From Pseudomonadota bacterium (lineage in GTDB: Bacteria > Pseudomonadota > Gammaproteobacteria > Steroidobacterales > Steroidobacteraceae): 64,000 nt of DNA. Position 1 is the first letter of the stretch, and the number at the start of each line of letters is the position of its first letter. Location: contig JANYAE010000128.1 in assembly GCA_025355105.1 (NCBI GenBank), positions 9,850-73,849 of the forward strand. The letters are read 5' to 3'. The notes below the pieces were generated by a model. That model was not told the origin of the DNA. It ran no database searches and saw only the letters and a list, made by a program, of their open reading frames with translations. A program made the position numbers and the translations under genes. Positions 1-64,000 of this stretch are shown here, piece by piece.

Positions 1-212
1 TTACGGTCGCTGATCTGGCGCTGCCGGCGGCGACCAGCAGCGCATCTCCCCTCAACTTGCGTGAAGCGCGCGCCGCCGCCGAGAAGCAGGCGGTCGCTGC
101 CGTCGTCGCCAGCACCGAGGGCAACCTGTCGCGCGCGGCGGAGCTGCTCGGCGTCAGCCGGCCGACGCTCTATGACCTCGTCGAACGGTACAAGATCAAT
201 GTTCCCAAGTAG
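1..212 (+). CDS. 3' end of a sigma-54-dependent (NtrC-family) transcriptional activator. Only the C-terminal Fis-type HTH is in the window. It could be the PrsR-type regulator of an exosortase-type EPS locus.
   Basis: Reading from nt 3 gives ...LNLREARAAAEKQAVAAVVASTEGNLSRAAELLGVSRPTLYDLVERYKINVPK*, ending at TAG 210-212. The GNxSxAAxxLGxSRxTLYxxxxxY pattern is the classic C-terminal HTH of enhancer-binding proteins. Confidence 0.6.
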   Translation, partial: TVADLALPAATSSASPLNLREARAAAEKQAVAAVVASTEGNLSRAAELLGVSRPTLYDLVERYKINVPK

Positions 213-305
213 CCCGCGCAGCAGCCCTCGCGCGGCGTCGGCGCATCAGTCGATGCAGCCGGTGTCGTCACCGATTCGGCGCGCGCCGCGTCGCGGCGGC
301 GCGCG

Positions 306-1466
306 ATGACCGGCCTCATGCTGTGGGTATTCTGGACGTCGGCGCTGATCGCGATCGCGGCCATCGTCGGCTACCCGCTGCTGCTGGCATTGACGGTGCC
401 CTTCGTGCGCCGCGCGCGGGTGATCGACGACGCCGAGCCGCGCGTCGCGCTCGTAATTGCTGCTTTCAACGAGGAGAGCGTGATCGCCGGCAAGCTCGAG
501 AACTCGCTGGAGCTCGACTACCCGCGCGACAAACTGCTGGTCCTGGTGGCCTCTGACGGCTCGACCGATCGCACCGACGACATCGTGCTCGGCTACGCGG
601 GGCAGGGCGTGCGACTCGAGCGCTTCTCGAGAACCGGCAAGACGGGCGTGCAGAACCGAATCGCACTTGCGCTTGACGCCGACGTGCTGGTGTTCTCGGA
701 TGCCAATGCGATGTACGCGAAGGACGCGATCCGCATGCTGGTCCGCAACTTCGCCGATCCGGAGATCGGTGCCGTCTGCGGCGAGCTCGTCTACCGGGCC
801 GACGCGCACGGCTCCGGCGCGTCGGAAAGCGCCTATTGGCGCTACGAACGCTTCGTGAAGCGGCAGGAGAGCGCGCTGTCATCGGCGGTCGGCGCGAACG
901 GGTCCATTTACGCCGTCCGCCGTCGCGACTATGTGCAGATCGATGAGGGCCTGATCAGCGACTTGGTCGAGCCGCTGGCGATCGTCCGCAGCGGCAAGCG
1001 CGTAGTCTACGAACCGGAGGCGGTGTCGATCGAGGACGCGTCGGTCGACTACGGCGTCGAGTACCGCCGCAAGGTGCGGATTCTGACGCGCGCCATTCAC
1101 GGTCTGCTGAGCGTGCGCGAGCTGATGAATCCGCTGCGTTACGGCGTTTTCGCGCTGCAGCTCGTGCTGCACAAGTTCCTGCGCTTCCTGCTGCCGCTGT
1201 TCCTGCTGGGCGCGGCGTTGGCGCTCGCTGCGCTGGCGGTCCTCGGCCGCTACCGTCCCTTGTTCGCGACCTGCGTCATCGCGGTCCTGGCGGCCGTCAT
1301 TCTCGGTGCCCGGGCGGGATCAAGGAAACCATCGCTCGCGGAGCGCCCGTTTCACCTGCTGTACTATTTCCTGCTGGTCAACTACGCGCTGGCGCTCGCG
1401 TGGCTCAACGTCTGGCGCGGGAACCGCGTACGCCTGTGGTCGCCGGAGCGCAAGCGGGCCCCGTGA
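306..1466 (+). CDS. Membrane-embedded family-2 glycosyltransferase with synthase-like topology
   Basis: 386-aa ORF. It has an N-terminal TM helix (LWVFWTSALIAIAAIVGYPLLLAL), GT-A motifs VASDGSTDRT and VFSDANAMY, and several C-terminal TM helices (FALQLVLHKFLRFLLPLFLLGAALALAAL..., LLYYFLLVNYALALAWL). Confidence 0.8.
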   Translation: MTGLMLWVFWTSALIAIAAIVGYPLLLALTVPFVRRARVIDDAEPRVALVIAAFNEESVIAGKLENSLELDYPRDKLLVLVASDGSTDRTDDIVLGYAGQGVRLERFSRTGKTGVQNRIALALDADVLVFSDANAMYAKDAIRMLVRNFADPEIGAVCGELVYRADAHGSGASESAYWRYERFVKRQESALSSAVGANGSIYAVRRRDYVQIDEGLISDLVEPLAIVRSGKRVVYEPEAVSIEDASVDYGVEYRRKVRILTRAIHGLLSVRELMNPLRYGVFALQLVLHKFLRFLLPLFLLGAALALAALAVLGRYRPLFATCVIAVLAAVILGARAGSRKPSLAERPFHLLYYFLLVNYALALAWLNVWRGNRVRLWSPERKRAP

Positions 1467-1659
1467 GCGTCGGCCGGTCGGCGGCTGGTGTCAGGCGGTG
1501 CCGTTGGGTGTGGGAGCCGCGGGAAATGCGTGACGGCTGCACGCGGCTGCCACGGGCATTTGCTATATGTTGCGTTTTCGCGTCAGCCGTCGCGGCGGAC
1601 GCGGTACGCACCGAAGTGTTGCAGGGCGCGCACGATCGTGACGACGTAGGGAACGCAAA

Positions 1660-2520
1660 GTGACGGCAATGGATCCGCAGAAGACCGAGATCGCGCGCTT
1701 CTTCGACAAGGACTCCGCCGAGTACTTGAAGCACAAGTACACGAAGGGCGGCAATTCCTACATGGCATTGCGCCGCGTCAAGGCGGCGGAGTTGCTCGCC
1801 CGCTTCGTGGCGCCGGGGTTCGCGACGAATTTCCGCTTTCTGGACTGCGGCTGCGGTCCCGGCATCCTGCTCGACGTGCTCGCCCGCTACCCCATTCGAT
1901 ACTCAGGCGTCGACATATCCATCGAGATGCTCAAGCTCGCCGCGCGGCAACCCGAGGATGGGCGTTGCGAGCTGCTTGAGAAGAATCTCCTGCGCTGCGA
2001 CGTCGAAAGGCTGCCGTTCGCGAGCGGGACCTTCGATGCTGCCGCGAGCCTGGGCGTCATCGAGTACCTGAACGGCGACGACCGTCTGGTGTCGGAGATG
2101 GCACGAGTCGTCCGCCCCGGCGGCCACGTGCTGATCGCGGTGACCAATCGCGCCTCCTACAACCTGCTGTTCGAACGGCCTCTCAACTGGATGCGGCGCA
2201 ATCGGGCGACCGTGTGGTTGTTGAATCGTGCCAAGCTTGCGCTCGGCCTCGGCGAGTTCCGGCGTGCTGAATTCGACAAACGGCGGCACCTGCCGCGGGC
2301 GTTCCTCGCGACGCTACGGGGCCACCAGCTCGAGGTTGTGGCATCCGCTTCATGGGGGTTCAATTTCCTGCCGCATCCGTTCCAGCACCTGTGCGCGGGC
2401 CGCCTCAACGACGCGGCGAACGCGGCCTACGAGCGCAGCCGCAGCGAATTCGTCCGTGGGCTCGGCGAGGGCTATATGGTCCTGTGCCGCAAAGCCGGCG
2501 CGCCGGGGAGCTCCGCGTGA
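1660..2520 (+). CDS. Class I SAM-dependent methyltransferase
   Basis: 286-aa ORF with SAM motif I (FLDCGCGPGILLDVL) and VRPGGHVLIAVTN. AGGG lies about 9 nt upstream of GTG 1660; ATG 1669 is an alternative start. Confidence 0.8.
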   Translation: MTAMDPQKTEIARFFDKDSAEYLKHKYTKGGNSYMALRRVKAAELLARFVAPGFATNFRFLDCGCGPGILLDVLARYPIRYSGVDISIEMLKLAARQPEDGRCELLEKNLLRCDVERLPFASGTFDAAASLGVIEYLNGDDRLVSEMARVVRPGGHVLIAVTNRASYNLLFERPLNWMRRNRATVWLLNRAKLALGLGEFRRAEFDKRRHLPRAFLATLRGHQLEVVASASWGFNFLPHPFQHLCAGRLNDAANAAYERSRSEFVRGLGEGYMVLCRKAGAPGSSA

Positions 2521-2569
2521 CCGGAGTCGCGGGCCGGACGCTCGGCAGCGGGCGCGCGGGTCAGTTGAC

Positions 2570-3847
2570 GTGACGGTGGCGGCCGATCAGCCGACGGCCG
2601 TGCCGTCGCACGAGCGGCAGCCGGGCGCCGCGCGGCGCGGGACCATCCTGCACGTCTTTGATCATTCGCTGCCCAAGGCCGACGGCTACGCGTACCGCTC
2701 GGCTGAGATCATCCGCTTTCAGCGCCGCGCCGGCTGGCACACCGTCCACGTCACCTCGGCGAAGCACGGGCCAGCGCCGCAAGCAGCGGAAACGGCCAGC
2801 GGACTCGAGTTCCACCGCACGCAACCCGGCTGGCTGCGCCGGTTTCCCGTGCTCAACCAGTGGGATGTCGTCACGACGCTGCGGGCGCGTCTCGAGGGGC
2901 TCGTGGCGCGAGAACGCCCGGACCTGGTGCACGTTCATTCGCCATGCCTGAATGGGCTCGCGGCTCTGCCGGTGGCCCGGCGGCTGCGCATCCCGCTGGT
3001 CTACGAGGTGCGCGCGCTGTGGGAGGACGGAGCAGTCGACAGCGGAGTGATTCGCGAGGGTGACCTGCGCTACCGCGTATCGCGCGTGCTCGAGGCCTAC
3101 GTGTGCCGCCGCGCCACGCAGATCGTGACGCTGTGCGAGGGCTTGCGCGCCGACCTGTTGGGTCGCGGCCTGGCCGACGAGCGGATCACGCTGGTGCCGA
3201 GTTCGGTCGATCTCGACCGATTTCTACGCACCGGCTCGCGGAGCGAGGCGCTGGCCGAGTCGCTGGGCCTGCAAGCCGGCAAGACGCTCGGCTTCATCGG
3301 CACGTTCTTCCCTTATGAGGGCCTGGAACTACTGGTCCGCGCGATGCCACGGATCCTGGCGGGCGAGCCGCGCACGCGCCTCCTGCTCGTCGGTGACGGC
3401 CAGGAGAGCGGACGTCTGAAAGGCCTGGTCGCCGAACTCGGCGTCGGCGACGCGGTCGTGTTCACCGGCAGGGTGCCGCACGCGGACGTGGCGAGCTACT
3501 ACGACCTCGTCGACATCCTCGTCTATCCGCGCGTATCGAAGCGCGTGACCGAGGTCGTGACGCCCCTCAAGCCGCTCGAGGCGATGGCCCAGGGCAAGGT
3601 CGTGCTGGCCTCCGACGTCGGTGGCCACCGCGAGATGGTCTTTCCAGGCCAGAACGGCGTGCTGTTCCGGGCCGGTGACCCGCGGGCATTGGCAATCGAG
3701 GCGCTGCAGTTGCTGGCGCGCCCGCAGGACTGGCCGCGACTGGGGGAGAACGGCAAAGCCTACGTGCGCACCGAGCGTGGCTGGGACCGCAATGTCGAAA
3801 TCTACAGCCGGCTCTACGAGCGCCTGCTCGCCGCCACCCCGAGGTAG
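2570..3847 (+). CDS. GT4 (GT-B fold) glycosyltransferase, paralog of 19039-20265. It resembles the exosortase-A-locus-associated GT family.
   Basis: The ORF is open from 2228, but its first ~110 codons overlap the methyltransferase and are Arg/Ser-rich junk. The conserved N-terminus ILHVFDHSLPKADGYAYRS follows GTG 2570/2576. The C-terminal GT1 motif is VYPRVSKRVTEVVTPLKPLEAMAQGKVVLASDVGGHREMV. The start is uncertain by about +/-30 nt. Confidence 0.8.
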   Translation: MTVAADQPTAVPSHERQPGAARRGTILHVFDHSLPKADGYAYRSAEIIRFQRRAGWHTVHVTSAKHGPAPQAAETASGLEFHRTQPGWLRRFPVLNQWDVVTTLRARLEGLVARERPDLVHVHSPCLNGLAALPVARRLRIPLVYEVRALWEDGAVDSGVIREGDLRYRVSRVLEAYVCRRATQIVTLCEGLRADLLGRGLADERITLVPSSVDLDRFLRTGSRSEALAESLGLQAGKTLGFIGTFFPYEGLELLVRAMPRILAGEPRTRLLLVGDGQESGRLKGLVAELGVGDAVVFTGRVPHADVASYYDLVDILVYPRVSKRVTEVVTPLKPLEAMAQGKVVLASDVGGHREMVFPGQNGVLFRAGDPRALAIEALQLLARPQDWPRLGENGKAYVRTERGWDRNVEIYSRLYERLLAATPR

Positions 3848-3887
3848 CGACCGGAATGCGTCCGGCACGCTGGCCGGCCACGGTCGC
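3847..3887. terminator. Nested GC-rich stem-loop between convergent genes (candidate bidirectional terminator)
   Basis: GCGACCG (3847-3853) pairs with CGGTCGC (3881-3887). An inner CCGGC (3862-3866) pairs with GCCGG (3873-3877). There is no U-tract. Confidence 0.3.
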
Positions 3888-3891
3888 GCGA

Positions 3892-5295
3892 CTACTGCAC
3901 GGTAACGGCAGGCGAGGTCGGACGGCTGCCGAACTGCACTGCGCCGATGTCGAACGGCGTAGTCGTTGAGCGCGTGAAGCCGTCGAAGTCGATGGTCACC
4001 ACCGACAAGCTGGTGCCCTTGCCGACCAGCGTCGAGCCCGCGGCCGGCGTCAGGAAGGTAGACGTACTCTGGTCGACCGACGAGAAACTCGCAGCCGCGA
4101 TGGTCTGGTTCGAGCTGCCGCAGCTGACACCGCTCGCGCAGGCGTTGAAGCTGCCGAGGGAGGCGTTGCCGGGAAACGCGGTCTTCTTGTTTCCGTTGGC
4201 GTCATTGCCCGCGGCGTACAGGGCGTTATTGCGGAAATCGCCGGGCACCTTGCTGTCGAACGCGTAGTCCGCGAAAGCGGCGCTCGAGTACGCGCCCGTT
4301 GGCTTCCCACCCATGCCCCAGTTGTAGCAGGTGTTGTTATAGATCTGCGTGCTGGTCGGATTGTCCCACGTGCGAACGCAGCCTTCGCCGGTGTCCCAGA
4401 TGATGTTGTTGGCAATCCGCAGCGTACCGGACCAGCTGCCGCCCGACGAAGCGAGCGTGATGGCGCTGCGGCAGCCCCAGCCTGCGTTACAGGTGCCCTT
4501 ACCGACGTTGTGGAACACGTTGCCCTCGATGAACGTGTCCGTGAAGGTCTGGAACAGCCGGAATTCGATCGCCTCGCCCGGCGTGTCGCGGAAGACGTTG
4601 TACTGCACGTACAGCCCAGTCGATCCGCCGTAGTTCGACGCGCCGCTGAAGTACAGATGATGCTGGTTGGATGCGTCGCTCGCGCCCGTCGCGTAGAACT
4701 CGTTGCTGATGAAGCGCAGGTTCGTGAACACCCCCCACTGCGAGACCCACTCACCCTGACCCGTGACCTGCCACTGCGTGCGGTAAAACGTAATGTTGGC
4801 GTGCAGTCCCGACTGCGCGTTGAAGTACACGACCGGATCGAACTGACCGCCGCTGTTGTTCAGGAATTTGATCCGGAGGTTCGGCCCGCCGTCCCAGATG
4901 ACGTTCTGGTGACGCGTCGTCCAGTTGTTGCGGCCGGTGATGGTGGCCTGCGTGGCGTCATCCCATGGCCTGACGACAACTTCGTTGCCTGCGGAACCGT
5001 ACAGCGACAGGTCGCCGATCGAGCCGGAGCCTCGAATGTAGATGTAGGCCGGACCGCCGGTCGTGCCGGGCTTGCCGACCACCGATCCAATCGAGCAAGG
5101 ACTGGTCTTCGAGCAGGCGGTACCCGAGCCGCTCGACAGATCGACCCAATACTTGTTGGTTACCGTCGCCTCGACGGGTTCCGCCACGACGGCTGCGAAT
5201 GGCTTCTGGTACGCGAGCGGATCGAGCCAGTTGACGCTGGCGGCGTTGGCGACGGCTGGCAGCAGCAGCAGCAGCGTGCAGTAGATCTGGCGCAT
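3892..5295 (-). CDS. Secreted right-handed parallel beta-helix protein (candidate polysaccharide lyase/hydrolase/epimerase)
   Basis: 467-aa ORF. GAGGA lies 9 nt upstream of the ATG. The Sec signal peptide is MRQIYCTLLLLLPAVANA/AS. Beta-helix turns recur (NITFYRTQW, NLRFISNEF, QYNVFRD, IEGNVFHN, IANNIIWD, IYNNTCYN), and the sequence is Gly/Asn/Ser/Thr-rich. Confidence 0.7.
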   Translation of the reverse strand: MRQIYCTLLLLLPAVANAASVNWLDPLAYQKPFAAVVAEPVEATVTNKYWVDLSSGSGTACSKTSPCSIGSVVGKPGTTGGPAYIYIRGSGSIGDLSLYGSAGNEVVVRPWDDATQATITGRNNWTTRHQNVIWDGGPNLRIKFLNNSGGQFDPVVYFNAQSGLHANITFYRTQWQVTGQGEWVSQWGVFTNLRFISNEFYATGASDASNQHHLYFSGASNYGGSTGLYVQYNVFRDTPGEAIEFRLFQTFTDTFIEGNVFHNVGKGTCNAGWGCRSAITLASSGGSWSGTLRIANNIIWDTGEGCVRTWDNPTSTQIYNNTCYNWGMGGKPTGAYSSAAFADYAFDSKVPGDFRNNALYAAGNDANGNKKTAFPGNASLGSFNACASGVSCGSSNQTIAAASFSSVDQSTSTFLTPAAGSTLVGKGTSLSVVTIDFDGFTRSTTTPFDIGAVQFGSRPTSPAVTVQ

Positions 5296-5567
5296 TGGTC
5301 GGTCCTCGGAAAGTCAAACCAGCTCGAGGTACGCGGCGCACTCTCGGGCGTGAACGGGGGGTCCTGCGGCCGGCGGCTTCGGCTTGTCTTGCTGCGCAGC
5401 GCCGCCGGCACGTCGCCGAAGGCCAGGTCGGCGGGCCCGCGGCGCGGGCTGTGCCGCGCGCTCCCGCACTCCAGTTGCCGGTGGCCGGGTATGCCGGCGA
5501 ATCATCGCCGTCGACCCGATCGACGACAAGGACTTCGGTTCCAAGACTGTGCGCTACGCCGGAGGTC

Positions 5568-5583
5568 GGCAATAGGGATTGCC
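5568..5583. promoter_or_regulatory. Inverted repeat GGCAAT-N4-ATTGCC in the divergent intergenic region (candidate operator)
   Basis: Perfect 6+6 bp inverted repeat with a 4-bp spacer (GGCAATAGGGATTGCC). It sits in a locally lower-GC patch of the 875-bp gap between the divergent 3892-5295 (-) and 6171-7346 (+) genes. Confidence 0.2.
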
Positions 5584-6170
5584 GTCTGGAAACCGCGACA
5601 GCCGGGATGCTCGGCCTGCGTGGGCGCCAGCCGGCTGGAACGCGAGCGCCCGGTCGTCGGCCGGACAGCAGGGCCCTTGCGGCTGCCCCTTACGCTCGGT
5701 GGCCGGTGCGCGCGGCGCCGTCGATGACGCCATAGCCGGCGTGAGCTCCGCCGTCAAGCGCTCGTATCCACTCCTCGCGAACCGTGCCGGCGCGACCGGG
5801 GCCGTCGGAAATCCGCGACAGGTTACCGCTACCGGGCGTCGATTCTCGGGCATCCTTTGCGGCTGTATGCGGCCAGGCCGTGCGGCCGCTGCAAGCGTCT
5901 GTGCGGCGGCGGGCGCCACTGGATGGCGCGCTCGCCGGGCGCAACAGCGGGCAGGTCGCTGCCGGGGGTTCCCACGGGCCGGGCCGCGCGCGGTTTAACA
6001 TATCGAAGGAGCATCCCCGGCGCGATCGCAAGCGCGGGGCCGAACGGAGTCAGAGCAGAGGCCGCCGCCACCGGATCGCAGATCCGGCCCCTTACTAAGA
6101 AACCTATGGAACGAGCACACCCCTCGGTTCGGAGCATCCCGGTCGCGTCTCGTGCGTCGGAGCATGCCGG

Positions 6171-7346
6171 TTGTCGCGTTGCCGCGGGGCTCTCGTGAGC
6201 CTGCCTCGCCCGGCACTCCGAATCGGCGGCCTGCCGCGGCGCTGCGGGCAGGGGTGCGCGCCGCGTGCGCGGCCGTCGAGCCCGGCACTCGGCCTGGGAT
6301 GGCGGCTCGTGGTCGGCGCGGCGATCGCGCTCCTCGCGGCCGCAGCCTGGGCAAAGCCGGTCGTGATCATCACGATCGACGTCGAGTCGCAAGCGCTCGG
6401 CTTGCCTGCCCAGGTCGATGCGGCCTGCAGCGACGGCTCACGCTGCGGGCTGATGGCGATCAGCCGCTCGCTCGCTCGTCGCGGCTTGGCGGGCACGTTC
6501 TTTCTGAGCGTGTTCGAGCACCGTACCTGGGGTGAGCCGGCGCTGCGCGACATCGTCGGCCGCCTGCAGGCCGACGGCCATGACGTGGAACTGCATACGC
6601 ATCCGCAGTTCGCGTACGACCCGACACGCAACGAGATGTTCCAGTACCGGCTCGACGAACAGACCGCGATTATCCGCGACGGTGCGGCGCTCCTGTCGCG
6701 CTGGACGGGGCGTCCGGTGGTTGCGCATCGCGCCGGCGACTACGCCGCCGATCCCAACACGCTGCTCGCGCTGCAGCGCAACGGCATCCCGATCGACAGC
6801 TCCTTGCTGGCGGGGCACGCGCACTGTCGCCTGACCGTCCCGCCGCTCAAGCGCAACCTCCCGGCAAGATCCGGCGACGTGATCGAGGTCCCGGTGACGG
6901 TGTTTCTCCAGGCGGAGAGTCCAGCGTGGCTGACGAACCACCTCGCGCCGGTGACGACGCTGCGCAAGATCGATGTCAACTGGCTGGCCGACGAGCGCCA
7001 ATCGCGCGCCGCGATCGATGCCGCCGTATCCGCGGATCTGCCGGTGATCGTGATCTTCCTGCACAGCTTCTCGCTGCTGCGGGCCGACCCTGGAGGCGGA
7101 CCGCCGGTGGCCGACGCCGTCGCACGCGCGAACCTAGACGCGCTGCTCGATGAGATCCAGGCACAGCAGCTACAGGTCGTGTCGGCGCGTGACATCGCCG
7201 CTCACGGCGCGACGCTCATACGCAGCGATGCGCCGGACCTCACACCGACGTTGCGCCGCGAGACCGGCATGCTCCGCTACCTGTGGCATCGCCTGCACGG
7301 CCCAGGCCAACCGCCGGACGCCGGGTCTGCGGGAGTCGCGCGGTGA
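6171..7346 (+). CDS. Polysaccharide deacetylase (CE4 / NodB-homology) family protein, exported
   Basis: Hydrophobic signal/anchor segment WRLVVGAAIALLAAAAWAKP. CE4 motifs are TIDVES (motif 1), HDVELHTHP (His-His metal motif) and VAHRAGDY (motif 3). The start is uncertain (TTG 6171 or GTG 6195). Confidence 0.75.
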   Translation: MSRCRGALVSLPRPALRIGGLPRRCGQGCAPRARPSSPALGLGWRLVVGAAIALLAAAAWAKPVVIITIDVESQALGLPAQVDAACSDGSRCGLMAISRSLARRGLAGTFFLSVFEHRTWGEPALRDIVGRLQADGHDVELHTHPQFAYDPTRNEMFQYRLDEQTAIIRDGAALLSRWTGRPVVAHRAGDYAADPNTLLALQRNGIPIDSSLLAGHAHCRLTVPPLKRNLPARSGDVIEVPVTVFLQAESPAWLTNHLAPVTTLRKIDVNWLADERQSRAAIDAAVSADLPVIVIFLHSFSLLRADPGGGPPVADAVARANLDALLDEIQAQQLQVVSARDIAAHGATLIRSDAPDLTPTLRRETGMLRYLWHRLHGPGQPPDAGSAGVAR

Positions 7347-8725
7347 GAGAAGTGCTCAGCCCGTTGCTGCTCTTGCAGCGGTTCTACGTCCCGATCGTAC
7401 TGCTGCTGCTCGTGTGGGCGACCTGGCGCACCGTGGTCCGCAAGGATATGGCGGTCGGGCTTGCGCTCTATTTCGGCCTGGTGATCGTCGTCGACGGCTT
7501 CCTGAACACCGGGATCCACATACCCGGGCTCGACAAGGGCAGCATCCGTTACTCCGAGGTGTGCGGCGTGGTGCTGCTGTTTCTGCGTCCCGCCGCCGTT
7601 CCGGCCGGCGGGCTGCGGCGGGCCATCGGCTGGCTCGTCGTGATCTACTTCGGCCTGCTGCTGCTGTCGGTGTTTCGCAGCGCTGACGTGATGAAGGCCG
7701 CATTCGAGTTCCGGACCTTGATCGTGCCGCAGGTGCTCGCACTCTCGATCGCCTCGCGTGGCTTCGCATCCGCCGCCGACTACCAGCGGTTCCTTCGCGG
7801 CGTCGCCGCGCTGGTCCTGCTGATCGCGATCTGGGATCTGTGGGACATCTTCTTCGATACCGCACTGCTGCACAGCGACATGCTGTTCGACAGCGAGTAC
7901 TCGACCAATCACAACCAAGGCCGCTACGGCAGCATCTTCCTGAATCCGAACTTCCTCGGCGCCTTCGCGGTGCTGATGTTCCCGATCGTGTTCGTCGCCG
8001 CGGCCAATGAGTCCACGCTGCGCTTTCGGCTGCTGCTCTGGGGCGCCCTGCTGGCGCTGGTCTTCTGCCTGGTGGAGACGCAGTCACGCGCGCCGATGCT
8101 GGCATTCGCCGTGATGGTCCCGCTGCTGGTATTCGGACCGTGCGGCGGGATCTCGCGCGGCCGCAGACTGGGCTTCCTCGTCGCCTTCGCGCTGGTGTTC
8201 ACGCTCTTCATGCCAGGGTTCATCGAGCACGCGATTCAACGCTTCGAGGATCCATCGCTGGGTGTCGAAACCGGAACCGTCGAAGCGCGTTCCCGCCAGA
8301 GTGTCTGGGTCTACGCCGCCCGCATTGTGGCCGACCACCCGCTGGCCGGCGTCGGATTCGGCGAGCCGCAGTTCGTGAGCACGATGGATGCGTACGGCTT
8401 CCGTGAGCGCTACGGACAGCAGTCGCTCGACAATCCCCACAATTCCTATCTGCAGATGTCGGTGTACGCCGGCATCCCGGCGCTCGCGGCATTCGCGCTG
8501 GCCAACCTGATCCTGCTCGCCCGTGCATCGCGCTTTGCGGTCACGAGCGGCGAGTCGTCGGCGACGCCGTTGATCTTCGGCACCGGCGTCGGCGTCACCG
8601 CGTTTCTGGCGGCAATCTACCCGGACATGCACATGTTCACGCGCTCGGTCGCGCCGGTCTATTGGGGACTTTTTGGCCTGCTGCTCGCGATGACGACGCG
8701 CAACGAACCGGTGAAGCGAAAGTGA
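7343..8725 (+). CDS. O-antigen ligase / Wzy-like polytopic membrane protein (candidate polymerase; resembles the exosortase-A-associated O-antigen-ligase-like family)
   Basis: GTG 7343 overlaps the upstream TGA (GTGA). There are about 10-12 TM helices, a Wzy_C-type loop (LVETQSRAPMLAFAV), and a periplasmic loop with HNSYLQM. Confidence 0.75.
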   Translation: MREVLSPLLLLQRFYVPIVLLLLVWATWRTVVRKDMAVGLALYFGLVIVVDGFLNTGIHIPGLDKGSIRYSEVCGVVLLFLRPAAVPAGGLRRAIGWLVVIYFGLLLLSVFRSADVMKAAFEFRTLIVPQVLALSIASRGFASAADYQRFLRGVAALVLLIAIWDLWDIFFDTALLHSDMLFDSEYSTNHNQGRYGSIFLNPNFLGAFAVLMFPIVFVAAANESTLRFRLLLWGALLALVFCLVETQSRAPMLAFAVMVPLLVFGPCGGISRGRRLGFLVAFALVFTLFMPGFIEHAIQRFEDPSLGVETGTVEARSRQSVWVYAARIVADHPLAGVGFGEPQFVSTMDAYGFRERYGQQSLDNPHNSYLQMSVYAGIPALAAFALANLILLARASRFAVTSGESSATPLIFGTGVGVTAFLAAIYPDMHMFTRSVAPVYWGLFGLLLAMTTRNEPVKRK

Positions 8726-9543
8726 AGATCGTGGTCCTGACGTCGGAGACGCCGGCGAACGTCTGGCTCGTCAACCAGCTGATGGCCCGCCATCAGGTGA
8801 TTGGCGTGGTCGTCGAGCGCCGGCCGCTGGCGGTCAGCGGCGGCGACAAGATGAGCCGCCGGCGAAAGCTGATCGATCGATTCGGCTTGTTCCGCACGCT
8901 GAACAAGTTGCTCTACAACCGTCTTCGGTCCGGGCGAGCCCTGGAGCGCGAGTCGGCCACGCTTCAGCAACTGCTGTTTCCGGGCGGTGCCGCGGTTGCC
9001 TACGCGAGTGAGGTGCCGACGCTGGTGGTCAGCGGCATCAACGACGCCGAGTGCATCCGATTCATCGAACGCCTGTCGCCGGACTTGCTCGCCGTGTGCG
9101 GCACGACGGTGATTCGTCCAGAGGTCTTCTCGCTTGCCCCCAAAGGCGCAGTCAATATCCATACGGGTATTACTCCTGAATACCGGAGCGCCGACCCGAT
9201 CTTCTGGGCGATGTACCGCGGCGACTGGAAGAACGTGGGGGTCACGATTCATTTCGTGGATCGCGGCATCGACACCGGCCCGATCATCCAACAGCGCGCC
9301 GTGCCGGTGTACCGCGACGACTCGCTTACGTCCGTCTACCATCGATGTATCGTGCACGGTGCCGAACTCTACAATCGGGCGCTGACGGACATCGCGGCGG
9401 GACAGGTGCAGGTCATGCGCAAGGCGGGCGTCGCGGGGCGTTCCTATCGATCCGTCGACCTCGGCCTGGTTCAATACGTTGCATTCCACCTGAGGTTCGC
9501 ATGGATGGCCCGATCGTTGCCCCGCGCGCAGGAGCGTCGCTGA
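8722..9543 (+). CDS. Formyltransferase-family protein (Fmt/ArnA-N-like catalytic domain only)
   Basis: GTG 8722 overlaps the upstream TGA (GTGA). The N-terminus KIVVLTSE is followed by the catalytic Asn-His...Asp arrangement GAVNIHTGITPEYRSADPIFWA ... TIHFVDRGIDTGPII. This matches the formyl_trans_N signature (N-x-H ... D). Confidence 0.75.
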   Translation: MKIVVLTSETPANVWLVNQLMARHQVIGVVVERRPLAVSGGDKMSRRRKLIDRFGLFRTLNKLLYNRLRSGRALERESATLQQLLFPGGAAVAYASEVPTLVVSGINDAECIRFIERLSPDLLAVCGTTVIRPEVFSLAPKGAVNIHTGITPEYRSADPIFWAMYRGDWKNVGVTIHFVDRGIDTGPIIQQRAVPVYRDDSLTSVYHRCIVHGAELYNRALTDIAAGQVQVMRKAGVAGRSYRSVDLGLVQYVAFHLRFAWMARSLPRAQERR

Positions 9544-10778
9544 TGAGCGCTGTCCGGCGACGTCTCGAAAACGCGCGGCACCGGATCGGTGCCGGCCGGC
9601 GGACGCCACCTGGCCACCCGTTGCGGCTCGTCGTAGAGAAGGCGACCTGGCTTGACGACGCACAGAGTGCCGTGATGCTGAGCATCGATGACCTGACCAA
9701 CGCCTGGCATGACCGCGGCGGCGGCCGGCGCTGGGAACAGGGCGGGGACTGGGGTGGCGGGCTGCGGGGCGATGGTTCGGCGCTGCGGTTCCTGGAGGAA
9801 CGCCTGCTGGCCGACTTCCCGCAGGTGCGGACGACGTTCTTCACGGTCGCTGGCCCGATCTCGCCCTACACGCGCCACCAGCCGTTCAGCTTTGCCGCGG
9901 CGCTCGATGCATCCGGGGAGAGCCGGCGCTTCTTCCGCGCGATCGCCGACGATCCGCGCTTCGAGCTCGCCTATCACGGCTACAACCACGGTACCCCGGG
10001 TGTGGAGACGGCAGCATTTCTGCAGGAATTTCGCGGCTTCGAGTCGCTTGACGCGGCGGTCGAGCAGACGCGCCGGGGTATCGAGATCTTCACCCAGGCG
10101 ATCGGCCGCGCGCCGCGGGGCGGCAAGTACGGCGGCTGGGACTACAACGAGTTTGGCGACGCGGCTGTCGACGCCTGCGGATTTCAGTGGTGGTGCCGTG
10201 ACTGGACGCCGCGCGACGTGACCGGGGTCATTCCCGACGCGTACTACGAGCCGCAGCTGTTCGGTCGCGGCGGCGTGATCGCCCTGCCGACCACGGTTCA
10301 CGGCCGCTTCTGGACGCACGGCCAGGTCGAGCGCCTGCTGGCGTGCCGCCAGCTGATCGCCGTCGAAGAGCACATCGCGCCGGTACGACCGGATGGACTC
10401 GTGCAGACGCCGAACATCGTCGACGACATCGACGAGCTGCGGGCGTTGTTTGCCTACCTGCGGTCGAAGGACGTCTGGTACGCCACCGGCAGCGAAGTCG
10501 CCGCCTACGTCGCGGCCCGCGAGCGGACCACCGTGCACGACGTGGCGGCCGACGGCTTCGCCGTCTCGTACGTCGGCGGCGTGCCTCGGCCGCGGCTGAC
10601 GCTGCGGGTCAACTGCGCCTCGCCGGGAACGACGGACGCGACCGCCGTGCGGCTCACACAACCTGACGGCACGGTCGTCGACGCGTCGCGCGACGGCTCG
10701 CACCACGGGGTGCAGACGAGGTTGTTCACCATTGATGTCATGGACGGGCGTTATCGTGTAGCGAGCGTGCCCGCGTGA
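9543..10778 (+). CDS. CE4/DUF2334-like putative polysaccharide deacetylase or deformylase
   Basis: ATG 9543 shares its A with the upstream TGA. Motifs MLSIDDL (Asp-Asp), ELAYHGYNHG (His-x-x-x-His-like) and GGKYGGWDY suggest a NodB-like fold. The family assignment is tentative. Confidence 0.5.
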   Translation: MSAVRRRLENARHRIGAGRRTPPGHPLRLVVEKATWLDDAQSAVMLSIDDLTNAWHDRGGGRRWEQGGDWGGGLRGDGSALRFLEERLLADFPQVRTTFFTVAGPISPYTRHQPFSFAAALDASGESRRFFRAIADDPRFELAYHGYNHGTPGVETAAFLQEFRGFESLDAAVEQTRRGIEIFTQAIGRAPRGGKYGGWDYNEFGDAAVDACGFQWWCRDWTPRDVTGVIPDAYYEPQLFGRGGVIALPTTVHGRFWTHGQVERLLACRQLIAVEEHIAPVRPDGLVQTPNIVDDIDELRALFAYLRSKDVWYATGSEVAAYVAARERTTVHDVAADGFAVSYVGGVPRPRLTLRVNCASPGTTDATAVRLTQPDGTVVDASRDGSHHGVQTRLFTIDVMDGRYRVASVPA

Positions 10779-10827
10779 CGGGCGGCGTGGCTGAGCGGCT
10801 GGCTTGCGGCCCGGGGGCGGACTAGCG

Positions 10828-12735
10828 ATGTGCGGAATCTGCGGCAAGGTCTATCTCGACACCCAGCGGCGCGCTTCGGCCGCCGAGATCGAGTTGATGC
10901 GCGATCGGATGCTGCATCGCGGGCCCGACGCCGCCGGGACGTACCTGGACCGGCACGTCGGCCTCGGGCATCGCCGGCTGTCAATCATCGACCTGGCGGC
11001 GTCAACCCAGCCGATGGCCAACGACGACCGTTCGGTCGTGATCTCCTTCAACGGCGAGATCTACAACTATCGCGAGCTGCGCGAGGAGCTGATCGGCAAG
11101 GGCCACCACTTCCGCACGGACGGCGACACCGAGGTCATCCTGCGGCTCTACGAGGAGCTTGGCGAGCGTTGCGTCGAGCGGCTGCGCGGAATGTTCGCGT
11201 TCGCGATCTGGGATGCCCGCTCCGCAAGCCTGTTCCTCGCCCGCGACCGGATCGGCGTGAAGCCGCTGTACTACACGCTCAACGAACAGGCTTTCGTATT
11301 CGCGTCCGAGCTCAAGGGGCTGATGGGCGACGAACGCGTCCGCAGCGGACGCGAGCTGGATGTCGAGGCGGCGCACGGCTACTTCTCGTTCCTGAGCGTG
11401 CCTGACCCGCTGACCATCTACCGGGGCATCTACAAGCTTCCCGCCGCCCATACGCTGACGCTGCGCGGTGGCCGAGTTGAGCTGCGACGTTACTGGGACG
11501 TCGAGTTCCGGGACGCGACCACCGGCACCGAGGAGGAGTGGCGCGAACGGGTGCTGGATGCGCTGCGCGATGCGGTGCGCGTGCGCCTGGTGGCCGACGT
11601 GCCGCTCGGTGCGTTCCTGAGCGGGGGCATCGACTCGAGCAGCGTGGTCGCATTGATGGCTGGCCTCGTGGACCGGCCGGTCAAGACCTTCTCGATCGGC
11701 TTCACCGAAAGCGCCTACAACGAGGCGTCGGACGCCGCATTGGTCGCGCGCCACCTCGGCACCGATCACACCGAGCTGATGCTCACGCCGTCGACGATTC
11801 AGCCGGTGATCCCGGCGCTGCTCCAGCAGTTCGACGAGCCGTTCGCGGATTCGTCGGCGATTCCGACCTATTTCGTCTCCAAGCTGGCGCGCGAGCAGGT
11901 GACCGTGGCGTTGTCCGGCGACGGCGGCGACGAGCTGTTCGGCGGCTATCCGTGGCGACAGGTCCGGCCGCGTTACCAACGCGTGCTCAGCCGGCTGCCG
12001 CTCGCGGTGCGCTCGGGCATCAGCGCGCTCGGCAGCCTGCTGCCGAGATCGGTGCCGGGGAGCAACTACCTGCGCCAGGCGCATGTGCCCTACGAGCGCT
12101 ACATCCTCGACGCGCTCGCGGTCTTCGATCAGGACGACCGCAAGGGCTTGTATTCCGGCGCGTTCGCCGCGGCGGTCGCCGACCGGGATCCGTTCGCCGC
12201 CCATCTCGTCAATCTGGCGGGCCGCAGCGACCGGTCGTGGCCGGCGCGGATGATGCAGTACGACCTCAAGACCTATTTGCCGAACGACATACTGACGAAA
12301 GTCGACCGCATGAGCATGTACGTCTCGCTGGAGGCTCGCGAGCCGCTGCTCGACCACCATCTGGTCGAGCTGGCGGCGCAGGTGCCGAGCCGCCTCAAGA
12401 TCCGCGGCAACGTCGCGAAGTACATCCTCAAGCAGGCGGTGGCGCCGCTGCTGCCGGCGGAGGTGCTGACCAAGCGCAAGCAGGGCTTCAGCATTCCGCT
12501 CAGCAAGTGGATGCGCAACGAACTGCGCGGCGACGTGCTCGACGCGCTGTACGGTGGCAACCGGCACGGCCTTTTCGATCGCCAGGCGGTGACGCGGATG
12601 ACGGACGACTTCCTCCGCGGCAACGATCTTCGCGAGCACCAGATCTGGTCGCTGTACGCCTTCGAGCTGTGGCACCAGCGGGTCGACGCGCGGCTGGCGC
12701 CGGGCGCCGTGGGGATCGCGCCGTGCCGGCCGTAA
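10828..12735 (+). CDS. asnB: Asparagine synthase (glutamine-hydrolysing) family amidotransferase, copy 1
   Basis: MCGICG N-terminal nucleophile (Cys2) fixes the start at ATG 10828. Other motifs are GHRRLSIIDL, FNGEIYNY, the PP-loop FLSGGIDSS, and the C-terminal KQGFSIPL. Confidence 0.9.
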   Translation: MCGICGKVYLDTQRRASAAEIELMRDRMLHRGPDAAGTYLDRHVGLGHRRLSIIDLAASTQPMANDDRSVVISFNGEIYNYRELREELIGKGHHFRTDGDTEVILRLYEELGERCVERLRGMFAFAIWDARSASLFLARDRIGVKPLYYTLNEQAFVFASELKGLMGDERVRSGRELDVEAAHGYFSFLSVPDPLTIYRGIYKLPAAHTLTLRGGRVELRRYWDVEFRDATTGTEEEWRERVLDALRDAVRVRLVADVPLGAFLSGGIDSSSVVALMAGLVDRPVKTFSIGFTESAYNEASDAALVARHLGTDHTELMLTPSTIQPVIPALLQQFDEPFADSSAIPTYFVSKLAREQVTVALSGDGGDELFGGYPWRQVRPRYQRVLSRLPLAVRSGISALGSLLPRSVPGSNYLRQAHVPYERYILDALAVFDQDDRKGLYSGAFAAAVADRDPFAAHLVNLAGRSDRSWPARMMQYDLKTYLPNDILTKVDRMSMYVSLEAREPLLDHHLVELAAQVPSRLKIRGNVAKYILKQAVAPLLPAEVLTKRKQGFSIPLSKWMRNELRGDVLDALYGGNRHGLFDRQAVTRMTDDFLRGNDLREHQIWSLYAFELWHQRVDARLAPGAVGIAPCRP

Positions 12736-13631
12736 CGGTCGTCATCCCGGCGTACAACTCGGCGCGCTACATCGGCGAGGCGCTGGAGTCGGTGCGGGCG
12801 CAGTCGATGCACGACTTCGAGGTCATCGTGGTCGACGACGGCTCGACCGACCGCACCGTCGAGGTCGCAAGGGACGCCGCGAGGGGCCTTGCCGTCCAGG
12901 TGCTCGAGCAGCGTAACTCCGGGCCGGGCGCCGCGCGCAACGCCGGCATCCGCGCGGCCGCGGGCCGCTACTGCGCGTTCCTCGACGCCGACGACCTGAT
13001 GCTTCCGGACCGGCTGGCCGAGCAGACGCGGCTGCTCGATGCCGACGCGCAGCTTGGCCTGGTGCATACCGACCTCATGACTTTCGACGAACGCGGGACG
13101 ATTCACGGCAGCCGCCGCGCCTTCTCGGACCCGTGCGGCGGCCAGATTCTCGATCGCCTGCTGCTCGGCAACTTCATCACGACCTCGACCGTGATGGCGC
13201 CGCGCGCCGTTCTGCTCAAGGCGGGGCTGTTCGGTCTCGAGCGCCGCGTCTCGGAGGACTTCGAGCTTTGGCTGCGAATCGCGGCCGAATGGCCCGTCGG
13301 CTACATCGAGCGCGCGCTGATCCGCTACCGCTACACGCCTGGCAGCCTGTCCGGCGACAAGCTGTTTGCGGCGCGCGCCGCGCTCGACGTCGTGGACAGC
13401 TTCTGGCGCGATCATCGCCAGTATCGTGGCCAGCGGCCGGACGTCTACCGCCGCTCGCGGGCGCGGCATCTGGCGACCGCCGGCGCCGCGGCGCTGAACC
13501 GCGGGAGTCGCGGGCTCGCGCTGCGCTACATTGCCGCCGCGCTCGGCCACGACCCGTGGGATCGGCGCTCGTGGAAGTGGGCGCTGAAGGCGCTGCTGCC
13601 GCTGCCGTCGTCGCGGCCGGCCGCGGCCTGA
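12723..13631 (+). CDS. Family-2 glycosyltransferase
   Basis: GTG 12723 overlaps the asnB copy 1 end by 13 nt. Motifs are VTVVIPAYNSARYIGEALESVRAQS, EVIVVDDGSTD and FLDADDLM (DxD). Confidence 0.85.
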   Translation: MPAVTVVIPAYNSARYIGEALESVRAQSMHDFEVIVVDDGSTDRTVEVARDAARGLAVQVLEQRNSGPGAARNAGIRAAAGRYCAFLDADDLMLPDRLAEQTRLLDADAQLGLVHTDLMTFDERGTIHGSRRAFSDPCGGQILDRLLLGNFITTSTVMAPRAVLLKAGLFGLERRVSEDFELWLRIAAEWPVGYIERALIRYRYTPGSLSGDKLFAARAALDVVDSFWRDHRQYRGQRPDVYRRSRARHLATAGAAALNRGSRGLALRYIAAALGHDPWDRRSWKWALKALLPLPSSRPAAA

Positions 13632-13647
13632 GCCCCCTCGTGATCCG

Positions 13648-14799
13648 ATGAGCCGCCCGCTGCGAATCCTGCACATCGGCAACGGTCGGGCCTTCAAGAT
13701 CAAGGCGATCGTGGACGCGTTCGTGCGTCGCGGCCATGAGTTGCATGTCGTGCCGATCCCGCCCTCGGCGGAGGCCTGGAGCGGCGTCGAGTGGCACTCG
13801 CTGCCGATCGCGGCGTTGCCGGCACCGGCGCGCGTTCCGGCGCGGATGTGGCAGGTTCGCCGCCTCGCGCACCGCATCGGTGCCGACGTCGTGCACTCGC
13901 ACAACGCCTGGGGGCCGGCGTGGTACGGGGCACTCGCGGGCCGGCGGCCGCACCTCATTCACGCCTACGGCGGCGACCTGCTGCCCGAGCAGACCGTCGG
14001 CCGCCCAGCGTGGCAGCGCGCGCTTACGGCGCGCGCCTGCCGTGGGGCAGACCGGCTGATCGTGACCGGGCGCCACATGGTCAGCGCGGCCGTCAAGCTG
14101 GGTGTTGCCGCGGAGCGCGTGCTGCTGCTGCCGCGCGGCGTCGACCTCGAGGCCTATCGCCCGGGGCTCGACACCAGCGGCCTGCGGGTCCAGCTCGAAC
14201 TCGGCGACCGCTGGCCGGTTGTCCTCAGTCCGCGCTACCAGATCGACGAGACGCTCTATAACCTCGACGTCGTCATTGAGGCCTTCGCGCGTTTGCGGCA
14301 GCGCTTGCCGTCCGCCGTCTGTGTGCAGATGGCCGATCCGTCGCGGACCGACGGTTGGCGGCGACTGGCGGCCCTCGCCGCGCAGCGCGGCCTCGGCGAC
14401 AGCTACCGGCTGGCGCCCAGCGTCGACAACACGCAGATGCCACTGTACTACAACCTTGCCACGGTCGTTGCCTCGGTGCCGTCGTCGGACGGTTTTCCGG
14501 TGACGGTGCTCGAGGCGTCGGCGTGCGCGGCGCCGCTGGTGGTCAGCCGGCTGCCGTACTGCGACGACTGGTTCGTGGACGGCGAGAACGGCCTGATCGT
14601 TCCGGTGCGAGACTCGCAGGCGCTGGCGGGCGCGCTCGCCGCCGTGTGCGAGGACGCCGAGCTGGCGCGCCGTCTCGGCGCCGCCTCGCGCCGCCTGGTC
14701 GCGGAGCGCGCCGACTATCAACGCTGCATGGACCTTCTGGAACACGAGTACCGGGTGCTGGTCGACGCTGTCGACGGGTCCCGGCGAGCGAGGCGCTAG
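13648..14799 (+). CDS. GT4 (GT-B fold) glycosyltransferase
   Basis: 383-aa ORF with N-terminus LRILHIGNG and C-terminal DGFPVTVLEASACAAPLVVSRLPYCDDWFVDGENGLIV (E-x7-E type motif). Confidence 0.85.
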   Translation: MSRPLRILHIGNGRAFKIKAIVDAFVRRGHELHVVPIPPSAEAWSGVEWHSLPIAALPAPARVPARMWQVRRLAHRIGADVVHSHNAWGPAWYGALAGRRPHLIHAYGGDLLPEQTVGRPAWQRALTARACRGADRLIVTGRHMVSAAVKLGVAAERVLLLPRGVDLEAYRPGLDTSGLRVQLELGDRWPVVLSPRYQIDETLYNLDVVIEAFARLRQRLPSAVCVQMADPSRTDGWRRLAALAAQRGLGDSYRLAPSVDNTQMPLYYNLATVVASVPSSDGFPVTVLEASACAAPLVVSRLPYCDDWFVDGENGLIVPVRDSQALAGALAAVCEDAELARRLGAASRRLVAERADYQRCMDLLEHEYRVLVDAVDGSRRARR

Positions 14800-14801
14800 C
14801 G

Positions 14802-16661
14802 ATGTGCGGAATCTGCGGCCGATACAACCTTGACGGCCGGCCGGTGACGGCCGACGAGATCGTGGCGATGCGAGACACCATGGTGCATCGCGGCCCCGAC
14901 GATCAGGGCATCTTCGTCGCCGGGGCGGTGGGCCTGGGGCACCGGCGCTTGTCGATTATCGACCTGAGCGGCGGGCACCAGCCGATCAGCAACGAGGACG
15001 GCACGATCACCGTCGTCTTCAACGGCGAAATCTACAATTTCGCCGAGATCCGCGCCGAGCTGCTGGCACGCGGGCACACGTTCACCAGTCGCTCGGACAC
15101 CGAAGTCATCGTCCATCTGTACGAAGAACTCGGCCCGGATTGCCTGCAACGCTTCATCGGCATGTTCGCGATCGCGCTCTGGGACGCGCGGCGGCAGCGC
15201 CTGTTTCTGGCGCGCGATCGCCTCGGCGTCAAGCCGCTCTACTACGCGCATCGCGGTGACGCACTGTGGTTCGCGTCGGAGATCAAGGGCGTGCTGCGTG
15301 CGCCCGAGCTGCCGGCCGAGATCGACCGTCAGGGCCTGCGGCGCTATCTGACCTACCGCTTCCCCTATGGCGAGGCAACGCTGTTCAAGGACGTACGCCA
15401 GCTGCCGCCAGGGCACTGGTTGATCGCCGAGCAAGGCCGCGTGACGGTGCGCCGCTACTGGGACGTGCCGGAGCGCGAGGTCGGCGCCGCGGGCGCGGAT
15501 GCCGGCGCATTCCTGCCGCTGCTCGACGATTCGGTGCGGCTGCGGATGATCAGCGACGTGCCGATCGGCTCGTTCCTGTCCGGCGGCGTGGACTCGAGCG
15601 CGATCACTGCCTTGATGGCGCGCCACACCGACCGCGTGCGGACGTTCTCCGTCGGCTTCATTCCGGACGAGGAGAGTGAGCTTGGCTGGGCGAAGAGGGT
15701 GGCGGAGCATTGTCGCGCCCAGCACCATGAGTTCGTACTCGGTTCCGAGGACTTCTTTTCGCTGCTGCAGCGCCTGGTATGGCACAACGACGAGCCGCTG
15801 ATGTTTCCGGCGAGCATCCCGCTCTACCTGCTGTCGCGCGAGTCGAAGCGCGAGGCGACCGTCATGCTCGGCGGGGAGGGCGCGGATGAGATCCTCGCCG
15901 GCTACGGCACGGACGTCCGCGCCTACTGGCTGAACCGACTGTCCTCCGCCGTGCCGCACGGGTTGCGACGGGCGCTCGCCGGGCTGCAGCTGCCGGGTCG
16001 GCTCGGCAGCGTCGCGAGCCGCGCCGCGCTCACGCCGTCCGAGCTGATCCTCGACAGCTTCCGGCTCGCGGATTCGGCTCAGCTGATCGGCGCCTGCCGC
16101 TTGCAGCTGCCCGGCGCCGCGGCCGACGACGAGGACTTGCAGCGCGAACTCGGCCTCGGCGGCCGCAGCGGCACCTTCCTCGACCGGCTGCTGTACTTTC
16201 AGCTCAAGACCTACCTCGTCGCGTTGCTGATGAAGCAGGACAAGATGAGCATGGCGGCGTCGATCGAGACCCGCGTCCCGTACCTCGACCATCGGCTCGT
16301 GTCGCTCGCGCTGTCGCTGCCGGACCGCGACAAGATCCGCGGTCGCACCGGCAAGCATCTGTTGAAGCGCGTCAGCGAGCAGCTGCTGCCGCGCGACGTC
16401 GTCTACCGGCGCAAGCAAGGCTTCCCGGTGCCGATCGCACGCTGGATGCAGGCTCCCGGCAACCCCTTCGTCGAGCTCCTGCTAGACGCCGAGACGCTGA
16501 GGGACGGCCTGCTGGAGGCCGACTGGGTCAAGTCGCGCGTCGCGCGCTTCCGCGCCGGCGCCGGCAATTCCATGGAACTCTGGGCAATGCTGAATCTGGA
16601 ACTGTGGCGACGTGAGTACCTGACCGCCGCCGGGCGTCAGCGGGCGGGGATGGCGGCTTGA
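14802..16661 (+). CDS. asnB: Asparagine synthase (glutamine-hydrolysing) family amidotransferase, copy 2
   Basis: MCGICG at ATG 14802, 2 nt after the upstream TAG. Motifs are GHRRLSIIDL, FNGEIYNF, the PP-loop FLSGGVDSS, and KQGFPVPI. It is clearly paralogous to 10828-12735. Confidence 0.9.
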   Translation: MCGICGRYNLDGRPVTADEIVAMRDTMVHRGPDDQGIFVAGAVGLGHRRLSIIDLSGGHQPISNEDGTITVVFNGEIYNFAEIRAELLARGHTFTSRSDTEVIVHLYEELGPDCLQRFIGMFAIALWDARRQRLFLARDRLGVKPLYYAHRGDALWFASEIKGVLRAPELPAEIDRQGLRRYLTYRFPYGEATLFKDVRQLPPGHWLIAEQGRVTVRRYWDVPEREVGAAGADAGAFLPLLDDSVRLRMISDVPIGSFLSGGVDSSAITALMARHTDRVRTFSVGFIPDEESELGWAKRVAEHCRAQHHEFVLGSEDFFSLLQRLVWHNDEPLMFPASIPLYLLSRESKREATVMLGGEGADEILAGYGTDVRAYWLNRLSSAVPHGLRRALAGLQLPGRLGSVASRAALTPSELILDSFRLADSAQLIGACRLQLPGAAADDEDLQRELGLGGRSGTFLDRLLYFQLKTYLVALLMKQDKMSMAASIETRVPYLDHRLVSLALSLPDRDKIRGRTGKHLLKRVSEQLLPRDVVYRRKQGFPVPIARWMQAPGNPFVELLLDAETLRDGLLEADWVKSRVARFRAGAGNSMELWAMLNLELWRREYLTAAGRQRAGMAA

Positions 16662-19024
16662 CGGTGAACGGCGACTGTTGGTCGCGCCTGCGCCGGCTCC
16701 CGGAGCGGGTCCGGCGGCGCCTGCGGGCCCTGCGGGACCGGGCGCGCTACCGCCTGGGCTTGCCCGAGGCCCGCCCGCCGCGATGCGAGCTGGCCGACGG
16801 CTTCGTACACGTGCTCGACCGCCGCGAACGCACGGCGCTGGTGGCACGCTATCGCCAGAGCTGCCCCGACGCGGTCGCGACCGAAATCGCGGCAGCGACG
16901 CAGTACCGTGAGCACCGCTTCGCGATGCTCGGGCACCAGATGGCGCATGGCGAGCGCATCGCGTGGGCGCGAGATCCGGTTTCCGGTCATGACTGGCCGC
17001 CGGCCTATTCGCCGGACATCCGCTATCACGGGCCCGCGCGTCTCGGCGACATCAAATTGCCGTGGGAGCTCAACAAGCACCAGTACTTCTTCACCCTCGG
17101 CAAGGCCGCGTGGCTCACCGGCGATGAATCGTTCGCCGACGAAATCATCCGCCAGATCGACGACTGGCTGGTCGCGAATCCGTACCGGCGCGGAATCCAC
17201 TGGATCAGCGCGCTCGAGATCGGGGCGCGCGTCATCTCGTGGGTGCTCGCCTATCCGTTCTATGCCGAGCGTACCGATGCGGCCTTCCGCCGGCGGCTCG
17301 TCGACGCCGTGGCGGTGCACGTGCGCTTCGTCGAGGCGCACCTGTCGACCGGCCCGTACGCCAACACCCACCTGGTCGGCGAGGCCGCGGCGATGGTGGT
17401 CGGCGGGTTGTTCGTCGACTGTCAGGCGAGCCGGCGTTGGGTCGAGCGCGGCATCGCGCTGCTCGAGCGGGAACTGCGACGCCAACTGACGCGCGACGGC
17501 GTGCACGTCGAACGTAGTGTTGGCTACCACCGGTTCTTTCTCGACCACTACTACCTGGTCGACGCCCTGCTCGCCGCCAACGGCCGCGCTTTCGGCGCGG
17601 CGACGCGCGCCGGAATGGAGCGCGCGACGAGCTATCTTCGCGATGCGATCGCCCCGAGCGGCGCACCGCTCGCATTCGGCGACGCCGACGAGGCGCGCGG
17701 CCTGTGGGTCCACCGCGACAGCAGCCGCGACTACCGAGCACTGCTGGCGCTGGCGGCGGTCACCTTTGACAGGCCGGAGTTCTTAGACCCGGCCGGCGGC
17801 AGTCCCGAGGAACTGCTCTGGCTGCTCGGCGAGCGCGGGCTGGCACGCTTCGAGCGGCTGCGGCCGCGACCTCCGCAGCACCTCTCGGCCGCCTACCCCG
17901 ACGGCGGCTACTACTTCCTGCGCAGTGGCTGGGCCGCGCATGAGGCGGTTCTGGCGGTTGACTGCGGGCCGCTCGGATTCGGCCCGGCGGGGCACGGTCA
18001 CGCCGACGCCCTCAGCATCCAACTGCACGCCGCCGGCTATCCGTTCCTGGTCGACGCCGGCACGTTCTCCTACAACCTCGACTATCGCTGGCGCAACCGG
18101 TTCCGCGGTACGCGCGCGCACAACACGCTCACCGTGGACGGCGCCGATCAGTCCGATCCGAGCGACCGGATGTCGTGGCGGACGCAGGCGGTGGCGACGG
18201 CGCGATTCTGGATCAGCGAGCCGCGCTTCGACGTGCTGGTCGGAGAGCACGACGGCTACGCGCGCTTCAACGACCCGGTGCTCCACCGGCGCGTCGTCGT
18301 GTGCTTCCGGCCACACACGTGGTGGATCTGGGATGAACTCGCATGCCGGCAGCAGCACGACTGGGAGGCACGCTGGCATCTGTTACCTGACTGCGAGGTG
18401 CGGGCGATGGCCGCCGATCGCTTCGAGCTGCGCTCGCCGGGCGGCGCGCAGCTGCACCTCTGGACCCCGGTTGCCGGCGCCGGGCGCGGTGCAGTGACGC
18501 ACGTCACCGGCGGCGAAGAGGAGACCGGTGCGTGGTACTCGCCGGAGTACGGCGTTCGAATTCCGGCGCAGGCGCTCGTGGTCCGCGGGCGCACGGTCGG
18601 GCCGCTACGCTACGGCACGATGATCACCGCGAGCGCCGCCGCGCGCCCATTCGCGGCGCTGATCGACGACGCGTACCACTGCGGTGTCGAGCGGGATGGC
18701 GGCACCGAGTCGCTGCTGTATCGCCCGCAGCTGACCGGGCGCAGCGAGTGGTCCGGACACGCTTTTGACGGCGACCTCGTGTACCTCGACCGGCCGCTGC
18801 GGGAGCCACCCGTGGTCCGTGCGTCGGCATTTCGCGAGCTGCGGGTCCCGGGGCTGCTCGAGGTCCGCGCGCCGTCGCCGCTCACCGTGCTCGAGCTCAG
18901 CGGCCGCCGCTGTACAATCCGCAGCGCCGCGGGTGACCCGCGGCCGCAGGTCGCTTTGCCAGGCGGCTATGAGCTTTGGATCAACGAACAAGCGGTGGCG
19001 CCCTCGCGCACGCTCGACGACTGA
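16658..19024 (+). CDS. Heparinase II/III-like (alginate-lyase-fold N-domain + Hepar_II_III C-domain) protein with no signal peptide
   Basis: TTG 16658 overlaps the asnB copy 2 TGA; GTG 16664 is an alternative start. Motifs are HWISALEIGARVISWVLAY, NTHLVGEAAAMVVGG and GHGHADALSIQLHAAGYPFLVDAGTFSY. The N-terminus is Arg-rich, not a signal peptide. Confidence 0.75.
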   Translation: MTVNGDCWSRLRRLPERVRRRLRALRDRARYRLGLPEARPPRCELADGFVHVLDRRERTALVARYRQSCPDAVATEIAAATQYREHRFAMLGHQMAHGERIAWARDPVSGHDWPPAYSPDIRYHGPARLGDIKLPWELNKHQYFFTLGKAAWLTGDESFADEIIRQIDDWLVANPYRRGIHWISALEIGARVISWVLAYPFYAERTDAAFRRRLVDAVAVHVRFVEAHLSTGPYANTHLVGEAAAMVVGGLFVDCQASRRWVERGIALLERELRRQLTRDGVHVERSVGYHRFFLDHYYLVDALLAANGRAFGAATRAGMERATSYLRDAIAPSGAPLAFGDADEARGLWVHRDSSRDYRALLALAAVTFDRPEFLDPAGGSPEELLWLLGERGLARFERLRPRPPQHLSAAYPDGGYYFLRSGWAAHEAVLAVDCGPLGFGPAGHGHADALSIQLHAAGYPFLVDAGTFSYNLDYRWRNRFRGTRAHNTLTVDGADQSDPSDRMSWRTQAVATARFWISEPRFDVLVGEHDGYARFNDPVLHRRVVVCFRPHTWWIWDELACRQQHDWEARWHLLPDCEVRAMAADRFELRSPGGAQLHLWTPVAGAGRGAVTHVTGGEEETGAWYSPEYGVRIPAQALVVRGRTVGPLRYGTMITASAAARPFAALIDDAYHCGVERDGGTESLLYRPQLTGRSEWSGHAFDGDLVYLDRPLREPPVVRASAFRELRVPGLLEVRAPSPLTVLELSGRRCTIRSAAGDPRPQVALPGGYELWINEQAVAPSRTLDD

Positions 19025-19038
19025 GTGCACGCTGCGAA

Positions 19039-20265
19039 ATGAAAATACTTCACGCCCTCGAAACCTCGGTACCCGAGCTGGTTGGCTACACCGTCCGCGG
19101 ACGCTACATCGTTACCCACCAGCGGCGGCAGGGGCTTGACCCCTTGGTCGTCACGTCGCCGTTCTTCAAGGGCGCCGTCGGGCCGCAGCCGGAAGTCATC
19201 GACGGCATCCGCTATTTTCGCAGCAATCACATTCCGCGCCCCGACCGCAGCAAAGGCCGACTGTCGGCCTACTGGACGCGGCTGCTGATGCTGCGTCGCT
19301 ACCGCCGCTTCCTCGCCGAGCTGGTCCGTCGCGAGCGACCGGACGTAATCCACGCGCACTCGTCCTACACCAACGGCCTGGCGGCCGCGTACGCATCGCG
19401 TGTCACCGGCGTGCCCTTTATCTACGAGCTGCGGACGCTGTGGGGCGAGGCCGCGGTCGTCGAGGAGGGCCTGCGGCCGGAATCCTTCACCTACCGAATC
19501 ATCGGCCGCATGGAGCATCGGGTGATGACGCTGGCGCAACGTCTGGTAGTCATCTCGGAGGGCATTCGGCGGGCGATCACCGCCGCGGGAATCGATCCCG
19601 CGAAGATCGACGTCGTGCCGAACGGCGTCGATACCGAGCAGTTCAACCCGTGCCCGCGCGACACCGCACTTGAGGCCGAGCTCGGCCTGGCGGGCTGCTT
19701 CGTCGTCGGCTTCATCGGCTCGCTGCGCAAACTCGAGGGGCTAGAGCTGCTGGTCGACGCGTTCGCGTCGATTCGGCGCGGCGAGCCGCGCGCGCGGCTG
19801 TTGATCGTCGGCGACGGCCCGGAGCGCGTGCGTCTCGAGTCACGGGCGCGCGAGCTCGGCCTGCAGGGCGTCGTTCGGTGTACGGGACTCGTGCCGCACA
19901 TCGACGTGATCCGCTACTACTCGATCATGGACGTGATGGTGTACCCGCGCATCGACGCCCGCATCAATCAGACGGTGACGCCACTCAAGCCTTTGGAGGC
20001 GATGGCGCTCGGCAAGGTTTGCGTCGCAAGCGACGTCGGCGGGCTGCGCGAACTGGTCACCGACGGATCGACCGGCTTGCTGTTCGCCGCCGGCGACGGC
20101 AGCGCGCTCGCCGAGCGGATCGTGACGCTGGCCGGAAATTCGGAGCTTCGTCAGCGCCTCGAGACCGAGGCGCTGAGCACGGTTCGCCGGGAGCGCGACT
20201 GGCGGGTGATCGCGGCACGCTACAAGGGGATCTACGGACGCGTGCTACCCGGTCGCGGCGTCTGA
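19039..20265 (+). CDS. GT4 (GT-B fold) glycosyltransferase, paralog of 2570-3847
   Basis: MKILHALETSVPELVGYTVRG starts at ATG 19039. The C-terminal VYPRIDARINQTVTPLKPLEAMALGKVCVASDVGGLRELV closely parallels the 2570-3847 product. Confidence 0.85.
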   Translation: MKILHALETSVPELVGYTVRGRYIVTHQRRQGLDPLVVTSPFFKGAVGPQPEVIDGIRYFRSNHIPRPDRSKGRLSAYWTRLLMLRRYRRFLAELVRRERPDVIHAHSSYTNGLAAAYASRVTGVPFIYELRTLWGEAAVVEEGLRPESFTYRIIGRMEHRVMTLAQRLVVISEGIRRAITAAGIDPAKIDVVPNGVDTEQFNPCPRDTALEAELGLAGCFVVGFIGSLRKLEGLELLVDAFASIRRGEPRARLLIVGDGPERVRLESRARELGLQGVVRCTGLVPHIDVIRYYSIMDVMVYPRIDARINQTVTPLKPLEAMALGKVCVASDVGGLRELVTDGSTGLLFAAGDGSALAERIVTLAGNSELRQRLETEALSTVRRERDWRVIAARYKGIYGRVLPGRGV

Positions 20266-20498
20266 CTACGCGCCGCGCGGGGCGCGGGCGACTCCGCTAG
20301 AATGTGCGGCGAGTCGGGCGGTCACCGTGGCGGGCGTCGCACGGTGCGCGACCTGGCCCGAGGGCACCTCCGCGGAAGCAAGGACAGGCTCCGTTGCCCC
20401 CCCTGACATGATCGTCGAGAAGCTTCCGTGGACCCGGTCTCAGATCTGCCACCGACGTTCTGTTAGCCTCTCAGTGGATATTGGACGGACAAAACCCG

Positions 20499-21113
20499 AT
20501 GTTACGGAATCTGGTACTGGTCGCGATGCTCGGCCTGCTGGCGAGCGGTGTGAGTCGCGCGCAGACGGGGCAGGCGGCAGGCGTCGCGCCGTCGCAGCCG
20601 GCCGCGGATGCGAATCAATACCAGATCGGTCCTGGCGACGTGGTGCAGGTGTTCGTCTGGCGCAATCCCGATCTCTCCGTCACGGTGCCGGTGCGCCCGG
20701 ACGGTCTGATCTCGACGCCGCTGGTCGAGAACATCGTCGCGGTCGGCCGCAGCCCGTCCGAGCTCGCGCGCGCCATCGAGGTGGTGCTGGCCGAGTTCAT
20801 CAAGTCGCCCAAGGTCAACATCATCGTCACGCAGCCGGCCGGCATCTTCACTCAGCTGAAGGTGGTCGGGCAGGTCGCGAAGCCGCAGGCCGTCCAGTAC
20901 CGGGACGGCATGACGGTTCTAGACGCGGTGCTGCAGGTCGGTGGCCTGACGCAGTTCGCGGCGGGCAATCGCGCCAGAATCATCCGCAAGGTCGGTGGCA
21001 AGGACACCGAGATCCGCGTCAAGCTCCGGGACCTGGTCGAGAAGGGCGACATGACGCAGAACCTCGCGTTGAAGCCCGGTGACGTGCTCGTCGTTCCCGA
21101 GTCACTGCTCTAG
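20499..21113 (+). CDS. Periplasmic/outer-membrane polysaccharide export protein (Wza/EpsE-like, short form)
   Basis: ATG 20499 gives the clean signal peptide MLRNLVLVAMLGLLASGVSRAQ. The Poly_export motif is YQIGPGDVVQVFVWRNPDLSVTVPVRPDGLISTPLV, followed by a SLBB-like segment. The ORF is open from 20481. Confidence 0.85.
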   Translation: MLRNLVLVAMLGLLASGVSRAQTGQAAGVAPSQPAADANQYQIGPGDVVQVFVWRNPDLSVTVPVRPDGLISTPLVENIVAVGRSPSELARAIEVVLAEFIKSPKVNIIVTQPAGIFTQLKVVGQVAKPQAVQYRDGMTVLDAVLQVGGLTQFAAGNRARIIRKVGGKDTEIRVKLRDLVEKGDMTQNLALKPGDVLVVPESLL

Positions 21114-21127
21114 CGCGCCACGATCTC

Positions 21128-22717
21128 ATGCTGCCCGCCATCGAATCGGCAGTGGATCGCGTACGCGGCGCGTGGCGCTTCCGCTGGCTCGGCCTGCTGA
21201 TCGCCACGGCGGTTTGCGTCGTGGCGTGGGGCATCGTCTTTCTGGTGCCGGACTCCTACCGCGCCTCGTCGCGCGTGTTCATCGATACCAACACGCCGCT
21301 CAGCCAGGTCACCCGCGGTATCGGCGGCGAGTCGGACGTCGAGAGCCAGATCGTCAAGGTGCGCCAGGCGCTGCTTGGCGGCCCGCAACTCGAGAAGGTG
21401 GCCGCCGACTCGGGCCTGCTGACCGGGGTCGTTGACCCGCGCAGCAGGGATCTGGTCATCGCCGACCTGCGCAAGCGCATCGAGATCACCAGCACCGCGA
21501 GCGTCGGGGCGAGCGTCTACGTGATCTCCTTCAAGGATCGCTCCCGCGACACGGCGTTGCGCGTCGTCGATCGCCTGCTCAAGACCTTCGTGCAGGGCAC
21601 GCTCACCGGCAAGCGTGAGGGCTCTGCACAGGCGCAGAACTTCCTCGTTTCGCAGATCGCCGAGCTTGAGCACCGCCTGTCGGCGAGCGAGGAACGACTG
21701 GCGGACTTCAAGAAGCGCAACGTCGGGCTGATGCCCGGTGCCCAGGGCGACTACTTCACGCGGCTGCAGGCCGAGATGGAGGCACTCGGCAAGGCCCAGT
21801 CGGCGGTCGGCCTCGCCACGCGCCGCCGTGACGAGCTGCGCCGCCAGCTGCGCGGCGAGGAGCCGGTCACGCCGCGCGGCACAAGCCTCGGATCGGCGAC
21901 GGGCGGGGCGCTGACGGGCGCCGGCACCGACACCGGGAGCCGCATCCGCGAGACGCAGGCACGGCTCGACGACCTGCTGCTGCGCTTCACCGACAAGCAC
22001 CCGGACGTCATCGCGATGCGCGCGACGCTCGAGGAGCTCAAGCTGCGCCAGCAGACGGAACTTGATGCGGTGAAGCGCGGCGATCCCGGCGCCATCGATC
22101 GCAGCGGCCTCGCGGCCAACCCCGTCTACCAGAGCCTGCAGCTGCAGTCGAACCAGGCCGAGGTTGATCTGGCCGCCGCCGAGGCCGACGTCGCCGACCG
22201 GCAGCACAAGATCGCGAGCCTGCGCAGCGTCGTCAATACCGCGCCGGAAGTGGAGGCGGAGTACGCGCGCCTCAACCGCGACTACGACGTCACCAAGGCG
22301 CAGTACCAGGCGCTGCTGGAGCGCCTCGAGCGGACCAAGCTTGGCGAGAACGCGCAGGAGACCGGAATCGTGCGTTTCGAGGTCATCGACCCGCCGAACG
22401 CACCCTACGACCCGGTGGCTCCGAATCGTCCGTTGCTGATCGCGCTGCTGTTGGCGTTCGGAATCGGCGCCGGCGGCATGGCGGCCTACCTGACCTCGGT
22501 GATGCGACCCGTGTTCAGCAACGTGCGGCAGCTCGCCGAGGTGACCCAGCTGCCGGTGCTCGGCGCGGTCAGCATGACGTGGCTCGAGGCGCACCGTGCG
22601 CGGCTGCGGATCGACGCGCTGCGCTACACCGGCGCGGTATTGGCGCTGTTCTTGGTCGCGGCCGTGATCGTCGTGCTGCAGTCGCGGATCGCGCATCTGG
22701 TGCGGGGCATCGCATGA
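21128..22717 (+). CDS. Polysaccharide chain-length determinant (Wzz/Wzc N-terminal-domain-like; EpsF-like)
   Basis: 529-aa ORF with an N-terminal TM (WLGLLIATAVCVVAWGIVFLV), a long coiled-coil periplasmic region, and C-terminal TMs (LLIALLLAFGIGAGGMAAYL; VLALFLVAAVIVVL). Confidence 0.8.
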   Translation: MLPAIESAVDRVRGAWRFRWLGLLIATAVCVVAWGIVFLVPDSYRASSRVFIDTNTPLSQVTRGIGGESDVESQIVKVRQALLGGPQLEKVAADSGLLTGVVDPRSRDLVIADLRKRIEITSTASVGASVYVISFKDRSRDTALRVVDRLLKTFVQGTLTGKREGSAQAQNFLVSQIAELEHRLSASEERLADFKKRNVGLMPGAQGDYFTRLQAEMEALGKAQSAVGLATRRRDELRRQLRGEEPVTPRGTSLGSATGGALTGAGTDTGSRIRETQARLDDLLLRFTDKHPDVIAMRATLEELKLRQQTELDAVKRGDPGAIDRSGLAANPVYQSLQLQSNQAEVDLAAAEADVADRQHKIASLRSVVNTAPEVEAEYARLNRDYDVTKAQYQALLERLERTKLGENAQETGIVRFEVIDPPNAPYDPVAPNRPLLIALLLAFGIGAGGMAAYLTSVMRPVFSNVRQLAEVTQLPVLGAVSMTWLEAHRARLRIDALRYTGAVLALFLVAAVIVVLQSRIAHLVRGIA

Positions 22718-23628
22718 GCTTCGTCGAGCAAGCGCTGAAGAAGATGCAAGCCGCGGCGCGTGGCGGCGGCGACGAAGCAGGGCCGCGCGCGATGCCGACA
22801 GGCCCGGTCGCGGCCCTCGGGCGTGCACCGGAGACGTCGATCGCCGCGGTCGGCCAGCGCCGCGCGGCCGCCGGCGGCGGCCGCATTCTCAACATCAACC
22901 GCGGCAATCTGCGCGCCGCAGGACTGATCCCGCCGGAGTCGCAGGAGCGCCAGCTGGCGCAGCAATATCGGCAGATCAAACGGCCACTGATCGCGAATGC
23001 GATCGGTCGCGGGACGCCGCGGCTCGACCGCGGCCAGCTGATCATGGTGGCGAGCGCGCTGCCCGGCGAAGGCAAGAGCTTCACCTCGCTCAATCTCGCG
23101 CTCAGCATCGCGATGGACAAGGACGTGCGGGTGCTGCTGATCGACGCCGACGTCGCCAAGCCGCGCATCAGCAGCTTGCTCAGCATCGACGGCGAGCGCG
23201 GACTGCTGGACGCGTTGCGCGAGCCCGCGGTCGAACTCGATGATCTGGTGGTGCCGACGGATATTCCGGGACTGTCGGTGCTGCCGAGCGGACGGCGCTC
23301 TGAACAGGCAACCGAACTGCTCGCCAGCGCGCGGATGGTGGAAGTGCTGCAGGGCTTGATCCAGCGCGACCCGAATCTCATCGTCGTGCTCGATTCGCCG
23401 CCGCTACTGCTGACCACCGAGTCGCAGGCGCTGGCGCAGGTGGCCGGCCAGATTCTCGTCGTGGTCCGGGCGGACGCCACGTCGCACCGTGAGGTGCTGG
23501 ATGCGCTCAGCTATCTCGCGAGCCGGCCGTGCGTCTCGCTGGTGCTCAACCAGAGCGTTTCCGCGGCAATGGCCGGCTACTACTACCACGGCTACGGCAC
23601 CCCGCCGGAGTCCAGCTCCGGCAGCTGA
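22714..23628 (+). CDS. BY-kinase-type tyrosine autokinase (EpsG-like; the cytoplasmic half of a split Wzc)
   Basis: ATG 22714 overlaps the upstream TGA (ATGA). Motifs are Walker A (ALPGEGKSFTSLNLA), Walker A' (VLLIDADVAKP) and Walker B (IVVLDSPPLL). The C-terminal Tyr cluster is MAGYYYHGYG. Confidence 0.8.
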   Translation: MSFVEQALKKMQAAARGGGDEAGPRAMPTGPVAALGRAPETSIAAVGQRRAAAGGGRILNINRGNLRAAGLIPPESQERQLAQQYRQIKRPLIANAIGRGTPRLDRGQLIMVASALPGEGKSFTSLNLALSIAMDKDVRVLLIDADVAKPRISSLLSIDGERGLLDALREPAVELDDLVVPTDIPGLSVLPSGRRSEQATELLASARMVEVLQGLIQRDPNLIVVLDSPPLLLTTESQALAQVAGQILVVVRADATSHREVLDALSYLASRPCVSLVLNQSVSAAMAGYYYHGYGTPPESSSGS

Positions 23629-24150
23629 TCGCAACGCTGCGCCCCAGGGCGCCGTGCCCGCCGCTACGTCGGAAAATTTTACAGATTGTGGCGCTCGCGG
23701 CACGTTCAGGGCCGCGGCGTGTGGCACCGGGATGACGGTCGCAGCGCCCGTCCGGCGCTCACGCCGCGGCCTCTCGCGAGTGCCGGGCGGAATCGCGCGC
23801 CGGGCGAGGGCGGCGACGTGTCCGGCTGGGCCAGCGACGACCGCTGCCGCTCCGTCACGCCAGGTGCCGGCCGACAGCGCCTGAGGTCCGCGAAGGTGAC
23901 GGGACCTGACCCAGGTCACGGGGCTCCGGCGCCCGGCCGAACGCCTCCAACTTCCCGGACCGGCGACCGCCCCAAGGGGTCCGGTGTCGAGGATTCTTAC
24001 AGTCGCACATTGCGATGCACCATGGCTCTAGCGGGGCTGCCCGGCGATCTCGGCAGAAGCTCGTCGCCCGCGCCTGCAGCGCCCCAATACCGTCGGCTGC
24101 GTCACACAATTCCGGCCGATTGAGGGGCCCGCTGCCCGCCTCAGGGAGGG

Positions 24151-24166
24151 CGGCCTGATCCTTGCA
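24151..24166 (+). promoter_or_regulatory. Candidate sigma-54 (-24/-12) promoter upstream of the giant secreted-protein gene
   Basis: cGGCct-gatcc-TTGCA has GG and GC with the canonical GG-N10-GC spacing and a perfect TTGCA -12 element. It lies about 80 nt upstream of ATG 24248. GG-N10-GC can arise by chance in GC-rich DNA. Confidence 0.3.
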
Positions 24167-24247
24167 TAGTGAGGGTGCCGAGGCGGGTTTCCGCAGAACG
24201 CGGAGTTGCCTTGGCATTGATCCTGATCCCCGTCGAGGAGCGTGCGC

Positions 24248-27200
24248 ATGGGCTTTCGTCAAATGGCGTCCTGGGTTCTGGTGGCGACGATGCTGGCGGT
24301 GTTGCCAGCGGCAGCCGACGCGTCCTGTGCCACGCCTGCCAACGCCATTGAGGCCGAGAATTGCCTGCCGGGCACGCCGGACACCGTCTGGGACATCCCG
24401 ACGAGCGACGCGGGCGACGCGACGATCCAGGGCTACGCGACCCAGATCAGCGTGACCCCGGGGAGCACGGTCAGCTTCAAGGTCAAGACGACGGCCAACG
24501 CGTACACGATGGACGTGTACCGGATGGGCTACTACCAGGGCAACGGCGCCCGCAAGGTCACGAGCCTGACCCCGTCCGTGCCGCTGCCGCAGGCTCAGCC
24601 CGCCTGCCTGACCGATGCCGCGACGAATCTGATCGATTGCGGCAACTGGGCCGTGTCGGCGTCGTGGGCAGTGCCGGCCAACGCGGTCTCCGGAATCTAC
24701 TTCGTCGTCCTCAAGCGCACCGACACCGGTGGCAAGAGCCACATGGTGTTCGTGGTCCGCGATGACACGAGCCATGCCGCGATTCTGTTCCAGGCCTCCG
24801 ACACCTCGTGGCAGGCCTACAACGACTACGGCGGCGAGAATTTCTACGGTTGCGGCGGCTTCAACCAGGCGTGCCGCGCCTTCAAAGTCAGCTACAACCG
24901 CCCGTTCAATACCCGCAGCTTCGAGCCGCAGACGTGGGTGTTCTCCGGCGAGTACCCGATGATTCGCTGGCTTGAGGCGAACAGCTACGACGTCAGCTAT
25001 TCGACCGCGACCGACACCGATCGCAACGGCGCGCTGCTGCTCAATCACAAGCTGTACCTGTCGAACGGCCACGACGAGTACTGGTCAGGCGCGGAACGCG
25101 CCAACGTCGAGGCGGCGCGCGCGGCCGGCGTCAACCTCGCGTTCTTCAGCAGCAATGCCATCTACTGGAAGACGCGTTGGGAGTCGAGCATCGACGGCTC
25201 GGGGACGCCGTACCGCACGCTCGTCTCGTACAAGGAGACCTGGTCGAACGCCAAGATCGATCCGAACGCCGCCTGGACCGGCACGTGGCGCGACCCGCGC
25301 TTCAGCCCGCCGTCTGACGGCGGCCGGCCCGAGAACGCGCTGATGGGCATGTTGTCGCGCTACGTGACCTCGGAGATCGGCGCGATCTCGGTCGCCCAGG
25401 CGGATGGTCAGTTGCGCTTCTGGCGCAATACGCCGGTGGCCTCGCTGCCGACCGGTGGTACGACGGCGCTGGCGCCGGGATCGCTCGGCGAAGAGGTTGA
25501 CATCGACGAGGACAACGGCTTCCGTCCTGCCGGCCTGATGCACCTGTCGACGACGCCGATCACCGGCAGCGACTGTCTGGTTGACTACGGCAACATCACC
25601 AGCACGTGCAGTTCGACGCACGCGGTCACCCTATACCGCCACTCGAGCGGCGCCCTGGTGCTCAGCACCGGCACCTACTGGTGGTCGTGGGGCCTCGACA
25701 CGAATCACGATCAGCCGGCGACCGGCGGCTCAACCGATTCGAGCATGCAGCAGGCGACGGTCAACTTCCTGGCCGACGTACGCATCCAGCCGGCCACCCT
25801 GCAGGCAGGCCTCGTTCTCGCGACCGCGTCGACCGACACGATCGCGCCGACCTCGCACATCAGCAGCCCGTCGGCCGGCGCAAGCTTTCCGGCCGGCGCG
25901 ACGGTGACGATCACCGGCACCGCGACCGACACGGGCGGCGTGGTCGCCGGCGTGGAAGTGTCGGTCGACGGCGGCGTCACCTGGCACCCGGCCTCCGGTC
26001 GGTCCAGCTGGAGCTACGCTTGGGCCGCCGCGGGGCTCGCGAACGCCTCGATCATGAGCCGCGCGGTCGACGACAGCGGCAACGTCGAGACGCCGGGGGC
26101 GGGCGTCAACGTCACGGTGAGCGGCGGCGGCTACAACATCTGGTCGCCGACGGCCAATCCTTCGGAGCCGCAGGCGCTGGCGTCCGGCGGACCGGACAAC
26201 CCGATCGAGGTCGGTGTGAAGTTCCGCGCCGACGTCCCGGGCACGATCAGCGGTATCCGCTTCTACAAGCTGGCGGCGAACGCCGGCACACACATCGGCA
26301 GTCTGTGGTCGGCGTCCGGTCAGCTGCTGGCGAGCGCGACCTTCACCAACGAAGCGTCCTCAGGCTGGCAGGAAGTGCATTTCGCGACGGCCGTCGCCAT
26401 CGCACCGAACACCGTCTACGTCGCCTCGTACCACTCGACCGGCGGCAACTACGCCGACACCATCAATTACTTCGTCGGCAACGGCACCGACACCCCGCCG
26501 CTGCACGCGCTGAGCAATACGGTCGGCGGCGGCAACGGCGTGTTCGCCTACGGCGCCACGAGCATCTTCCCGACCACCAGCTTCAGCGCGTCCAACTACT
26601 GGGTTGACGTCAGTTTCCAGCCTTCGGCGACGCTCGCATCGCTGGCCGTCACGCCGTCCAACCCGATCGTCGGGATCGGCAGTACCGTGCAGATGACCGC
26701 GACCGGCACCTACTCGGATGGTTCGACGCAGGACTTCTCGAACCTGGTCAGTTGGAGCTCATCCAACACTGCCGCAGCGACGGTCAGCAGCGGCGGTGTC
26801 GTGACCGGCGTGGCCAACGGTACGGCGACGATTTCAGCGTCGGTGTCCGGCCTGACAAGCTCGGTCGTCGCGACCGTCAAGGTCATCCCGGTGAGCGTGA
26901 CGACCACGACGCTGCCGGCCGCGAACCAGAATGCCGGCTACTCGGCGACGCTGGCCGGCACCGGTGGCACACCGCCGTACACCTGGTCGGCGGTCAATCT
27001 GCCGGCCGGCCTGACGCTGAACGCCGCAACCGGCGTCATCAGCGGCATGCCGACCGGCCCTGGCCCGTTCAACGTCACGGTGCAGATCACCGACTCGTCC
27101 CAGCCGGCGCAGACCGCGCCCGGCTCGGTGGCGCTCGCCGTGGCGCCTGCCGCGCTCGCTGCGTGGCCGGTGACGGCCGCGCCGACCGTCGCCGATGCGG

Positions 27201-30200
27201 GACCTGACAGCGCGGTCGAGCTGGGCGTGAAGTTCACCGTGGACGTGTCCGGATCGATCACCGGCGTGCGCTTCTATAAGTCCGCCGCCAACACCGGTAC
27301 GCACGTCGCGAACCTGTGGTCAGCGGCCGGCACGTTGCTCGCGAGCGCAAGCTTCGCGAACGAAAGTGCCTCCGGCTGGCAGCAGGCGAACTTCGCCGCG
27401 CCGGTGGCGGTCACTGCCGCCACCGTCTACGTCGCCTCGTACCACTCGACCAGCGGCCACTTCGCCCTCGATGCCAGCTATTTCGCGACGCAGGGCGTCG
27501 ACAACGCGCCGCTGCACCTGCTCGCGAACGGCGTGTCGGGCGCGGACGGCGTCTTCGCCTACGGCTCGGCGAGCGTGTTCCCGAGCTCGACGTACAACTC
27601 GAGCAACTACTGGGTCGACGTTGCGTTCCAGCGGCCGAATCCGACCTCGGTGTCGGTTGCGCCGACCAACGGCGTCGTGCAGCCGGGAACTACGCAGCAG
27701 TACAGCGCCACCGGCACCTATCCTGACGGCAGCAGCGGCGACGTCACGACCCAGGTGACCTGGACGTCCGCGAACACCGCGGTCGCCACCGTCAGCGCGA
27801 CCGGCGTGGTGCGAGGCATCAGCACCGGCACTTCGACGATCACGGCGTCGATCGGTGGTCTCGCGACTGCCGTCCCGGTCACGGTCAAGGTCATCCCGCT
27901 GGCCGTCGCAACGACGGCGCTGCCGGCGGCGAACCAGAACGCGGGCTACACGGCGCTCGTGTCCGGTATCGGCGGCACGGCGCCGTACAGCTGGGCGGCG
28001 GTCGGTGCGCTGCCCGCGGGCCTGACGCTGAACGCGACGACCGGTGCCATCAGCGGTACGCCGACCGCGGCCGGCACGTTCAGCATCGCGCTGCAGGTCT
28101 CCGATTCGGCGAGTCCGATTCAGACCGCCGCCGGTTCGGTGACGTTGACGGTCGCCGCCGGGGCGCTCAGCGGCTGGCCGCTCGCGGCGACCCCGGTGCT
28201 CGCCGACGCAGGCCCTGACGCGGCCGCCGAGCTCGGCGTGAAGTTCCGCACCGATTCTGACGGCACCGTGACCGGCGTCCGCTTCTACAAGTCGGCGGCC
28301 AACGTCGGCACGCATATTGCGAACCTGTGGACCTCGACGGGCACGCTGCTCGCGACGGCGACCTTCGTCAACGACAGCGCCTCAGGCTGGCAGCAAGCGA
28401 ACTTCGCGACGCCGGTCGCGGTGACCGCGAACACGGTCTACGTGGCGTCCTACCACGCGACCAGCGGCCACTACGCGCTTGATCAGAACTACTTTGCGGG
28501 CGCCGGAATCGACGCGCCGCCGGTGCACCTGCTGGCGGATGGTGTCTCCGGTCCGGATGGCGCGTACAGCTACGGTGCGACGAGCGCGTTCCCGGCGACG
28601 GGCTTCAAGGCCAGCAACTACTGGGTGGACGTTGCCTTTGCGCCCGGTGCGCCGACCGTCGCCACGGTGACCCTGCCGACCGCGACCCAGGCGGCCGGCT
28701 ACTCCGCGTCGCTGGCCGCGACCGGCGGACTGGCGCCGTATTCGTGGACCGCGACGAGCGCGCTGCCGGCAGGACTGTCAATGACGGCCGCCGGCAACCT
28801 GAGCGGCACGCCGACCACCGCCGGGTCCTCGAGCTTCACGGTCCAGGTGGCCGATGCGCAGAACCCCTCGAAGACCGGCAGCGCGAGCGTTTCGCTCGTC
28901 GTGGCAGCCGCGGGCTCGTCCGCCTGGGCGACCGCGGCGACTCCGACCGTCAGCGACGCCGGTCCCGACAGCCCGGTTGAGCTCGGCGTCAAGTTCCGCT
29001 CCGACGTGAGCGGCAATATCACCGGCGTGCGCTTCTACAAGTCGGTGGCGAACACCGGCACGCACGTGGCGAACCTGTGGACGACCTCCGGCACGCTGCT
29101 CGCAACGGCGACGTTCGGCAACGAGAGCGCATCCGGCTGGCAGCAGGCGAATTTCGCGAGCCCGGTGGCGATCACCGCCAACACCGATTACGTGGCCTCG
29201 TACCACACCAACGTCGGCCACTTCGCGGCAGACGGCGGCTTCTTCAGCGGCAAGGGCGTCGACAACGCGCCGCTGCACCTGCTCGCCGACGGCATCGACG
29301 GCGGCGACGGCGTGTTCAGCTACGGCGTCACGAGCACGCTGCCGGCGTCGACCTTCAACGCGACCAACTACTGGGTCGACGTGGCGTTCGCGGCCAACGC
29401 GCCGCCGCCGCCGCCGCCGCCTGACACGATTGCGCCGTCAGTCGCGATCTCGGCGCCGACCGCCGCAGCGACCTACACCGCGACCGCCGCGACACTGACG
29501 GTCGCCGGAACGGCCGCCGACAACGTCGGCGTCACGCAGGTCAGCTGGAGCAACAGCCTCGGCGGCTCCGGGACGGCGGCTGGCACCACGAGCTGGTCGG
29601 CGGCGGGCATCGTGCTGAAAGCAGGCAGCAACCTGATCACCGTGACGGCGAGCGACGCGGCCGGCAACCACTCGGCGGCGACGCTGTCGGTGAGCTACAC
29701 GCCGCCGGACACGACCGCGCCGACTGTGGCCATCACGGCGCCGACCAGCGCCGCGACGTTCAGCACCAGCACGGCGCCGCTGACGCTCGGCGGCACGGCC
29801 GCCGACAACGTCGGGGTGGTCGCGGTCAACTGGACCAACAGCCTCGGCGGGGCCGGCACGGCCACCGGTACGAGCGCCTGGAGCGTGCCGACGATCGCGC
29901 TGAAGTCGGGGCTCAACACGATCACCGTGACCGCGAGCGACGCCGCCGGCAACGTCGCCACGGCGACCCTGGGCGTGACCTACACGGCGCCGCCGGACAC
30001 GACCCCGCCGACCATCGCGATCACCAGCCCGACGACGGCGGCGACGTTCACGACCACCGCCGGGTCGCTGACGGTCGGCGGCACGGCCTCGGACAACGTC
30101 GGCGTCGCCTCGGTCACCTGGGTGAACAGTCGTGGCGGCAGCGGCACGGCGAGCGGCACCACCAGCTGGTCGGCAGCAGGCGTCGCGCTGCAGTCCGGCT

Positions 30201-30913
30201 CGAACGTGATCACCGTGACGGCGAAAGATGCTGCCGGCAACAGCAAGACGGCGACGCTCACGGTCACCTTCAATCCGCCGGCCGGCTATGGCCTGGTTGC
30301 CGCGTACTCGTTCAACGAGGGCACGGGCGTGACGGTCAACGACGCGTCGGGCAACGGCAATACTGGCTCGATCACCGGCGCGACCTGGACCATGAACGGT
30401 CGCTTCGGCAAGGCGCTGGTGTTCAACGGCACGAATTCGCGGGTGTTCGTCAACGCGTCCTCGAGCCTCAACTTCACCGCCGGCATGAGCCTGGAAGCGT
30501 GGGTGTTTCCGACGGCGGCGCAGACCGGCAATCGCACCATCATCTACCGTGAGCAGGATGTCGCGTACCTGCGCGCCAGCCAGGCGGCGCGGGCGCGCGT
30601 CCCGGCAGGCGGGGGCACGATCGGCGGGACGGTGCTGCAGACGACCGGCAGCACCGCGCTGGCGCTCAATACGTGGCAGTTCCTGACGGTGACCTACGAC
30701 GGCACGATCCTGCGTCTGTACGTGAACGGTACGCAGGTGGCGAGCGGCACGGCGACCGGTGCGCTCGCGACCAGCCTCAATCCGCTGTGGATCGGCGGCA
30801 ACAATCCGTTCGGCGAGTACTTCCAGGGTCGGATCGACGAAGTGCGCGTCTACAACCGTGCGCTGAGCGCGGCGGAGATCGCCGTCGACCAGACAACGGC
30901 GATCACGCCTTAA
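24248..30913 (+). CDS. Giant secreted multidomain protein. Domain order: N,N-dimethylformamidase-large-subunit-like domain, Ig-like domain, 4x DUF4082-type modules interleaved with Big_2-like and 'putative Ig' domains, three tandem Ig-like repeats, then a C-terminal LamG/ConA-like domain.
   Basis: SD GAGGAG (24235-24240) lies 7 nt before ATG 24248; the ORF is open from GTG 24242. The signal peptide is MGFRQMASWVLVATMLAVLPAAADA. N-domain motifs are AENCLPGTP, YRMGYYQGNGARK and SNGHDEYWS. DUF4082 cores (GPDxxxELGVKF...GVRFYK...GTHxANLW...SGWQQANF...VYVASYH...NYWVDVAF) lie at 26186-26617, 27200-27628, 28211-28639 and 28961-29389. A Pro7 linker lies at 29402-29422. The LamG-like tail has LVFNG..., LEAWVFP, WQFLTVTYDG..LRLYVNG and GRIDEVRVYNRALS. 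Confidence 0.85.
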   Translation: MGFRQMASWVLVATMLAVLPAAADASCATPANAIEAENCLPGTPDTVWDIPTSDAGDATIQGYATQISVTPGSTVSFKVKTTANAYTMDVYRMGYYQGNGARKVTSLTPSVPLPQAQPACLTDAATNLIDCGNWAVSASWAVPANAVSGIYFVVLKRTDTGGKSHMVFVVRDDTSHAAILFQASDTSWQAYNDYGGENFYGCGGFNQACRAFKVSYNRPFNTRSFEPQTWVFSGEYPMIRWLEANSYDVSYSTATDTDRNGALLLNHKLYLSNGHDEYWSGAERANVEAARAAGVNLAFFSSNAIYWKTRWESSIDGSGTPYRTLVSYKETWSNAKIDPNAAWTGTWRDPRFSPPSDGGRPENALMGMLSRYVTSEIGAISVAQADGQLRFWRNTPVASLPTGGTTALAPGSLGEEVDIDEDNGFRPAGLMHLSTTPITGSDCLVDYGNITSTCSSTHAVTLYRHSSGALVLSTGTYWWSWGLDTNHDQPATGGSTDSSMQQATVNFLADVRIQPATLQAGLVLATASTDTIAPTSHISSPSAGASFPAGATVTITGTATDTGGVVAGVEVSVDGGVTWHPASGRSSWSYAWAAAGLANASIMSRAVDDSGNVETPGAGVNVTVSGGGYNIWSPTANPSEPQALASGGPDNPIEVGVKFRADVPGTISGIRFYKLAANAGTHIGSLWSASGQLLASATFTNEASSGWQEVHFATAVAIAPNTVYVASYHSTGGNYADTINYFVGNGTDTPPLHALSNTVGGGNGVFAYGATSIFPTTSFSASNYWVDVSFQPSATLASLAVTPSNPIVGIGSTVQMTATGTYSDGSTQDFSNLVSWSSSNTAAATVSSGGVVTGVANGTATISASVSGLTSSVVATVKVIPVSVTTTTLPAANQNAGYSATLAGTGGTPPYTWSAVNLPAGLTLNAATGVISGMPTGPGPFNVTVQITDSSQPAQTAPGSVALAVAPAALAAWPVTAAPTVADAGPDSAVELGVKFTVDVSGSITGVRFYKSAANTGTHVANLWSAAGTLLASASFANESASGWQQANFAAPVAVTAATVYVASYHSTSGHFALDASYFATQGVDNAPLHLLANGVSGADGVFAYGSASVFPSSTYNSSNYWVDVAFQRPNPTSVSVAPTNGVVQPGTTQQYSATGTYPDGSSGDVTTQVTWTSANTAVATVSATGVVRGISTGTSTITASIGGLATAVPVTVKVIPLAVATTALPAANQNAGYTALVSGIGGTAPYSWAAVGALPAGLTLNATTGAISGTPTAAGTFSIALQVSDSASPIQTAAGSVTLTVAAGALSGWPLAATPVLADAGPDAAAELGVKFRTDSDGTVTGVRFYKSAANVGTHIANLWTSTGTLLATATFVNDSASGWQQANFATPVAVTANTVYVASYHATSGHYALDQNYFAGAGIDAPPVHLLADGVSGPDGAYSYGATSAFPATGFKASNYWVDVAFAPGAPTVATVTLPTATQAAGYSASLAATGGLAPYSWTATSALPAGLSMTAAGNLSGTPTTAGSSSFTVQVADAQNPSKTGSASVSLVVAAAGSSAWATAATPTVSDAGPDSPVELGVKFRSDVSGNITGVRFYKSVANTGTHVANLWTTSGTLLATATFGNESASGWQQANFASPVAITANTDYVASYHTNVGHFAADGGFFSGKGVDNAPLHLLADGIDGGDGVFSYGVTSTLPASTFNATNYWVDVAFAANAPPPPPPPDTIAPSVAISAPTAAATYTATAATLTVAGTAADNVGVTQVSWSNSLGGSGTAAGTTSWSAAGIVLKAGSNLITVTASDAAGNHSAATLSVSYTPPDTTAPTVAITAPTSAATFSTSTAPLTLGGTAADNVGVVAVNWTNSLGGAGTATGTSAWSVPTIALKSGLNTITVTASDAAGNVATATLGVTYTAPPDTTPPTIAITSPTTAATFTTTAGSLTVGGTASDNVGVASVTWVNSRGGSGTASGTTSWSAAGVALQSGSNVITVTAKDAAGNSKTATLTVTFNPPAGYGLVAAYSFNEGTGVTVNDASGNGNTGSITGATWTMNGRFGKALVFNGTNSRVFVNASSSLNFTAGMSLEAWVFPTAAQTGNRTIIYREQDVAYLRASQAARARVPAGGGTIGGTVLQTTGSTALALNTWQFLTVTYDGTILRLYVNGTQVASGTATGALATSLNPLWIGGNNPFGEYFQGRIDEVRVYNRALSAAEIAVDQTTAITP
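26186..29389 (+). repeat. Intragenic array of four ~430-nt DUF4082-type module repeats with spacer Ig-type domains
   Basis: Core copies lie at 26186-26617, 27200-27628, 28211-28639 and 28961-29389, giving a periodicity of 1014, 1011 and 750 nt. The first two spacers contain Big_2-like plus 'TLPAANQNAGY...PPYxW...LPAGLTLN' domains. The third spacer has only the latter. Confidence 0.8.
29423..30280 (+). repeat. Three tandem 95-96-codon Ig-like repeats inside the giant gene
   Basis: Units lie at 29423-29707, 29708-29995 and 29996-30280. Each reads DT(I/T)(A/P)PxxAIxxPTxAATxxTxxxxLTxxGTAxDNVGVxxVxWxNSxGGxGTAxGTxxWSxxxxxLxxGxNxITVTAxDAAGN... Confidence 0.85.
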
Positions 30914-31068
30914 CGGTGGGCCGCCCCGGCGCCGTCAGGTCCCTGGGCGGTGCTGTTGGCGGCGACCGCGCCTCGCTGCGGACGGCAGCAGCGGCGCGCG
31001 GCGACACGCGGCGGTAGCGCCGCGCTGGGGACGAGGCGCGCCGAATGCCGGCGCGGTGCGAGGTGCCG

Positions 31069-31084
31069 TGGCGGCACTCCTGCA
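31069..31084 (+). promoter_or_regulatory. Candidate sigma-54 (-24/-12) promoter upstream of the 919-aa secreted-protein gene
   Basis: TGGCgg-cactc-cTGCA has the canonical GG-N10-GC spacing. It lies about 98 nt upstream of ATG 31182 and overlaps an 8-bp inverted repeat (CCGTGGCG / CGCCACGG). Confidence 0.3.
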
Positions 31085-31181
31085 CGCCACGGGCCGAGAC
31101 GCGGAGTCGAACGAGTAACGGAATAGCAAATCGCCGCGTCCGCCCAGATGGGAGCGCCGGTAGCGAAGGGGATCTGTCGTC

Positions 31182-33941
31182 ATGATGTCACGTCATTTCA
31201 CACTGAGAATCTGCGGCCTCGTCGCCGGCGTCGCGATCGGCGCCGCCGCCGTCCCGGCGCTCGCGCAAACGACGCTGATCGGCAGCTCGACGATCACCTC
31301 GAGCACCGACCAGAACGCGGCCGGACAGGCTGAGGCCTTCACGGCGGTGGCAGCGGCGACCGGCAGCGTCAGCACGATCAGCGTCTACATCGCCGCGGGC
31401 TCCGCCGCGAACCGGATCGTCGTCGGGCTGTACGCGGGAACGGCCACCGCGCCAACGACGCTGCTCGGCCAGGGGTCGCTGTCGGCGCCGGTGGCCGGTC
31501 AGTGGAACACGGTGCCGCTGACGACACCCGCGGCGGTGACCTCGGGAACGAGCTACTGGATCGCGCTGCTCAGCCCGGCGGCTGCGGGGGCGGTCGTGTT
31601 CCGCGACAAGTCCGGCGGCACGCGGTCCGTGACGAGTTCATCGAAGAGCCTGACGACTCTGCCAACCGCCTGGACCAGCGGCACGGCGTACACGGACAGC
31701 CCGCTTGCCGCGTACGGCGCAACGGCTGCGTCGCCGAATCCGATTCTCAGCGTCGCTCCGACGACGATCGCGTTTTCCGCACTTGCCGGCGGCAGCAATC
31801 CGCCACCGGCCGCGCTGCAGGTCACCAACGCCGGCTCCGGTAGTCTCAGCTTCACCGCCTCGAGCGATTCGTCGTGGCTGGCGGTCAGCCCGGCGTCGGG
31901 CACGGCGCCGGCCTCGCTGCAGGTGGCCGCGACTTCCACCGGGCTGGTCGTCGGCAGCTACGCCGGCAACGTGACGGTGACGTCCAGCGGCGTGCAGGGT
32001 TCGCCGAAGACGATCGCCGTGAACCTGTCGGTCAACTCGGCCGCCGGTACGTCTGCCGACTGGCTGACCGGCTTCCACGACCCGGAGCGCAGCAACAACG
32101 CCTCCGCCGAGACGACCATCACGACCGCGACGGCCAAGAACCTCGCGCCGCTGTGGGCGACCACTCTCGACGGCAAAATCACCTCGCAGCCGCTGTACGC
32201 CGGCAGCCTCACGGTCGCCGGCGGGACGCACAACGTCGTGTTTGCGGCGACCGACGCGAACAGCCTGTTCGCGGTCGACGCGGACCTCGGCAGCGTGCTT
32301 TGGCAGCGCAATTTCGGCGCGCAAGCCAACAACATCTCGATTCCCGGAGGCTTCGGCATCATCGGGCCGCCGGTCATCGACCGCGCGAACGGCCGGCTGT
32401 TCCTTGTATCCGACGACGGCCTGCTACATACCGTGGCGCTTGCCACCGGTACCGACCTCGCAGCCGCGCTCAGCGTGATCGCCCAGCCTTTGACCAACAA
32501 AGTCTGGGGTGCGCTCAACAAGCTCGGCAACAATCTCTACATCGCGACCGGTAGCGACTGCTGCGACACGCAGCCCTGGTCCGGGCAGGTCATCCGCGTC
32601 GACGTCTCCGGCGCGGCCCCGGTGCTCGGCAACCTCGTCTACGCGGTGACTGGCCTGACGGGCAACGACCGCGGTGGCGGCATCTGGGGCTACGGCGGCG
32701 TGTCGATCGACTCCGCAACCGGCCAGGTGCTCGCGGCGTCCGGCTCCGACGTCAATAGTGGCTACACGCCGAACGCCAACCGCGTCATCGCCTACGATTC
32801 GACCCTGAACGTGCTCGGTACCTTCGTACCGTCGCATCCGACCAGCTACCTGTGCCAGAGCGCACCGTGTGACGTTGACTTCGGCGCGACACCGACCGTG
32901 TTCCAGCCCTCCGGCTGCCCGACGATGGCCGCGGTGGGCAACAAGAACGGCTTCCTGTACGTGCTGCGGACCGCCGACTTGGCCGCGAGCCTGCCGGCAC
33001 AGCAGGCCATCCAGCTCAACGTCGCGAGCGACTCGCTCGGCAACGGTGGCATCGGTGGCAACCCGGCCTATTGGTCCGGCGGTCGCATGCTGTTCGTCGG
33101 CGATACCGGGCCGGGCTTCGGCGGCGTCGCCGCTGGTGTGGTCGGCCTGACGATCGGCGCGGCGCCAGCCTGCACCGTCGCGCCCGCCTGGAGCGTGACG
33201 CTCGGCGGCGCCAACTCGCCGAACAGCGTTCCGCTGGTGGCCAACGGCGTCGTCTTCATCGGCGAGGGCGACAACGGCCGCGTCCACGCCTACGACGGCG
33301 CGAGCGGCGCGGAGCTCTGGAACAGTGGCTCGACCGTCGGGGTCGCAACCTTCGCCTCGCCGATGGTGGCGGCCGGCAAGCTGTTCGTCGGCTCGTGGGA
33401 CGGCTTTGCGTCGAGCAGCGCGGGCACGCTGCGCGCGTTCGCGCCGTCAGTCGCCACCGGTTGCTCCTCCGGCGTGCCGTCGGTGCAGCTGCTCGGCGAC
33501 TCGACGATCGGCGCTAACGACGACTCGAACTCGCTCGGCGCTCCGGAGGCCTTTCAGGTCACGGCGACCAACTGCGGCAACATCGGCTCGATCTCGCTGT
33601 ACGTCGCTCCGAACTCCACCGCCGGCACGATCGTCGTCGGGCTGTACACCGATTCCGCCGGCCATCCGGGCGCGCTGCTCGCGCAGGGCTCGGTCTCGGC
33701 CGCGGCGCTCGGGGCGTGGAACACGATCACCATCCCGAAGGTCGCGGTGACGACCAACACGCCGTACTGGATCGCGGTCCTCGGGACGCAGAGCGGCACC
33801 GTCCATTTCCGCGATCGCCAGGGCGGCTGCTCGAGCGAGGCCAGCGCGGTCAACGGTTTGACGGCCCTGCCGGCAACCTGGACGAGCGGGACGCGCTATC
33901 CGGACTGCCCGTTGTCCGCCTACGGTTCCTCGGTGCCCTAA
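31182..33941 (+). CDS. Secreted protein with a PQQ/BamB-like beta-propeller core, flanked by two homologous ~150-aa beta-sandwich (DUF4082-like) domains, plus an Ig/BACON-like domain
   Basis: SD AAGGGGA lies 9 nt before ATG 31182. The signal peptide is MMSRHFTLRICGLVAGVAIGAAAVPALA/Q. The N-domain (31269-31718) and C-domain (33483-33938) align along their whole length (e.g. ISVYIAAGS..IVVGLYAG...LLGQGS...GQWNTV...SYWIALL...FRDKSGG...LPTAWTSGT.Y.D.PLAAYG vs ISLYVAPNS..IVVGLYTD...LLAQGS...GAWNTI...PYWIAVL...FRDRQGG...LPATWTSGTRYPDCPLSAYG). The propeller-type segment has NVVFAATDANSLFAVDADLGSVLWQ, LFLVSDDGLLHTVALATG and NGFLYVL. Confidence 0.8.
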   Translation: MMSRHFTLRICGLVAGVAIGAAAVPALAQTTLIGSSTITSSTDQNAAGQAEAFTAVAAATGSVSTISVYIAAGSAANRIVVGLYAGTATAPTTLLGQGSLSAPVAGQWNTVPLTTPAAVTSGTSYWIALLSPAAAGAVVFRDKSGGTRSVTSSSKSLTTLPTAWTSGTAYTDSPLAAYGATAASPNPILSVAPTTIAFSALAGGSNPPPAALQVTNAGSGSLSFTASSDSSWLAVSPASGTAPASLQVAATSTGLVVGSYAGNVTVTSSGVQGSPKTIAVNLSVNSAAGTSADWLTGFHDPERSNNASAETTITTATAKNLAPLWATTLDGKITSQPLYAGSLTVAGGTHNVVFAATDANSLFAVDADLGSVLWQRNFGAQANNISIPGGFGIIGPPVIDRANGRLFLVSDDGLLHTVALATGTDLAAALSVIAQPLTNKVWGALNKLGNNLYIATGSDCCDTQPWSGQVIRVDVSGAAPVLGNLVYAVTGLTGNDRGGGIWGYGGVSIDSATGQVLAASGSDVNSGYTPNANRVIAYDSTLNVLGTFVPSHPTSYLCQSAPCDVDFGATPTVFQPSGCPTMAAVGNKNGFLYVLRTADLAASLPAQQAIQLNVASDSLGNGGIGGNPAYWSGGRMLFVGDTGPGFGGVAAGVVGLTIGAAPACTVAPAWSVTLGGANSPNSVPLVANGVVFIGEGDNGRVHAYDGASGAELWNSGSTVGVATFASPMVAAGKLFVGSWDGFASSSAGTLRAFAPSVATGCSSGVPSVQLLGDSTIGANDDSNSLGAPEAFQVTATNCGNIGSISLYVAPNSTAGTIVVGLYTDSAGHPGALLAQGSVSAAALGAWNTITIPKVAVTTNTPYWIAVLGTQSGTVHFRDRQGGCSSEASAVNGLTALPATWTSGTRYPDCPLSAYGSSVP

Positions 33942-33948
33942 ACGTCCC

Positions 33949-33983
33949 GGACGACGCCCGCCATTCGTCGGCGCGCGTCGTCC
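33949..33983 (+). terminator. GC-rich stem-loop just after the 919-aa gene (weak terminator candidate)
   Basis: GGACGACGC (33949-33957) pairs with GCGTCGTCC (33975-33983) across a 17-nt loop. There is no U-tract. Confidence 0.25.
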
Positions 33984-34176
33984 ACCGGGCCAAGGCGCGC
34001 CCACGCCGGCGACCGCGAGCCGCCGACTGCGTCGCAAGCCGAGCAGTTGGCCGCGGCGTCTTCGTTGCCAGCCAGTAAACTGGCGTCGGTGAGTGGCTCC
34101 CGAAGCCGCGCCGTGCCGGCGGCCGTGCCGGGCGGCCGTCCAGACACCTGATTTGCGCGTCCGTGGAGAGGATTCG

Positions 34177-35166
34177 ATGCTGTCACCGCCGGCCGGCACC
34201 GCTGCACAGACGAGCCAGGCTCCGCCGTCAGGCCGCCCGATTCCGACCAGCGCCTGTGTCATCCTCTGCACCCGCAATCGGGCCGCCCAGCTCGGTCAGG
34301 CGCTGCATTCGCTGGCAGCGATGGCCGTCGACGCCAGCATCCAGTGGGAAGTGCTGGTGGTCGACAACGGCTCGAGCGACGACACGCGCGGGACGGTGCG
34401 ACGCTTCGAACAGGCCTATGGCGCACGCTTTCGCTATACCTTCGAGCCGACGCCGGGCAAGACTTTCGCGCTGAATCGGGGCCTTCGGGAAGCGAGCGGC
34501 GAGGTCTTTGCGTTCACCGACGACGACGCGATCGTCGCGCCCGACTGGCTGGCCGCCATGCTGAGCTGCATCGGCCGGCACGGCGCGGACGGGGTCGGCG
34601 GCCGGGTCGTGCCGCTCTGGGAAGCACCGCGCCCGCACTGGCTCGCCGACCGGCACTTGAACGTGCTCGCTCTGCTCGACTGCGGCGAGCGGGAATTCCG
34701 CCTCAGTTGGCGCGCTCCGCCCTACATGCTGTACGGCGTGAACTTCGCCTTTCGACGCGATGTGTTCGCGCGCTTCGGTGCTTTCGACACGACGCTCGGT
34801 TCGCGCGGCGAGGATCAGGAACTGTTTGACCGACTGGCCGCGAACGACGCCAGCGTCTACTACGATCCGACGGTCGTCGTGCAGCACGTCATTCCGGGTG
34901 CGCGACTCACCAAGCGCTACTACCGCGACTGGTACCGTGCGACCGGACAGACGCGCGGATCGCTCGAGCAGCCGCGCGGCCGCCACATCGCCGGCATCCC
35001 GCTCTTCACCCTCGCGAACGGTGCCGCGGCGTTGATGCGATTCGTGCGCGCCGCGCTCACGCTCGACCGGGCTGGCCTGTTCGAGAATTCGCTCTGGTTG
35101 CGCTACTACCGGGCGTTCTATGTGGCCCGCCTGCGCGCGCACCTCAGGCGGGGCGCCGCGCGTTGA
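34177..35166 (+). CDS. Family-2 glycosyltransferase
   Basis: GGAGAGG lies upstream of ATG 34177; the ORF is open from 34093. Motifs are ACVILCTRNRAAQLGQALHSL, VLVVDNGSSDDT and FTDDDAIV (DxD). Confidence 0.8.
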   Translation: MLSPPAGTAAQTSQAPPSGRPIPTSACVILCTRNRAAQLGQALHSLAAMAVDASIQWEVLVVDNGSSDDTRGTVRRFEQAYGARFRYTFEPTPGKTFALNRGLREASGEVFAFTDDDAIVAPDWLAAMLSCIGRHGADGVGGRVVPLWEAPRPHWLADRHLNVLALLDCGEREFRLSWRAPPYMLYGVNFAFRRDVFARFGAFDTTLGSRGEDQELFDRLAANDASVYYDPTVVVQHVIPGARLTKRYYRDWYRATGQTRGSLEQPRGRHIAGIPLFTLANGAAALMRFVRAALTLDRAGLFENSLWLRYYRAFYVARLRAHLRRGAAR

Positions 35167-35187
35167 GCTGACGCGTCGGCCGTCAGC
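35167..35187. terminator. Hairpin between convergent gene ends (candidate bidirectional terminator)
   Basis: GCTGACG-cgtcggc-CGTCAGC sits immediately after the stop of 34177-35166, in the 121-nt gap before the convergent flippase gene end. Confidence 0.3.
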
Positions 35188-35287
35188 CTTGCGCTGCCGC
35201 CGAAGCGCGTCGCGGCCCTCCGGCCCGGCGCACGCTGCGGCGCGCGGGTCCCGGCGAGACGTACCGGGCCGGTCGACGGGCCCCGGC

Positions 35288-36811
35288 TCAGGCCTTGTGG
35301 CCGACGAGCCGTCCCGCCGCCGTCGCGAGGGCCGCCCGCTGCGGCCGGTCCAGGCACAGCCTGGCGGCGACGATGCAATAGACGACCAGCGCCGCGGCAA
35401 CCTCGGCAATCAGCGTCAGCCAGGAGACCGGAGGGAGCGCGGCCTTGGCCGCGACGATCAGCGCCGCCGCGGGCACGATGCTCGCGAACGCCGGCAGAAA
35501 CGCCTGTCGCAGGTAGTGGCCGATCGAGATCCCGGCGAAGCGCGTCACCAGCAGCGGTACGAACAGCATCGAGGCCAGGACCTCCGGCACCGCGGTGCCC
35601 CAGGCTGCGCCGAGGATGCCGTAGGAGGGCAGCAGCGCGACCGATATCGCGACCTTTAGCGCAGCCTCGCCGAGCAGCACGAACGCCAGGTAGCGATGGC
35701 GATTGAGCCCGTACAGCACGGCGCCGGCCGGGAACTGTGCCATCGCGACGGTCTGCGACAACGTGAGGATGATCAGCACCGTGCCGCTTTCGGTGGCAAA
35801 TCGTGGCCCCATCCACAGCGTCAGGAACTCGCGTCCGAGCAGCGTGAACAACGCGGCGGCCGGCAGGATCACGGCCAGCGCGTAGCGCGTGCCGAAGGTC
35901 AGCAGATTGCGCAGCCGGTCACCTTCGCTGCTCGCTTCGAGGCTGCTGGCGGCCGGGCTGAAGACGTTGCCGAAGCCGTAAGCCAGCTGTCGCAGGTAGC
36001 GGACCAGGTTATTGGCGACCGCGAAGCGGGTGATGGCCAGCGTCGGCAGGAACAGGCCGATCAGGATGGAGTCGCTGTCGTAAAGGACCCGGGTGCCGAG
36101 CGCAATGACTGCGCTCCACAGCCCGTAGCCGTAGATCTTGCCGAGGATCGTCGGGTTCACCGCGCGACGGTCGAGCGAAAGCCACGGCAGACCGCGGTGG
36201 CACGCGACCGCCATGGTCACCATCATCAGTAGTTCCGAGGCGAGGCCGACGGCCGCGAGCGCCAGCAGTTTCTGGCTGTTCAGCAGCATGATCACGGTGA
36301 GCGCCGTGCGCAACAGGCTGAAGCCGATCGAGATGGCGTTCGCCACCTCGTAGCGCTGCAGCCCGGTCACGAAGCCCTCGAATACGCCACCCGGGAACTT
36401 GAGCGCGAGATTCAAGCCGACGATCAGCAGCACGAACCGCGCCTCGCTGGAGATCTCCGCCGGGATCGTGAACAGCTGCGGCAGGAACACGGCCGTCACA
36501 GCGACCAGGGCGAGAACCAGCAGGCCGATCGCCGAGTAGAGCGCCAGCGTCGTCGAAAACAGGCTACGCAAGCGCTCGCGGTCGTCGGCGGCGTGGTACT
36601 GCGAGACGTACTTGACGATGGAGGAGCGGACGCCGAAGTCGAGCAGGTTGCCGTAACCGACCAGCGAGACCACCAGCGTCCAGATCCCGTACAGGCTGTC
36701 GCCGAGGCGATGCACCATGAACGGCAGCATGAAGAAGCCGATCGCAATGCTGACCGCGAGGTTGGCCCAATTGGAGAAGATGTTCCTGGCGATGACCCGC
36801 GCGGTGCTCAT
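35288..36811 (-). CDS. Wzx-type oligosaccharide/polysaccharide flippase (MOP superfamily)
   Basis: 507-aa ORF with about 12-14 TM helices. The N-terminus is typical: IARNIFSNWANLAVSIAIGFFMLPFMVHRLGDSLYGIWTLVVSLVGY. Its ATG overlaps the upstream TGA (ATGA at 36808-36811). Confidence 0.8.
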   Translation of the reverse strand: MSTARVIARNIFSNWANLAVSIAIGFFMLPFMVHRLGDSLYGIWTLVVSLVGYGNLLDFGVRSSIVKYVSQYHAADDRERLRSLFSTTLALYSAIGLLVLALVAVTAVFLPQLFTIPAEISSEARFVLLIVGLNLALKFPGGVFEGFVTGLQRYEVANAISIGFSLLRTALTVIMLLNSQKLLALAAVGLASELLMMVTMAVACHRGLPWLSLDRRAVNPTILGKIYGYGLWSAVIALGTRVLYDSDSILIGLFLPTLAITRFAVANNLVRYLRQLAYGFGNVFSPAASSLEASSEGDRLRNLLTFGTRYALAVILPAAALFTLLGREFLTLWMGPRFATESGTVLIILTLSQTVAMAQFPAGAVLYGLNRHRYLAFVLLGEAALKVAISVALLPSYGILGAAWGTAVPEVLASMLFVPLLVTRFAGISIGHYLRQAFLPAFASIVPAAALIVAAKAALPPVSWLTLIAEVAAALVVYCIVAARLCLDRPQRAALATAAGRLVGHKA

Positions 36812-38436
36812 GGCCGCTGCGGCCCGATCGCAGCGCCGGGCGCCGGCGGCGCGGCAGGCAAGTCCGCGGCGGGCAGCACGAAGTCCGCTCGCAGGCCGAG
36901 CAGTCGGGCGCGCGAGGCCATGAAGCGCTCGTCCCGCAGCACCTCGCAGCAGCTCGCGACGAATTGCTCGAGAATCTCGGCGTGCGGATCGATGCCGCGC
37001 AGCGGCGTCACGACGCCGGTGACGATCCAGAAGTGGCGCGACGCACCGATGGCCCGATGCAATGGACGCGCGACATCCGGCTCGCCGTGCAGGACCTGTT
37101 CGGTCGGGTCGTAGCGCCTGCGGTCAGTGGGCCCCGGGATCGGCACCAGCCGGTTGAGGCCCGCGTAGTGATGGCCGAAGTCGAGCACGAACTCTGCCTT
37201 GAACACCAGAATCGGCTCGGCCGCGTGCTCGTTCTGTTCGATGTAGTGCGCGACCCGGATCCAGTCGCCCTGCTTGGCAAGCGGGCGGTAGTACTCGCGG
37301 AGGTAGGCTGTCGAGAACGCGAGGCTCAGCACCGCGACGATGACCGCGGTGCGAGCGCCACCGGCGTAACTCGCGAGCGCCAGCGCCGAGATCAGCACGG
37401 GCACGTAGAGGGCGACGGTGTGCTGGGCGCGCAGGAAGTCAGGTCCCAGGCCGAAGGCGATGACGATGAAGAACAAGCTGACGACGCTCGCGAGCAGCAG
37501 CGCCACGATCAGCTCGCGACGAGGCATCCGCCGCTGAAATACGGCCGCCACGAGTGCGGCGGGCAGCGCGAGACGCGAGATCCAGGTTCGCGCCAGCGCC
37601 AGCGCCGGGTTCCGGTCCAGCGGCAGGACCTGCTGCCAGAATGTCGCGCGGACAAGACGCACCGCCTCGAGCAGCGAGTGCTTGGCGGTGACGCCGATCG
37701 TGCCGACGGTCCGCATTTGCTGCAGAGTGGCCAATGCCTGGGGTGCGAAGGCGGCGGCGGTCAGGGCCATCGCCAGCAGGTAGCGGCGCAACGCCTGGCG
37801 GCGCCACAACGCCAGCAGCACGGCGGCCTCGGCCACCAACTGGAAGCCGAGGAAGTAGTAGGTGTAGAGCGCGGCGATCGCCAGCAGCGCGTGCCAGCGC
37901 CGGGCCGCTGCGGAGGACTGCTCGGCAAGGTAGCCGTCGTAGAACTTCAGCAGCAGCAGCGCCGAGAGCAGCAGCGCGAGCGCGTAGTAGCGCGCCTCGA
38001 CCGCGACGTAGACGGTCAGCGGGTTGCAGGCGATGACCGCAGCGACCAGCACCGGCGGCAAACGCGCCAGATAGCGGCGGGCGAGGCCCGCGGTCACGAC
38101 GATCGCCGCGGCGGTGCAGGCGACGGAGAACAGCCGGGCGAAGAACGCGGAATCGTTCAGCGCGCGCCAGACCGTCAGCAGCACGTAGTAGAGCGGTGGC
38201 TGCAGTTCGAAGCCCAGCGATCGAGCGATCGCGTGCCCGATGCCCTGGTCGGTGGTCTCGAGCGTATAGGCCTCGTCCACCCAGATGTTGAGGAGCGCCG
38301 CGAGCGGCAGCACGAGCGCCAGATGCAGCGCGACCACCAGCAGCAGGCCGAGGCGCTCGCGGCGGCCAGGCGCCGCCGGGCTCGCGGTGCCGACCTGCGC
38401 TGCCGCCAGATGATCGCTGCCGGACGGCAACGTCAT
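36808..38436 (-). CDS. GT-C fold glycosyltransferase (ArnT / PMT_2 / GT39-83-like; polyprenyl-phosphate-sugar dependent)
   Basis: 542-aa ORF with about 10-11 TM helices. The first periplasmic loop carries the acidic motif IWVDEAYTLETT that is typical of ArnT/PMT-type enzymes. A ~170-aa soluble C-terminal domain follows. Confidence 0.7.
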   Translation of the reverse strand: MTLPSGSDHLAAAQVGTASPAAPGRRERLGLLLVVALHLALVLPLAALLNIWVDEAYTLETTDQGIGHAIARSLGFELQPPLYYVLLTVWRALNDSAFFARLFSVACTAAAIVVTAGLARRYLARLPPVLVAAVIACNPLTVYVAVEARYYALALLLSALLLLKFYDGYLAEQSSAAARRWHALLAIAALYTYYFLGFQLVAEAAVLLALWRRQALRRYLLAMALTAAAFAPQALATLQQMRTVGTIGVTAKHSLLEAVRLVRATFWQQVLPLDRNPALALARTWISRLALPAALVAAVFQRRMPRRELIVALLLASVVSLFFIVIAFGLGPDFLRAQHTVALYVPVLISALALASYAGGARTAVIVAVLSLAFSTAYLREYYRPLAKQGDWIRVAHYIEQNEHAAEPILVFKAEFVLDFGHHYAGLNRLVPIPGPTDRRRYDPTEQVLHGEPDVARPLHRAIGASRHFWIVTGVVTPLRGIDPHAEILEQFVASCCEVLRDERFMASRARLLGLRADFVLPAADLPAAPPAPGAAIGPQRP

Positions 38437-38570
38437 CGCCGTCGCTCGTGGGGCGCCACGGGTTGCATCGATCTGCTCCAGCGTCTGCTAGCGGACCGGA
38501 GCGCAGCGACGGGCGCTGCGGCCGTCGCGCGACGCGTGCGCAGGCGACCGATCGGCTCGCGGCGCCGGCC

Positions 38571-38945
38571 TCACGAGCGGGCCACGAGCACGGCGCCCAC
38601 CGCGATCAGCAGCGTACCGACGATGCGATACAGGCCGACCGCCTCGTGCAGCACGAACACGCCGAGCAGCATCGTCATGATGAAGCCGAGCGCGACGAAC
38701 GGGTAGACGAGACTCAATTCGGCCTTCGACAGCACGAACAGCCACAGGCCGGCGCCGAGCATATAGGCGATCAAGCCGCCCATTACGAGCGGATTCAGCA
38801 GCGTCGTCAGCGCGACATTGACGAGGCCGCCCTTGCTCAGGCTCGCCTGCACGGCGCCGCTCGACATGCCCAGCTTCATCACCAGTTGCGCGACGGCGGA
38901 AATCGTCACGCAGGTGACGACCATCAGGAAGACCGGGAGTGTCAT
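38571..38945 (-). CDS. Small 4-TM EamA/SMR-like membrane protein (ArnE/ArnF- or GtrA-role candidate flippase for a polyprenyl-P-sugar)
   Basis: 124-aa hydrophobic ORF (MTLPVFLMVVTCVTISAVAQLVMKLGMS...) with GAGGA upstream. It lies between the sugar-nucleotide genes and the GT-C gene. Confidence 0.6.
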   Translation of the reverse strand: MTLPVFLMVVTCVTISAVAQLVMKLGMSSGAVQASLSKGGLVNVALTTLLNPLVMGGLIAYMLGAGLWLFVLSKAELSLVYPFVALGFIMTMLLGVFVLHEAVGLYRIVGTLLIAVGAVLVARS

Positions 38946-38973
38946 AGATCCTCGGGGGGTTCGGAGAGGGGCT

Positions 38974-39981
38974 CTAGGCGAGCGGTACCGGCACGCCGTT
39001 CTGCTTCAGCGACTTCTGCGCCGCCTCCAGCACCCTGATCACCCGCAGGCCGTCGCGGCCATCGCTGGTTGGGGTCTTGCGGTCGCGAACGCATTCCAGG
39101 AAGTGGGTGCACTCCAGCTGCAGCGGCTCGCCGATCTTGAGGTGCGGGATCGTGATGTCGCCGAAGCGCAGCGTCACGTACTCCGCGAAACTGCTGTAGT
39201 CGGGGTTGGTCGAAGCGCCCTTGTCGTAGATGCGCAGCTTCTCGGTGCCTTCGACGTCGTCGAACACGGCCATCTTCTGGCTGCCGACGATCGTCATCTT
39301 GCGGATCTTGTGCGGGTCGAGCCAGCTGACATGCACGTGGGCCATGCGCTTGTCACCGAAGTTGAGCGTCAGGAACACCACGTCCTCGATTCCGGGCTGC
39401 AGGTAGCACTGGCCGCGCGCCGACACGTCGGTTGGCTCGCCGCCGAGCAAGTAGAGAATCGACGAGATGTCGTGCGGCGCGAAGTTCCAGAGTGCGTTCT
39501 CGTCGCCGCGTACGGTGCCGAGGTTCACCCGCTGGTTGTAAATGTAGTAGATGTCGCCGAGCTCTTTCGATTCGATCATCTGCTTGAGGCGATTGACGAC
39601 CGGATGGTACTCGAGCAGGTGGCCGACCATCAGAATCCGCGCGCGCTCGTCGGCCAGCCGGATCAGGTCCTCCGCCTCAGCCGTCGACAGCGTGAACGGC
39701 TTTTCGACGTAGACATCCTTGCCGGCGAGCAACGCCGCCTTGCACAGCGGATAGTGCGACGGCGCGGTGGTCGCGATCACGATGGCGTGCAGCGCCGCGT
39801 CCTCGAGCATGTCCTCAAAGCGCGTCGTCATCGTCGCGCCGGGCAGCGCCGGCTGCATCTGGCGCAGCTTCTTCTCGTCGAGGTCGCAGACCGTCTTCAG
39901 GTGACAGCGCGGATTCTGGTGGTAATTGCGCGCCAGGTTCTTACCCCAGCCGCCGATTCCGACCAAGCCAACTTCGATCAT
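38974..39981 (-). CDS. Gfo/Idh/MocA-family NAD-dependent sugar-nucleotide oxidoreductase (WlbA/WbpB/GnnA-like 3-dehydrogenase candidate)
   Basis: The true start is MIEVGLVGIGGWGKNLARNY (Rossmann GxGxxG) at ATG 39981. The ORF-track extension to 40275 is Arg-rich junk that overlaps the upstream gene. Confidence 0.75.
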   Translation of the reverse strand: MIEVGLVGIGGWGKNLARNYHQNPRCHLKTVCDLDEKKLRQMQPALPGATMTTRFEDMLEDAALHAIVIATTAPSHYPLCKAALLAGKDVYVEKPFTLSTAEAEDLIRLADERARILMVGHLLEYHPVVNRLKQMIESKELGDIYYIYNQRVNLGTVRGDENALWNFAPHDISSILYLLGGEPTDVSARGQCYLQPGIEDVVFLTLNFGDKRMAHVHVSWLDPHKIRKMTIVGSQKMAVFDDVEGTEKLRIYDKGASTNPDYSSFAEYVTLRFGDITIPHLKIGEPLQLECTHFLECVRDRKTPTSDGRDGLRVIRVLEAAQKSLKQNGVPVPLA

Positions 39982-40004
39982 GACTGGACTCCTGCAGATT
40001 CTGG

Positions 40005-41183
40005 TCAGGCGGCGACGGACGGGCTGCCGCCGGTGGGTGCGGACCGGTCGCGGCCCTGCGCCAGCGCGATCGCGGCGTCCAGGATCCGTGCCGAGGCCTC
40101 GCCGTTGCCGAAGGCCGCGAGCGCGGCGAGCGGCGCGGCGCGTTCGGCCACGGGGCCGGTGGCGCGCATCCGGGCCGCCGCCGCGAGCACGCTGTCGCGC
40201 GCCGTGCCGGCGACGACGTTGCCGCCGAATTCGACGGTCTCGACCCACTCGGTCTCGTCGCGCAGCGTCACGCACGGACAGCCGAGGAAGAACGCCTCCT
40301 TTTGCAGGCCGCCTGAATCGGTCAGGGCGAGCTGCGCATGGTCGAGGAGCCAGAGCATGTCGAGGTATCCGACCGGCTCGATGAAGCGCAGCCGCGGATG
40401 CGCGGTCCAGTCGGGTGCCGCGGCACGGATGTACTGCGGCGTCCGCGGGTGAACCGGGAACACCAGCGTTAGGCCGTCCTCGGCCAGCTGATTGAGCGCG
40501 CCCAGCAGCGAGCGCAGTCGCGACGGGTCGTCGGTATTCTCGGCGCGGTGCACCGTGACGACGCCGAACGGCGTTGCCTCGAGCGCCAGCCGCGGCCCGA
40601 CCGTGGCGCTGCGACCGGCGATGGCGCGGTAGTGCAGCGTCGCGTCGAGCATCACGTCGCCGCAGAGCGACGAGCGCGCCGCCAGACCCTCCGCCGTCAG
40701 GTGGCCGAGCGCCGCCGGCGTCGGCGCCAGCAGCACGTCGCAGACGTGGTCGGCGGCAACGCGATTGATCTCCTCCGGCATGGCGCGGTTGAAGCTGCGT
40801 AGCCCGGCTTCGACGTGCGCCACCGGGATGTGCAACTTGACGGCCGCCAGCGCGCCGGCGAGCGTCGAGTTGGTATCGCCGTAGACGATCACCGCGTTCG
40901 GGCGCGACTCGAGCAGCACGCGCTCGATGCCGTCCAGCATCAGGCCCGTCTGCCGTCCGTGCGGCCCGGAGCCGACGCCGAGGTTGAAGGTTGCTTCCGG
41001 TAGGCTCAGCTCGCCGAAGAACACATCCGACATCGCCGCATCGTAATGCTGGCCGGTGTGCAGCAGCACGTGCTCGACGTCCGCCTTGCCCGCGGCGCGG
41101 TGCCGCTCGATCGCACGCGCCAACGGTGCGATTTTCACGAACTGGGGCCGGGCCCCGACGATGCTCAGCAGCTTGACGGTCAC
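40005..41183 (-). CDS. Non-hydrolysing UDP-N-acetyl-sugar 2-epimerase (WecB/WbpI family)
   Basis: GTG 41183 overlaps the upstream TGA (GTGA). Motifs are VKLLSIVGARPQFVKIAPL, LHTGQHYD, and DSGGLQKEAFFLGCPCVTLRDETEW. Confidence 0.85.
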   Translation of the reverse strand: MTVKLLSIVGARPQFVKIAPLARAIERHRAAGKADVEHVLLHTGQHYDAAMSDVFFGELSLPEATFNLGVGSGPHGRQTGLMLDGIERVLLESRPNAVIVYGDTNSTLAGALAAVKLHIPVAHVEAGLRSFNRAMPEEINRVAADHVCDVLLAPTPAALGHLTAEGLAARSSLCGDVMLDATLHYRAIAGRSATVGPRLALEATPFGVVTVHRAENTDDPSRLRSLLGALNQLAEDGLTLVFPVHPRTPQYIRAAAPDWTAHPRLRFIEPVGYLDMLWLLDHAQLALTDSGGLQKEAFFLGCPCVTLRDETEWVETVEFGGNVVAGTARDSVLAAAARMRATGPVAERAAPLAALAAFGNGEASARILDAAIALAQGRDRSAPTGGSPSVAA

Positions 41184-42382
41184 TTGCGGTAGAAGCAAGC
41201 GATCGTGGCGATCACGTGCTCTTGCTGCGCGGCGGTCAGTTCCGGGTAGATCGGAATCGCCAGCGTCTCGTTCGCCGCCTTCTCGGACTCGGGGCAGTCG
41301 CCGGCCTTGTAGCCGAGGCTGGCGAAGCACTTCTGGATATGCAGCGGCACCGGGTAGTAGACCTCGGTGCCGACGTGGGCGTCGTGCAGATGCTTCTTCA
41401 GGCCCTCGCGGTCACGAACGCGGACCACGTACTGGTTGTAGATGTGGCGGTAGCCCGGGACGACGACCGGGGTGGCGACGTTGCCGGCGAATGCCGGGCG
41501 CGCGAACGCCCGGTCGTAGACGGCCGCATTGCGCTGCCGCGCCGCGGTCCATCCGTCCAGCAGCCGGAACTTCACGAGCAGCACCGCCGCCTGCAGCTCG
41601 TCGAGGCGGAAGTTGCCGCCCACCACCGAGTGGTAGTACTTCGGCTTGCCGCCGTGGGCGCGCAGGATCTTGAGGCGCTCGGCCAGCGCCGGGTCGTTCG
41701 CCGTGCACAGGCCGGCATCGCCGAACGCGCCGAGGTTCTTGCTCGGGAAGAACGAGAAGCAACCAATGTCGCCGATGCTGCCGGCGCGCACGCCACCGCG
41801 GTATTCGGAGCCGATCGCCTGTGCCGCGTCCTCGACGACCTTGAGGCCGTTGGCCTTGGCAATCGCCATCAGCGGATCCATGTCGGCAACCTGGCCGAAC
41901 AGGTGGACCGGCATCAGCACCTTGATGCGGCCACCGGTGCGGCGATTGTAGAGCTGGCCACTGCGTAGCTCACCGAGCTCAGCGATCAGCTGGGCGACCG
42001 ACTGCGGCGACAGGTTGAAAGTCGCCGGGTCGATGTCGCAGAACAGCGGCCGCGCGCCGACCCGGGCGACGGTGCCGCCGGTGGCGAAGAACGTGTAGGG
42101 CGTCGTGATCACCTCGTCGCCGGGGCCGACGTCGAGGGCCATCAGCGCGACCAGCAGCGCGTCGGTGCCGGACGACACGCCGATGCCGAAGCCGCACTGC
42201 GAGTACTTGGCGATCTCCTTCTCGAGGCGGTCGACGTTCGCGCCGAGGATGAACATCTGGCTGGCGCAGACCTCGCGAATGACCTCGAGGACCTCCTTCT
42301 CGATGGTCGCGTACTGGGCCTTGAGATCGAGCAGCGGTACGACGGGTGTGGCCTGTGCGCCGGCGGCGGTGTTCGCGTTCAT
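41180..42382 (-). CDS. DegT/DnrJ/EryC1/StrS-family PLP-dependent sugar aminotransferase (WbpE/GnnB-like)
   Basis: 400-aa ORF with LLDLKAQY, SSGTDALLVALMALDVGPGDEVITTPYTF, and the PLP-lysine motif SFFPSKNLGAFGDAG. Confidence 0.85.
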   Translation of the reverse strand: MNANTAAGAQATPVVPLLDLKAQYATIEKEVLEVIREVCASQMFILGANVDRLEKEIAKYSQCGFGIGVSSGTDALLVALMALDVGPGDEVITTPYTFFATGGTVARVGARPLFCDIDPATFNLSPQSVAQLIAELGELRSGQLYNRRTGGRIKVLMPVHLFGQVADMDPLMAIAKANGLKVVEDAAQAIGSEYRGGVRAGSIGDIGCFSFFPSKNLGAFGDAGLCTANDPALAERLKILRAHGGKPKYYHSVVGGNFRLDELQAAVLLVKFRLLDGWTAARQRNAAVYDRAFARPAFAGNVATPVVVPGYRHIYNQYVVRVRDREGLKKHLHDAHVGTEVYYPVPLHIQKCFASLGYKAGDCPESEKAANETLAIPIYPELTAAQQEHVIATIACFYRK

Positions 42383-42394
42383 GATGAGCTCTCC

Positions 42395-42988
42395 TTACTT
42401 GCCGATTTCGGTGACGGCCTCGCCGACCCGCTGATATTGACGATGACAGGCATCGCACGCGGCGCGCGCGCTGTCGCCGGCCGCGAACGCGAGCTTGGTG
42501 CCGCAGTTGCAGACCCAGCCGCGGATCCGCGCCGGGCTGCCGTAGACCATCGCGTAGTCCGGCACGTCCTTGGTGACCACCGAACCGGCGCCGACGAAGC
42601 AGTAGCGCCCGAGCGTCGAGCCGCAGACGACCGTGGCGTTGGCGCCGATGCTGGCGCCGGTCTTGACCAGCGTCTGCAGGTACTGGTCGCGCCGCGATAC
42701 GTGCGAGCGCGGATTGATGACGTTGGTGAACACCATCGAGGGGCCGCAGAACACGTCGTCTTCGAGGATCACGCCAGTGTAAACCGAGACGTTGTTCTGG
42801 ATCTTGACGTTGTTGCCGACGCGGCAGCCCGGCGAAATCACGACGTTCTGGCCGATGTTGCAGCGTTCGCCGATCACGGTGTCCTTCATGATGTGCGAGA
42901 AGTGCCAGATGCTGGTGCCCTTGCCGATCTGGCACGGCTGGTCGACGTAACTGGACTCGTGGACGAAGTACGGCTGTTCGGTGCTCAT
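42395..42988 (-). CDS. Left-handed beta-helix (hexapeptide) N-acetyltransferase, WbpD/WlbB-like
   Basis: 197-aa ORF. The block [36 protein letters not shown] closely matches my recollection of P. aeruginosa WbpD ([34 protein letters not shown]). Confidence 0.8.
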   Translation of the reverse strand: [197 protein letters not shown]

Positions 42989-42989
42989 G

Positions 42990-44363
42990 TCAGGCTCGCT
43001 GGGGATGAGGAATGGGGCTCGGGCTCGCGACGCTCGCGGTGGCGGCGCGCGGCGCGGCGGCCAGCCGCTCGGCGTAGGCGGCCAGGAAGCCGTCGACGGC
43101 GCGGATGACCTCGTTGTTGTTCAGCGTCATGTGCGTGAACTGCGACGTGTTGACGACGAAGAAATCGGGGTGCGCGGACTCGATGCTCGGCACGAGGCTT
43201 GAATACTCGAGCACCTGCAGCGGCTGCACCTTGATGGCGCGGTTGATGACCGCGGACTCGATGCCGCGCTCGTCGAGGTCCGGGATCATGAGCCGCAGGC
43301 CCTCGAGGAACTCGTGGCGCAGCTCGTCGTCAGGGCGGCGCAGCACGGGACTGTTGGAGTCGACGTACTTCGGCAGGAAGGTCATGTGCAGGCCGGCAGT
43401 CTGCGTCGGGCTGACCAGGTTGCTCATGCCGATGATCCCGGTGAACGGGATGCGGGGGTCGGCGATGTTGACGATGTAGTAGGGGGTGAGCGGCTGACGC
43501 GTCACCAGCACCATGCAGATCACGCCGAGATACTCGACCTCGCGCCCGCGCGCGTCGTCGCGCACCAGGCCCGGCTCGGCCACCTGACGGAGCACGTTGG
43601 CGGGACTCGTGAACAGGACCTTGTCGAAGCGCTCGGCGCTCGTGCCGCACTCGATCGTCATGCCGGCGCCGTCCGCGGCGGCGGCGACCCGCGACACGGT
43701 GACGCCGGTGCGAATCTCGCCGCCGGCCTGGCCGATGACGCTCTGCAGCCGGCCGAACAGCGTCTTGTAGCCGCCGGCGACGTGCCCGAGCTGCTCCTTC
43801 TGGGCCGAGCCCTCGCGCGCCGAGAACATGCGCTTGATGTACGACCAGATGAATACCGCCGAGACCCGCTGGTAGTTGTCGCCGAGCTTGGCCAGCAGCA
43901 GCGGCTTCCAGATCTTTTCGTAGGTGGCCTTGCCGCCGAGCCGCTCGAGCCAGGCGCCGACGGGAATGCGCTCCAGCCGCCGCCAGTCGTCGATGCGCGC
44001 GCAGTACAGGATCGTCAGCGCGAGGCGCAGCTTGCCGATCAGGCTCACCGGCGGGAACCGCAGGAACTCGACCGCGCTGCTCATCGAGTGGAACTGGCGA
44101 TCGACGTAGAAGCCGGTCAGCGTGCGCGCCCAGCACAGCCGCTCGCCGAGGCCGATGTCGCGGATGAAGCCGATCAGCTGCGCGTCGCTCGGCAGGATCA
44201 CGTGGTAGAACTTGTCCCACTCGAAGGCGCCGTAGTCATGCCACGTCGTCAGGCCGCCGACCTGGCGATCCCGCTCGTAGACGGTCACCCGATGGCCCTG
44301 CGCGCTCAGCCGCTGCGCGAGCGCAAGGCCCATCAGGCCGCCGCCGATGACGCCGATCTTCAC
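42990..44363 (-). CDS. FAD/NAD(P)-binding oxidoreductase (amine-oxidase / HemY / phytoene-desaturase-like fold)
   Basis: 457-aa ORF. The N-terminal dinucleotide fold is MKIGVIGGGLMGLALAQRLSAQGHRVTVYERDRQVGG (GxGxxG ... E ... GG). Confidence 0.7.
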   Translation of the reverse strand: MKIGVIGGGLMGLALAQRLSAQGHRVTVYERDRQVGGLTTWHDYGAFEWDKFYHVILPSDAQLIGFIRDIGLGERLCWARTLTGFYVDRQFHSMSSAVEFLRFPPVSLIGKLRLALTILYCARIDDWRRLERIPVGAWLERLGGKATYEKIWKPLLLAKLGDNYQRVSAVFIWSYIKRMFSAREGSAQKEQLGHVAGGYKTLFGRLQSVIGQAGGEIRTGVTVSRVAAAADGAGMTIECGTSAERFDKVLFTSPANVLRQVAEPGLVRDDARGREVEYLGVICMVLVTRQPLTPYYIVNIADPRIPFTGIIGMSNLVSPTQTAGLHMTFLPKYVDSNSPVLRRPDDELRHEFLEGLRLMIPDLDERGIESAVINRAIKVQPLQVLEYSSLVPSIESAHPDFFVVNTSQFTHMTLNNNEVIRAVDGFLAAYAERLAAAPRAATASVASPSPIPHPQRA

Positions 44364-44400
44364 CGAGCGCCGGCCGCCGCCGCAGGCCGATCGGCGACGA

Positions 44401-45399
44401 TCACTTGCCGCCCTTCGCGGTGAAGGCTTTTTGCCACTCGATCGTGCGCGTCAGGCCGTCTTCGAGGCTCACCTTGGCCTTCACGCCGAGCAAGCGCTCG
44501 CACAGGCTCACGTCCGGAACCCGGCGGCGCACGTCCTCGTAACGCTTGCCGGTGAACGATTCGTAGGGCACCAGCTCGATCTTGGCTTCGCCGGGTTGGC
44601 CGCTGAGGCGATGAATGAGCTGCGCCAACTGCAGGATCGTGACCTCGCGATTGCTGCCGAGGTTGATGATTTCGCCATTCGCGGCGGGATTGACAGCCGA
44701 CTGGTAGATGCCCTCGACGGTGTCGGTCACGAAGGTGAAGCTGCGGGTCTGCTGACCGTCACCGTGGATCGGGATCGTGCGGCCGTTGAGCACGGAGTCG
44801 ATGAACACCGACTGCGGTCCGCCCCACCAGGTGAGGTGCTGGCGCGGGCCGTACGAGCCGAAGAAGCGCAGTACCGTGACCGGGATCTCGAAGCTCTCCT
44901 GGTAGGCGAAGGCGAGGTGCTCGTCGAACAGCTTGGATACGGCGTACGACCAGCGCGCGACCTTCGACGAACCGATGACCGACTCGCTCTCTTCGCTGAA
45001 CGGCACGGCCGGATTGCGTCCGTAGATGTCGCTGGTCGAGGCGATGACGCACTTGCACTTCGAGCGCACCGCGAACTGCAGGATTTCGTCCGTGCCGAGG
45101 TAGTTGATCCGCAGCGTGTCGATCGCCTTGCCGTAGCGCGGGATCTTGAAGGCCGCCAGGTGCACGACGCAGTCGAAGTCGCTGTCGAGCGCGTCGAAGG
45201 TGTCCTTGCGGGTGATGTCGGCCTGCACGAGTCGAAAGCGCGGGTTCGCCGAGTGGTGCTCGACGTTGGAGAGGCGGCCCATCGACACGTTGTCGACGCC
45301 GACCACCGTGTGACCGGCCTCGAGCAGCCGATCGAGGAGATGGGAGCCCAGGAATCCTGCGACGCCTGTTACAAGGAACTTCTGCGGACGGCTGGTCAT
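44401..45399 (-). CDS. Extended-SDR NAD-dependent sugar-nucleotide epimerase/dehydratase (UDP-glucuronate decarboxylase / ArnA-C-like)
   Basis: GAGG lies 5 nt before ATG 45399 (MTSRPQKFLVTGVAGFLGSHL = GxxGxxG). Other motifs are ASTSDIYG and the catalytic YAVSK (YxxxK). The ORF is open to TTG 45423. Confidence 0.8.
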   Translation of the reverse strand: MTSRPQKFLVTGVAGFLGSHLLDRLLEAGHTVVGVDNVSMGRLSNVEHHSANPRFRLVQADITRKDTFDALDSDFDCVVHLAAFKIPRYGKAIDTLRINYLGTDEILQFAVRSKCKCVIASTSDIYGRNPAVPFSEESESVIGSSKVARWSYAVSKLFDEHLAFAYQESFEIPVTVLRFFGSYGPRQHLTWWGGPQSVFIDSVLNGRTIPIHGDGQQTRSFTFVTDTVEGIYQSAVNPAANGEIINLGSNREVTILQLAQLIHRLSGQPGEAKIELVPYESFTGKRYEDVRRRVPDVSLCERLLGVKAKVSLEDGLTRTIEWQKAFTAKGGK

Positions 45400-45463
45400 T
45401 CGTGCCTCTGAGGTCTCGTGCAATCTGGGTAGTGAAACGGTAGATGCGCTGCGGCGTGCGCCG

Positions 45464-46606
45464 TCAGTCGCGACGGTCGCGTCGCGCCGACGCGTCGTCG
45501 TGGCGCGCTTCGTTGTGCGCCCGGTAGATCGTGCTCGCGAGGTGGAACAGTTCCTCGAAGTAGCTCTTGCTCTGCAGCGACAGGACGCCGAGGCTGATCA
45601 GCTGGATGGCGATCATCAGCGAGGCGATGCCGACGATGAAGGTGTGCGGCGAGGCGGCGAACGCGGCGCCGACCGCCGCCGAGGAACGTGCGAAGAAGTC
45701 CGGGTACTGGCCGAGCTGGTGGTACTGGTCCATGAAGTGCGCGATCACCCAGCCATTTGAGTAGATCGCGAAGGCGAGCATCAGCAGGCCCGGGAGCAGA
45801 AAGAAGATCACCGGCCGGAACAGGAAGCCCGACAGGATGGTGCGCAGCGTGTGGCTCCAGAGGCGCATGCTCGAGCGACGCGCCGGTGCCTCCTTCAGCA
45901 GGCTCCAGTCAAGATGCGCCGGAATTTCCTCGACCCGGGCGCCGAGCAGCATCGCCTTGTAGATGATCTCGGGCATGACGTCCATGCCGCGGGCGCGCAG
46001 ATTCAGGGAGCGCAGGAATCGCGCGTCGTAGGCGCGCACCATGCTCGTCAGCGTCGACAGGCTGCTCCTCGACGTCTTCGCCAGGAAGCGGTTCGCCCAA
46101 ACGCTGAGCGTGCGCCGCAGCCACGGGACGTTGGAGATCTCGCCGCCCTTCATGTAGGGCGAGGCCACCACGATCTTGGCGCGGGTCGCGCGGATGCGCT
46201 CCAGCAGCCGGGCGATGTGCTCGACGTCGTAGCTCAAATCGGCGTCGAGCGTGATGATGTACTCGCCGCGGCACTGGCGGAATGCGAAGCGAAAGGCCTG
46301 GCCGAGCCCGAAATTAGTGATGTGATGAAAGACGCGGACCTCAGGCGTCGCGCGCGCGAACTCTTCGGCGATCGCGCTTGTGTCGTCGACGCTGCCGTCG
46401 TTGACCAGGACGATCTCCCAGCGATAGTCGGCCTCGAGGCCGCGCATGTAGCTGCACAGCCGGCGCAGCGAATTGCCGATCAGCGCCGCCTCGTTGTATG
46501 CGGGCACGACCAGCGAGACCAGCGGCCGGGCCTCGGCTGCCGTGCCGGGTGCTGGCACGCCGCCGCCGTCGCGCTGTTCGGATCCGCTCATCACGTTCAT
46601 CGGCAT
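45464..46606 (-). CDS. Family-2 glycosyltransferase of the polyprenyl-phosphate sugar synthase type (GtrB/ArnC/DPM1-like) with two C-terminal TM helices
   Basis: Motifs are VSLVVPAYNEAALIGNSL, IVLVNDGSVDDT and ITLDADLSY. The C-terminal TMs are FLFRPVIFFLLPGLLMLAFAIY and FIVGIASLMIAIQLISLGVLSL. Confidence 0.8.
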   Translation of the reverse strand: MPMNVMSGSEQRDGGGVPAPGTAAEARPLVSLVVPAYNEAALIGNSLRRLCSYMRGLEADYRWEIVLVNDGSVDDTSAIAEEFARATPEVRVFHHITNFGLGQAFRFAFRQCRGEYIITLDADLSYDVEHIARLLERIRATRAKIVVASPYMKGGEISNVPWLRRTLSVWANRFLAKTSRSSLSTLTSMVRAYDARFLRSLNLRARGMDVMPEIIYKAMLLGARVEEIPAHLDWSLLKEAPARRSSMRLWSHTLRTILSGFLFRPVIFFLLPGLLMLAFAIYSNGWVIAHFMDQYHQLGQYPDFFARSSAAVGAAFAASPHTFIVGIASLMIAIQLISLGVLSLQSKSYFEELFHLASTIYRAHNEARHDDASARRDRRD

Positions 46607-46918
46607 GCTGATTCCCGTCTCTGATTAACCCACCATTCTAATACGGCTGACGCGCGCGCCGGTCCGAATCCGGCGACCCGGTGCGCTCGGTAGGCAGGCG
46701 GTGCGAGTGCACGTCGGTCGCGTGTGGGGACGCCGCACGAGGCCGTCCCGGGCGACCGTGGGCAACGGGCGCCGTGTTTCGTCTGTAAGCGGGTCCTTCG
46801 CATCTCATCTCGCCGGCCGGTCGGAACGCGCTTGCCCCCGGCGGACACCGATCCTCCGTGAAACCGGCGTCATCCCTGTCGCTGCAGGTGGACGATTCCA
46901 CCTGTAGATCCATGTTTC

Positions 46919-46947
46919 CAAATAGTTTATGACGCGTGCGATGACAA
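46919..46947 (-). promoter_or_regulatory. Weak sigma-70-like promoter candidate for the minus-strand operon (would imply a ~310-nt leader)
   Basis: On the minus strand the sequence reads TTGTCA (46947-46942), a 17-nt spacer, then TATTTG (46924-46919). It lies in the only AT-rich island of the 999-bp gap. The -10 element is poor. Confidence 0.2.
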
Positions 46948-47605
46948 GAACGTGATGGGCTGCCGCTTTTGGCCGCCGTGCTGCCGATCGTCCGGTTTGG
47001 CGAGACGGGCGTGCCGGGGCGGCACCGCAACCGGCACCGGTTTGGCGCCGGCTGAAGCGGCCTCCTGGCAGGTGTCTGCGAACAGGCGCCCGGTTCCACA
47101 CGAGGACGTTGACGCGATCACCGGCGGATGCCGTCGGCGCCCGCCGGCGCGGCAAGGTGCCGGCCGCGCGGGTTGCGCTGCGGCGGTCCACGCGGCGCTC
47201 GCGGGCGCGGCAGCAGCCGCTCGGCCCTGGCGCCAGGTCGTGCTCAGGCCGGCCCACATTCATGGCTGTCTCTCCCAGCGCCGGCAGTGTCGCCGCGCAG
47301 ACGTCAAGCGGTCCGGGCCGACCGCCCACAATTGACATAATGCACGTCACGGCTCCCAGAGTGGAGCCCGGGCGGCAGGGCCGGAGCGTGGTCGGACGCG
47401 CCCGTGGGCCGACGCGATCTGCCACGGCAGCCGCTGGCCCGGCCGCGGTACGCACCGCAGCGGCGCGCAGTGCGCCCCGATAGACTGAGCGCATGCCGCC
47501 GCGTCACCCGCCGCTTCAGGTCACGTCCCGGGCGAGGGTTCCCCGGATCGCGCCGGCGCCGAGCGCGGGGCGCGCCGCGCAGCCCCGGCGCTGAGGCTGG
47601 CGAGC

Positions 47606-48565
47606 ATGTCCAGTGCCTGGTCAAGGATCCTGGGTCCGCTTGCCGGCCTGCTCGCGGGCGGCGCCTTTCTCGCGCTGGCCTTCCGCTCAACGCCACCCGC
47701 CGCGGTCTGGGAACTGCTGCGCCACGGCCGCTGGGGCCTGCCGGCGCTGCTGGTCGTCGCGGGGACCGGCCTCTTCGTGCTTGCCAAGGTGGCGCGCTGG
47801 CGTTATCTGCTCGGCGCCGGCCTGCGTCGACGGACGTTGGCGCCGCCGGTGCTGAGCGGCCTCGCGCTGAACGCCCTGATCCCGCACTCCGGCGAATTCG
47901 TGCGCGCGGTGGCCGTTGCGCGCAGCACCGGCCAGCCGGCCTCCGCCGTGCTGTCCTCGATCGTCGCCGAGCGGGTCTTCGACCTATTCGGCGTGCTGAT
48001 CCTCGGCTCGCTCGCGGCGGCGTTCACGCCGGCGAACGCCGACCTCGCCATGGCGCTGCGTCTGATCGGCGCCATCGCCGCGCTGCTCGCGCTTTGCGTT
48101 GTCGCCTTCGTTTCATGGCCGCAGTCGATCGAGCGACTGGTCAGCCGATGCACGCGACCGTTGCCGCCGGCCGTGCAGCAGTGGGTGGCACGGCATGCGG
48201 CGGCGGCGTTGCTCGGTCTCGCGCCCGTAAAATCGGTCGCCACCTCGGTGCGCGTGCTGGCGTGGTCGGTGGTCCAATGGCTCGCGGTGGCGTTGGCCGT
48301 CTACGGCTGCGCCGCGGTCATCGGTTTCGACGCCGGTCTCGCCGCAACCTGCCTGGTGGTCGTCGGCATCGTGGTGGCCTTCCTGCTGCCGAACGCGCCG
48401 GGCTATGCCGGCTCGGTACAGGTTGCCTTCCTGGTCACGCTGGTGCCGCTCGGCGTGGCGCGCGAGGCGGCGCTCGCGGCCTCGATCGTCTACCAGTTGC
48501 TGATGGTGCTGCCGCTGATCGTCGTCGGCCTCGCGTGCCTCGGCCCGACGCTCGCCAAGCGCTGA
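47606..48565 (+). CDS. UPF0104 / LPG-synthase-TM ('flippase-like') family integral membrane protein
   Basis: 319-aa ORF with about 8 TM helices. The N-terminus LGPLAGLLAGGAFLALAFRS and the motif PNAPGYAGSVQVAF are typical of this family. Confidence 0.65.
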   Translation: MSSAWSRILGPLAGLLAGGAFLALAFRSTPPAAVWELLRHGRWGLPALLVVAGTGLFVLAKVARWRYLLGAGLRRRTLAPPVLSGLALNALIPHSGEFVRAVAVARSTGQPASAVLSSIVAERVFDLFGVLILGSLAAAFTPANADLAMALRLIGAIAALLALCVVAFVSWPQSIERLVSRCTRPLPPAVQQWVARHAAAALLGLAPVKSVATSVRVLAWSVVQWLAVALAVYGCAAVIGFDAGLAATCLVVVGIVVAFLLPNAPGYAGSVQVAFLVTLVPLGVAREAALAASIVYQLLMVLPLIVVGLACLGPTLAKR

Positions 48566-48572
48566 TCAGCGC
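48559..48572. repeat. Perfect 14-bp palindrome formed by two abutting convergent stop codons
   Basis: GCGCTGA|TCAGCGC: TGA (48563-48565) of the plus-strand gene is directly followed by TCA (48566-48568), the TGA of glrR on the minus strand. The intergenic distance is zero. Confidence 0.9.
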
Positions 48573-49924
48573 GCCTTGAATTCCTCCGGCGACAGCGTGT
48601 GGCGGGCGAGCAGCTTGTAGAAGTCGGTGCGGTTGCGTTTGGCGAGGCGCGCGGCCTGGCTGACGTTGCCGCCGGTGATCTGCAGGATCTGCACCAGGTA
48701 GTTGCGCGTGAACTCGTCGCGCGCCGCGTCGTAGGAGGGCAGGCCCGCGGCGCCGGCGCCGACTGCCTGTTCGGCGATCTCGGCACTGATGACCGAGGTC
48801 TGAGCGATCGTCGCGTTCTGGTGCACCACCGCTTGCAGCTGGCGGATATTGCCGGGCCATTCGGCGGTCGCGAGGAACTCGACGGCCTCCGGCGCATAGA
48901 TCTTGCGCGAACCGGTCTCAACCGCGATCTGCTCAAGGAAGTGCGCGACCAGCAGCGGGATGTCCTCGCGACGACGCGCGAGCGCCGGCACGTCGATGTG
49001 CACGACGTTGAGACGGTAGTACAGATCCTCGCGGAATCTTCCTTGCACCATCAGCTGGGCCAGGTCCTGCCGCGTCGTGGCCATGACGCGCGCGTTCACC
49101 GGCCGCGTCTGGTCGGTGCCGGCCGGTCGCACCAGATTCTCCTGCAGCGCGCGCGCCAGCTTCGCCTGCAGTGGTAACGGCAGGTCGGCAACCTCCTCGA
49201 GCACCACCGTGCCGCCCTCGGCCGCCTGCAGCAGGCCCTTCTGGGTCTTGGCGGCGCCCGGGATCGTGCCGTTGTCGTAGCCGAACAGGTCCGTCTCGAG
49301 GTCGCTCTCGGCGACCTCGGTGCACGACAGCACGACGAATGGGCCGTCGCGTCGCGTGCTGGCCCGGTGGATCGCGCGCGCCAGCAGCTTTTTGCCGACG
49401 CCGGCGTCGCCGGTAATCAACACGCGCGCGTCGGTCGCCGCCACCATGTGCGCCTGGGAGAGCTTCTCCTCCATCAGCGGCGAGCGCGTGACGAGGTCGG
49501 CGCGCCACTCCTCGTCAACCGACGGGAAGCCCGAAATCCTGAGCGCCTTCTGCACCTGGTCAAGCAGCTCCTGCTTCTCGACCGACTTGGTCATGAAGCT
49601 GAAGGCGCCGCTCTGGGTGGCGCGAACGGCGTCCGGGATCGTGCCGTGGGCCGTCAGCAGGATCACCTTGAGGCCGGGCCAGCGGACCTGCAGCTCTTTC
49701 AGCAGACCGATGCCGTCCATCTGGTCCATGCGCAGGTCGGTGATGACGAGGTCCGGGCGGAAGCGGCCGACCGCGGCCAAGGCCTCGGCGGCGCTTTGCA
49801 CCGCCTCGACCTCGTAGTTCTCCGATCGCAGGCGGATGGTCAGCAGGCGCAGCAGGCCCGGGTCGTCGTCCACCGCGAGGATCTTCGCGCGCCGCTTGGT
49901 CGAGTCTTTGCGTTGGGCCTGCAT
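48566..49924 (-). CDS. glrR: Sigma-54-dependent two-component response regulator GlrR (QseF)-like
   Basis: The receiver domain (KILAVDDDPGLLRLLTIRLRSENYEVEAV...PDLVITDLRMDQMDGIGLL...ILLTAHGTIPDAVRATQSGAFSFMTKSVEK) is near-collinear with E. coli GlrR as I recall it. The AAA+ domain has Walker A GDAGVGKK and the GAFTGA-like loop. The Fis HTH is GGNVSQAARLAKRNRTDFYKLLARH. Confidence 0.85.
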   Translation of the reverse strand: MQAQRKDSTKRRAKILAVDDDPGLLRLLTIRLRSENYEVEAVQSAAEALAAVGRFRPDLVITDLRMDQMDGIGLLKELQVRWPGLKVILLTAHGTIPDAVRATQSGAFSFMTKSVEKQELLDQVQKALRISGFPSVDEEWRADLVTRSPLMEEKLSQAHMVAATDARVLITGDAGVGKKLLARAIHRASTRRDGPFVVLSCTEVAESDLETDLFGYDNGTIPGAAKTQKGLLQAAEGGTVVLEEVADLPLPLQAKLARALQENLVRPAGTDQTRPVNARVMATTRQDLAQLMVQGRFREDLYYRLNVVHIDVPALARRREDIPLLVAHFLEQIAVETGSRKIYAPEAVEFLATAEWPGNIRQLQAVVHQNATIAQTSVISAEIAEQAVGAGAAGLPSYDAARDEFTRNYLVQILQITGGNVSQAARLAKRNRTDFYKLLARHTLSPEEFKAR

Positions 49925-49945
49925 CTTGAGCTCCGCCAGTCCGAT

Positions 49946-50578
49946 TCAAGGTTTCGGCGGGTTCCCCCGGCCGGTCAGCGAACGCTCGACCTCCATGACG
50001 GCGTCGAGCTTCTTCTGCGCATCTTCCACCGCTCGGCGCAGCCGCGCATTCTCGTCGAGCTCCGTCTGCAGGCGCTTGGCGAGCGCCGCCGAGCGATCCT
50101 TGTCGCGGCCCGCTGCCTCCTGCTGCAGGCGGCGATTCTCCGCCGCCAGTACCAACCGCTCGTCGACTTCCGCGAGCAGCACCGAGGCGAGCGCGCGCTC
50201 CGACGGTAACAGCAATTCTGGCCTGGCCACCAAATCTGACAACTGTCTGCGGGCTGCGACAGGGTCAGAGCCTGCGTGGCCGGGCAGCGCCAGCATCAAC
50301 GCGTAGCGCAGCCGATTCAGCGTCGTCGGCGCGCTCTCCGCGGCAACGCGCGCGGCCTGGAAGGCCTCCGCCTGCGCGGCCGGCGCGCCGGAGTGCAGCT
50401 CGCCGAGGGTCGCGACGTAGCCGCGGGCGGCCTCGGCGTCGGCGGCCGGCCTGCTGACTGCGGTCTCAGGCTTGCTCGGCACCGACTTGATGATGGAGCC
50501 GCCGAGCCCGCCGCACGCGCCGAGCGAGGCAAGGAAGGTGAACAATGCGAGCCGCACGGCGCCGCTCCGGTGCTTCAT
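49946..50578 (-). CDS. Lipoprotein in the position of QseG/GlrP between the kinase and regulator genes
   Basis: ATG 50578 overlaps the glrK TGA (ATGA). The lipobox is LFTFLASLGAC. The C-terminal half is a coiled coil (RLQQEAAGRDKDRSAALAKRLQTELDENARLRRAVEDAQKKLD). The call rests on synteny, not sequence similarity. Confidence 0.6.
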   Translation of the reverse strand: MKHRSGAVRLALFTFLASLGACGGLGGSIIKSVPSKPETAVSRPAADAEAARGYVATLGELHSGAPAAQAEAFQAARVAAESAPTTLNRLRYALMLALPGHAGSDPVAARRQLSDLVARPELLLPSERALASVLLAEVDERLVLAAENRRLQQEAAGRDKDRSAALAKRLQTELDENARLRRAVEDAQKKLDAVMEVERSLTGRGNPPKP

Positions 50579-52053
50579 GCGGCGGCGTCCGCTTGGTTCT
50601 CGGCGCGGCGGTTCGCCGGCCGGGCCGGCAGACGGATGCGGAAGTGCGCGCCCGGATGAACGCCATCGACGAGTTCGATCGTGCCACCGTGCGCCTGTAC
50701 AAATTCCGTCACCACCGACAGACCGATGCCGGTGCCCTTGACCTTGCCGGCCTGCTCGGTCTTGCCGGTGTAGAAGGCATCGAACACCGCCGAGCGCTCG
50801 TCGCGCGGGATGCCCGGCCCGGTGTCGGCGACGTCGAGAATCAGGTGATCCTTGTAGGTCAGCGCGTGGATGAAGATCGTGCCCTCGCGCGGCGTGAACT
50901 TCACGGCGTTCGACAGCAGGTTGTCGAGGATGAGGCGCAGCTTGCCGCGGTCGGCGGTGATCTCGACATCCTGGACCTTGACGTCGAGCCGGATGCGATT
51001 CGCGACCACCGTGAGCTGCTGCGCGCTGACCACCGAGCGCACCAGGTGGCGCAGCGAGAACTGACTGAGCTCGAGCCCGACCGCCTTCGCCTGCCAGGCG
51101 CTGAAGGACAGCAGGTTCTCGATCAGACGCTGCAGCTTGATGCTGTTCTCCCTGAGGATGTTCGCGACTTCGCGCTGGTTCGGGTCGAGCGGCCCGACCG
51201 CGCCCTCCATCAGCAGCTCCGTCCCCTCGCGGATGTTGGCGAGCGGCGTCTTGAGCTCGTGCGACATGTGCCGCAGGAAGCGGTTCTTCTCGTGCTCGAC
51301 GTCGCGCAGCCGCAGTCGCAGCCATTCGAGCTGCCGGCCGAGGCGCTCGAGATCGCTCGGGCCGCGGACCACGACCGGGCGCGAGACGGTGCCGCGGCCG
51401 AGTTCGCTGATCGCCTGGTCGATCTGCCGGATCGGACGGGCGAGCAGGCTCACGAACACGACCAGGATCACCGCGGTGATCGGCACCAGCGCCGCGGCCT
51501 GCCAGAACAGCTGCTTCTGCGTCTCGATCGCCGAGACCTGCAGGGCCTCAAGGCGCGTGTCGAGGTCGGTCGTCGTCTGGCGGCCGAGGGCGGAGATCGC
51601 TTCCTCGGTGTGGGCGAACTCGTCGATCGCGCGCGCCAGCGTCGGCGAGGGTCCGTCGGCGGCCTCGAACACGCGCGTCAGGCGTTCGACGTCGGCGCGG
51701 ATGCTGGCGGTCAGCTGCGCGGTCGGCGGCAGGGGATTGGCGCCTTCCAGCGCCAGCAGGCTCGCCTCGACCTCGTCGCGGTGCTGGAAGATGAGCTTCT
51801 TGTTCAGGTCCTTGCCGGTCACCTGGTAGAAGCCGGCGTTGCGCCTGAGGCCGGTCAGGCTCTCGGCCAGTTCCTGGTTGTGGCGGGTTACCTCGACCCC
51901 GAGGTGCGCCAGCGCCTCGCTCTGCTGGGTGAGCCGGCGCATCTGCACCGTCGCGTTGACGACGGCGGCGAGGAGCGGGATCGCGACGAGCGCGAAGCCG
52001 ATCACCAGGAGGCCGCTCAGCGACTTCGGGCGTACCAGACGCATTGTGGCCAT
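50575..52053 (-). CDS. glrK: Sensor histidine kinase GlrK (QseE)-like
   Basis: 492-aa ORF with two TM helices flanking a ~150-aa periplasmic domain, then a HAMP domain. The H-box RFLRHMSHELKTPLANIREGTELLMEGAVGPLDPNQREV closely matches E. coli GlrK as I recall it. The HATPase has N, G1 and G2 boxes (LSNAVKF, DTGPGI, GTGIGLS). Confidence 0.85.
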   Translation of the reverse strand: MATMRLVRPKSLSGLLVIGFALVAIPLLAAVVNATVQMRRLTQQSEALAHLGVEVTRHNQELAESLTGLRRNAGFYQVTGKDLNKKLIFQHRDEVEASLLALEGANPLPPTAQLTASIRADVERLTRVFEAADGPSPTLARAIDEFAHTEEAISALGRQTTTDLDTRLEALQVSAIETQKQLFWQAAALVPITAVILVVFVSLLARPIRQIDQAISELGRGTVSRPVVVRGPSDLERLGRQLEWLRLRLRDVEHEKNRFLRHMSHELKTPLANIREGTELLMEGAVGPLDPNQREVANILRENSIKLQRLIENLLSFSAWQAKAVGLELSQFSLRHLVRSVVSAQQLTVVANRIRLDVKVQDVEITADRGKLRLILDNLLSNAVKFTPREGTIFIHALTYKDHLILDVADTGPGIPRDERSAVFDAFYTGKTEQAGKVKGTGIGLSVVTEFVQAHGGTIELVDGVHPGAHFRIRLPARPANRRAENQADAAA

Positions 52054-52134
52054 GATATCAGTGTCACCCGCTGCGGATGGCCGGGTGCAAGCCGCGCTCG
52101 AAAGTGCGTGACGCCCGGGACCGAACGCGGCCGC

Positions 52135-53142
52135 TCAGGCGGCCGACTGCGCGCGTAGCTTTTGTTCCCAGCGCAGCGCGTCGCCGACGATCTGGTCCAG
52201 GTTGTCGAGTCGCGGCGCCCAGCCGAGCACGCTGCGGATCCGCTCGGCCTTCGCGATCAGCATCGGCGGATCGCCGGCGCGGCGCGGCTCCTCGCGGATC
52301 GTGAGCGGCCGGCCGGCGGCCCGTTCGACCGCCGCCAGCACTTCGCGCACGCTGTAACCGTGGCCGTAGCCGCAGTTGAGCGTCGTGGAACTGCCGCCGG
52401 AGCGCAGGTAGGCGAGCGCCGCGAGATGGGCAGAGGCGAGGTCCTCGACGTGGATGTAGTCGCGCACGCCGGTGCCGTCCGGTGTCGGGTAGTCGGTGCC
52501 GTAGATCGACACGTGCGAGCGCTTGCCGACGACGTGCTCGACCGCGACCTTGGTGAGCAGTGTCGCGTCAGGCGTCGACTGCCCGATCCGGCCGCCCGGA
52601 TCCGAGCCGGCGACGTTGAAGTAGCGCAGCGCCACGTGGCGCAGCCTGGTGACCGCCGAGACGTCGCGCAGCATCCACTCGCTCATCAGCTTGGAGGTGC
52701 CGTACGGATTGATCGGCGCGTGCGGCGAGTCTTCCGCGGCAATGCCGCCGCTCGGCATGCCGTAGACGGCGGCGGTGGACGAGAACACGAACTGGCCGAC
52801 GCCTTCCGCCAGGCAGCTCTCGAGCAGCGAGCGGGTGCTCGAGGTGTTGTTCTCGTAGTACTTGAGCGGCTGGGCAACCGACTCCGGCACGATCGTGTAG
52901 GCGGCGAAGTGCATCACCGTGCCGACTTCGTGCTCGCGCAGCACCCGCCGCACCAGCTCGGCGTCGCCGGTGTCGCCGACCACCAGCGAGCCGTGGGTCA
53001 CGGCTTCGCGAAAGCCGCGCGACAGGTTGTCGAGCGTGACGACGCGCTCACCGGCTTCACCGAGCTGGCGAACGACGTGACTGCCGATGTAACCGGCGCC
53101 GCCGGTGACGAGAATGCCCTGACCATTCACGAATTGGTCCAT
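52135..53142 (-). CDS. galE: UDP-glucose 4-epimerase
   Basis: 335-aa ORF with ILVTGGAGYIGSH, FSSTAAVYG, and the catalytic YGTSK. Confidence 0.9.
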   Translation of the reverse strand: MDQFVNGQGILVTGGAGYIGSHVVRQLGEAGERVVTLDNLSRGFREAVTHGSLVVGDTGDAELVRRVLREHEVGTVMHFAAYTIVPESVAQPLKYYENNTSSTRSLLESCLAEGVGQFVFSSTAAVYGMPSGGIAAEDSPHAPINPYGTSKLMSEWMLRDVSAVTRLRHVALRYFNVAGSDPGGRIGQSTPDATLLTKVAVEHVVGKRSHVSIYGTDYPTPDGTGVRDYIHVEDLASAHLAALAYLRSGGSSTTLNCGYGHGYSVREVLAAVERAAGRPLTIREEPRRAGDPPMLIAKAERIRSVLGWAPRLDNLDQIVGDALRWEQKLRAQSAA

Positions 53143-53251
53143 CCTGTCCCTGGTTGTGACCCCGCGAGGATAGCAACCTCCGCTGACGCTGGCGTGCGAC
53201 CGGCGCCGCAGTTTCGCCGGCCCTCCCGGCCGCCTTCGGCATAATCAGGCC

Positions 53252-54253
53252 ATGGAACAGGTATTTACCAGCGCCAGCGGCGAAACGCCGTATGCCCGGC
53301 TGACCCCGGATCTGGTGATCCAGGCGGTCGAACGGGCCGGATTCGTGCCGGACGGCCGCGTGCTGGCCCTCAATAGCTACGAGAACCGGGTCTATCAGGT
53401 GGGGCTCGAGGAAGGGACCCCGGTCGTGGTCAAGTTCTACCGGCCCGGCCGCTGGAGCCGCGAGGCGATCCTCGAGGAGCACGGCTTCGCGCTCGAGCTC
53501 GCCGCCGCCGAGATCCCGATCGTCGCGCCGCTGGTCCTCGACGGTGTGACGCTGCTCGAGGCCGACGGCTATCCCTACGCCGTCTATCCGCGCCGCGGTG
53601 GCCGGTGGCCGGACCTGGATAGCGGCGACGACCGGATCCTGATGGGCCGCTTTCTCGGCCGCCTGCACCGCGTGGGCGGCAGCCGGCGTTTCGAGTACCG
53701 CCCGGTGCTCGACGCCGGGGCGATGGCGGTCAAGGCGGCCGAGTTCGTGCTCGACGGCGAGTGGCTGCCGGACTACCAGGTGGAGCGCTACGCCGAGGTG
53801 GCCGAGGCGCTGATCGGAAGGATCCATCAGGCCTTCGAGGCCGCGGGACCTGGTCGGCGAATCCGCATCCACGGCGACTGCCACCGCGGCAACATCCTCT
53901 GGACCGAGAAGGGCCCGCACTTCGTCGATCTCGACGACTGCATGACCGGCCCGGCGATTCAGGACCTGTGGATGCTGCTCGCCGGCAATCGCGAGGAGGT
54001 GCGCCGGCAGCTGACCGACATCCTCGAGGGCTACGAGCAGTTCGCCGAGTTCGACCGCGTCGAGCTCGGGCTGATCGAGGCGCTACGGGCGCTACGTATG
54101 ATCCACTATGCCGCGTGGCTCGCGCGGCGCTGGCATGATCCGGCCTTCCCCAAGGCCTTTCCGTGGTTCGCGGCGCCGCGCTACTGGGACGATCATGTGC
54201 GCCAGCTCACCGAGCAGCTCGAGGCGCTGGACGAGGCGCCACTGCGGTTATAG
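53252..54253 (+). CDS. srkA: Stress-response Ser/Thr kinase SrkA (YihE/RdoA) family
   Basis: 333-aa ORF with LNSYENRVYQV, VVKFYRPGRWS, HGDCHRGNILW and FVDLDD. Confidence 0.85.
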   Translation: MEQVFTSASGETPYARLTPDLVIQAVERAGFVPDGRVLALNSYENRVYQVGLEEGTPVVVKFYRPGRWSREAILEEHGFALELAAAEIPIVAPLVLDGVTLLEADGYPYAVYPRRGGRWPDLDSGDDRILMGRFLGRLHRVGGSRRFEYRPVLDAGAMAVKAAEFVLDGEWLPDYQVERYAEVAEALIGRIHQAFEAAGPGRRIRIHGDCHRGNILWTEKGPHFVDLDDCMTGPAIQDLWMLLAGNREEVRRQLTDILEGYEQFAEFDRVELGLIEALRALRMIHYAAWLARRWHDPAFPKAFPWFAAPRYWDDHVRQLTEQLEALDEAPLRL

Positions 54254-54285
54254 TTCTGGGGTTCGACGTGAGGGGTTGCGGCGGC

Positions 54286-54882
54286 ATGCGGCGACGACAC
54301 GGAAGTTTGGTGCAGGCAAGACGGATCGTTGCGAGCCTGGGTCTCGCCGCGCTGCTGTTGGGTGGCTGCCACGCCGGTGACGGCAACCCGGCCAACCCGG
54401 TGGGCAAGCCGGTGGCCAAGAAGCTGACGCCGCCGGCGGAGGCGGCGATCGATCCGGCCGTGACCGAGGCCAATCGCACGATGGCCTCCGGGGTACCGAT
54501 CGGCAGCAGCACCGCGCCGCTCGAAATCCGCTTCGACCTGGCCGCCGTCCCCCGCCCCGGCGAGGCCTTCGTGATCGACGTGGCGGCACTGCCAGCTGCG
54601 CCGGCGCCGGTGCTGCGGCTCGAAGTGACGGGCGGCGCGGGGCTGACGATCCTCGAGCCTGACGGTTTCGTGGCCTTCGAGAAGGTGCAGGCCGGTTCCC
54701 TGACGCGCCTCAAGATCCGCGCCAGCGCCGCGACCGCCGGGACCCGCCTGGTGCAGGTCCGGGCGACGATGGAGCTGCCGGGTGGCCCGGAGTCGCGCGT
54801 GTTCGCGTTCCCGGTCGTGGTCGGCGGGCCAGCGGCGCCTGCCCCGGCACCGGCTCCCGCAGCCAAGGCCACGGCCCGCTGA
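54286..54882 (+). CDS. Hypothetical lipoprotein with an Ala/Pro-rich C-terminal tail
   Basis: ATG 54286 gives MRRRHGSLVQARRIVASLGLAALLLGGC (lipobox LLGGC). The tail is PAAPAPAPAPAAKATAR. The ORF is open from 54163. Confidence 0.55.
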   Translation: MRRRHGSLVQARRIVASLGLAALLLGGCHAGDGNPANPVGKPVAKKLTPPAEAAIDPAVTEANRTMASGVPIGSSTAPLEIRFDLAAVPRPGEAFVIDVAALPAAPAPVLRLEVTGGAGLTILEPDGFVAFEKVQAGSLTRLKIRASAATAGTRLVQVRATMELPGGPESRVFAFPVVVGGPAAPAPAPAPAAKATAR

Positions 54883-54969
54883 CTCCGCGTCGCAGTGGAG
54901 GCCTCGGCCACGTATAATGGCCGGCTTCCCCGAGGGTCCCCCTTTCAGGACCCAGCCCGAGATCTCCGC

Positions 54970-56784
<1,815 letters not shown>

Positions 56785-56812
56785 CGAGGCCGCAGGGGTA
56801 CGGGGACCGCGC

Positions 56813-58243
56813 ATGAAGAGCCAACGGACACGGCGATCGATCCGGCAGGTGGTGTTGGTCTTGGGGCTCGTGGCGACGGCCGCGGCCTGGGCCGAGGACG
56901 GCTGGAGCGGTCTGCAGACGGCGCACGCCGACTGGGCGCTGCTGGCCGGCGCGAGCTATACCGACAACGCGACGCTGGCGCCGGTCGGCAAGAGTGACGA
57001 GATCGCGACCGCCGGTGTCGAGGGCAGCCTGTACCGGGACAGCGGGCGGCTGCGTGCCGACCTCGACGGCGTGTTGCGCTATGAGGACTACATCGACCAC
57101 ACCTTTCCCGGGCACCTCGTCGGCAACCTGCGCAGCCTCGCGAGCTACCAGTTCGTGCCCGAGCGCCTCAGTTGGGTGGTGCAGGACACCTACGGCCAGG
57201 CGTCGCTGAATCCGTCGCTGCCGACGACGCCGAGCAACCGGATCAACGCCAACATGCTCTCGACTGGCCCCGACGCGAATTTCCGCTTCGGCGGCGACCT
57301 GGGGCTCAGCCTCGGCGCGCGCTACGCGCGCACCGACTTCCAAAATAACCCGACCGCGCAGGCGAACGACCAGCGCGTCAGCGCCAACGTGAGCCTCGCC
57401 AAGCACTTCTCGGCGGCCTCTTCGCTGTCGCTGAACGTCGGCGAGTCGCGGCTCGAGTACAAGGAGCCTGGCACGCCGCACTTCGACGAGAGCGACGCGT
57501 TCGTCCGCTACAGCACCCAGGCGATGCGCACCGGAGCGATCGTCGACGCGGGCTACACACAGGTTCGCGAGGCCGGCAGCACGGTGAGCGACCCGCTGCT
57601 GCGTGCCACGGTCTATCGGCGCCTGACGCCGTCGTGGAACCTCAACCTGTCGGCAGGATCGGAGTTCCAGAACTCCGGCATCGCGCTGCAGTCGGCGCTT
57701 GCCGGCACCCATGTCGTCAACGGCCAGGTCGTGCCGGCCGGCCCGCCGGGCGCGCCGCCCGGATCTGCCGGCGGCGTCGGCAACGTGATCGTGGCGAACA
57801 GCATCTTTCGCGCCGATCACGTCGGCCTGTCGCTCGACTTCGTCCGCCCGCGCACGACGATCGACCTGAAGGCGGACGAGACGCGCGAGCGCTACCAGTT
57901 CGGCGCCTCGGCGCTCGATCGCGAATACACCACGGTCGGTGCCACCGTCACGCGCCAGCTACGACAGTCGCTGTCGTTGCGGGCATCGGCGGTTGCGGCG
58001 CGTCAGAAGACGTCCGCGCAGCAGCCGGGCTTTCGCTCCACGATCGCCGACCTCGGGCTCGACTGGCGGGCAGGCTCTTGGCTCACGGTGTCCCTGGCCT
58101 ACCACCGCGAAGACCGCCCGGCGGACCCGATCTTTGCCGGCTACGTCGAGAACGTCATCTACCTCGGCCTGAGCTACGGACCGCCCAAGCACAGCCTGGC
58201 ACTGCCCGGGGCGCCGCCATCCGGCACCGCCGGGCCGATGTAG
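56813..58243 (+). CDS. Putative outer-membrane beta-barrel protein
   Basis: The signal peptide is MKSQRTRRSIRQVVLVLGLVATAAAWA/ED. Amphipathic beta-strand patterns alternate throughout (LLAGASYTDNATL, LSLGARYARTDF, LTVSLAYHRED, VIYLGLSYG). A relationship to EPS-locus-associated barrel families is possible but unverified. Confidence 0.5.
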   Translation: MKSQRTRRSIRQVVLVLGLVATAAAWAEDGWSGLQTAHADWALLAGASYTDNATLAPVGKSDEIATAGVEGSLYRDSGRLRADLDGVLRYEDYIDHTFPGHLVGNLRSLASYQFVPERLSWVVQDTYGQASLNPSLPTTPSNRINANMLSTGPDANFRFGGDLGLSLGARYARTDFQNNPTAQANDQRVSANVSLAKHFSAASSLSLNVGESRLEYKEPGTPHFDESDAFVRYSTQAMRTGAIVDAGYTQVREAGSTVSDPLLRATVYRRLTPSWNLNLSAGSEFQNSGIALQSALAGTHVVNGQVVPAGPPGAPPGSAGGVGNVIVANSIFRADHVGLSLDFVRPRTTIDLKADETRERYQFGASALDREYTTVGATVTRQLRQSLSLRASAVAARQKTSAQQPGFRSTIADLGLDWRAGSWLTVSLAYHREDRPADPIFAGYVENVIYLGLSYGPPKHSLALPGAPPSGTAGPM

Positions 58244-58359
58244 CCGCCCGGCCGGCTAACGCTGCGTCGAACCGGGACCCGGTTCACACCCCCAGGTAGG
58301 GGTAATCCCTAACATCGTCAAATCGTCCGTCGCCTTGGCTGGCAGGGTCGCCTGGCCTT

Positions 58360-61300
58360 ATGTCGTCGTCCCGAAGCCCGTCCCGCATCATTCCGCTGCC
58401 GCGGAACCCGACGGCTGTCGCACCGGCGGCGGAGGGCGATGAGGTGTTCGGGCCGCTCAACCCGACGCAGTCGACCACGCTGCCGAGCGGCTATTCCGGC
58501 CGCTTCCCCGGCATCAACCGCACGCTCGCCCGGCACCTGCGCGAAGCGACCGTCGAGGGCGAGCTCAGCGTCGACCGGCTGATGGAGGTCGCGACCCGCT
58601 ACTACGACCAGGTCGACGACGAGCGCCGCGGCATCGTGCGCTCGATGCAGCTGATGTCCGACGAGGCGCAGGAGCTGACCCGCGAGCTGCGCGAGCAGAC
58701 CGCGAGCCAGCTGCAGGCGATCCTCGACCACGTCAAGGACGTGATCCTGACCGTCGACTCGAGCGGCTACATCGAGTCCTTCAACCCGACCGGCGAGCGC
58801 GTGTTCGGCTACTCGCAGGCCGAGATCATCGGCCGGCCGCTGGCCTTCCTGCTGCCCGATCTCGGCACCGGCACCGCCCGCCTGGCCGAGCGCCTCGAGC
58901 AGCTGGCCCTCAAGAGCGACGACACGCACGTCGATCTCGCGGCCCACGAGACCACCGGCCGGCAGAAGAACGGCGACCGCTTCGCCGCCGAGCTCGCGGT
59001 CTCGAAGGCACGCGTCGGCCGCAAGTACGTCTACGTGCTGTGCCTGCGCGATGCCACCGAGCGCAAGCTGGCCGAGGGCGCGACCCGCGAGAGCGAGGCG
59101 CGCTACCGCTTGCTGGTCGAGAACGCCCCTGAGGCGATCGTCGTGCTCGACGTCGACCGCGGCTGCTTCGTCGACTGCAACGACCACGCGCTGCGGTTCT
59201 TCAAGATGGACCGCGCGCAACTGCTGTCGGCGGGCGCCGAGCAGATCAGCCCGGCGTTCCAGTCGGACGGCACGCCGTCGTTCGGTGTCGTGCGCGGCCA
59301 CATCGACCGCGCGCTGTCCGGCGAGACGCCGGTGTTTGAGTGGGTGCACCTCGACGCCAACGGCAAGGAGCTGCCCTGCGAGGTGCGCCTCGTCGGCCTG
59401 CCGAGCGCCGGCCGGCGGCTGGTGCGCGGCTCGATCACCGACATCTCCGAACGCAAGCGCGCCGAGGTCTACGCGGCCGGCGAGCGGCGCGTGCTCGAGC
59501 GACTGGCCTCGAACGCTTCGCTTGAGTCCGCGCTGGACGCCATCACCGACGTCATCGAGCGCCTGCACCCGGGCGACCGCTGCACGATCCGGCTGCTCGA
59601 GGAAGACGGCATGCTGCGGCACGTCTCGGCCGCGCACCTGCCGCGCGAGTTCTGCCAGGCGCTGCATGAGGTGCCGGTGGACCTGCGCTTCGGCTCGTGT
59701 GCCGCCGCCGTCTACCTGTCGCGCCAGGTCATCGTCGCCGACATCTCGACCGACCCGTACTGGGAGTACCGGCGCGAGGCGGCGCTGCGCTCCGGGCTGC
59801 GGGCCTGCTGGTCGAACCCGATCCGGGCCTCCGATGGCGCCGTGATCGGCACGCTCGCGATCTACCTGACGACGCCCTGCGCGCCGGCCGGGCGCGACGC
59901 CGAGCTCATGGCGCGCATGACGCAGCTGGCCGGCATCGCGATCGAGCGCCGCCGCGCCGAGTCGGCGCTGCGGCTCAGCGAGGCGCGCTTTCGCGGCCTG
60001 TTCGAGCACGTCGTCGAGGGCGTGTACCAGAGCGGCCCGGGCGGGCGTCTCAAGGCCGCGAACCCGGCGCTGGTGCGCATGCTCGGCTTCGGCAGCGCCG
60101 AGGAGCTGATGGCCCTCGAGAGCACGCGCGACCTGTACCTGTTCCAGGAGGTGCACGCCGAGCTTCGGACCCGGCTGCTGCGCGACGGCGAGATCAGGAA
60201 CGCCGAATACGAACTCAAGCGCCCTGACGGGCGGCTGATCACGGTGGTCGAGAACGCGCGCGTCGTGCGCGACGCCGCCGGCACCGTGCAGGGCTTCGAG
60301 GGCACGCTCTGGGACATCACCGAGCGGCGCCGCGCCGAGCTTGCCGTGCACGCCGAGAAGGAGCGCGCGCAGGTCACGCTGCAGTCGATCGGCGACGCGG
60401 TGATCACCACCGACGCGGCCGGCGTCATCGACTATCTGAACCCGGTCGCCGAACAGCTGACCGGCTGGACGCTCGACGAGGCGCGCGGCCAGGCGCTCGA
60501 CGCGGTGCTGCGGGTCGTCAACGAGGCGAGCCACGACAGCGCGGAAAACCTCGTCGCGCGCTGCCTCAAGGAAGGCCGCGTGATCCTCGGCAACGACCAG
60601 GCCGCGCTGGTCGCCCGCAACGGCCGCGAGGTCGCGATCCAGAACTCGGCGGCACCGATCCGCGACCGCGAGGGGCGTCTGCTCGGTACCGTGGTGGTGT
60701 TCCGCGACGTCAGCCGCGAGCGGCGCCTCAGGCGCGCGCTGTCCTACCAGGCGACCCACGACGCGCTCACTGGGCTGCTCAACCGCCGCGAATTCGAGCA
60801 CCGGCTGCACGCCGCGCTCGCCGAGACGCGCGGCGACTCGCCGATCGAGCACGCGCTCGTCTACGTCGACCTCGACCAGTTCAAGGTGGTCAACGACACC
60901 TGCGGCCACCCGGCCGGCGACCGCTTGCTGAAGCAAATGACGAGCCTCCTGCAGACCCGCGTGCGCACCAGCGACACGCTGGCGCGCCTCGGCGGCGACG
61001 AGTTCGGCATCCTGCTGCAGGACTGCGCGCTCGAGCAGGCGATGAAGATCGCCGAGGGCCTCAGGCAGTCGATCCGCGAGTTCCGCTACGAGTGGGCCGG
61101 CCAGCAGATCCAGATCGGCGCCTCGATCGGCATCGTCAGCATCGACAAGAGCAGCGACTCGGTGGCGGCGGTGATGAGCGCGGTCGACGTCGCCTGCTAC
61201 GCGGCCAAGGACGGCGGCCGCAACCGCGTGCACGTCTACGAGGCCGACAACGTGCCCGCGCGCCACAAGGAGATGCAGTGGGTGTCGCGCCTGCAGCGCG

Positions 61301-62046
61301 CCTCCGACGACGGGCGCCTGGAGATCTACTTCCAGCCGATCCTGCCGATCGGCCGCAACCAGGACCGCCAGCAGCACTACGAGCTGCTGCTGCGGATGCG
61401 GGACGAGGAGGGCAACCTGGTCCAGCCGATCGAGTTCATCCCGGCCGCCGAGCGCTACAACATGATGCCGGCGATCGACCGCTGGGTGGTCAAGCACGTG
61501 CTGGCGACCGTCCTCGCCCGCGGCCAGGTGGGCGAGCACGCCAGCTTCGCGATCAACCTGTCGGGCACGACGCTGTCTGATGAGGGCTTCCTCGAGTGGT
61601 TGCTCGCCGAGCTCACGGCCACCGAGATCCGGCCGGGGTCGCTGTGCTTCGAGATCACCGAGACCGCAGCGATCGCCTCGCTCTCGAACGTCGTCTTCTT
61701 CATGCGTGAGCTGCGCAACCGTGGCGTGCGCTTCGCGCTCGACGACTTCGGCTCCGGCCTGTCGTCCTTCTCCTACCTCAAGAATCTGCCGGTCGAGTTC
61801 TTGAAGATCGACGGCCAGTTCGTCGAGAACGTGTGCCGCGATTCGGTCGATCGCAGCATGGTCGAGGCCATCTGCCAGGTGGCCCGCGCGATGGGCATCC
61901 GCACGATCGCCGAGCGGGTCGAAACCCAGGACGTGCTCGACACGCTGGCCTCGATCGGCGTCGACTACGCGCAGGGCTTCCTGGTGGCGCGGCCGGAGCC
62001 AATCGCCGGGCTCGCCGCATCGCTCGCCCGGGGCGCCAAGCGCTGA
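58360..62046 (+). CDS. Multi-sensor c-di-GMP turnover protein: coiled coil, PAS, PAS, GAF, PAS, PAS, GGDEF, EAL
   Basis: 1228-aa ORF. PAS boxes include DVILTVDSSGYIESFNPTGERVFGY and VITTDAAGVIDYLNPVAEQLTGW. The GGDEF domain has an intact RxxD I-site plus active site (RTSDTLARLGGDEFGILL). EAL-domain motifs are YFQPI, HYELLLR, EITE, ALDDFGSG, LKID and QGF. The start codon is uncertain. Confidence 0.9.
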   Translation: MSSSRSPSRIIPLPRNPTAVAPAAEGDEVFGPLNPTQSTTLPSGYSGRFPGINRTLARHLREATVEGELSVDRLMEVATRYYDQVDDERRGIVRSMQLMSDEAQELTRELREQTASQLQAILDHVKDVILTVDSSGYIESFNPTGERVFGYSQAEIIGRPLAFLLPDLGTGTARLAERLEQLALKSDDTHVDLAAHETTGRQKNGDRFAAELAVSKARVGRKYVYVLCLRDATERKLAEGATRESEARYRLLVENAPEAIVVLDVDRGCFVDCNDHALRFFKMDRAQLLSAGAEQISPAFQSDGTPSFGVVRGHIDRALSGETPVFEWVHLDANGKELPCEVRLVGLPSAGRRLVRGSITDISERKRAEVYAAGERRVLERLASNASLESALDAITDVIERLHPGDRCTIRLLEEDGMLRHVSAAHLPREFCQALHEVPVDLRFGSCAAAVYLSRQVIVADISTDPYWEYRREAALRSGLRACWSNPIRASDGAVIGTLAIYLTTPCAPAGRDAELMARMTQLAGIAIERRRAESALRLSEARFRGLFEHVVEGVYQSGPGGRLKAANPALVRMLGFGSAEELMALESTRDLYLFQEVHAELRTRLLRDGEIRNAEYELKRPDGRLITVVENARVVRDAAGTVQGFEGTLWDITERRRAELAVHAEKERAQVTLQSIGDAVITTDAAGVIDYLNPVAEQLTGWTLDEARGQALDAVLRVVNEASHDSAENLVARCLKEGRVILGNDQAALVARNGREVAIQNSAAPIRDREGRLLGTVVVFRDVSRERRLRRALSYQATHDALTGLLNRREFEHRLHAALAETRGDSPIEHALVYVDLDQFKVVNDTCGHPAGDRLLKQMTSLLQTRVRTSDTLARLGGDEFGILLQDCALEQAMKIAEGLRQSIREFRYEWAGQQIQIGASIGIVSIDKSSDSVAAVMSAVDVACYAAKDGGRNRVHVYEADNVPARHKEMQWVSRLQRASDDGRLEIYFQPILPIGRNQDRQQHYELLLRMRDEEGNLVQPIEFIPAAERYNMMPAIDRWVVKHVLATVLARGQVGEHASFAINLSGTTLSDEGFLEWLLAELTATEIRPGSLCFEITETAAIASLSNVVFFMRELRNRGVRFALDDFGSGLSSFSYLKNLPVEFLKIDGQFVENVCRDSVDRSMVEAICQVARAMGIRTIAERVETQDVLDTLASIGVDYAQGFLVARPEPIAGLAASLARGAKR

Positions 62047-62048
62047 CT

Positions 62049-62075
62049 CGCGGCCCTGCCCGGGCCGCTCTCGTC
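62049..62075 (+). terminator. Candidate intrinsic terminator after the GGDEF-EAL gene
   Basis: A 7-bp GC stem GCGGCCC (62049-62055) pairs with GGGCCGC (62061-62067) across a 5-nt loop. A pyrimidine/T-rich tail (TCTCGTCT) follows. Confidence 0.4.
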
Positions 62076-62116
62076 TAGAATGACCGGGACCGCCCTCTGA
62101 GGCTCCCGCGAATCCC

Positions 62117-62980
62117 GTGCCGACCGACGCCGCCCGCGCTGACGCCCACGCCGCCGAGCACCCGGAGCTCCACTCGCGGCTGCTCGGCGAGGGCGATCCG
62201 CCGCCCTTCGAGGTCCACCATGACGGCGGCCGGCGCCGGGCGCTGATCGTCTGCGACCACGCCAGCCGGGCGATTCCGCGCTCGCTCGGGGGCCTCGGCC
62301 TGCCTGACGAGGCCACCTGGCGGCACATTGCCTGGGATATCGGCGCGGCCGAGCTGGCCCGGGCGCTCAGCCAGCGGCTCGATGCGCCGGCGCTGCTGGC
62401 CGGCTACTCGCGCCTGGTGGTCGACTGCAACCGCCGGCTCGAGGACCCCAGCTGCTTCGTCGCCTACGGCGACGGCCAGCGCGTGCCCGGCAACGAGCGG
62501 CTCACGGAAGCGGACCGGCGCGTCCGCGCCGCGGCCTGCCACGAGCCCTACCACAAGGCGATCGCCGCGCGGCTGCACGACTTTGCCCGGCAGGGCGTGA
62601 TCCCGGCGCTGATCGCGGTACACAGCTTCACGCCGGTGCTCGGCACCGAGGCCCGGCCGTGGAATGTCGGTGTGCTGTGGGACCATGACCCGAGGATCGC
62701 CGTGCCGCTGCTCGCGCGCCTGCGGGCCGAGCCCGGGCTCGTGGTCGGCGACAACCAGCCGTACTCCGGCCGGCATCCGGCGGATTACACGGTGGACCAC
62801 CATGCCGAGAGCGCAGGCCTGCCGCACGTCTGTCTCGAGGTGCGCCAGGATGAGCTGCTGACGCCGGCCGGGATCGCGTGCTGGACGGAGCGGATCGGCG
62901 GCGCGCTCGAGGCGATCCTCGCCGCTGAGTCGCTGTACGCCATCTGGCAGGCCCGCGGCGCGCGGGCCGGTGGGAGATAG
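62117..62980 (+). CDS. N-formylglutamate amidohydrolase (FGase/HutG-like) family protein
   Basis: 287-aa ORF with ALIVCDHASRAIP, GYSRLVVDCNR, AIHSFTP and HVCLEVRQD, which are characteristic FGase-family blocks. Confidence 0.75.
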   Translation: MPTDAARADAHAAEHPELHSRLLGEGDPPPFEVHHDGGRRRALIVCDHASRAIPRSLGGLGLPDEATWRHIAWDIGAAELARALSQRLDAPALLAGYSRLVVDCNRRLEDPSCFVAYGDGQRVPGNERLTEADRRVRAAACHEPYHKAIAARLHDFARQGVIPALIAVHSFTPVLGTEARPWNVGVLWDHDPRIAVPLLARLRAEPGLVVGDNQPYSGRHPADYTVDHHAESAGLPHVCLEVRQDELLTPAGIACWTERIGGALEAILAAESLYAIWQARGARAGGR

Positions 62981-62983
62981 CCG

Positions 62984-64000
62984 ATGCCGAAGGAGCCGCC
63001 ATTCACGGTCGGGATCGAGGAGGAGTACCTGCTCGTCGACTTGAAGACGCGCGACCTCGACAACGACCCGCCGCACAGTCTGGTCGAGGAGTGCCATCAG
63101 CGCTGCGGCGGTCAGGTGAGCCCGGAGTTCCTGCGCTCGCAGATCGAAATCGGCACCAAGGTGTGCCGCACGATTCCCGAGGCCAAGGAGGACCTGAAGC
63201 GGCTCAGGAAGACCGTGGTCGAGGTCGCCAACCAGCACGGGCTCGCGCCGATCGCGGCCTCGACGCACCCGTTCGCGCGCACCATCGAGCAGCGCCACAC
63301 CGACAAGGACCGCTACGTCGCGCTCGCCAAGGAGATGCAGGCCGCGGCGCGGCGCATGCTGATCTGCGGCATGCACGTGCACGTCGGCCTCGACGACAAC
63401 GAGCAGCGCATCGACCTGATGAACCAGCTGTCCTACTTCCTGCCGCACTTCCTGTCGCTGTCCACCTCGTCGCCCTTCTGGGAGGGCGAGCAGACCGGCT
63501 TTCGCTCGTTTCGGCTGACGATCTTCAACGCGCTGCCGCGCACCGGGCTGCCCGAGCGCTTCGCCAGCTGGGCCGAGTACCAGCGCCACATCGACACGCT
63601 GATCCGCACCGGGCTGATCCAGGACACCTCGAAGATCTGGTGGGACATGCGCCCGAGCTGGCGCTATCCGACGCTCGAGACCCGCATCATGGACTGCTGC
63701 ACGAGCGTCGACGATTCCGCCTGCCTCGCGGCGCTGGTGCAGTCGACGCTGCGGATGCTGTACCGGCTGCGCGGCCGCAACCAGCAGTGGCGCATGTACC
63801 CGGACATGCTGCTGGCCGAGAACCGCTGGCGTGCGATGCGCTACGGCTTCGACGAGGGGCTGCTCGATCTGGCGCGCGCCGAGCTCGTGCCCTTCGCCGA
63901 GCTGCTCGAGGAGCTCATCGAGCTGATCCGCGAGGACGCCGAGGCGCTCGGCTGCCTCAAGGACGTGGAGCACGCGCGCACCATCCTGCGCCGCGGCACC
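62984..64000 (+). CDS. Carboxylate-amine ligase, glutamate-cysteine-ligase family 2 (YbdK-like); 3' end lies outside the window
   Basis: ATG 62984 lies 3 nt after the upstream TAG. The frame stays open to the window edge (339 codons). Motifs are FTVGIEEEYLLVD, CGMHVHVGL, SSPFW.G..TG..S.R and WWDMRP. This ORF is absent from the ORF track because it has no stop codon. Confidence 0.85.
   Translation, partial: MPKEPPFTVGIEEEYLLVDLKTRDLDNDPPHSLVEECHQRCGGQVSPEFLRSQIEIGTKVCRTIPEAKEDLKRLRKTVVEVANQHGLAPIAASTHPFARTIEQRHTDKDRYVALAKEMQAAARRMLICGMHVHVGLDDNEQRIDLMNQLSYFLPHFLSLSTSSPFWEGEQTGFRSFRLTIFNALPRTGLPERFASWAEYQRHIDTLIRTGLIQDTSKIWWDMRPSWRYPTLETRIMDCCTSVDDSACLAALVQSTLRMLYRLRGRNQQWRMYPDMLLAENRWRAMRYGFDEGLLDLARAELVPFAELLEELIELIREDAEALGCLKDVEHARTILRRGT

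Follow-up and report, generated by a model that had tools for sequence, protein, structure and literature searches.

A 2221-residue protein encoded in the 64,000-nucleotide stretch of DNA analysed here (the window) carries an N-terminal head that sequence and fold comparison identify as a trimmed large subunit of the N,N-dimethylformamidase (DMFase)/N-acetyl-β-phenylalanine acylase type, with neither domain II nor a small subunit. By alignment, the 2-Tyr-1-Glu metal site of the head is complete and the His/Asn/Glu set on which amide hydrolysis by DMFase depends is present too, and since all these residues are preserved we infer an active metal-dependent C-N amidohydrolase. Our favoured reading, held tentatively and with somewhat less than even confidence, is that the protein is an exported de-N-acylating metallo-amidohydrolase acting on the amino-sugar glycan of its own locus, with several binding modules attached. 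A Sec signal would export this modular enzyme, and the head would act as a C-N amidohydrolase once the polymer is past the inner membrane, its substrate being the N-acyl group (likeliest acetamido, possibly formamido) of an amino-sugar-rich polysaccharide made by the surrounding locus. Partial de-N-acylation would then change how charged and how adhesive the polymer is, an effect that PgaB, IcaB and PelA, which are unrelated enzymes of family CE4, have on their own polymers. Four DUF4082 β-sandwiches and a C-terminal LamG domain, spaced by Ig-like domains, would tether the enzyme by several weak contacts to the polymer or to the cell surface. The sticking of several well-known biofilm polysaccharides to cells and surfaces depends on partial de-N-acetylation; to our knowledge all enzymes known for this step are CE4, and we know of essentially no work on the post-assembly processing of diacetamido-sugar glycans.

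A trimmed amidase-type head and its catalytic residues

Domains were assigned by Pfam scan and internal phmmer searches and are given in protein coordinates together with their positions on the forward strand. The head (24326-25807, residues 27-520) comprises an Ig-like domain I and an α/β/α catalytic domain III of the DMFase/acylase large-subunit type, and matches DMFA2_C (PF20254) over residues 87-487 with 326.5 bits against a cut-off of 27 (E 3.7e-97, 372 of 374 model positions). Profile-profile alignment with hhalign to the DMFase and acylase sequences, which were reconstructed from HMMER alignments of a B. vietnamiensis homologue, gave 98.4% probability (E 4.9e-15, 432 columns). An AF2 model of the head (pLDDT 87.8, pTM 0.91) retrieved the acylase structure 8i5a at 3.4e-18 and the DMFase structure 6lvb at 5.5e-17 in Foldseek, and the catalytic part of the head matched only 8i5a/8huy/8i59 and 6lvb/6lvd/6lve (E 3e-18 to 2e-16); the acylase and DMFase are the only relatives of the head with solved structures. 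The initial annotation had recognised a DMFase large-subunit-like head from sequence motifs; the motifs it quoted are present in the protein, and Pfam, hhalign and Foldseek all support the assignment. What has been trimmed is domain II, since residues ~91-123 span acylase residues 54-336 and an insert of ~260 residues is missing. A tblastn search for the DMFase small subunit found none in the window (best E 0.5) nor in 83 related loci, using a single divergent query, a 132-residue 'hypothetical' protein upstream of the B. vietnamiensis large subunit whose small-subunit identity was assumed from its position. As DMFase needs its small subunit, this result weighs against our favoured reading.

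In DMFase the Fe is bound by Y399, Y440 and E521, the variants Y440A, E521A, H519A, N547A and E657A are all inactive, and N547 and E657 are the proposed oxyanion stabiliser and catalytic base, respectively (PMC7686228). In the hhalign alignment Y191 and Y200 of the head (24818-24847) pair with the Fe ligands Y399 and Y440, while H275 and E277, which lie in a GHDEYW motif (25067-25084), pair with the essential H519 and the Fe ligand E521; N303 (25154-25156) and E416 (25493-25495) pair with N547 and E657. Y191, H275, E277, N303 and E416 are each kept in 116 of 117 homologous heads and Y200 in 113, and the sole copy without all of the Tyr/Tyr/His/Glu tetrad is one head of a two-headed protein. 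The six residues probably cluster in space. This pattern, with every residue retained by at least 96% of the heads whatever their phylum and the tetrad lost only beside a second head, is one expected of an enzyme and not of a scaffold. Small amides are the substrates of the two characterised relatives: a formamide for DMFase and, from the name of the molecule, an N-acetyl amide for the acylase. Two Cys pairs (27/39 and 120/131) are also conserved in the head.

Reading frame, export signal and module layout

The open reading frame (24248-30913, + strand) is complete and uninterrupted, with 2221 codons plus a stop and a GC3 of 0.90 throughout, as the initial annotation had it. The frame is in fact open from 24242, where a GTG would leave a spacing of only 1 nt to the Shine-Dalgarno sequence and is therefore an unlikely start; the GAGGAG at 24235-24240, read directly from the sequence and previously judged a good ribosome-binding site, lies 7 nt ahead of the ATG at 24248. 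Scans of both flanking intergenic regions for σ70 promoters and terminators returned no match, and a search for the σ54 consensus returned 21 matches where 22 are expected, with no match upstream of this gene.

The four plus three internal repeats raise the question of whether so long a frame could be an artefact, either a collapse or expansion of repeats in the assembly or two or more genes fused into one. In DNA the copies share no more than 61-80% identity, which makes them too divergent for an assembly artefact, and GC3 holds at 0.90 along the whole frame. Public data contain the identical protein (P0001) as well as a colinear relative of 2215 residues that is 68% identical (P0002), and the architecture is common to hundreds of relatives. 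As far as sequence analysis reaches the artefact is refuted, and we regard it as scarcely credible.

A Sec-type signal peptide is predicted by eye at residues 1-25 (24248-24322), in keeping with the earlier claim: in the N-terminus, MGFRQMASWVLVATMLAVLPAAADA followed after the cleavage point by SC, a basic n-region, a hydrophobic core and an A-x-A site can be recognised, with cleavage placed between A-D-A and S. A hydrophobic N-terminal segment is also found in all 69 of 69 homologues with an N-terminal head, and together with the signal peptide and the two conserved Cys pairs this supports export. A Sec signal in a diderm reaches the periplasm only, which weighs against our favoured reading; no outer-membrane secretion signal was identified in the protein. 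Nor did Pfam find a PEP_exosort_dom, the C-terminus being a LamG domain ending in ...DQTTAITP, and so on sequence grounds this is not a PEP-CTERM protein although its locus is of the XrtA type.

Behind the head the whole series of domains proposed in the initial annotation (Ig-like, four DUF4082, Big_2 and He_PIG, a Pro7 linker, three Ig-like repeats and LamG) was recovered by Pfam and phmmer. An Ig-like Big_7 domain (25847-26047, residues 534-600) invariably comes first and belongs to the conserved head unit in 120 of 120 top homologues. It is followed by DUF4082 module 1 (26144-26620, residues 633-791), a Big_2 and He_PIG pair (26639-27118, residues 798-875 and 882-957), module 2 (27146-27631, residues 967-1128), a second Big_2 and He_PIG pair (27644-28156, residues 1133-1203 and 1220-1303), module 3 (28160-28639, residues 1305-1464), a lone He_PIG (28649-28903, residues 1468-1552) and module 4 (28913-29389, residues 1556-1714). 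The Pro7 linker (29402-29422, residues 1719-1725) leads into three tandem Ig-like repeats of Glucodextran_B/Big_7 type (29435-30274, residues 1730-1816, 1827-1911 and 1921-2009), whose DNA is 73-75% identical, and the protein closes with a Laminin_G_3/ConA-like lectin domain (30425-30883, residues 2060-2212, E 3.4e-32). Only P0002, which is the closest relative, and a small number of other proteins have their domains in this order and end in LamG.

The four DUF4082 (PF13313) stretches together score 625.9 bits against a curated cut-off of 28.4 (E 9e-191), and the other copies share 55-71% protein identity with module 2, the copy that was modelled. Its AF2 model is a confident all-β sandwich (pLDDT 90.3), for which Foldseek gives PHR domains and domains from the minor tail and fibre proteins of phages as the closest folds; all matches in the PDB are marginal (best E 2.8e-4), and CBM6/35 matches are weak (E 0.03-0.15, TM 0.2-0.4), with PHR and phage capsid/tail domains scoring higher. 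The phage proteins resembling DUF4082 are themselves without proven ligands. By sequence, a single module matched nothing in the PDB, and a search with the DUF4082 profile gave only short matches to designed WD-repeat proteins, which we judged spurious. Literature and database searches found no assigned function and no solved structure for DUF4082. Nearly all complete head proteins carry 1-5 of these modules, and most of the closest relatives combine 3-4 of them with the same head type. The 919-residue downstream neighbour passes the Pfam whole-protein threshold weakly, and was rejected as a DUF4082 protein on a profile-profile probability of 1%, which is not significant.

Could the protein instead cut a glycan backbone, whether to depolymerise the glycan, to edit chain length or to attack the EPS of competitors, with the chemistry residing in the head or in DUF4082? 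Many polar and aromatic positions (R, H, W, Q, N, D) of the DUF4082 modules are invariant, the weak structural matches of these modules include a phage tailspike and CBM-bearing glycosidases, chain-length-control genes adjoin the gene and a heparinase II/III-like gene lies in the same locus. Pfam and NCBIfam scans detected no glycoside-hydrolase or lyase family in the protein, however, amide hydrolysis is the sole known chemistry of the head fold with such residues, and a small sandwich present in several copies per protein is typical of a binding module, so that we consider a backbone cutter distinctly improbable.

A mainly structural protein, in which the head would be a binding or pseudo-enzyme domain of a surface adhesin, a matrix scaffold or a glycosylation target of the neighbouring sugar genes, has slightly more in its favour. 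Ig-like, β-sandwich and lectin modules make up about three quarters of the protein, the composition is rich in Ala, Thr, Ser and Gly, a Wzy_C/O-antigen-ligase-like gene in the window (7283-8725) weakly matches 'putative O-glycosylation ligase, exosortase A system-associated', and other secreted proteins with LamG, PKD or fn3 domains occur near the head gene in 24 of 80 loci compared (the sample is described below). Against this, at least 96% of heads retain each of the six residues, with the tetrad lost only beside a second head, and no other part of the protein comes close to the head in conservation. Nor does the protein fall in the repeat-adhesin class, given its conserved catalytic-type head and a score of 23.9 bits for the Ca_tandemer adhesin repeat model, below the cut-off of 50. 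We consider a mainly structural role improbable.

Glycan locus and family-wide gene linkage

The initial annotation placed the gene between a polysaccharide export module and glycosyltransferases, and this placement is borne out in the window. Upstream on the same strand (20481-23628) are a Poly_export/SLBB (Wza-like) protein, an XrtA-system chain-length determinant and an XrtA-associated tyrosine autokinase; this module scores 422 bits for TIGR03007 (cut-off 279) and 230.4 bits for TIGR03018, just under its cut-off of 230.65. Two XrtA-type AsnB-like amidotransferases are also encoded upstream, and GT2 and sugar-nucleotide genes lie downstream. By its gene content, the locus is an XrtA/PEP-CTERM-type EPS locus. 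An amino-sugar cassette 8 kb downstream (38974-42988, - strand) encodes a GFO protein (UDP-GlcNAc 3-dehydrogenase-like), a WecB 2-epimerase, a DegT aminotransferase and a NeuD/PglB-type hexapeptide N-acetyltransferase, and would be the source of the acetamido groups on which we propose the head acts.

The head family comprises 2939 clusters (50% identity, E<=1e-30). The 2221-residue protein is thus one of thousands of relatives and no peculiarity of one genome. From Acidobacteriota and Actinomycetota to Pseudomonadota, Verrucomicrobiota and Cyanobacteria, the heads share 47-76% identity, which indicates strong purifying selection, and the nearest genome matches are to Burkholderiales and other Pseudomonadota MAGs (~60-64% head identity) and to Desulfopila (68%). 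A literature search found no experimental study of any member of the head sub-family.

Gene linkage was counted in the best 80 of at least 588 loci, drawn from several phyla but phylogenetically related, so that the counts are inflated. Glycan-assembly genes lie within 10 kb of the head gene in 46 of these 80 loci and are absent from that distance in 34, which makes the linkage frequent, though not universal, and the 34 weigh against our favoured reading. The top recurrent neighbours are GFO/DegT/hexapeptide-acetyltransferase cassettes of the diacetamido-sugar type, often adjacent to the head gene. They occur in 36 of the 80 loci, and in 32 if only the 60 loci with good flanks are counted. In 12 cases the head gene directly adjoins a hexapeptide-transferase gene, and genes for Wzx, Wzy and glycosyltransferases also recur. 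DegT genes are generally rare, and it is against such general knowledge that we judge the size of the enrichment. Four contexts annotated independently with Pfam agree with the glycan linkage. The initial annotation had asked whether DUF4082 proteins are enriched beside Wza/Wzc/AsnB-type genes: linkage to polysaccharide loci is indeed conserved among the relatives, but the specific association fails, with Wza in 0, a tyrosine kinase in 6 and AsnB in 2 of 80 loci, and we favour the amino-sugar cassette in its place.

The sugar-nucleotide cassette itself encloses the head gene, on the same strand, in several loci of actinobacteria and acidobacteria. Taken with the six kept residues, this embedding adds weight to a glycan-modifying role, and on the sequence data the earlier suggestion of a glycan-modifying machine rather than a generic adhesin appears sound. 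A GFO/DegT/hexapeptide cassette also stands beside the head genes in two loci (L001 and L083) that encode a CE4-type Polysacc_deac_1 protein as well; the latter could already supply de-N-acetylation there, which weighs against our favoured reading.

It may also be that the head is an active amidohydrolase on a different amide, such as a carboxamide or amino-acid amide decoration added by the locus's two AsnB-type amidotransferases, an amide in a peptide or in peptidoglycan, a lipid-linked intermediate, or small environmental amides taken for nitrogen. The conserved catalytic residues fit this too, the known relatives use small soluble amides, two AsnB-like amidotransferases lie upstream in the window and glycan genes are absent nearby in the 34 loci mentioned. 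AsnB-like neighbours are nevertheless few beside the acetamido-sugar cassettes (2 against 36 of 80), a nitrogen scavenger is not expected within sugar-nucleotide operons, and 1-5 β-sandwich modules and a lectin domain would be unexpected on one. We rate a different amide as unlikely, if the strongest of the alternatives considered here.

Extending the favoured reading of de-N-acylation of the locus's glycan to the whole family, we suggest, as a doubtful generalisation, that proteins combining this head with DUF4082 are widespread extracellular iron-dependent (2-Tyr-1-carboxylate) de-N-acylases that remodel exported diacetamido-sugar glycans, the head being a new carbohydrate-esterase-type family without relationship to CE4 and DUF4082 a new family of carbohydrate-binding modules specific for such glycans. 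If so, soil and water bacteria of at least four phyla would use a second catalyst, unrelated to CE4 and built on a rare 2-Tyr-1-Glu iron site, on diacetamido-sugar-rich glycans, and a function would be at hand for DUF4082 and for some 3,000 clusters that are now nameless or called 'N,N-dimethylformamidase' after a man-made solvent. At least one genome paper takes N,N-dimethylformamidase (EC 3.5.1.56) annotations in Acidobacteria, which may or may not concern genes of this family, as a sign of DMF assimilation (10.1101/2021.04.09.439258).

Comparison with known systems

The large subunit of DMFase from Paracoccus sp. DMF (PDB: 6lvb; PMC7686228) shares with the head the Ig-like domain I, the α/β/α (ThuA/GATase1-like) domain III and counterparts of the two Fe-binding Tyr and one Glu and of the essential His, Asn and Glu, at a sequence identity of 13-16% in Foldseek. 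DMFase has in addition a pentraxin-like domain II (residues 74-337) and a small subunit, both of which the 2221-residue protein is without, whereas the latter has more than 1,600 residues of β-sandwich modules fused to its head. DMFase is cytoplasmic and comes from a catabolic locus, while our protein is predicted to be exported, carries conserved Cys pairs and comes from a glycan locus; given export and glycan context, N,N-dimethylformamide is unlikely to be its natural substrate. The best match to the head is N-acetyl-(R)-β-phenylalanine acylase (PDB: 8huy, 8i59, 8i5a; hmmsearch 6e-15, Foldseek 3e-18), which, by its name, strips an N-acetyl group from an amine, the bond type proposed for the head. 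The acylase is a soluble protein of ~770 residues with a domain II and a small-molecule substrate, and its active site was compared with that of the head by alignment only. Among DUF4082 (PF13313) proteins, entered at NCBI as 'DUF4082 domain-containing protein', the 2221-residue protein is a typical member.

The closest parallels to the proposed function are the CE4 biofilm de-N-acetylases PgaB, IcaB, PelA and Agd3, which are exported, encoded in EPS loci and partly de-N-acetylate their polymer during or after export, PgaB and Agd3 with the help of an extra glycan-binding domain. These enzymes are built on a NodB domain with a Zn/Co His-His-Asp site, and no NodB or Polysacc_deac_1 domain was found in our protein by Pfam and NCBIfam scans. 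Fold and metal site are unrelated in the two groups, and the likeness between them would be one of function only.

Gene, domain layout and export

The ORF encoding the 2,221-aa protein (24242/24248–30913, forward strand) has no internal stop, and ATG 24248 is the sensible start, lying 7 nt behind GAGGAG (24235–24240), since GTG 24242 would leave only 1 nt after that motif; the single 6.7 kb ORF with a Shine-Dalgarno sequence proposed in the initial annotation is thus borne out. Third-position GC is 0.90, as in other real genes (window GC 69%). The internal repeats are merely 61–80% identical in DNA, and public data hold an identical protein (P0001) and a colinear 2,215-aa relative (P0002, 68% identical). 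The divergence of the repeats, together with these identical and colinear proteins, excludes the collapse or expansion of repeats that had been raised as a concern, as far as sequence analysis allows, and the chance that the ORF is an artefact seems to us negligible.

Every domain named in the initial annotation was recovered by Pfam, with repeat boundaries fixed by phmmer of the protein against itself. The N-terminal unit resembling N,N-dimethylformamidase (DMFase), here called the head, matches DMFA2_C (aa 87–487, E = 3.7e-97) and is followed by Big_7 (534–600), four copies of DUF4082 (633–791, 967–1128, 1305–1464 and 1556–1714; E = 9e-191 in all) interspersed with Big_2 (798–875, 1133–1203) and He_PIG (882–957, 1220–1303, 1468–1552), a Pro7 linker (1719–1725), three Ig-like repeats (1730–1816, 1827–1911, 1921–2009) and Laminin_G_3 (2060–2212). 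The protein clearly belongs to two Pfam families, DMFA2_C and DUF4082, and its architecture is not peculiar to the source genome; it is common, 6,222 of the 8,000 candidates scored reaching E ≤ 1e-20. Searched alone, the head gives 2,939 clusters (50% identity) at E ≤ 1e-30, rising to 9,246 at E ≤ 1e-3. In 80 reference-genome loci, all but three of the complete head proteins have DUF4082. Domain order varies: in many Pseudomonadota relatives (loci L007, L014, L018, L032, L035, L046 and others) an internal head begins around residue 1,000–1,400, behind Big_5 and DUF4082 modules. Precomputed Pfam lists (examples P0060, P0016, P0037, P0053, P0084 and P0039) also show head and DUF4082 sometimes fused to galactose-oxidase-like domains (Glyoxal_oxid_N, GO-like E-set, Kelch) and to CopC copper-binding, PhoD/purple-acid-phosphatase-like or F5/8 type C domains, a possible sign of broader groups of multidomain enzymes that target surface glycans.

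The N-terminus, MGFRQMASWVLVATMLAVLPAAADA|SC, has by eye the shape of the Sec signal peptide initially proposed, and a hydrophobic N-terminal segment is present in all 69 homologues with an N-terminal head. Cys pairs 27/39 and 120/131, kept in about 80–98% of heads, would fit disulfides of an extracytoplasmic protein. Inspection of the C-terminus and Pfam/NCBIfam scans gave no PEP-CTERM, T9SS or RTX-type signal, and in a diderm cell the candidate final compartments are the periplasm, the surface or the medium.

The head, its active site and the DUF4082 modules

A PDB sequence search with the head matched only N-acetyl-(R)-beta-phenylalanine acylase and the DMFase large subunit. Alignment by hhalign of a 19-sequence head profile with these two, their sequences rebuilt from HMMER alignments of a B. 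vietnamiensis homologue, gave a probability of 98.4% (E = 4.9e-15, 432 columns). The AF2 model of aa 27–625 is confident (pLDDT 87.8, pTM 0.91), and for its catalytic part the structure search likewise matched only the acylase and DMFase (E = 3e-18 to 2e-16), sulfite-oxidase and fn3-like matches arising from the trailing Ig domain. The alignment places DMFase domain I (Ig-like) and domain III (alpha/beta/alpha, ThuA/GATase1-like) in the head, from which the pentraxin-like domain II (~260 residues) is absent. Neither the window nor 83 related loci yielded a homologue of the presumed small subunit (query: the gene beside the B. vietnamiensis large subunit).

In DMFase, Fe(III) is bound by Y399, Y440 and E521, and the mutants Y440A, E521A, H519A, N547A and E657A are each inactive (PMC7686228). 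Y399, E521, H519, N547 and E657 correspond here to Y191, E277, H275, N303 and E416, each kept in 116 of 117 heads, and Y440 to Y200 (113/117); by homology the six residues would cluster in space. The sole head without Y, Y, H and E together, reading W/H/E/S, is one of two in the tandem-head protein P0013, where the second head would provide the redundancy to allow active-site decay, and is likely a pseudo-enzyme copy. Two heads per protein or two adjacent head genes also occur in other relatives (P0009; L029, L036). Head identity across phyla is 47–76%, far above conservation of the rest of the protein, a pattern that reads as that of an enzyme, not a scaffold. A structural or glycosylated surface protein is improbable given the conserved active site; on sequence grounds, the head represents a shortened DMFase/acylase-type catalytic unit that keeps its active-site residues.

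The AF2 model of the second DUF4082 module, built from a 15-sequence alignment, is confident and all-beta (pLDDT 90.3). Against the PDB even its best match, to a cyanophage capsid protein (E = 2.8e-4, TM 0.62), is marginal, as are those to PHR domains (4e-4), the central fibre of a mycobacteriophage and, at E = 0.03–0.15, CBM6/35. Predicted viral structures match better (top E = 2.8e-9, TM 0.78), followed by many actinophage minor tail and collagen-repeat tail-fibre proteins. A sequence search of solved structures returned no relative. Across the module 21 positions are invariant (R, H, W, Q, N and D among them), and 3–4 copies occur in 100 of the 120 closest relatives, the others having 2–8. 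By analogy, DUF4082 is probably a ligand-binding module with a surface glycan as its target; a literature search uncovered no account of what DUF4082 or the head sub-family does.

Glycan loci around head genes

The gene lies inside a long polysaccharide locus and, as first described, between an export module and glycosyltransferases. Upstream lie GT2, GT4 and a Wzy_C protein. Interspersed with two further GT4s are two AsnB-type amidotransferases (10804–12735 and 14355–16661, +; closest to the NCBIfam XrtA/PEP-CTERM system amidotransferase model, under its cut-off) and a heparinase II/III-like protein (16658–19024, +). Also upstream are a Poly_export/SLBB protein, a chain-length determinant of the XrtA system (TIGR03007, above cut-off) and a tyrosine autokinase of XrtA-associated type. 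Directly downstream is a 919-aa secreted protein (31182–33941, +), with a GT2 on the same strand. On the opposite strand, a flippase-like and an uncharacterised protein precede a sugar-nucleotide cassette of GFO oxidoreductase (best match UDP-GlcNAc 3-dehydrogenase, below cut-off), WecB 2-epimerase (above cut-off), DegT aminotransferase and NeuD/PglB-type hexapeptide acetyltransferase. An FAD amine-oxidase-like protein (42990–44363, −; NCBIfam PRK07233, 449 bits, cut-off 252) separates the acetyltransferase from an SDR dehydratase/epimerase and then a GT2; a DAO-type flavoprotein adjoins the head gene in L001 and is nearby in L085. In the WbpB/WbpE/WbpD pathway an oxidoreductase-transaminase-acetyltransferase trio turns UDP-GlcNAc(A) into a 2,3-diacetamido-2,3-dideoxy sugar, the product that family membership suggests for the cassette in the window.

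The right-end block (48566–56784: sigma-54 response regulator, small ORF, histidine kinase, GalE (SDR epimerase), APH and BipA) recurs in syntenic form at the P0002 and P0022 loci (L001 20101–26648; L083 23054–28448). The regulator scores below cut-off for the PEP-CTERM-box model, sigma-54 promoter consensus matches in the window (21 against 22 expected) do not stand out, and no exosortase or PEP-CTERM protein was identified there; L083 does carry a PEP_exosort_dom protein. The 919-aa protein has a signal-peptide-like N-terminus and two mutually similar ~130-aa terminal modules flanking BACON_2 and a PQQ/BamB-like beta-propeller. These modules match NCBIfam 'choice-of-anchor R' (31 bits, cut-off 30) and, weakly, Pfam DUF4082 (32 bits), their profile-profile comparison with DUF4082 being non-significant (probability 1%); a relative lies near a head gene in 1/80 loci (L021). 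Five ORFs with gene-like GC3 (0.80–0.90) have no Pfam match (3892–5295, −; 6171–7346, +; 9345–10778, +; 36808–38436, −; 56813–58243, +), nor an NCBIfam match where run; the four inside the EPS locus could encode polymerases or membrane proteins, or belong to new families. Just past the EPS region lie a 1,228-aa PAS/GAF/GGDEF/EAL protein of cyclic-di-GMP turnover (58360–62046, +) and an N-formylglutamate amidohydrolase (62117–62980, +).

Linkage in relatives was assessed in the 80 loci, the best of at least 588 and mutually related, with approximate gene calls from a simple ORF and GC3 heuristic; neighbours were screened with the window's EPS proteins as queries and by all-against-all clustering with Pfam on cluster representatives. 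The expected linkage of orthologues to polysaccharide loci was seen, glycan-assembly genes being present in 46/80 of these best loci (38/60 with good flanks) and none lying within 10 kb in 34/80. A cluster of DegT, hexapeptide transferase and GFO is found in 36/80, other LamG/PKD/fn3 secreted proteins and SDR epimerase/dehydratase in 24 each, Bac_transf in 15, Wzx flippase in 14, Wzy_C in 6 and PCP chain-length determinant in 4, and several glycosyltransferase clusters recur. The enrichment beside Wza, Wzc and AsnB initially asked about did not emerge (Wza 0/80, tyrosine kinase 6/80, AsnB 2/80). That the head acts on another amide substrate is unlikely, AsnB-type amidation being locus-specific.

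Head genes are tightly linked to the cassette, present in 32/60 loci with good flanks and, by phylum, in 11/29 Acidobacteriota, 14/28 Actinomycetota and 10/15 Pseudomonadota loci. In 12 cases a hexapeptide-transferase gene lies right next to the head gene, Hex-GFO-DegT-Hex(-Epi-DegT) adjoins it in L014, L018, L028, L029, L035, L047 and others, and the head gene lies within the cassette on the same strand in L041, L049, L054, L056, L061 and L082. Four contexts with precomputed Pfam labels concur (P0002, P0022, P0116, P0036). Against a genome-wide frequency of a few DegT genes per genome, the enrichment would be about 20-fold or greater, an estimate based on the general frequency of DegT rather than on matched random loci.

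Proposed function and comparison with known systems

A complete DMFase-type catalytic constellation occurs in an exported protein repeatedly encoded beside or within acetamido-sugar-type cassettes; whatever goes past architecture, conservation and linkage, we infer. It is quite probable that the protein is exported as an active enzyme with a functional link to glycan assembly. More tentatively, the head may hydrolyse N-acyl groups (acetamido, perhaps formamido) of an exported amino-sugar glycan, with the DUF4082, LamG and Ig array tethering the enzyme to the polymer. A backbone depolymerase is very doubtful, as the protein has no GH or PL domain and the known chemistry of the head's fold is amide hydrolysis. 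The large family, unusual active site and directly testable hypothesis make the putative N-acyl hydrolase of interest.

By membership tests the protein is not a CE4 deacetylase, PEP-CTERM protein or recognisable repeat adhesin. DMFase has domain II and a small subunit; this protein lacks domain II, and the search of the window and related loci gave no small-subunit homologue, domains I and III being common to both. With its export and glycan context, this led us to reject a strict dimethylformamidase. The family name 'N,N-dimethylformamidase' can mislead, as illustrated by a genome paper in which such annotations (EC 3.5.1.56) in Acidobacteria, genes known here by annotation only, were taken as evidence of DMF assimilation (10.1101/2021.04.09.439258). 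By analogy rather than membership, the mode of action would resemble that of PgaB, IcaB or PelA with an unrelated fold. We read the protein as a case in which a known, rare catalytic fold has been put to use in an exported, multidomain probable enzyme whose genes are linked to glycan loci.

Follow-up and report, generated by a model that had tools for sequence, protein, structure and literature searches.

A ten-gene operon predicted to join a diacetamido-sugar pathway to lipid-carrier periplasmic glycosylation

The question raised by this locus is which sugar is made, and where it is attached, by an operon in which genes of a nucleotide-sugar pathway are packed together with those of a lipid-carrier glycosylation module. 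The window, which here means the whole 64,000-nucleotide stretch of a Steroidobacteraceae contig that was analysed (GC content 69 %), carries ten tightly packed open reading frames on the minus strand between positions 35288 and 46606. All ten were found where the original prediction had placed them, co-directional and separated by −4 to +134 nt (64, 37, 1, 12, −4, 23, 28, 134 and −4 nt, in order). Their GC3 of 0.84–0.95 and their codon-position GC pattern are those of real genes, and the starts chosen previously for the SDR, WecB and GFO genes, which are shorter than the longest ORFs, match the lengths of the orthologs. The ten genes form a real operon, the co-transcription of which we infer from their spacing; promoter and terminator scans gave hits at chance level only. 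The divergent intergenic region of about 1 kb upstream of the GT2 gene (46607–47605), presumed to be the promoter region, contains no promoter motif above chance. A 229-aa ORF lying within it (46805–47494) is probably not a gene because it lacks a third-position GC bias (GC1/2/3 of 0.73/0.71/0.70) and is rich in Arg, Ala and Pro.

In Pfam and NCBIfam profile searches nine of the ten products matched the families originally named for them. Four of them point to the donor sugar. The GFO/IDH/MocA oxidoreductase (38974–39981; PF01408 and PF22725) is a candidate GnnA-like UDP-GlcNAc 3-dehydrogenase: among NCBIfam models it scores highest with the archaeal UDP-GlcNAc 3-dehydrogenase (165 bits, under the cutoff of 450), and its top PDB matches are 3c1a and 7bvj, the latter of which we take to be GnnA. 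The DegT-family sugar aminotransferase (41180–42382; PF01041, E 5e-107) scored 268 bits against QdtB, 256 against 2oga and 252 against WbpE, in comparison to 115–146 bits against ArnB, which by sequence places it in the C3 aminotransferase clade, nearest to QdtB, DesV and WbpE and well apart from ArnB. The left-handed beta-helix protein (LbH; 42395–42988) is a WlbB/WbpD-like 3-N-acetyltransferase with a Hexapep match (E 4e-22) and a near full-length match to the lipopolysaccharide biosynthesis acetyltransferase WlbB (PDB 3mqg; 211 bits, E 1.2e-61). The WecB/WbpI-like protein (40005–41183) is assigned as a non-hydrolysing UDP-N-acetylhexosamine 2-epimerase (TIGR00236 wecB, 305 bits, above the cutoff of 210; PF02350, E 7e-99). 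On homology, these four enzymes fit the route from UDP-GlcNAc through UDP-GlcNAc3NAc to UDP-ManNAc3NAc, in line with the diacetamido-sugar pathway originally proposed.

The fifth enzyme, an extended SDR of the C4-oxidising UXS/ArnA-C-like type (44401–45399; Epimerase/GDP_Man_Dehyd in Pfam), has human UXS1 as its top PDB match (158 bits, E 2.5e-45), with epimerases and ArnA ranking lower. Its decarboxylase-type active site is kept: STS[D]xYG, YxxxK and the Arg of RRRVPD are retained and are invariant in 50 orthologs. The lack of a WbpA-type 6-dehydrogenase had also been pointed out previously, and a UDP-sugar 6-dehydrogenase domain (UDPG_MGDP_dh) was indeed absent from all window ORFs scanned. 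The combination of a decarboxylase-like SDR with a window devoid of the 6-dehydrogenase counts against the explanation favoured below.

The GT2 enzyme (45464–46606; PF00535, E 1e-34) has a GT-A domain and, C-terminal to it, two membrane segments (hydrophobic stretches at residues ~253–293 and 314–347). Over the catalytic domain its best PDB relatives are DPMS (5mlz, E 3.5e-16), ArnC (9hwj, 8vxh and 9bhc) and GtrB (5ekp), and its D121-x-D123 motif is invariant in 45 orthologs. By sequence it resembles the polyprenyl-phosphate glycosyltransferases beside which it had been set. The 124-aa protein with four hydrophobic segments (38571–38945), a candidate lipid-sugar flippase of the EamA/ArnE-F-like type, scored 27.7 bits for EamA (cutoff 28.2) and 36.6 bits, in a full-length alignment, for ArnF (NF002816, cutoff 99). 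A 63 % identical counterpart occupies the same position in two related loci, L094 and L095, and pairs of similar small EamA proteins adjoin the gene of the FAD enzyme in Nostoc and Chroogloeocystis. The top NCBIfam models of GT2 were PpgS and ArnC; that GT2 and the small membrane protein fall far below the cutoffs of PpgS, ArnC and ArnF also counts against the favoured explanation.

The product of 36808–38436 had been called ArnT/PMT-like, and here the sequence models were silent, with no match in Pfam, NCBIfam or PDB. Its AF2 model (pLDDT 89, pTM 0.88) nevertheless gave in Foldseek 27 top matches that were all GT-C enzymes, ArnT being the first, and hhalign against PMT_2 relatives gave a probability of 99.9 % (E 2e-32). 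All 75 relatives compared share a D54-E55 pair that follows TM1. Judged by the model together with the profile comparison, the protein is a divergent PMT_2-type (GT39/GT83-like) GT-C glycosyltransferase, in agreement with the former assignment. The last gene (35288–36811) shares 4 nt at its start with the end of the GT-C gene. It encodes a Wzx/MATE-like flippase of the MOP superfamily (MatE 36 bits, above the cutoff of 24.9; NF041503 WZX_like 47.6 bits, below the cutoff of 300). Wzx follows GT-C also in L094 and L095 (65 % identity), in L096 and in L003 (48 % identity), the last of which has no cassette. This protein may serve the adjoining Wzx/Wzy polysaccharide locus as its flippase, or it may flip the lipid-linked sugar. 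Which genes belong to the load, flip and transfer triad that had been postulated is ambiguous for this reason.

The FAD-dependent oxidoreductase (42990–44363; Amino_oxidase in Pfam) belongs to the PRK07233 family (NF005560, 449 bits, above the cutoff of 252), which comprises 839 clusters at E≤1e-30. Its model (pLDDT 86) comes closest in fold to protoporphyrinogen oxidase and phytoene desaturase (TM 0.76–0.79). It occurs together with GT-C in 46 of 82 loci, forms the minimal modules EamA-EamA-FAD-GT2 and Deac-FAD-GT2-EamA in Nostoc, and is naturally fused to GT2, deacetylase, acetyltransferase (LbH) and methyltransferase domains. As the most constant partner of GT2 and GT-C, whatever sugar genes are present, the FAD enzyme belongs with the GT2/flippase/GT-C part of the operon and not with the sugar-nucleotide pathway. 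In the original prediction it was listed with no role and this constant partnership was missed. The enzyme also adjoins, and is sometimes fused to, an N-acetyltransferase, which counts against a lipid-linked role; it could act at a nucleotide-sugar step instead.

The linkage of the sugar pathway with a lipid-carrier module, noticed originally in this single operon, recurs in many genomes. The seven-gene block GT2-SDR-FAD-LbH-DegT-WecB-GFO is orthologous in L087, L089 and L090 (55–73 % identity) and is widespread in environmental Proteobacteria. In metagenomic loci with close FAD orthologs, counted over the eligible loci, the cassette genes recurred as follows: SDR in 51 of 62 (directly upstream of FAD), GT2 in 34/50, LbH in 47/66, DegT in 32/51, WecB in 24/39 and GFO in 19/32. 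The full order with the 4-TM protein, GT-C and Wzx was seen only in the near relatives L094 and L095, where it continues into a Wzy-containing cluster. The GT-C, 4-TM and Wzx genes of the window were absent from all 25–31 eligible loci with close FAD orthologs, so the GT-C step is not obligatory in the cassette, and in some cassette loci no GT-C was found within the flanks examined. Both observations weigh against the explanation favoured below. Other variants contain PMT_2/PMT-type GT-Cs or a deacetylase/ACP/ketoreductase/ligase set. Acidobacterial and minimal loci couple a GT2::deacetylase, FAD and GT-C, and thereby mirror known systems that load, deacetylate, flip and transfer. As to the proposed survey of the ten-gene order, the exact order is kept in two relatives and is rare, and the conserved unit is the seven-gene cassette with an interchangeable GT-C partner.

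In homology and comparative-genomic tests each element of the original reading held up. The best explanation of these data, with a probability of about 0.6 and as judged by homology and genomic context, is that the ten genes encode a lipid-carrier periplasmic glycosylation system joined to its own donor-sugar pathway. The cytoplasmic steps would begin with oxidation of UDP-GlcNAc at C3 by the GFO enzyme. The DegT enzyme would aminate the product, the WlbB-like enzyme would N-acetylate it to UDP-GlcNAc3NAc and the WecB-like enzyme would epimerise C2 to give UDP-ManNAc3NAc. The UXS-like SDR would act at C4, either on the diacetamido sugar or on the corresponding uronate. Given a uronate from a 6-dehydrogenase whose gene lies elsewhere, it would be a decarboxylase, and otherwise an epimerase or oxidase. 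GT2 would then move the sugar onto polyprenyl phosphate. The FAD enzyme would work with GT2 at the membrane. Its substrate would most likely be the lipid-linked intermediate, in which it could oxidise the sugar (DprE1 logic) or alter the polyprenyl chain. Flipping of the lipid-linked sugar would fall to the 4-TM EamA-like protein or else to the Wzx-like MOP protein, and GT-C would transfer the sugar in the periplasm. On homology and gene context the operon thus most likely makes an unusual doubly N-acetylated amino sugar, loads it on a membrane lipid and, beyond the cytoplasm, joins it to a molecule of the cell surface. The window setting is a surface-polysaccharide region (Wzy_C, Poly_export, GNVR and several GTs), and the acceptor would most probably be the polysaccharide of the adjoining Wzx/Wzy locus or, alternatively, neighbouring secreted DUF4082 proteins.

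The latter acceptor would make the system one of protein O-glycosylation, with GT-C placing the lipid-linked diacetamido sugar on Ser/Thr of the giant DUF4082/DMFA2_C neighbours and not on a polysaccharide. GT39 protein mannosyltransferases transfer to Ser/Thr, and the GT-C family is a PMT_2 branch annotated as GT39-like, although PMT_2 also covers ArnT-like enzymes that do not glycosylate proteins. The two candidates, tentative members of the system and possible acceptors or partners, are encoded at 24242–33941 on the plus strand (2223 aa with four DUF4082 domains and DMFA2_C in Pfam, and 919 aa); both have signal-peptide-like N-termini and 21–23 % Ser+Thr. Such proteins adjoin the cassette also in L087, L096, L100, L144, L148, L149 and L178, spanning Proteobacteria and Cyanobacteria with different GT-C families, and their genes lie between FAD and the GT-C candidate in L144 and between GT-C and GT2 in L178. 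However, in L094 and L095, the nearest relatives to share the full order, no DUF4082 gene lies closer than 10 kb and the genes run on into a Wzx/Wzy cluster instead. The 63 GT-C-anchored genome loci of more than 12 kb were likewise free of DUF4082 and DMFA2_C matches. DMFA2_C could also be a domain with enzymatic function, in which case the DUF4082 proteins would be partners but not acceptors. Protein O-glycosylation thus seems rather unlikely.

The position of ArnT as top structural match of GT-C would also agree with a modification of the Arn, Francisella or Bordetella type, in which an amino sugar, possibly deacetylated, is put on lipid A phosphate or the LPS core and changes the surface charge. 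The SDR (ArnA-C-like), DegT, N-acyltransferase, GT2 (ArnC-like), 4-TM EamA protein (ArnE/F-like) and GT-C each correspond to a step of the Arn pathway, ArnD-like Polysacc_deac_1 deacetylases occur in related loci, in part as fusions with GT2, and the L094 cassette contains a sulfatase/phosphotransferase-type gene. Such a role is nonetheless improbable: DegT falls in the C3 and not the ArnB clade, a deacetylase or deformylase is absent from the window operon, GT-C matches no ArnT model in Pfam or NCBIfam, a fully N-acetylated sugar adds no positive charge and the genes are embedded in an EPS-type region. Less probable again is an ordinary cytoplasmic polysaccharide cluster, with a conventional GT2 using UDP-ManNAc3NAc on an Und-PP-linked repeat unit flipped by Wzx, and with the polytopic protein being a polymerase, a ligase or unrelated. 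In favour of such a cluster are the breadth of the GT2 family, the scores of this GT2 for the PpgS and ArnC models, which lie far under the cutoffs, and the position of Wzx at the end of an operon within a Wzx/Wzy region. Known Wbp/Wlb systems, moreover, normally use diacetamido sugars in the cytoplasm. On the other hand, GT2 has polyprenyl-P glycosyltransferases as its nearest solved relatives over the whole catalytic domain and shares their C-terminal membrane segments, and the polytopic protein has the GT-C fold and DE motif, not a Wzy fold, a separate Wzy_C gene being present at 7283–8725. Moreover, GT2, a small EamA protein and GT-C occur together across phyla, and GT2::deacetylase fusions exist.

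The preferred reading, a periplasmic glycosylation system with its own donor pathway, can be compared with several known systems. The step order 3-dehydrogenase, 3-aminotransferase, 3-N-acetyltransferase and 2-epimerase is common with the Wbp/Wlb route to UDP-ManNAc3NAcA (WbpA, B, E, D, I) and the GnnA/GnnB route to UDP-GlcNAc3N. In contrast to Wbp/Wlb, WbpA is absent from the window, GFO resembles UDP-GlcNAc 3-dehydrogenase models more closely than it does WlbA, and the product is predicted to go to a lipid-monophosphate carrier and not to cytoplasmic glycosyltransferases. With the Arn pathway for lipid A Ara4N (ArnA, B, C, D, E/F, T) and the hexosamine systems of Francisella (FlmF2/NaxD/FlmK) and Bordetella (LgmABC) the operon has the step logic in common: a C4-oxidising SDR, DegT amination, N-acylation, GT2 loading on Und-P, an EamA-type flippase and GT-C transfer. 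The likeness extends to the ArnD/NaxD-like deacetylases of related loci. Unlike in Arn, the acyl group would come from a WlbB-like acetyltransferase and not from a formyltransferase, amination falls to a C3-clade enzyme, a deacetylase is missing from the window, the GFO, WecB and FAD enzymes are additional, and lipid A is probably not the acceptor.

Mycobacterial decaprenyl-P-ribose epimerisation (DprE1/DprE2) likewise involves a flavoenzyme and an SDR whose genes lie next to that of a polyprenyl-P sugar synthase, and distant FAD-enzyme homologs, each with an SDR, lie inside UbiA-DprE1-DprE2-...-GtrA operons of Burkholderia and Rhizobium. The FAD enzyme, however, has an amine-oxidase/PPO/PDS fold and not the VAO-type FAD_binding_4 of DprE1, and the SDR is of the extended UXS-like type. 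The analogy would be one of logic only.

The original prediction knew of no described system with this combination. The general three-component scheme is already well described (Mann & Whitfield 2016, as cited in PMC11127046). The GtrA/GtrB/Gtr* systems of Shigella and Salmonella and the pentofuranose systems (Kelly et al. 2024, PMC11127046) combine a polyprenyl-P sugar synthase, of the GT2 type or another, with a flippase that is either small or of the MATE type and with an extracytoplasmic GT-C, and the operon would do likewise; the same paper gives precedents for a MATE-type flippase of undP-sugar and for auxiliary SDR enzymes that may act on the lipid-linked sugar. The operon differs in its predicted 2,3-diacetamido donor with the full nucleotide-sugar pathway in the same operon, in an EamA/ArnE-F-like small membrane protein in place of GtrA, in a GT-C family with no Pfam match, and in the PRK07233 FAD enzyme and UXS-like SDR as conserved extras. 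The new element is an uncharacterised flavoenzyme that accompanies such glycosylation systems in several bacterial phyla.

All ten ORFs of the original prediction were present on the minus strand at 35288-46606, in the order GT2, SDR, FAD enzyme, LbH, DegT, WecB, GFO, a four-segment EamA-like protein, GT-C and Wzx. Their description as tightly packed and co-directional was correct, the consecutive intergenic distances being 64, 37, 1, 12, -4, 23, 28, 134 and -4 nt. Third-position GC was 0.84-0.95 in all ten ORFs, as in real genes of this window (approximately 69 % GC), and Pfam and NCBIfam classification confirmed nine of the ten family calls, with curated NCBIfam cutoffs passed by two genes, those for WecB and the FAD enzyme. 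Scans of the operon for consensus promoters and terminators gave results at the chance level, so co-transcription is deduced solely from the gene spacing, and upstream of the GT2 gene sigma-54 promoter motifs did not exceed the chance level. An operon beginning with the 229-aa ORF at 46805-47494 was considered and rejected because that ORF lacks codon-position GC bias; it is probably not a gene and, once it is discounted, approximately 1 kb of divergent intergenic DNA lies upstream of the GT2 gene.

The enzymes expected to make the donor sugar were compared with families and solved structures. WecB scored 305 bits with TIGR00236 (cutoff 210) and the LbH acetyltransferase matched WlbB (PDB 3mqg) nearly end to end (211 bits, E 1e-61). 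The PDB matches of the DegT aminotransferase included QdtB (268 bits), 2oga (DesV, 256 bits) and WbpE (252 bits), compared to 115-146 bits for ArnB, and the NCBIfam ArnB model gave 159.6 bits against a cutoff of 631; by homology DegT groups with the C3 aminotransferases. GFO is a member of the GFO/IDH/MocA family with an archaeal UDP-GlcNAc 3-dehydrogenase as the top NCBIfam model (165 bits, cutoff 450). Its PDB matches include 7bvj, which we take to be GnnA, and no WlbA structure was among them at E<=1e-15. Judged from these family and PDB comparisons of GFO, DegT, LbH and WecB, the donor would be made from UDP-GlcNAc through a 3-keto intermediate, UDP-GlcNAc3N and UDP-GlcNAc3NAc to UDP-ManNAc3NAc.

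The SDR may carry out an additional, C4-directed step on the donor sugar. The top PDB match of this protein is human UXS1 (E 2.5e-45), and it retains the STS[D]xYG and YxxxK motifs and an arginine aligned with that of 'QKRKPD' in UXS1, all invariant in 50 orthologs, in agreement with its earlier designation as decarboxylase-like. The accompanying statement that WbpA is missing was also borne out, as the UDPG_MGDP_dh domain of WbpA-type 6-dehydrogenases was absent from every scanned ORF of the window; a UDP-sugar 6-dehydrogenase does occur in two related clusters, L094 and L178. An Arn-type route, in which the SDR would produce a 4-keto sugar to be aminated at C4 by DegT, was set aside because DegT and LbH group with C3 enzymes.

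The product of the first gene, GT2 (45464-46606), contains PF00535, a DxD motif conserved without exception in 45 orthologs and two C-terminal hydrophobic segments, with Pyrococcus DPMS, ArnC and GtrB as the nearest solved relatives over the entire catalytic domain. The proposed GtrB/ArnC-like character of this protein is supported by these data, and with its GT-A domain, DxD and predicted C-terminal membrane helices it has the features of a candidate polyprenyl-phosphate glycosyltransferase.

Two proteins are candidates for the flippase. The 124-aa protein with four hydrophobic segments, conserved in the loci L094 and L095, scored 27.7 bits with EamA (cutoff 28.2) and 36.6 bits with ArnF in a full-length alignment (cutoff 99), and it had no GtrA match in Pfam or NCBIfam. 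The other candidate is the Wzx-like MOP protein (35288-36811), the gene of which overlaps with its start the stop of the GT-C gene and likewise follows GT-C in the related loci L003, L094, L095 and L096. Kelly et al. demonstrated a MATE-type flippase for undP-pentose and the action of a GalE-like SDR on a lipid-linked sugar (PMC11127046), which provides a precedent for either assignment.

The product of 36808-38436 gave no Pfam or NCBIfam match at E<=0.01, PF13231 (PMT_2) included, and PDB sequence searches with the protein or its family profile returned nothing useful. It comprises approximately 11-12 hydrophobic segments and, at the C-terminus, a soluble domain of roughly 150 aa; the WVDEAYT motif follows the first segment, with D54-E55 invariant in 75 relatives. 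Among 43 close relatives found in a set of 5.8 billion proteins only two carry any precomputed Pfam match. The AlphaFold model based on a 35-sequence alignment (pLDDT 89, pTM 0.88) was used in a Foldseek search of the PDB, and the best 27 matches were all GT-C enzymes, headed by ArnT (TM 0.40) and followed by STT3/OST, ALG9/12, AftA/B, DPY19 and PglB. In an hhalign comparison the family aligned over 373 columns with distant PF13231-bearing relatives (99.9 %, E 2.3e-32), and the motifs WxDEAxT and PPLYYVL are common to both. The predicted fold and the profile alignment thus uphold the proposed GT-C identity and indicate a divergent branch of PMT_2, which defines a GT-C family with no Pfam model.

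To what extent the ten-gene order is kept was assessed in four contexts. The loci L094 and L095, whose GT-C is 50-58 % identical to that of the window, retain the arrangement GT2-SDR-FAD-LbH-DegT-WecB-GFO-EamA(125 aa)-(second WecB)-GT-C-(GT)-Wzx and run on past Wzx into a polysaccharide cluster containing Wzy. In L087, L089 and L090 (FAD enzyme 63-66 % identical) all seven genes from GT2 to GFO are orthologous (55-73 %). In 80 metagenomic loci with the FAD enzyme 56-77 % identical, counting only loci with enough flanking sequence, the FAD gene was accompanied by SDR in 51 of 62, GT2 in 34 of 50, LbH in 47 of 66, DegT in 32 of 51, WecB in 24 of 39 and GFO in 19 of 32. The window-type tail was not seen in these loci (four-segment protein 0/31, GT-C 0/29, Wzx 0/25); several of them encode a PMT_2/PMT-type GT-C instead. 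The most common continuation, present in approximately 13 of 29 metagenomic loci and at L089 (15469-18839) and L090 (15554-18969), starts with Polysacc_deac_1 and a possibly ACP-like protein of around 100 aa, to which a ketoreductase and an AMP-ligase are added; methyltransferase or hexapeptide transferase genes often come next. This continuation suggests that an N-acetyl is swapped for another acyl group. A second set of genes for a lipid-linked sugar was observed at L002 (7226-9971; UbiA and a PMT_2 GT-C) and at L087 (56-3579; GT2, GtrA, GT87 and PMT_2).

The third context was a genome scan, which yielded 167 relatives of the GT-C, all of <=41 % identity to the window protein, from Acidobacteriota, Eremiobacterota, Cyanobacteria, Nitrospirota and Planctomycetota. 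The most frequent neighbour in 82 GT-C-anchored loci was the FAD gene (46), followed by LbH (40), GT2 (35) and DegT (33). GT2 was frequently fused to a deacetylase, and the minimal loci comprise WecB, deacetylase::GT2, FAD, a deacetylase, a small ORF and GT-C. Heterocystous cyanobacteria, the fourth context, encode a FAD ortholog 62 % identical to that of the window despite a genomic GC content of 34-41 %. In Nostoc (L119, 7104-10136) and Nostoc sp. UHCC 0302 (L177, 8577-12640) it resides in bare modules, EamA-EamA-FAD-GT2 or deacetylase-FAD-GT2-EamA, and in the full Chroogloeocystis cluster a UDP-sugar 6-dehydrogenase occurs together with a PMT_2 GT-C and a DUF4082/DMFA2_C protein. From the ortholog and neighbour counts in the four contexts, the conserved unit is the seven-gene cassette, whereas the exact ten-gene form is rare; the GT-C step recurs, with the GT-C family being interchangeable.

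The FAD enzyme (42990-44363), whose role had been left uninterpreted in the original prediction, aligned over residues 1-429 of 435 with NF005560/PRK07233 (449.2 bits, cutoff 252), a family named 'hypothetical protein' at NCBI. It has Amino_oxidase/NAD_binding_8 domains, and its family comprises 839 clusters (50 % identity) at E<=1e-30, spanning Proteobacteria, Cyanobacteria, Acidobacteriota, Eremiobacterota and other groups. By fold it is nearest to protoporphyrinogen oxidase and phytoene desaturase (TM 0.76-0.79), and a UDP-galactopyranose-mutase-like function is not favoured, as this mutase ranked 44 by fold and gave a sequence E of 0.004. The FAD gene accompanies GT2 and GT-C irrespective of the sugar genes present. 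Natural fusions join it to GT2 (family members P0190 and P0292), Polysacc_deac_1 (P0205) and a hexapeptide transferase (P0285), and a C-terminal SAM methyltransferase is fused to the FAD domain in five of ten long members (P0184, P0227, P0257, P0293 and P0294), two of which show weak similarity to NodS. Distant homologs (25-28 % identity) adjoin an SDR in operons of Burkholderia stagnalis (L092, plas2, 3500-9739) and Rhizobium tumorigenes (L093, pRt932, 3510-9700). Both are of the UbiA/DprE1 type, with the order UbiA, DprE1-like FAD-binding oxidoreductase, DprE2-like SDR, epimerase/dehydratase SDR, PRK07233-like FAD enzyme and GtrA, and correspond to a decaprenyl-phosphate-arabinose-type pathway with an extra SDR and FAD pair. 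Since the enzyme co-occurs with GT2 and GT-C, is found in DprE-type operons and forms such fusions, gene context links it with the lipid-carrier part of the pathway or with directly adjoining steps.

Several roles for the FAD enzyme were weighed. It could replace WbpA as a C6 oxidase, but L178 and L094 carry a normal 6-dehydrogenase besides the FAD gene, and a C6 oxidase feeding the SDR is weakened by the Nostoc modules, where no SDR accompanies the FAD gene; the C6 oxidase role is less likely. The candidate placed highest is oxidation of the carrier-bound sugar, which could follow a DprE1-like logic. Next come a putative nucleotide-sugar step beside the N-acetyltransferase and, third, a possible modification of the polyprenyl chain, for which a homolog of phytoene desaturase that acts on the membrane isoprenoids of archaea, cited in PMC10821996, is a precedent. 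The most far-reaching reading, put forward tentatively with a probability of about 0.3, would make PRK07233 a fourth, hitherto overlooked component of polyprenyl-phosphate glycosylation, acting at the membrane on a lipid-linked intermediate. As such it could oxidise the sugar on its carrier as a non-homologous counterpart of DprE1, or it could alter polyprenyl saturation to give a dolichol-like carrier for the bacterial DPMS- and PMT-like enzymes. A commentary has pointed to unexplored FAD-dependent oxidoreductases in three-component systems of Bacillus (PMC11194591). Literature searches on PRK07233, on FAD enzymes combined with GtrB and GT-C, on cyanobacterial EamA/FAD/GT2 modules and on DUF4082 gave no description of this system or of the FAD family, in line with the original remark that the combination was not known as a described system.

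The window is a surface-polysaccharide region and EPS is therefore the most economical acceptor. An EPS-type block at 1-23628 (+) encodes GT2, a methyltransferase, GT4, Wzy_C (7283-8725, +), the sole formyltransferase of the window (8662-9543, distant from the operon), two AsnB-like amidotransferases, a heparinase II/III-like protein, Poly_export, GNVR and a P-loop kinase-like protein; the ORFs 3892-5295 (-), 6171-7346 (+) and 9345-10778 (+) had no Pfam match. Matching Wzy_C and Formyl_trans_N genes lie downstream of Wzx on the cassette strand in L094. Alternatively, secreted DUF4082/DMFA2_C proteins could be acceptors or partner enzymes. Two DUF4082 proteins (24242-30913 and 31182-33941, both +) adjoin the operon, and large secreted proteins of this kind, often with DMFA2_C, are encoded within the cassette or adjacent to it at eight loci of Proteobacteria and Cyanobacteria including the window (elsewhere L087 3876-6890, L096 1841-9868, L144 ~4778-6847, L178 13705-16749, L148, L149 and L100). 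These loci did not overlap with those carrying Polysacc_deac_1/ACP/KR/AMP-ligase genes (0 of ~34, in a sample that is not phylogenetically independent).

Divergently from the operon a membrane protein of the LPG_synthase_TM/TIGR00374 'flippase-like domain' type is encoded (47606-48565, +); the gene is present in other contigs of the same organism (L083, L084), but inspection of more distant cassette loci (L087, L089, L090 and L095) did not reveal it. The flanking genes include those for a GlrR-like sigma-54 response regulator (48566-49924, -; 516 bits, cutoff 763), SrkA, TypA and GalE, and a HAMP histidine kinase is encoded nearby (50575-52053, -). Further on, genes for a TIGR03016-like PEP-CTERM-system-associated outer-membrane protein (56813-58243, +; 61 bits, cutoff 90.85) and a 1228-aa PAS/GAF/GGDEF/EAL protein (58360-62046, +) are a hint that the biofilm matrix could be controlled through c-di-GMP.

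The finding of greatest value is the association, across phyla, of a large and uncharacterised family of flavoenzymes with lipid-carrier glycosyltransferases. As the same module occurs in culturable, genetically tractable Nostoc strains, the role of the FAD enzyme is open to study by knock-out and lipid mass spectrometry. If our reading is right, the three-component scheme extends to a heavily N-acetylated diamino sugar with the whole pathway in one cassette; such systems shape the EPS, LPS or surface-protein chemistry of soil and freshwater bacteria and could supply parts for glycoengineering.

Functional statements on the operon are drawn from homology and gene context, and on these grounds it can be set against known systems. 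The GT2 (GT-A, DxD, C-terminal helices) and the GT-C with its acidic motif match the Gtr/Arn three-component scheme, and the proposed Gtr/Arn-like triad is recognisable apart from an unambiguous flippase among the two candidates. The operon differs from the Arn pathway in lacking an ArnB-type C4 aminotransferase, its DegT being of the C3 type, and none of the ten genes contains Formyl_trans_N or Polysacc_deac_1, the domains of the ArnA formyltransferase and the ArnD deformylase. The GT-C resembles ArnT by fold only, without a PF02366 or NCBIfam ArnT match, and taken together these differences argue that this is not an Arn system. Counterparts of WbpE, WbpD/WlbB and WbpI of the UDP-ManNAc3NAcA pathway are present by homology, but the lack of WbpA in the window sets the operon apart from the canonical Wbp/Wlb uronate pathway. 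The likeness to DprE1 would be a functional analogy, since DprE1 has a VAO-type FAD_binding_4 fold and the FAD enzyme is PPO/PDS-like. The ordinary part of the system would be to make a sugar, load it on a lipid, flip it and transfer it. Out of the ordinary are the predicted diacetamido donor, a GT-C branch that is unclassified, a conserved UXS-like SDR with no 6-dehydrogenase close by and, foremost, the conserved flavoenzyme partner.
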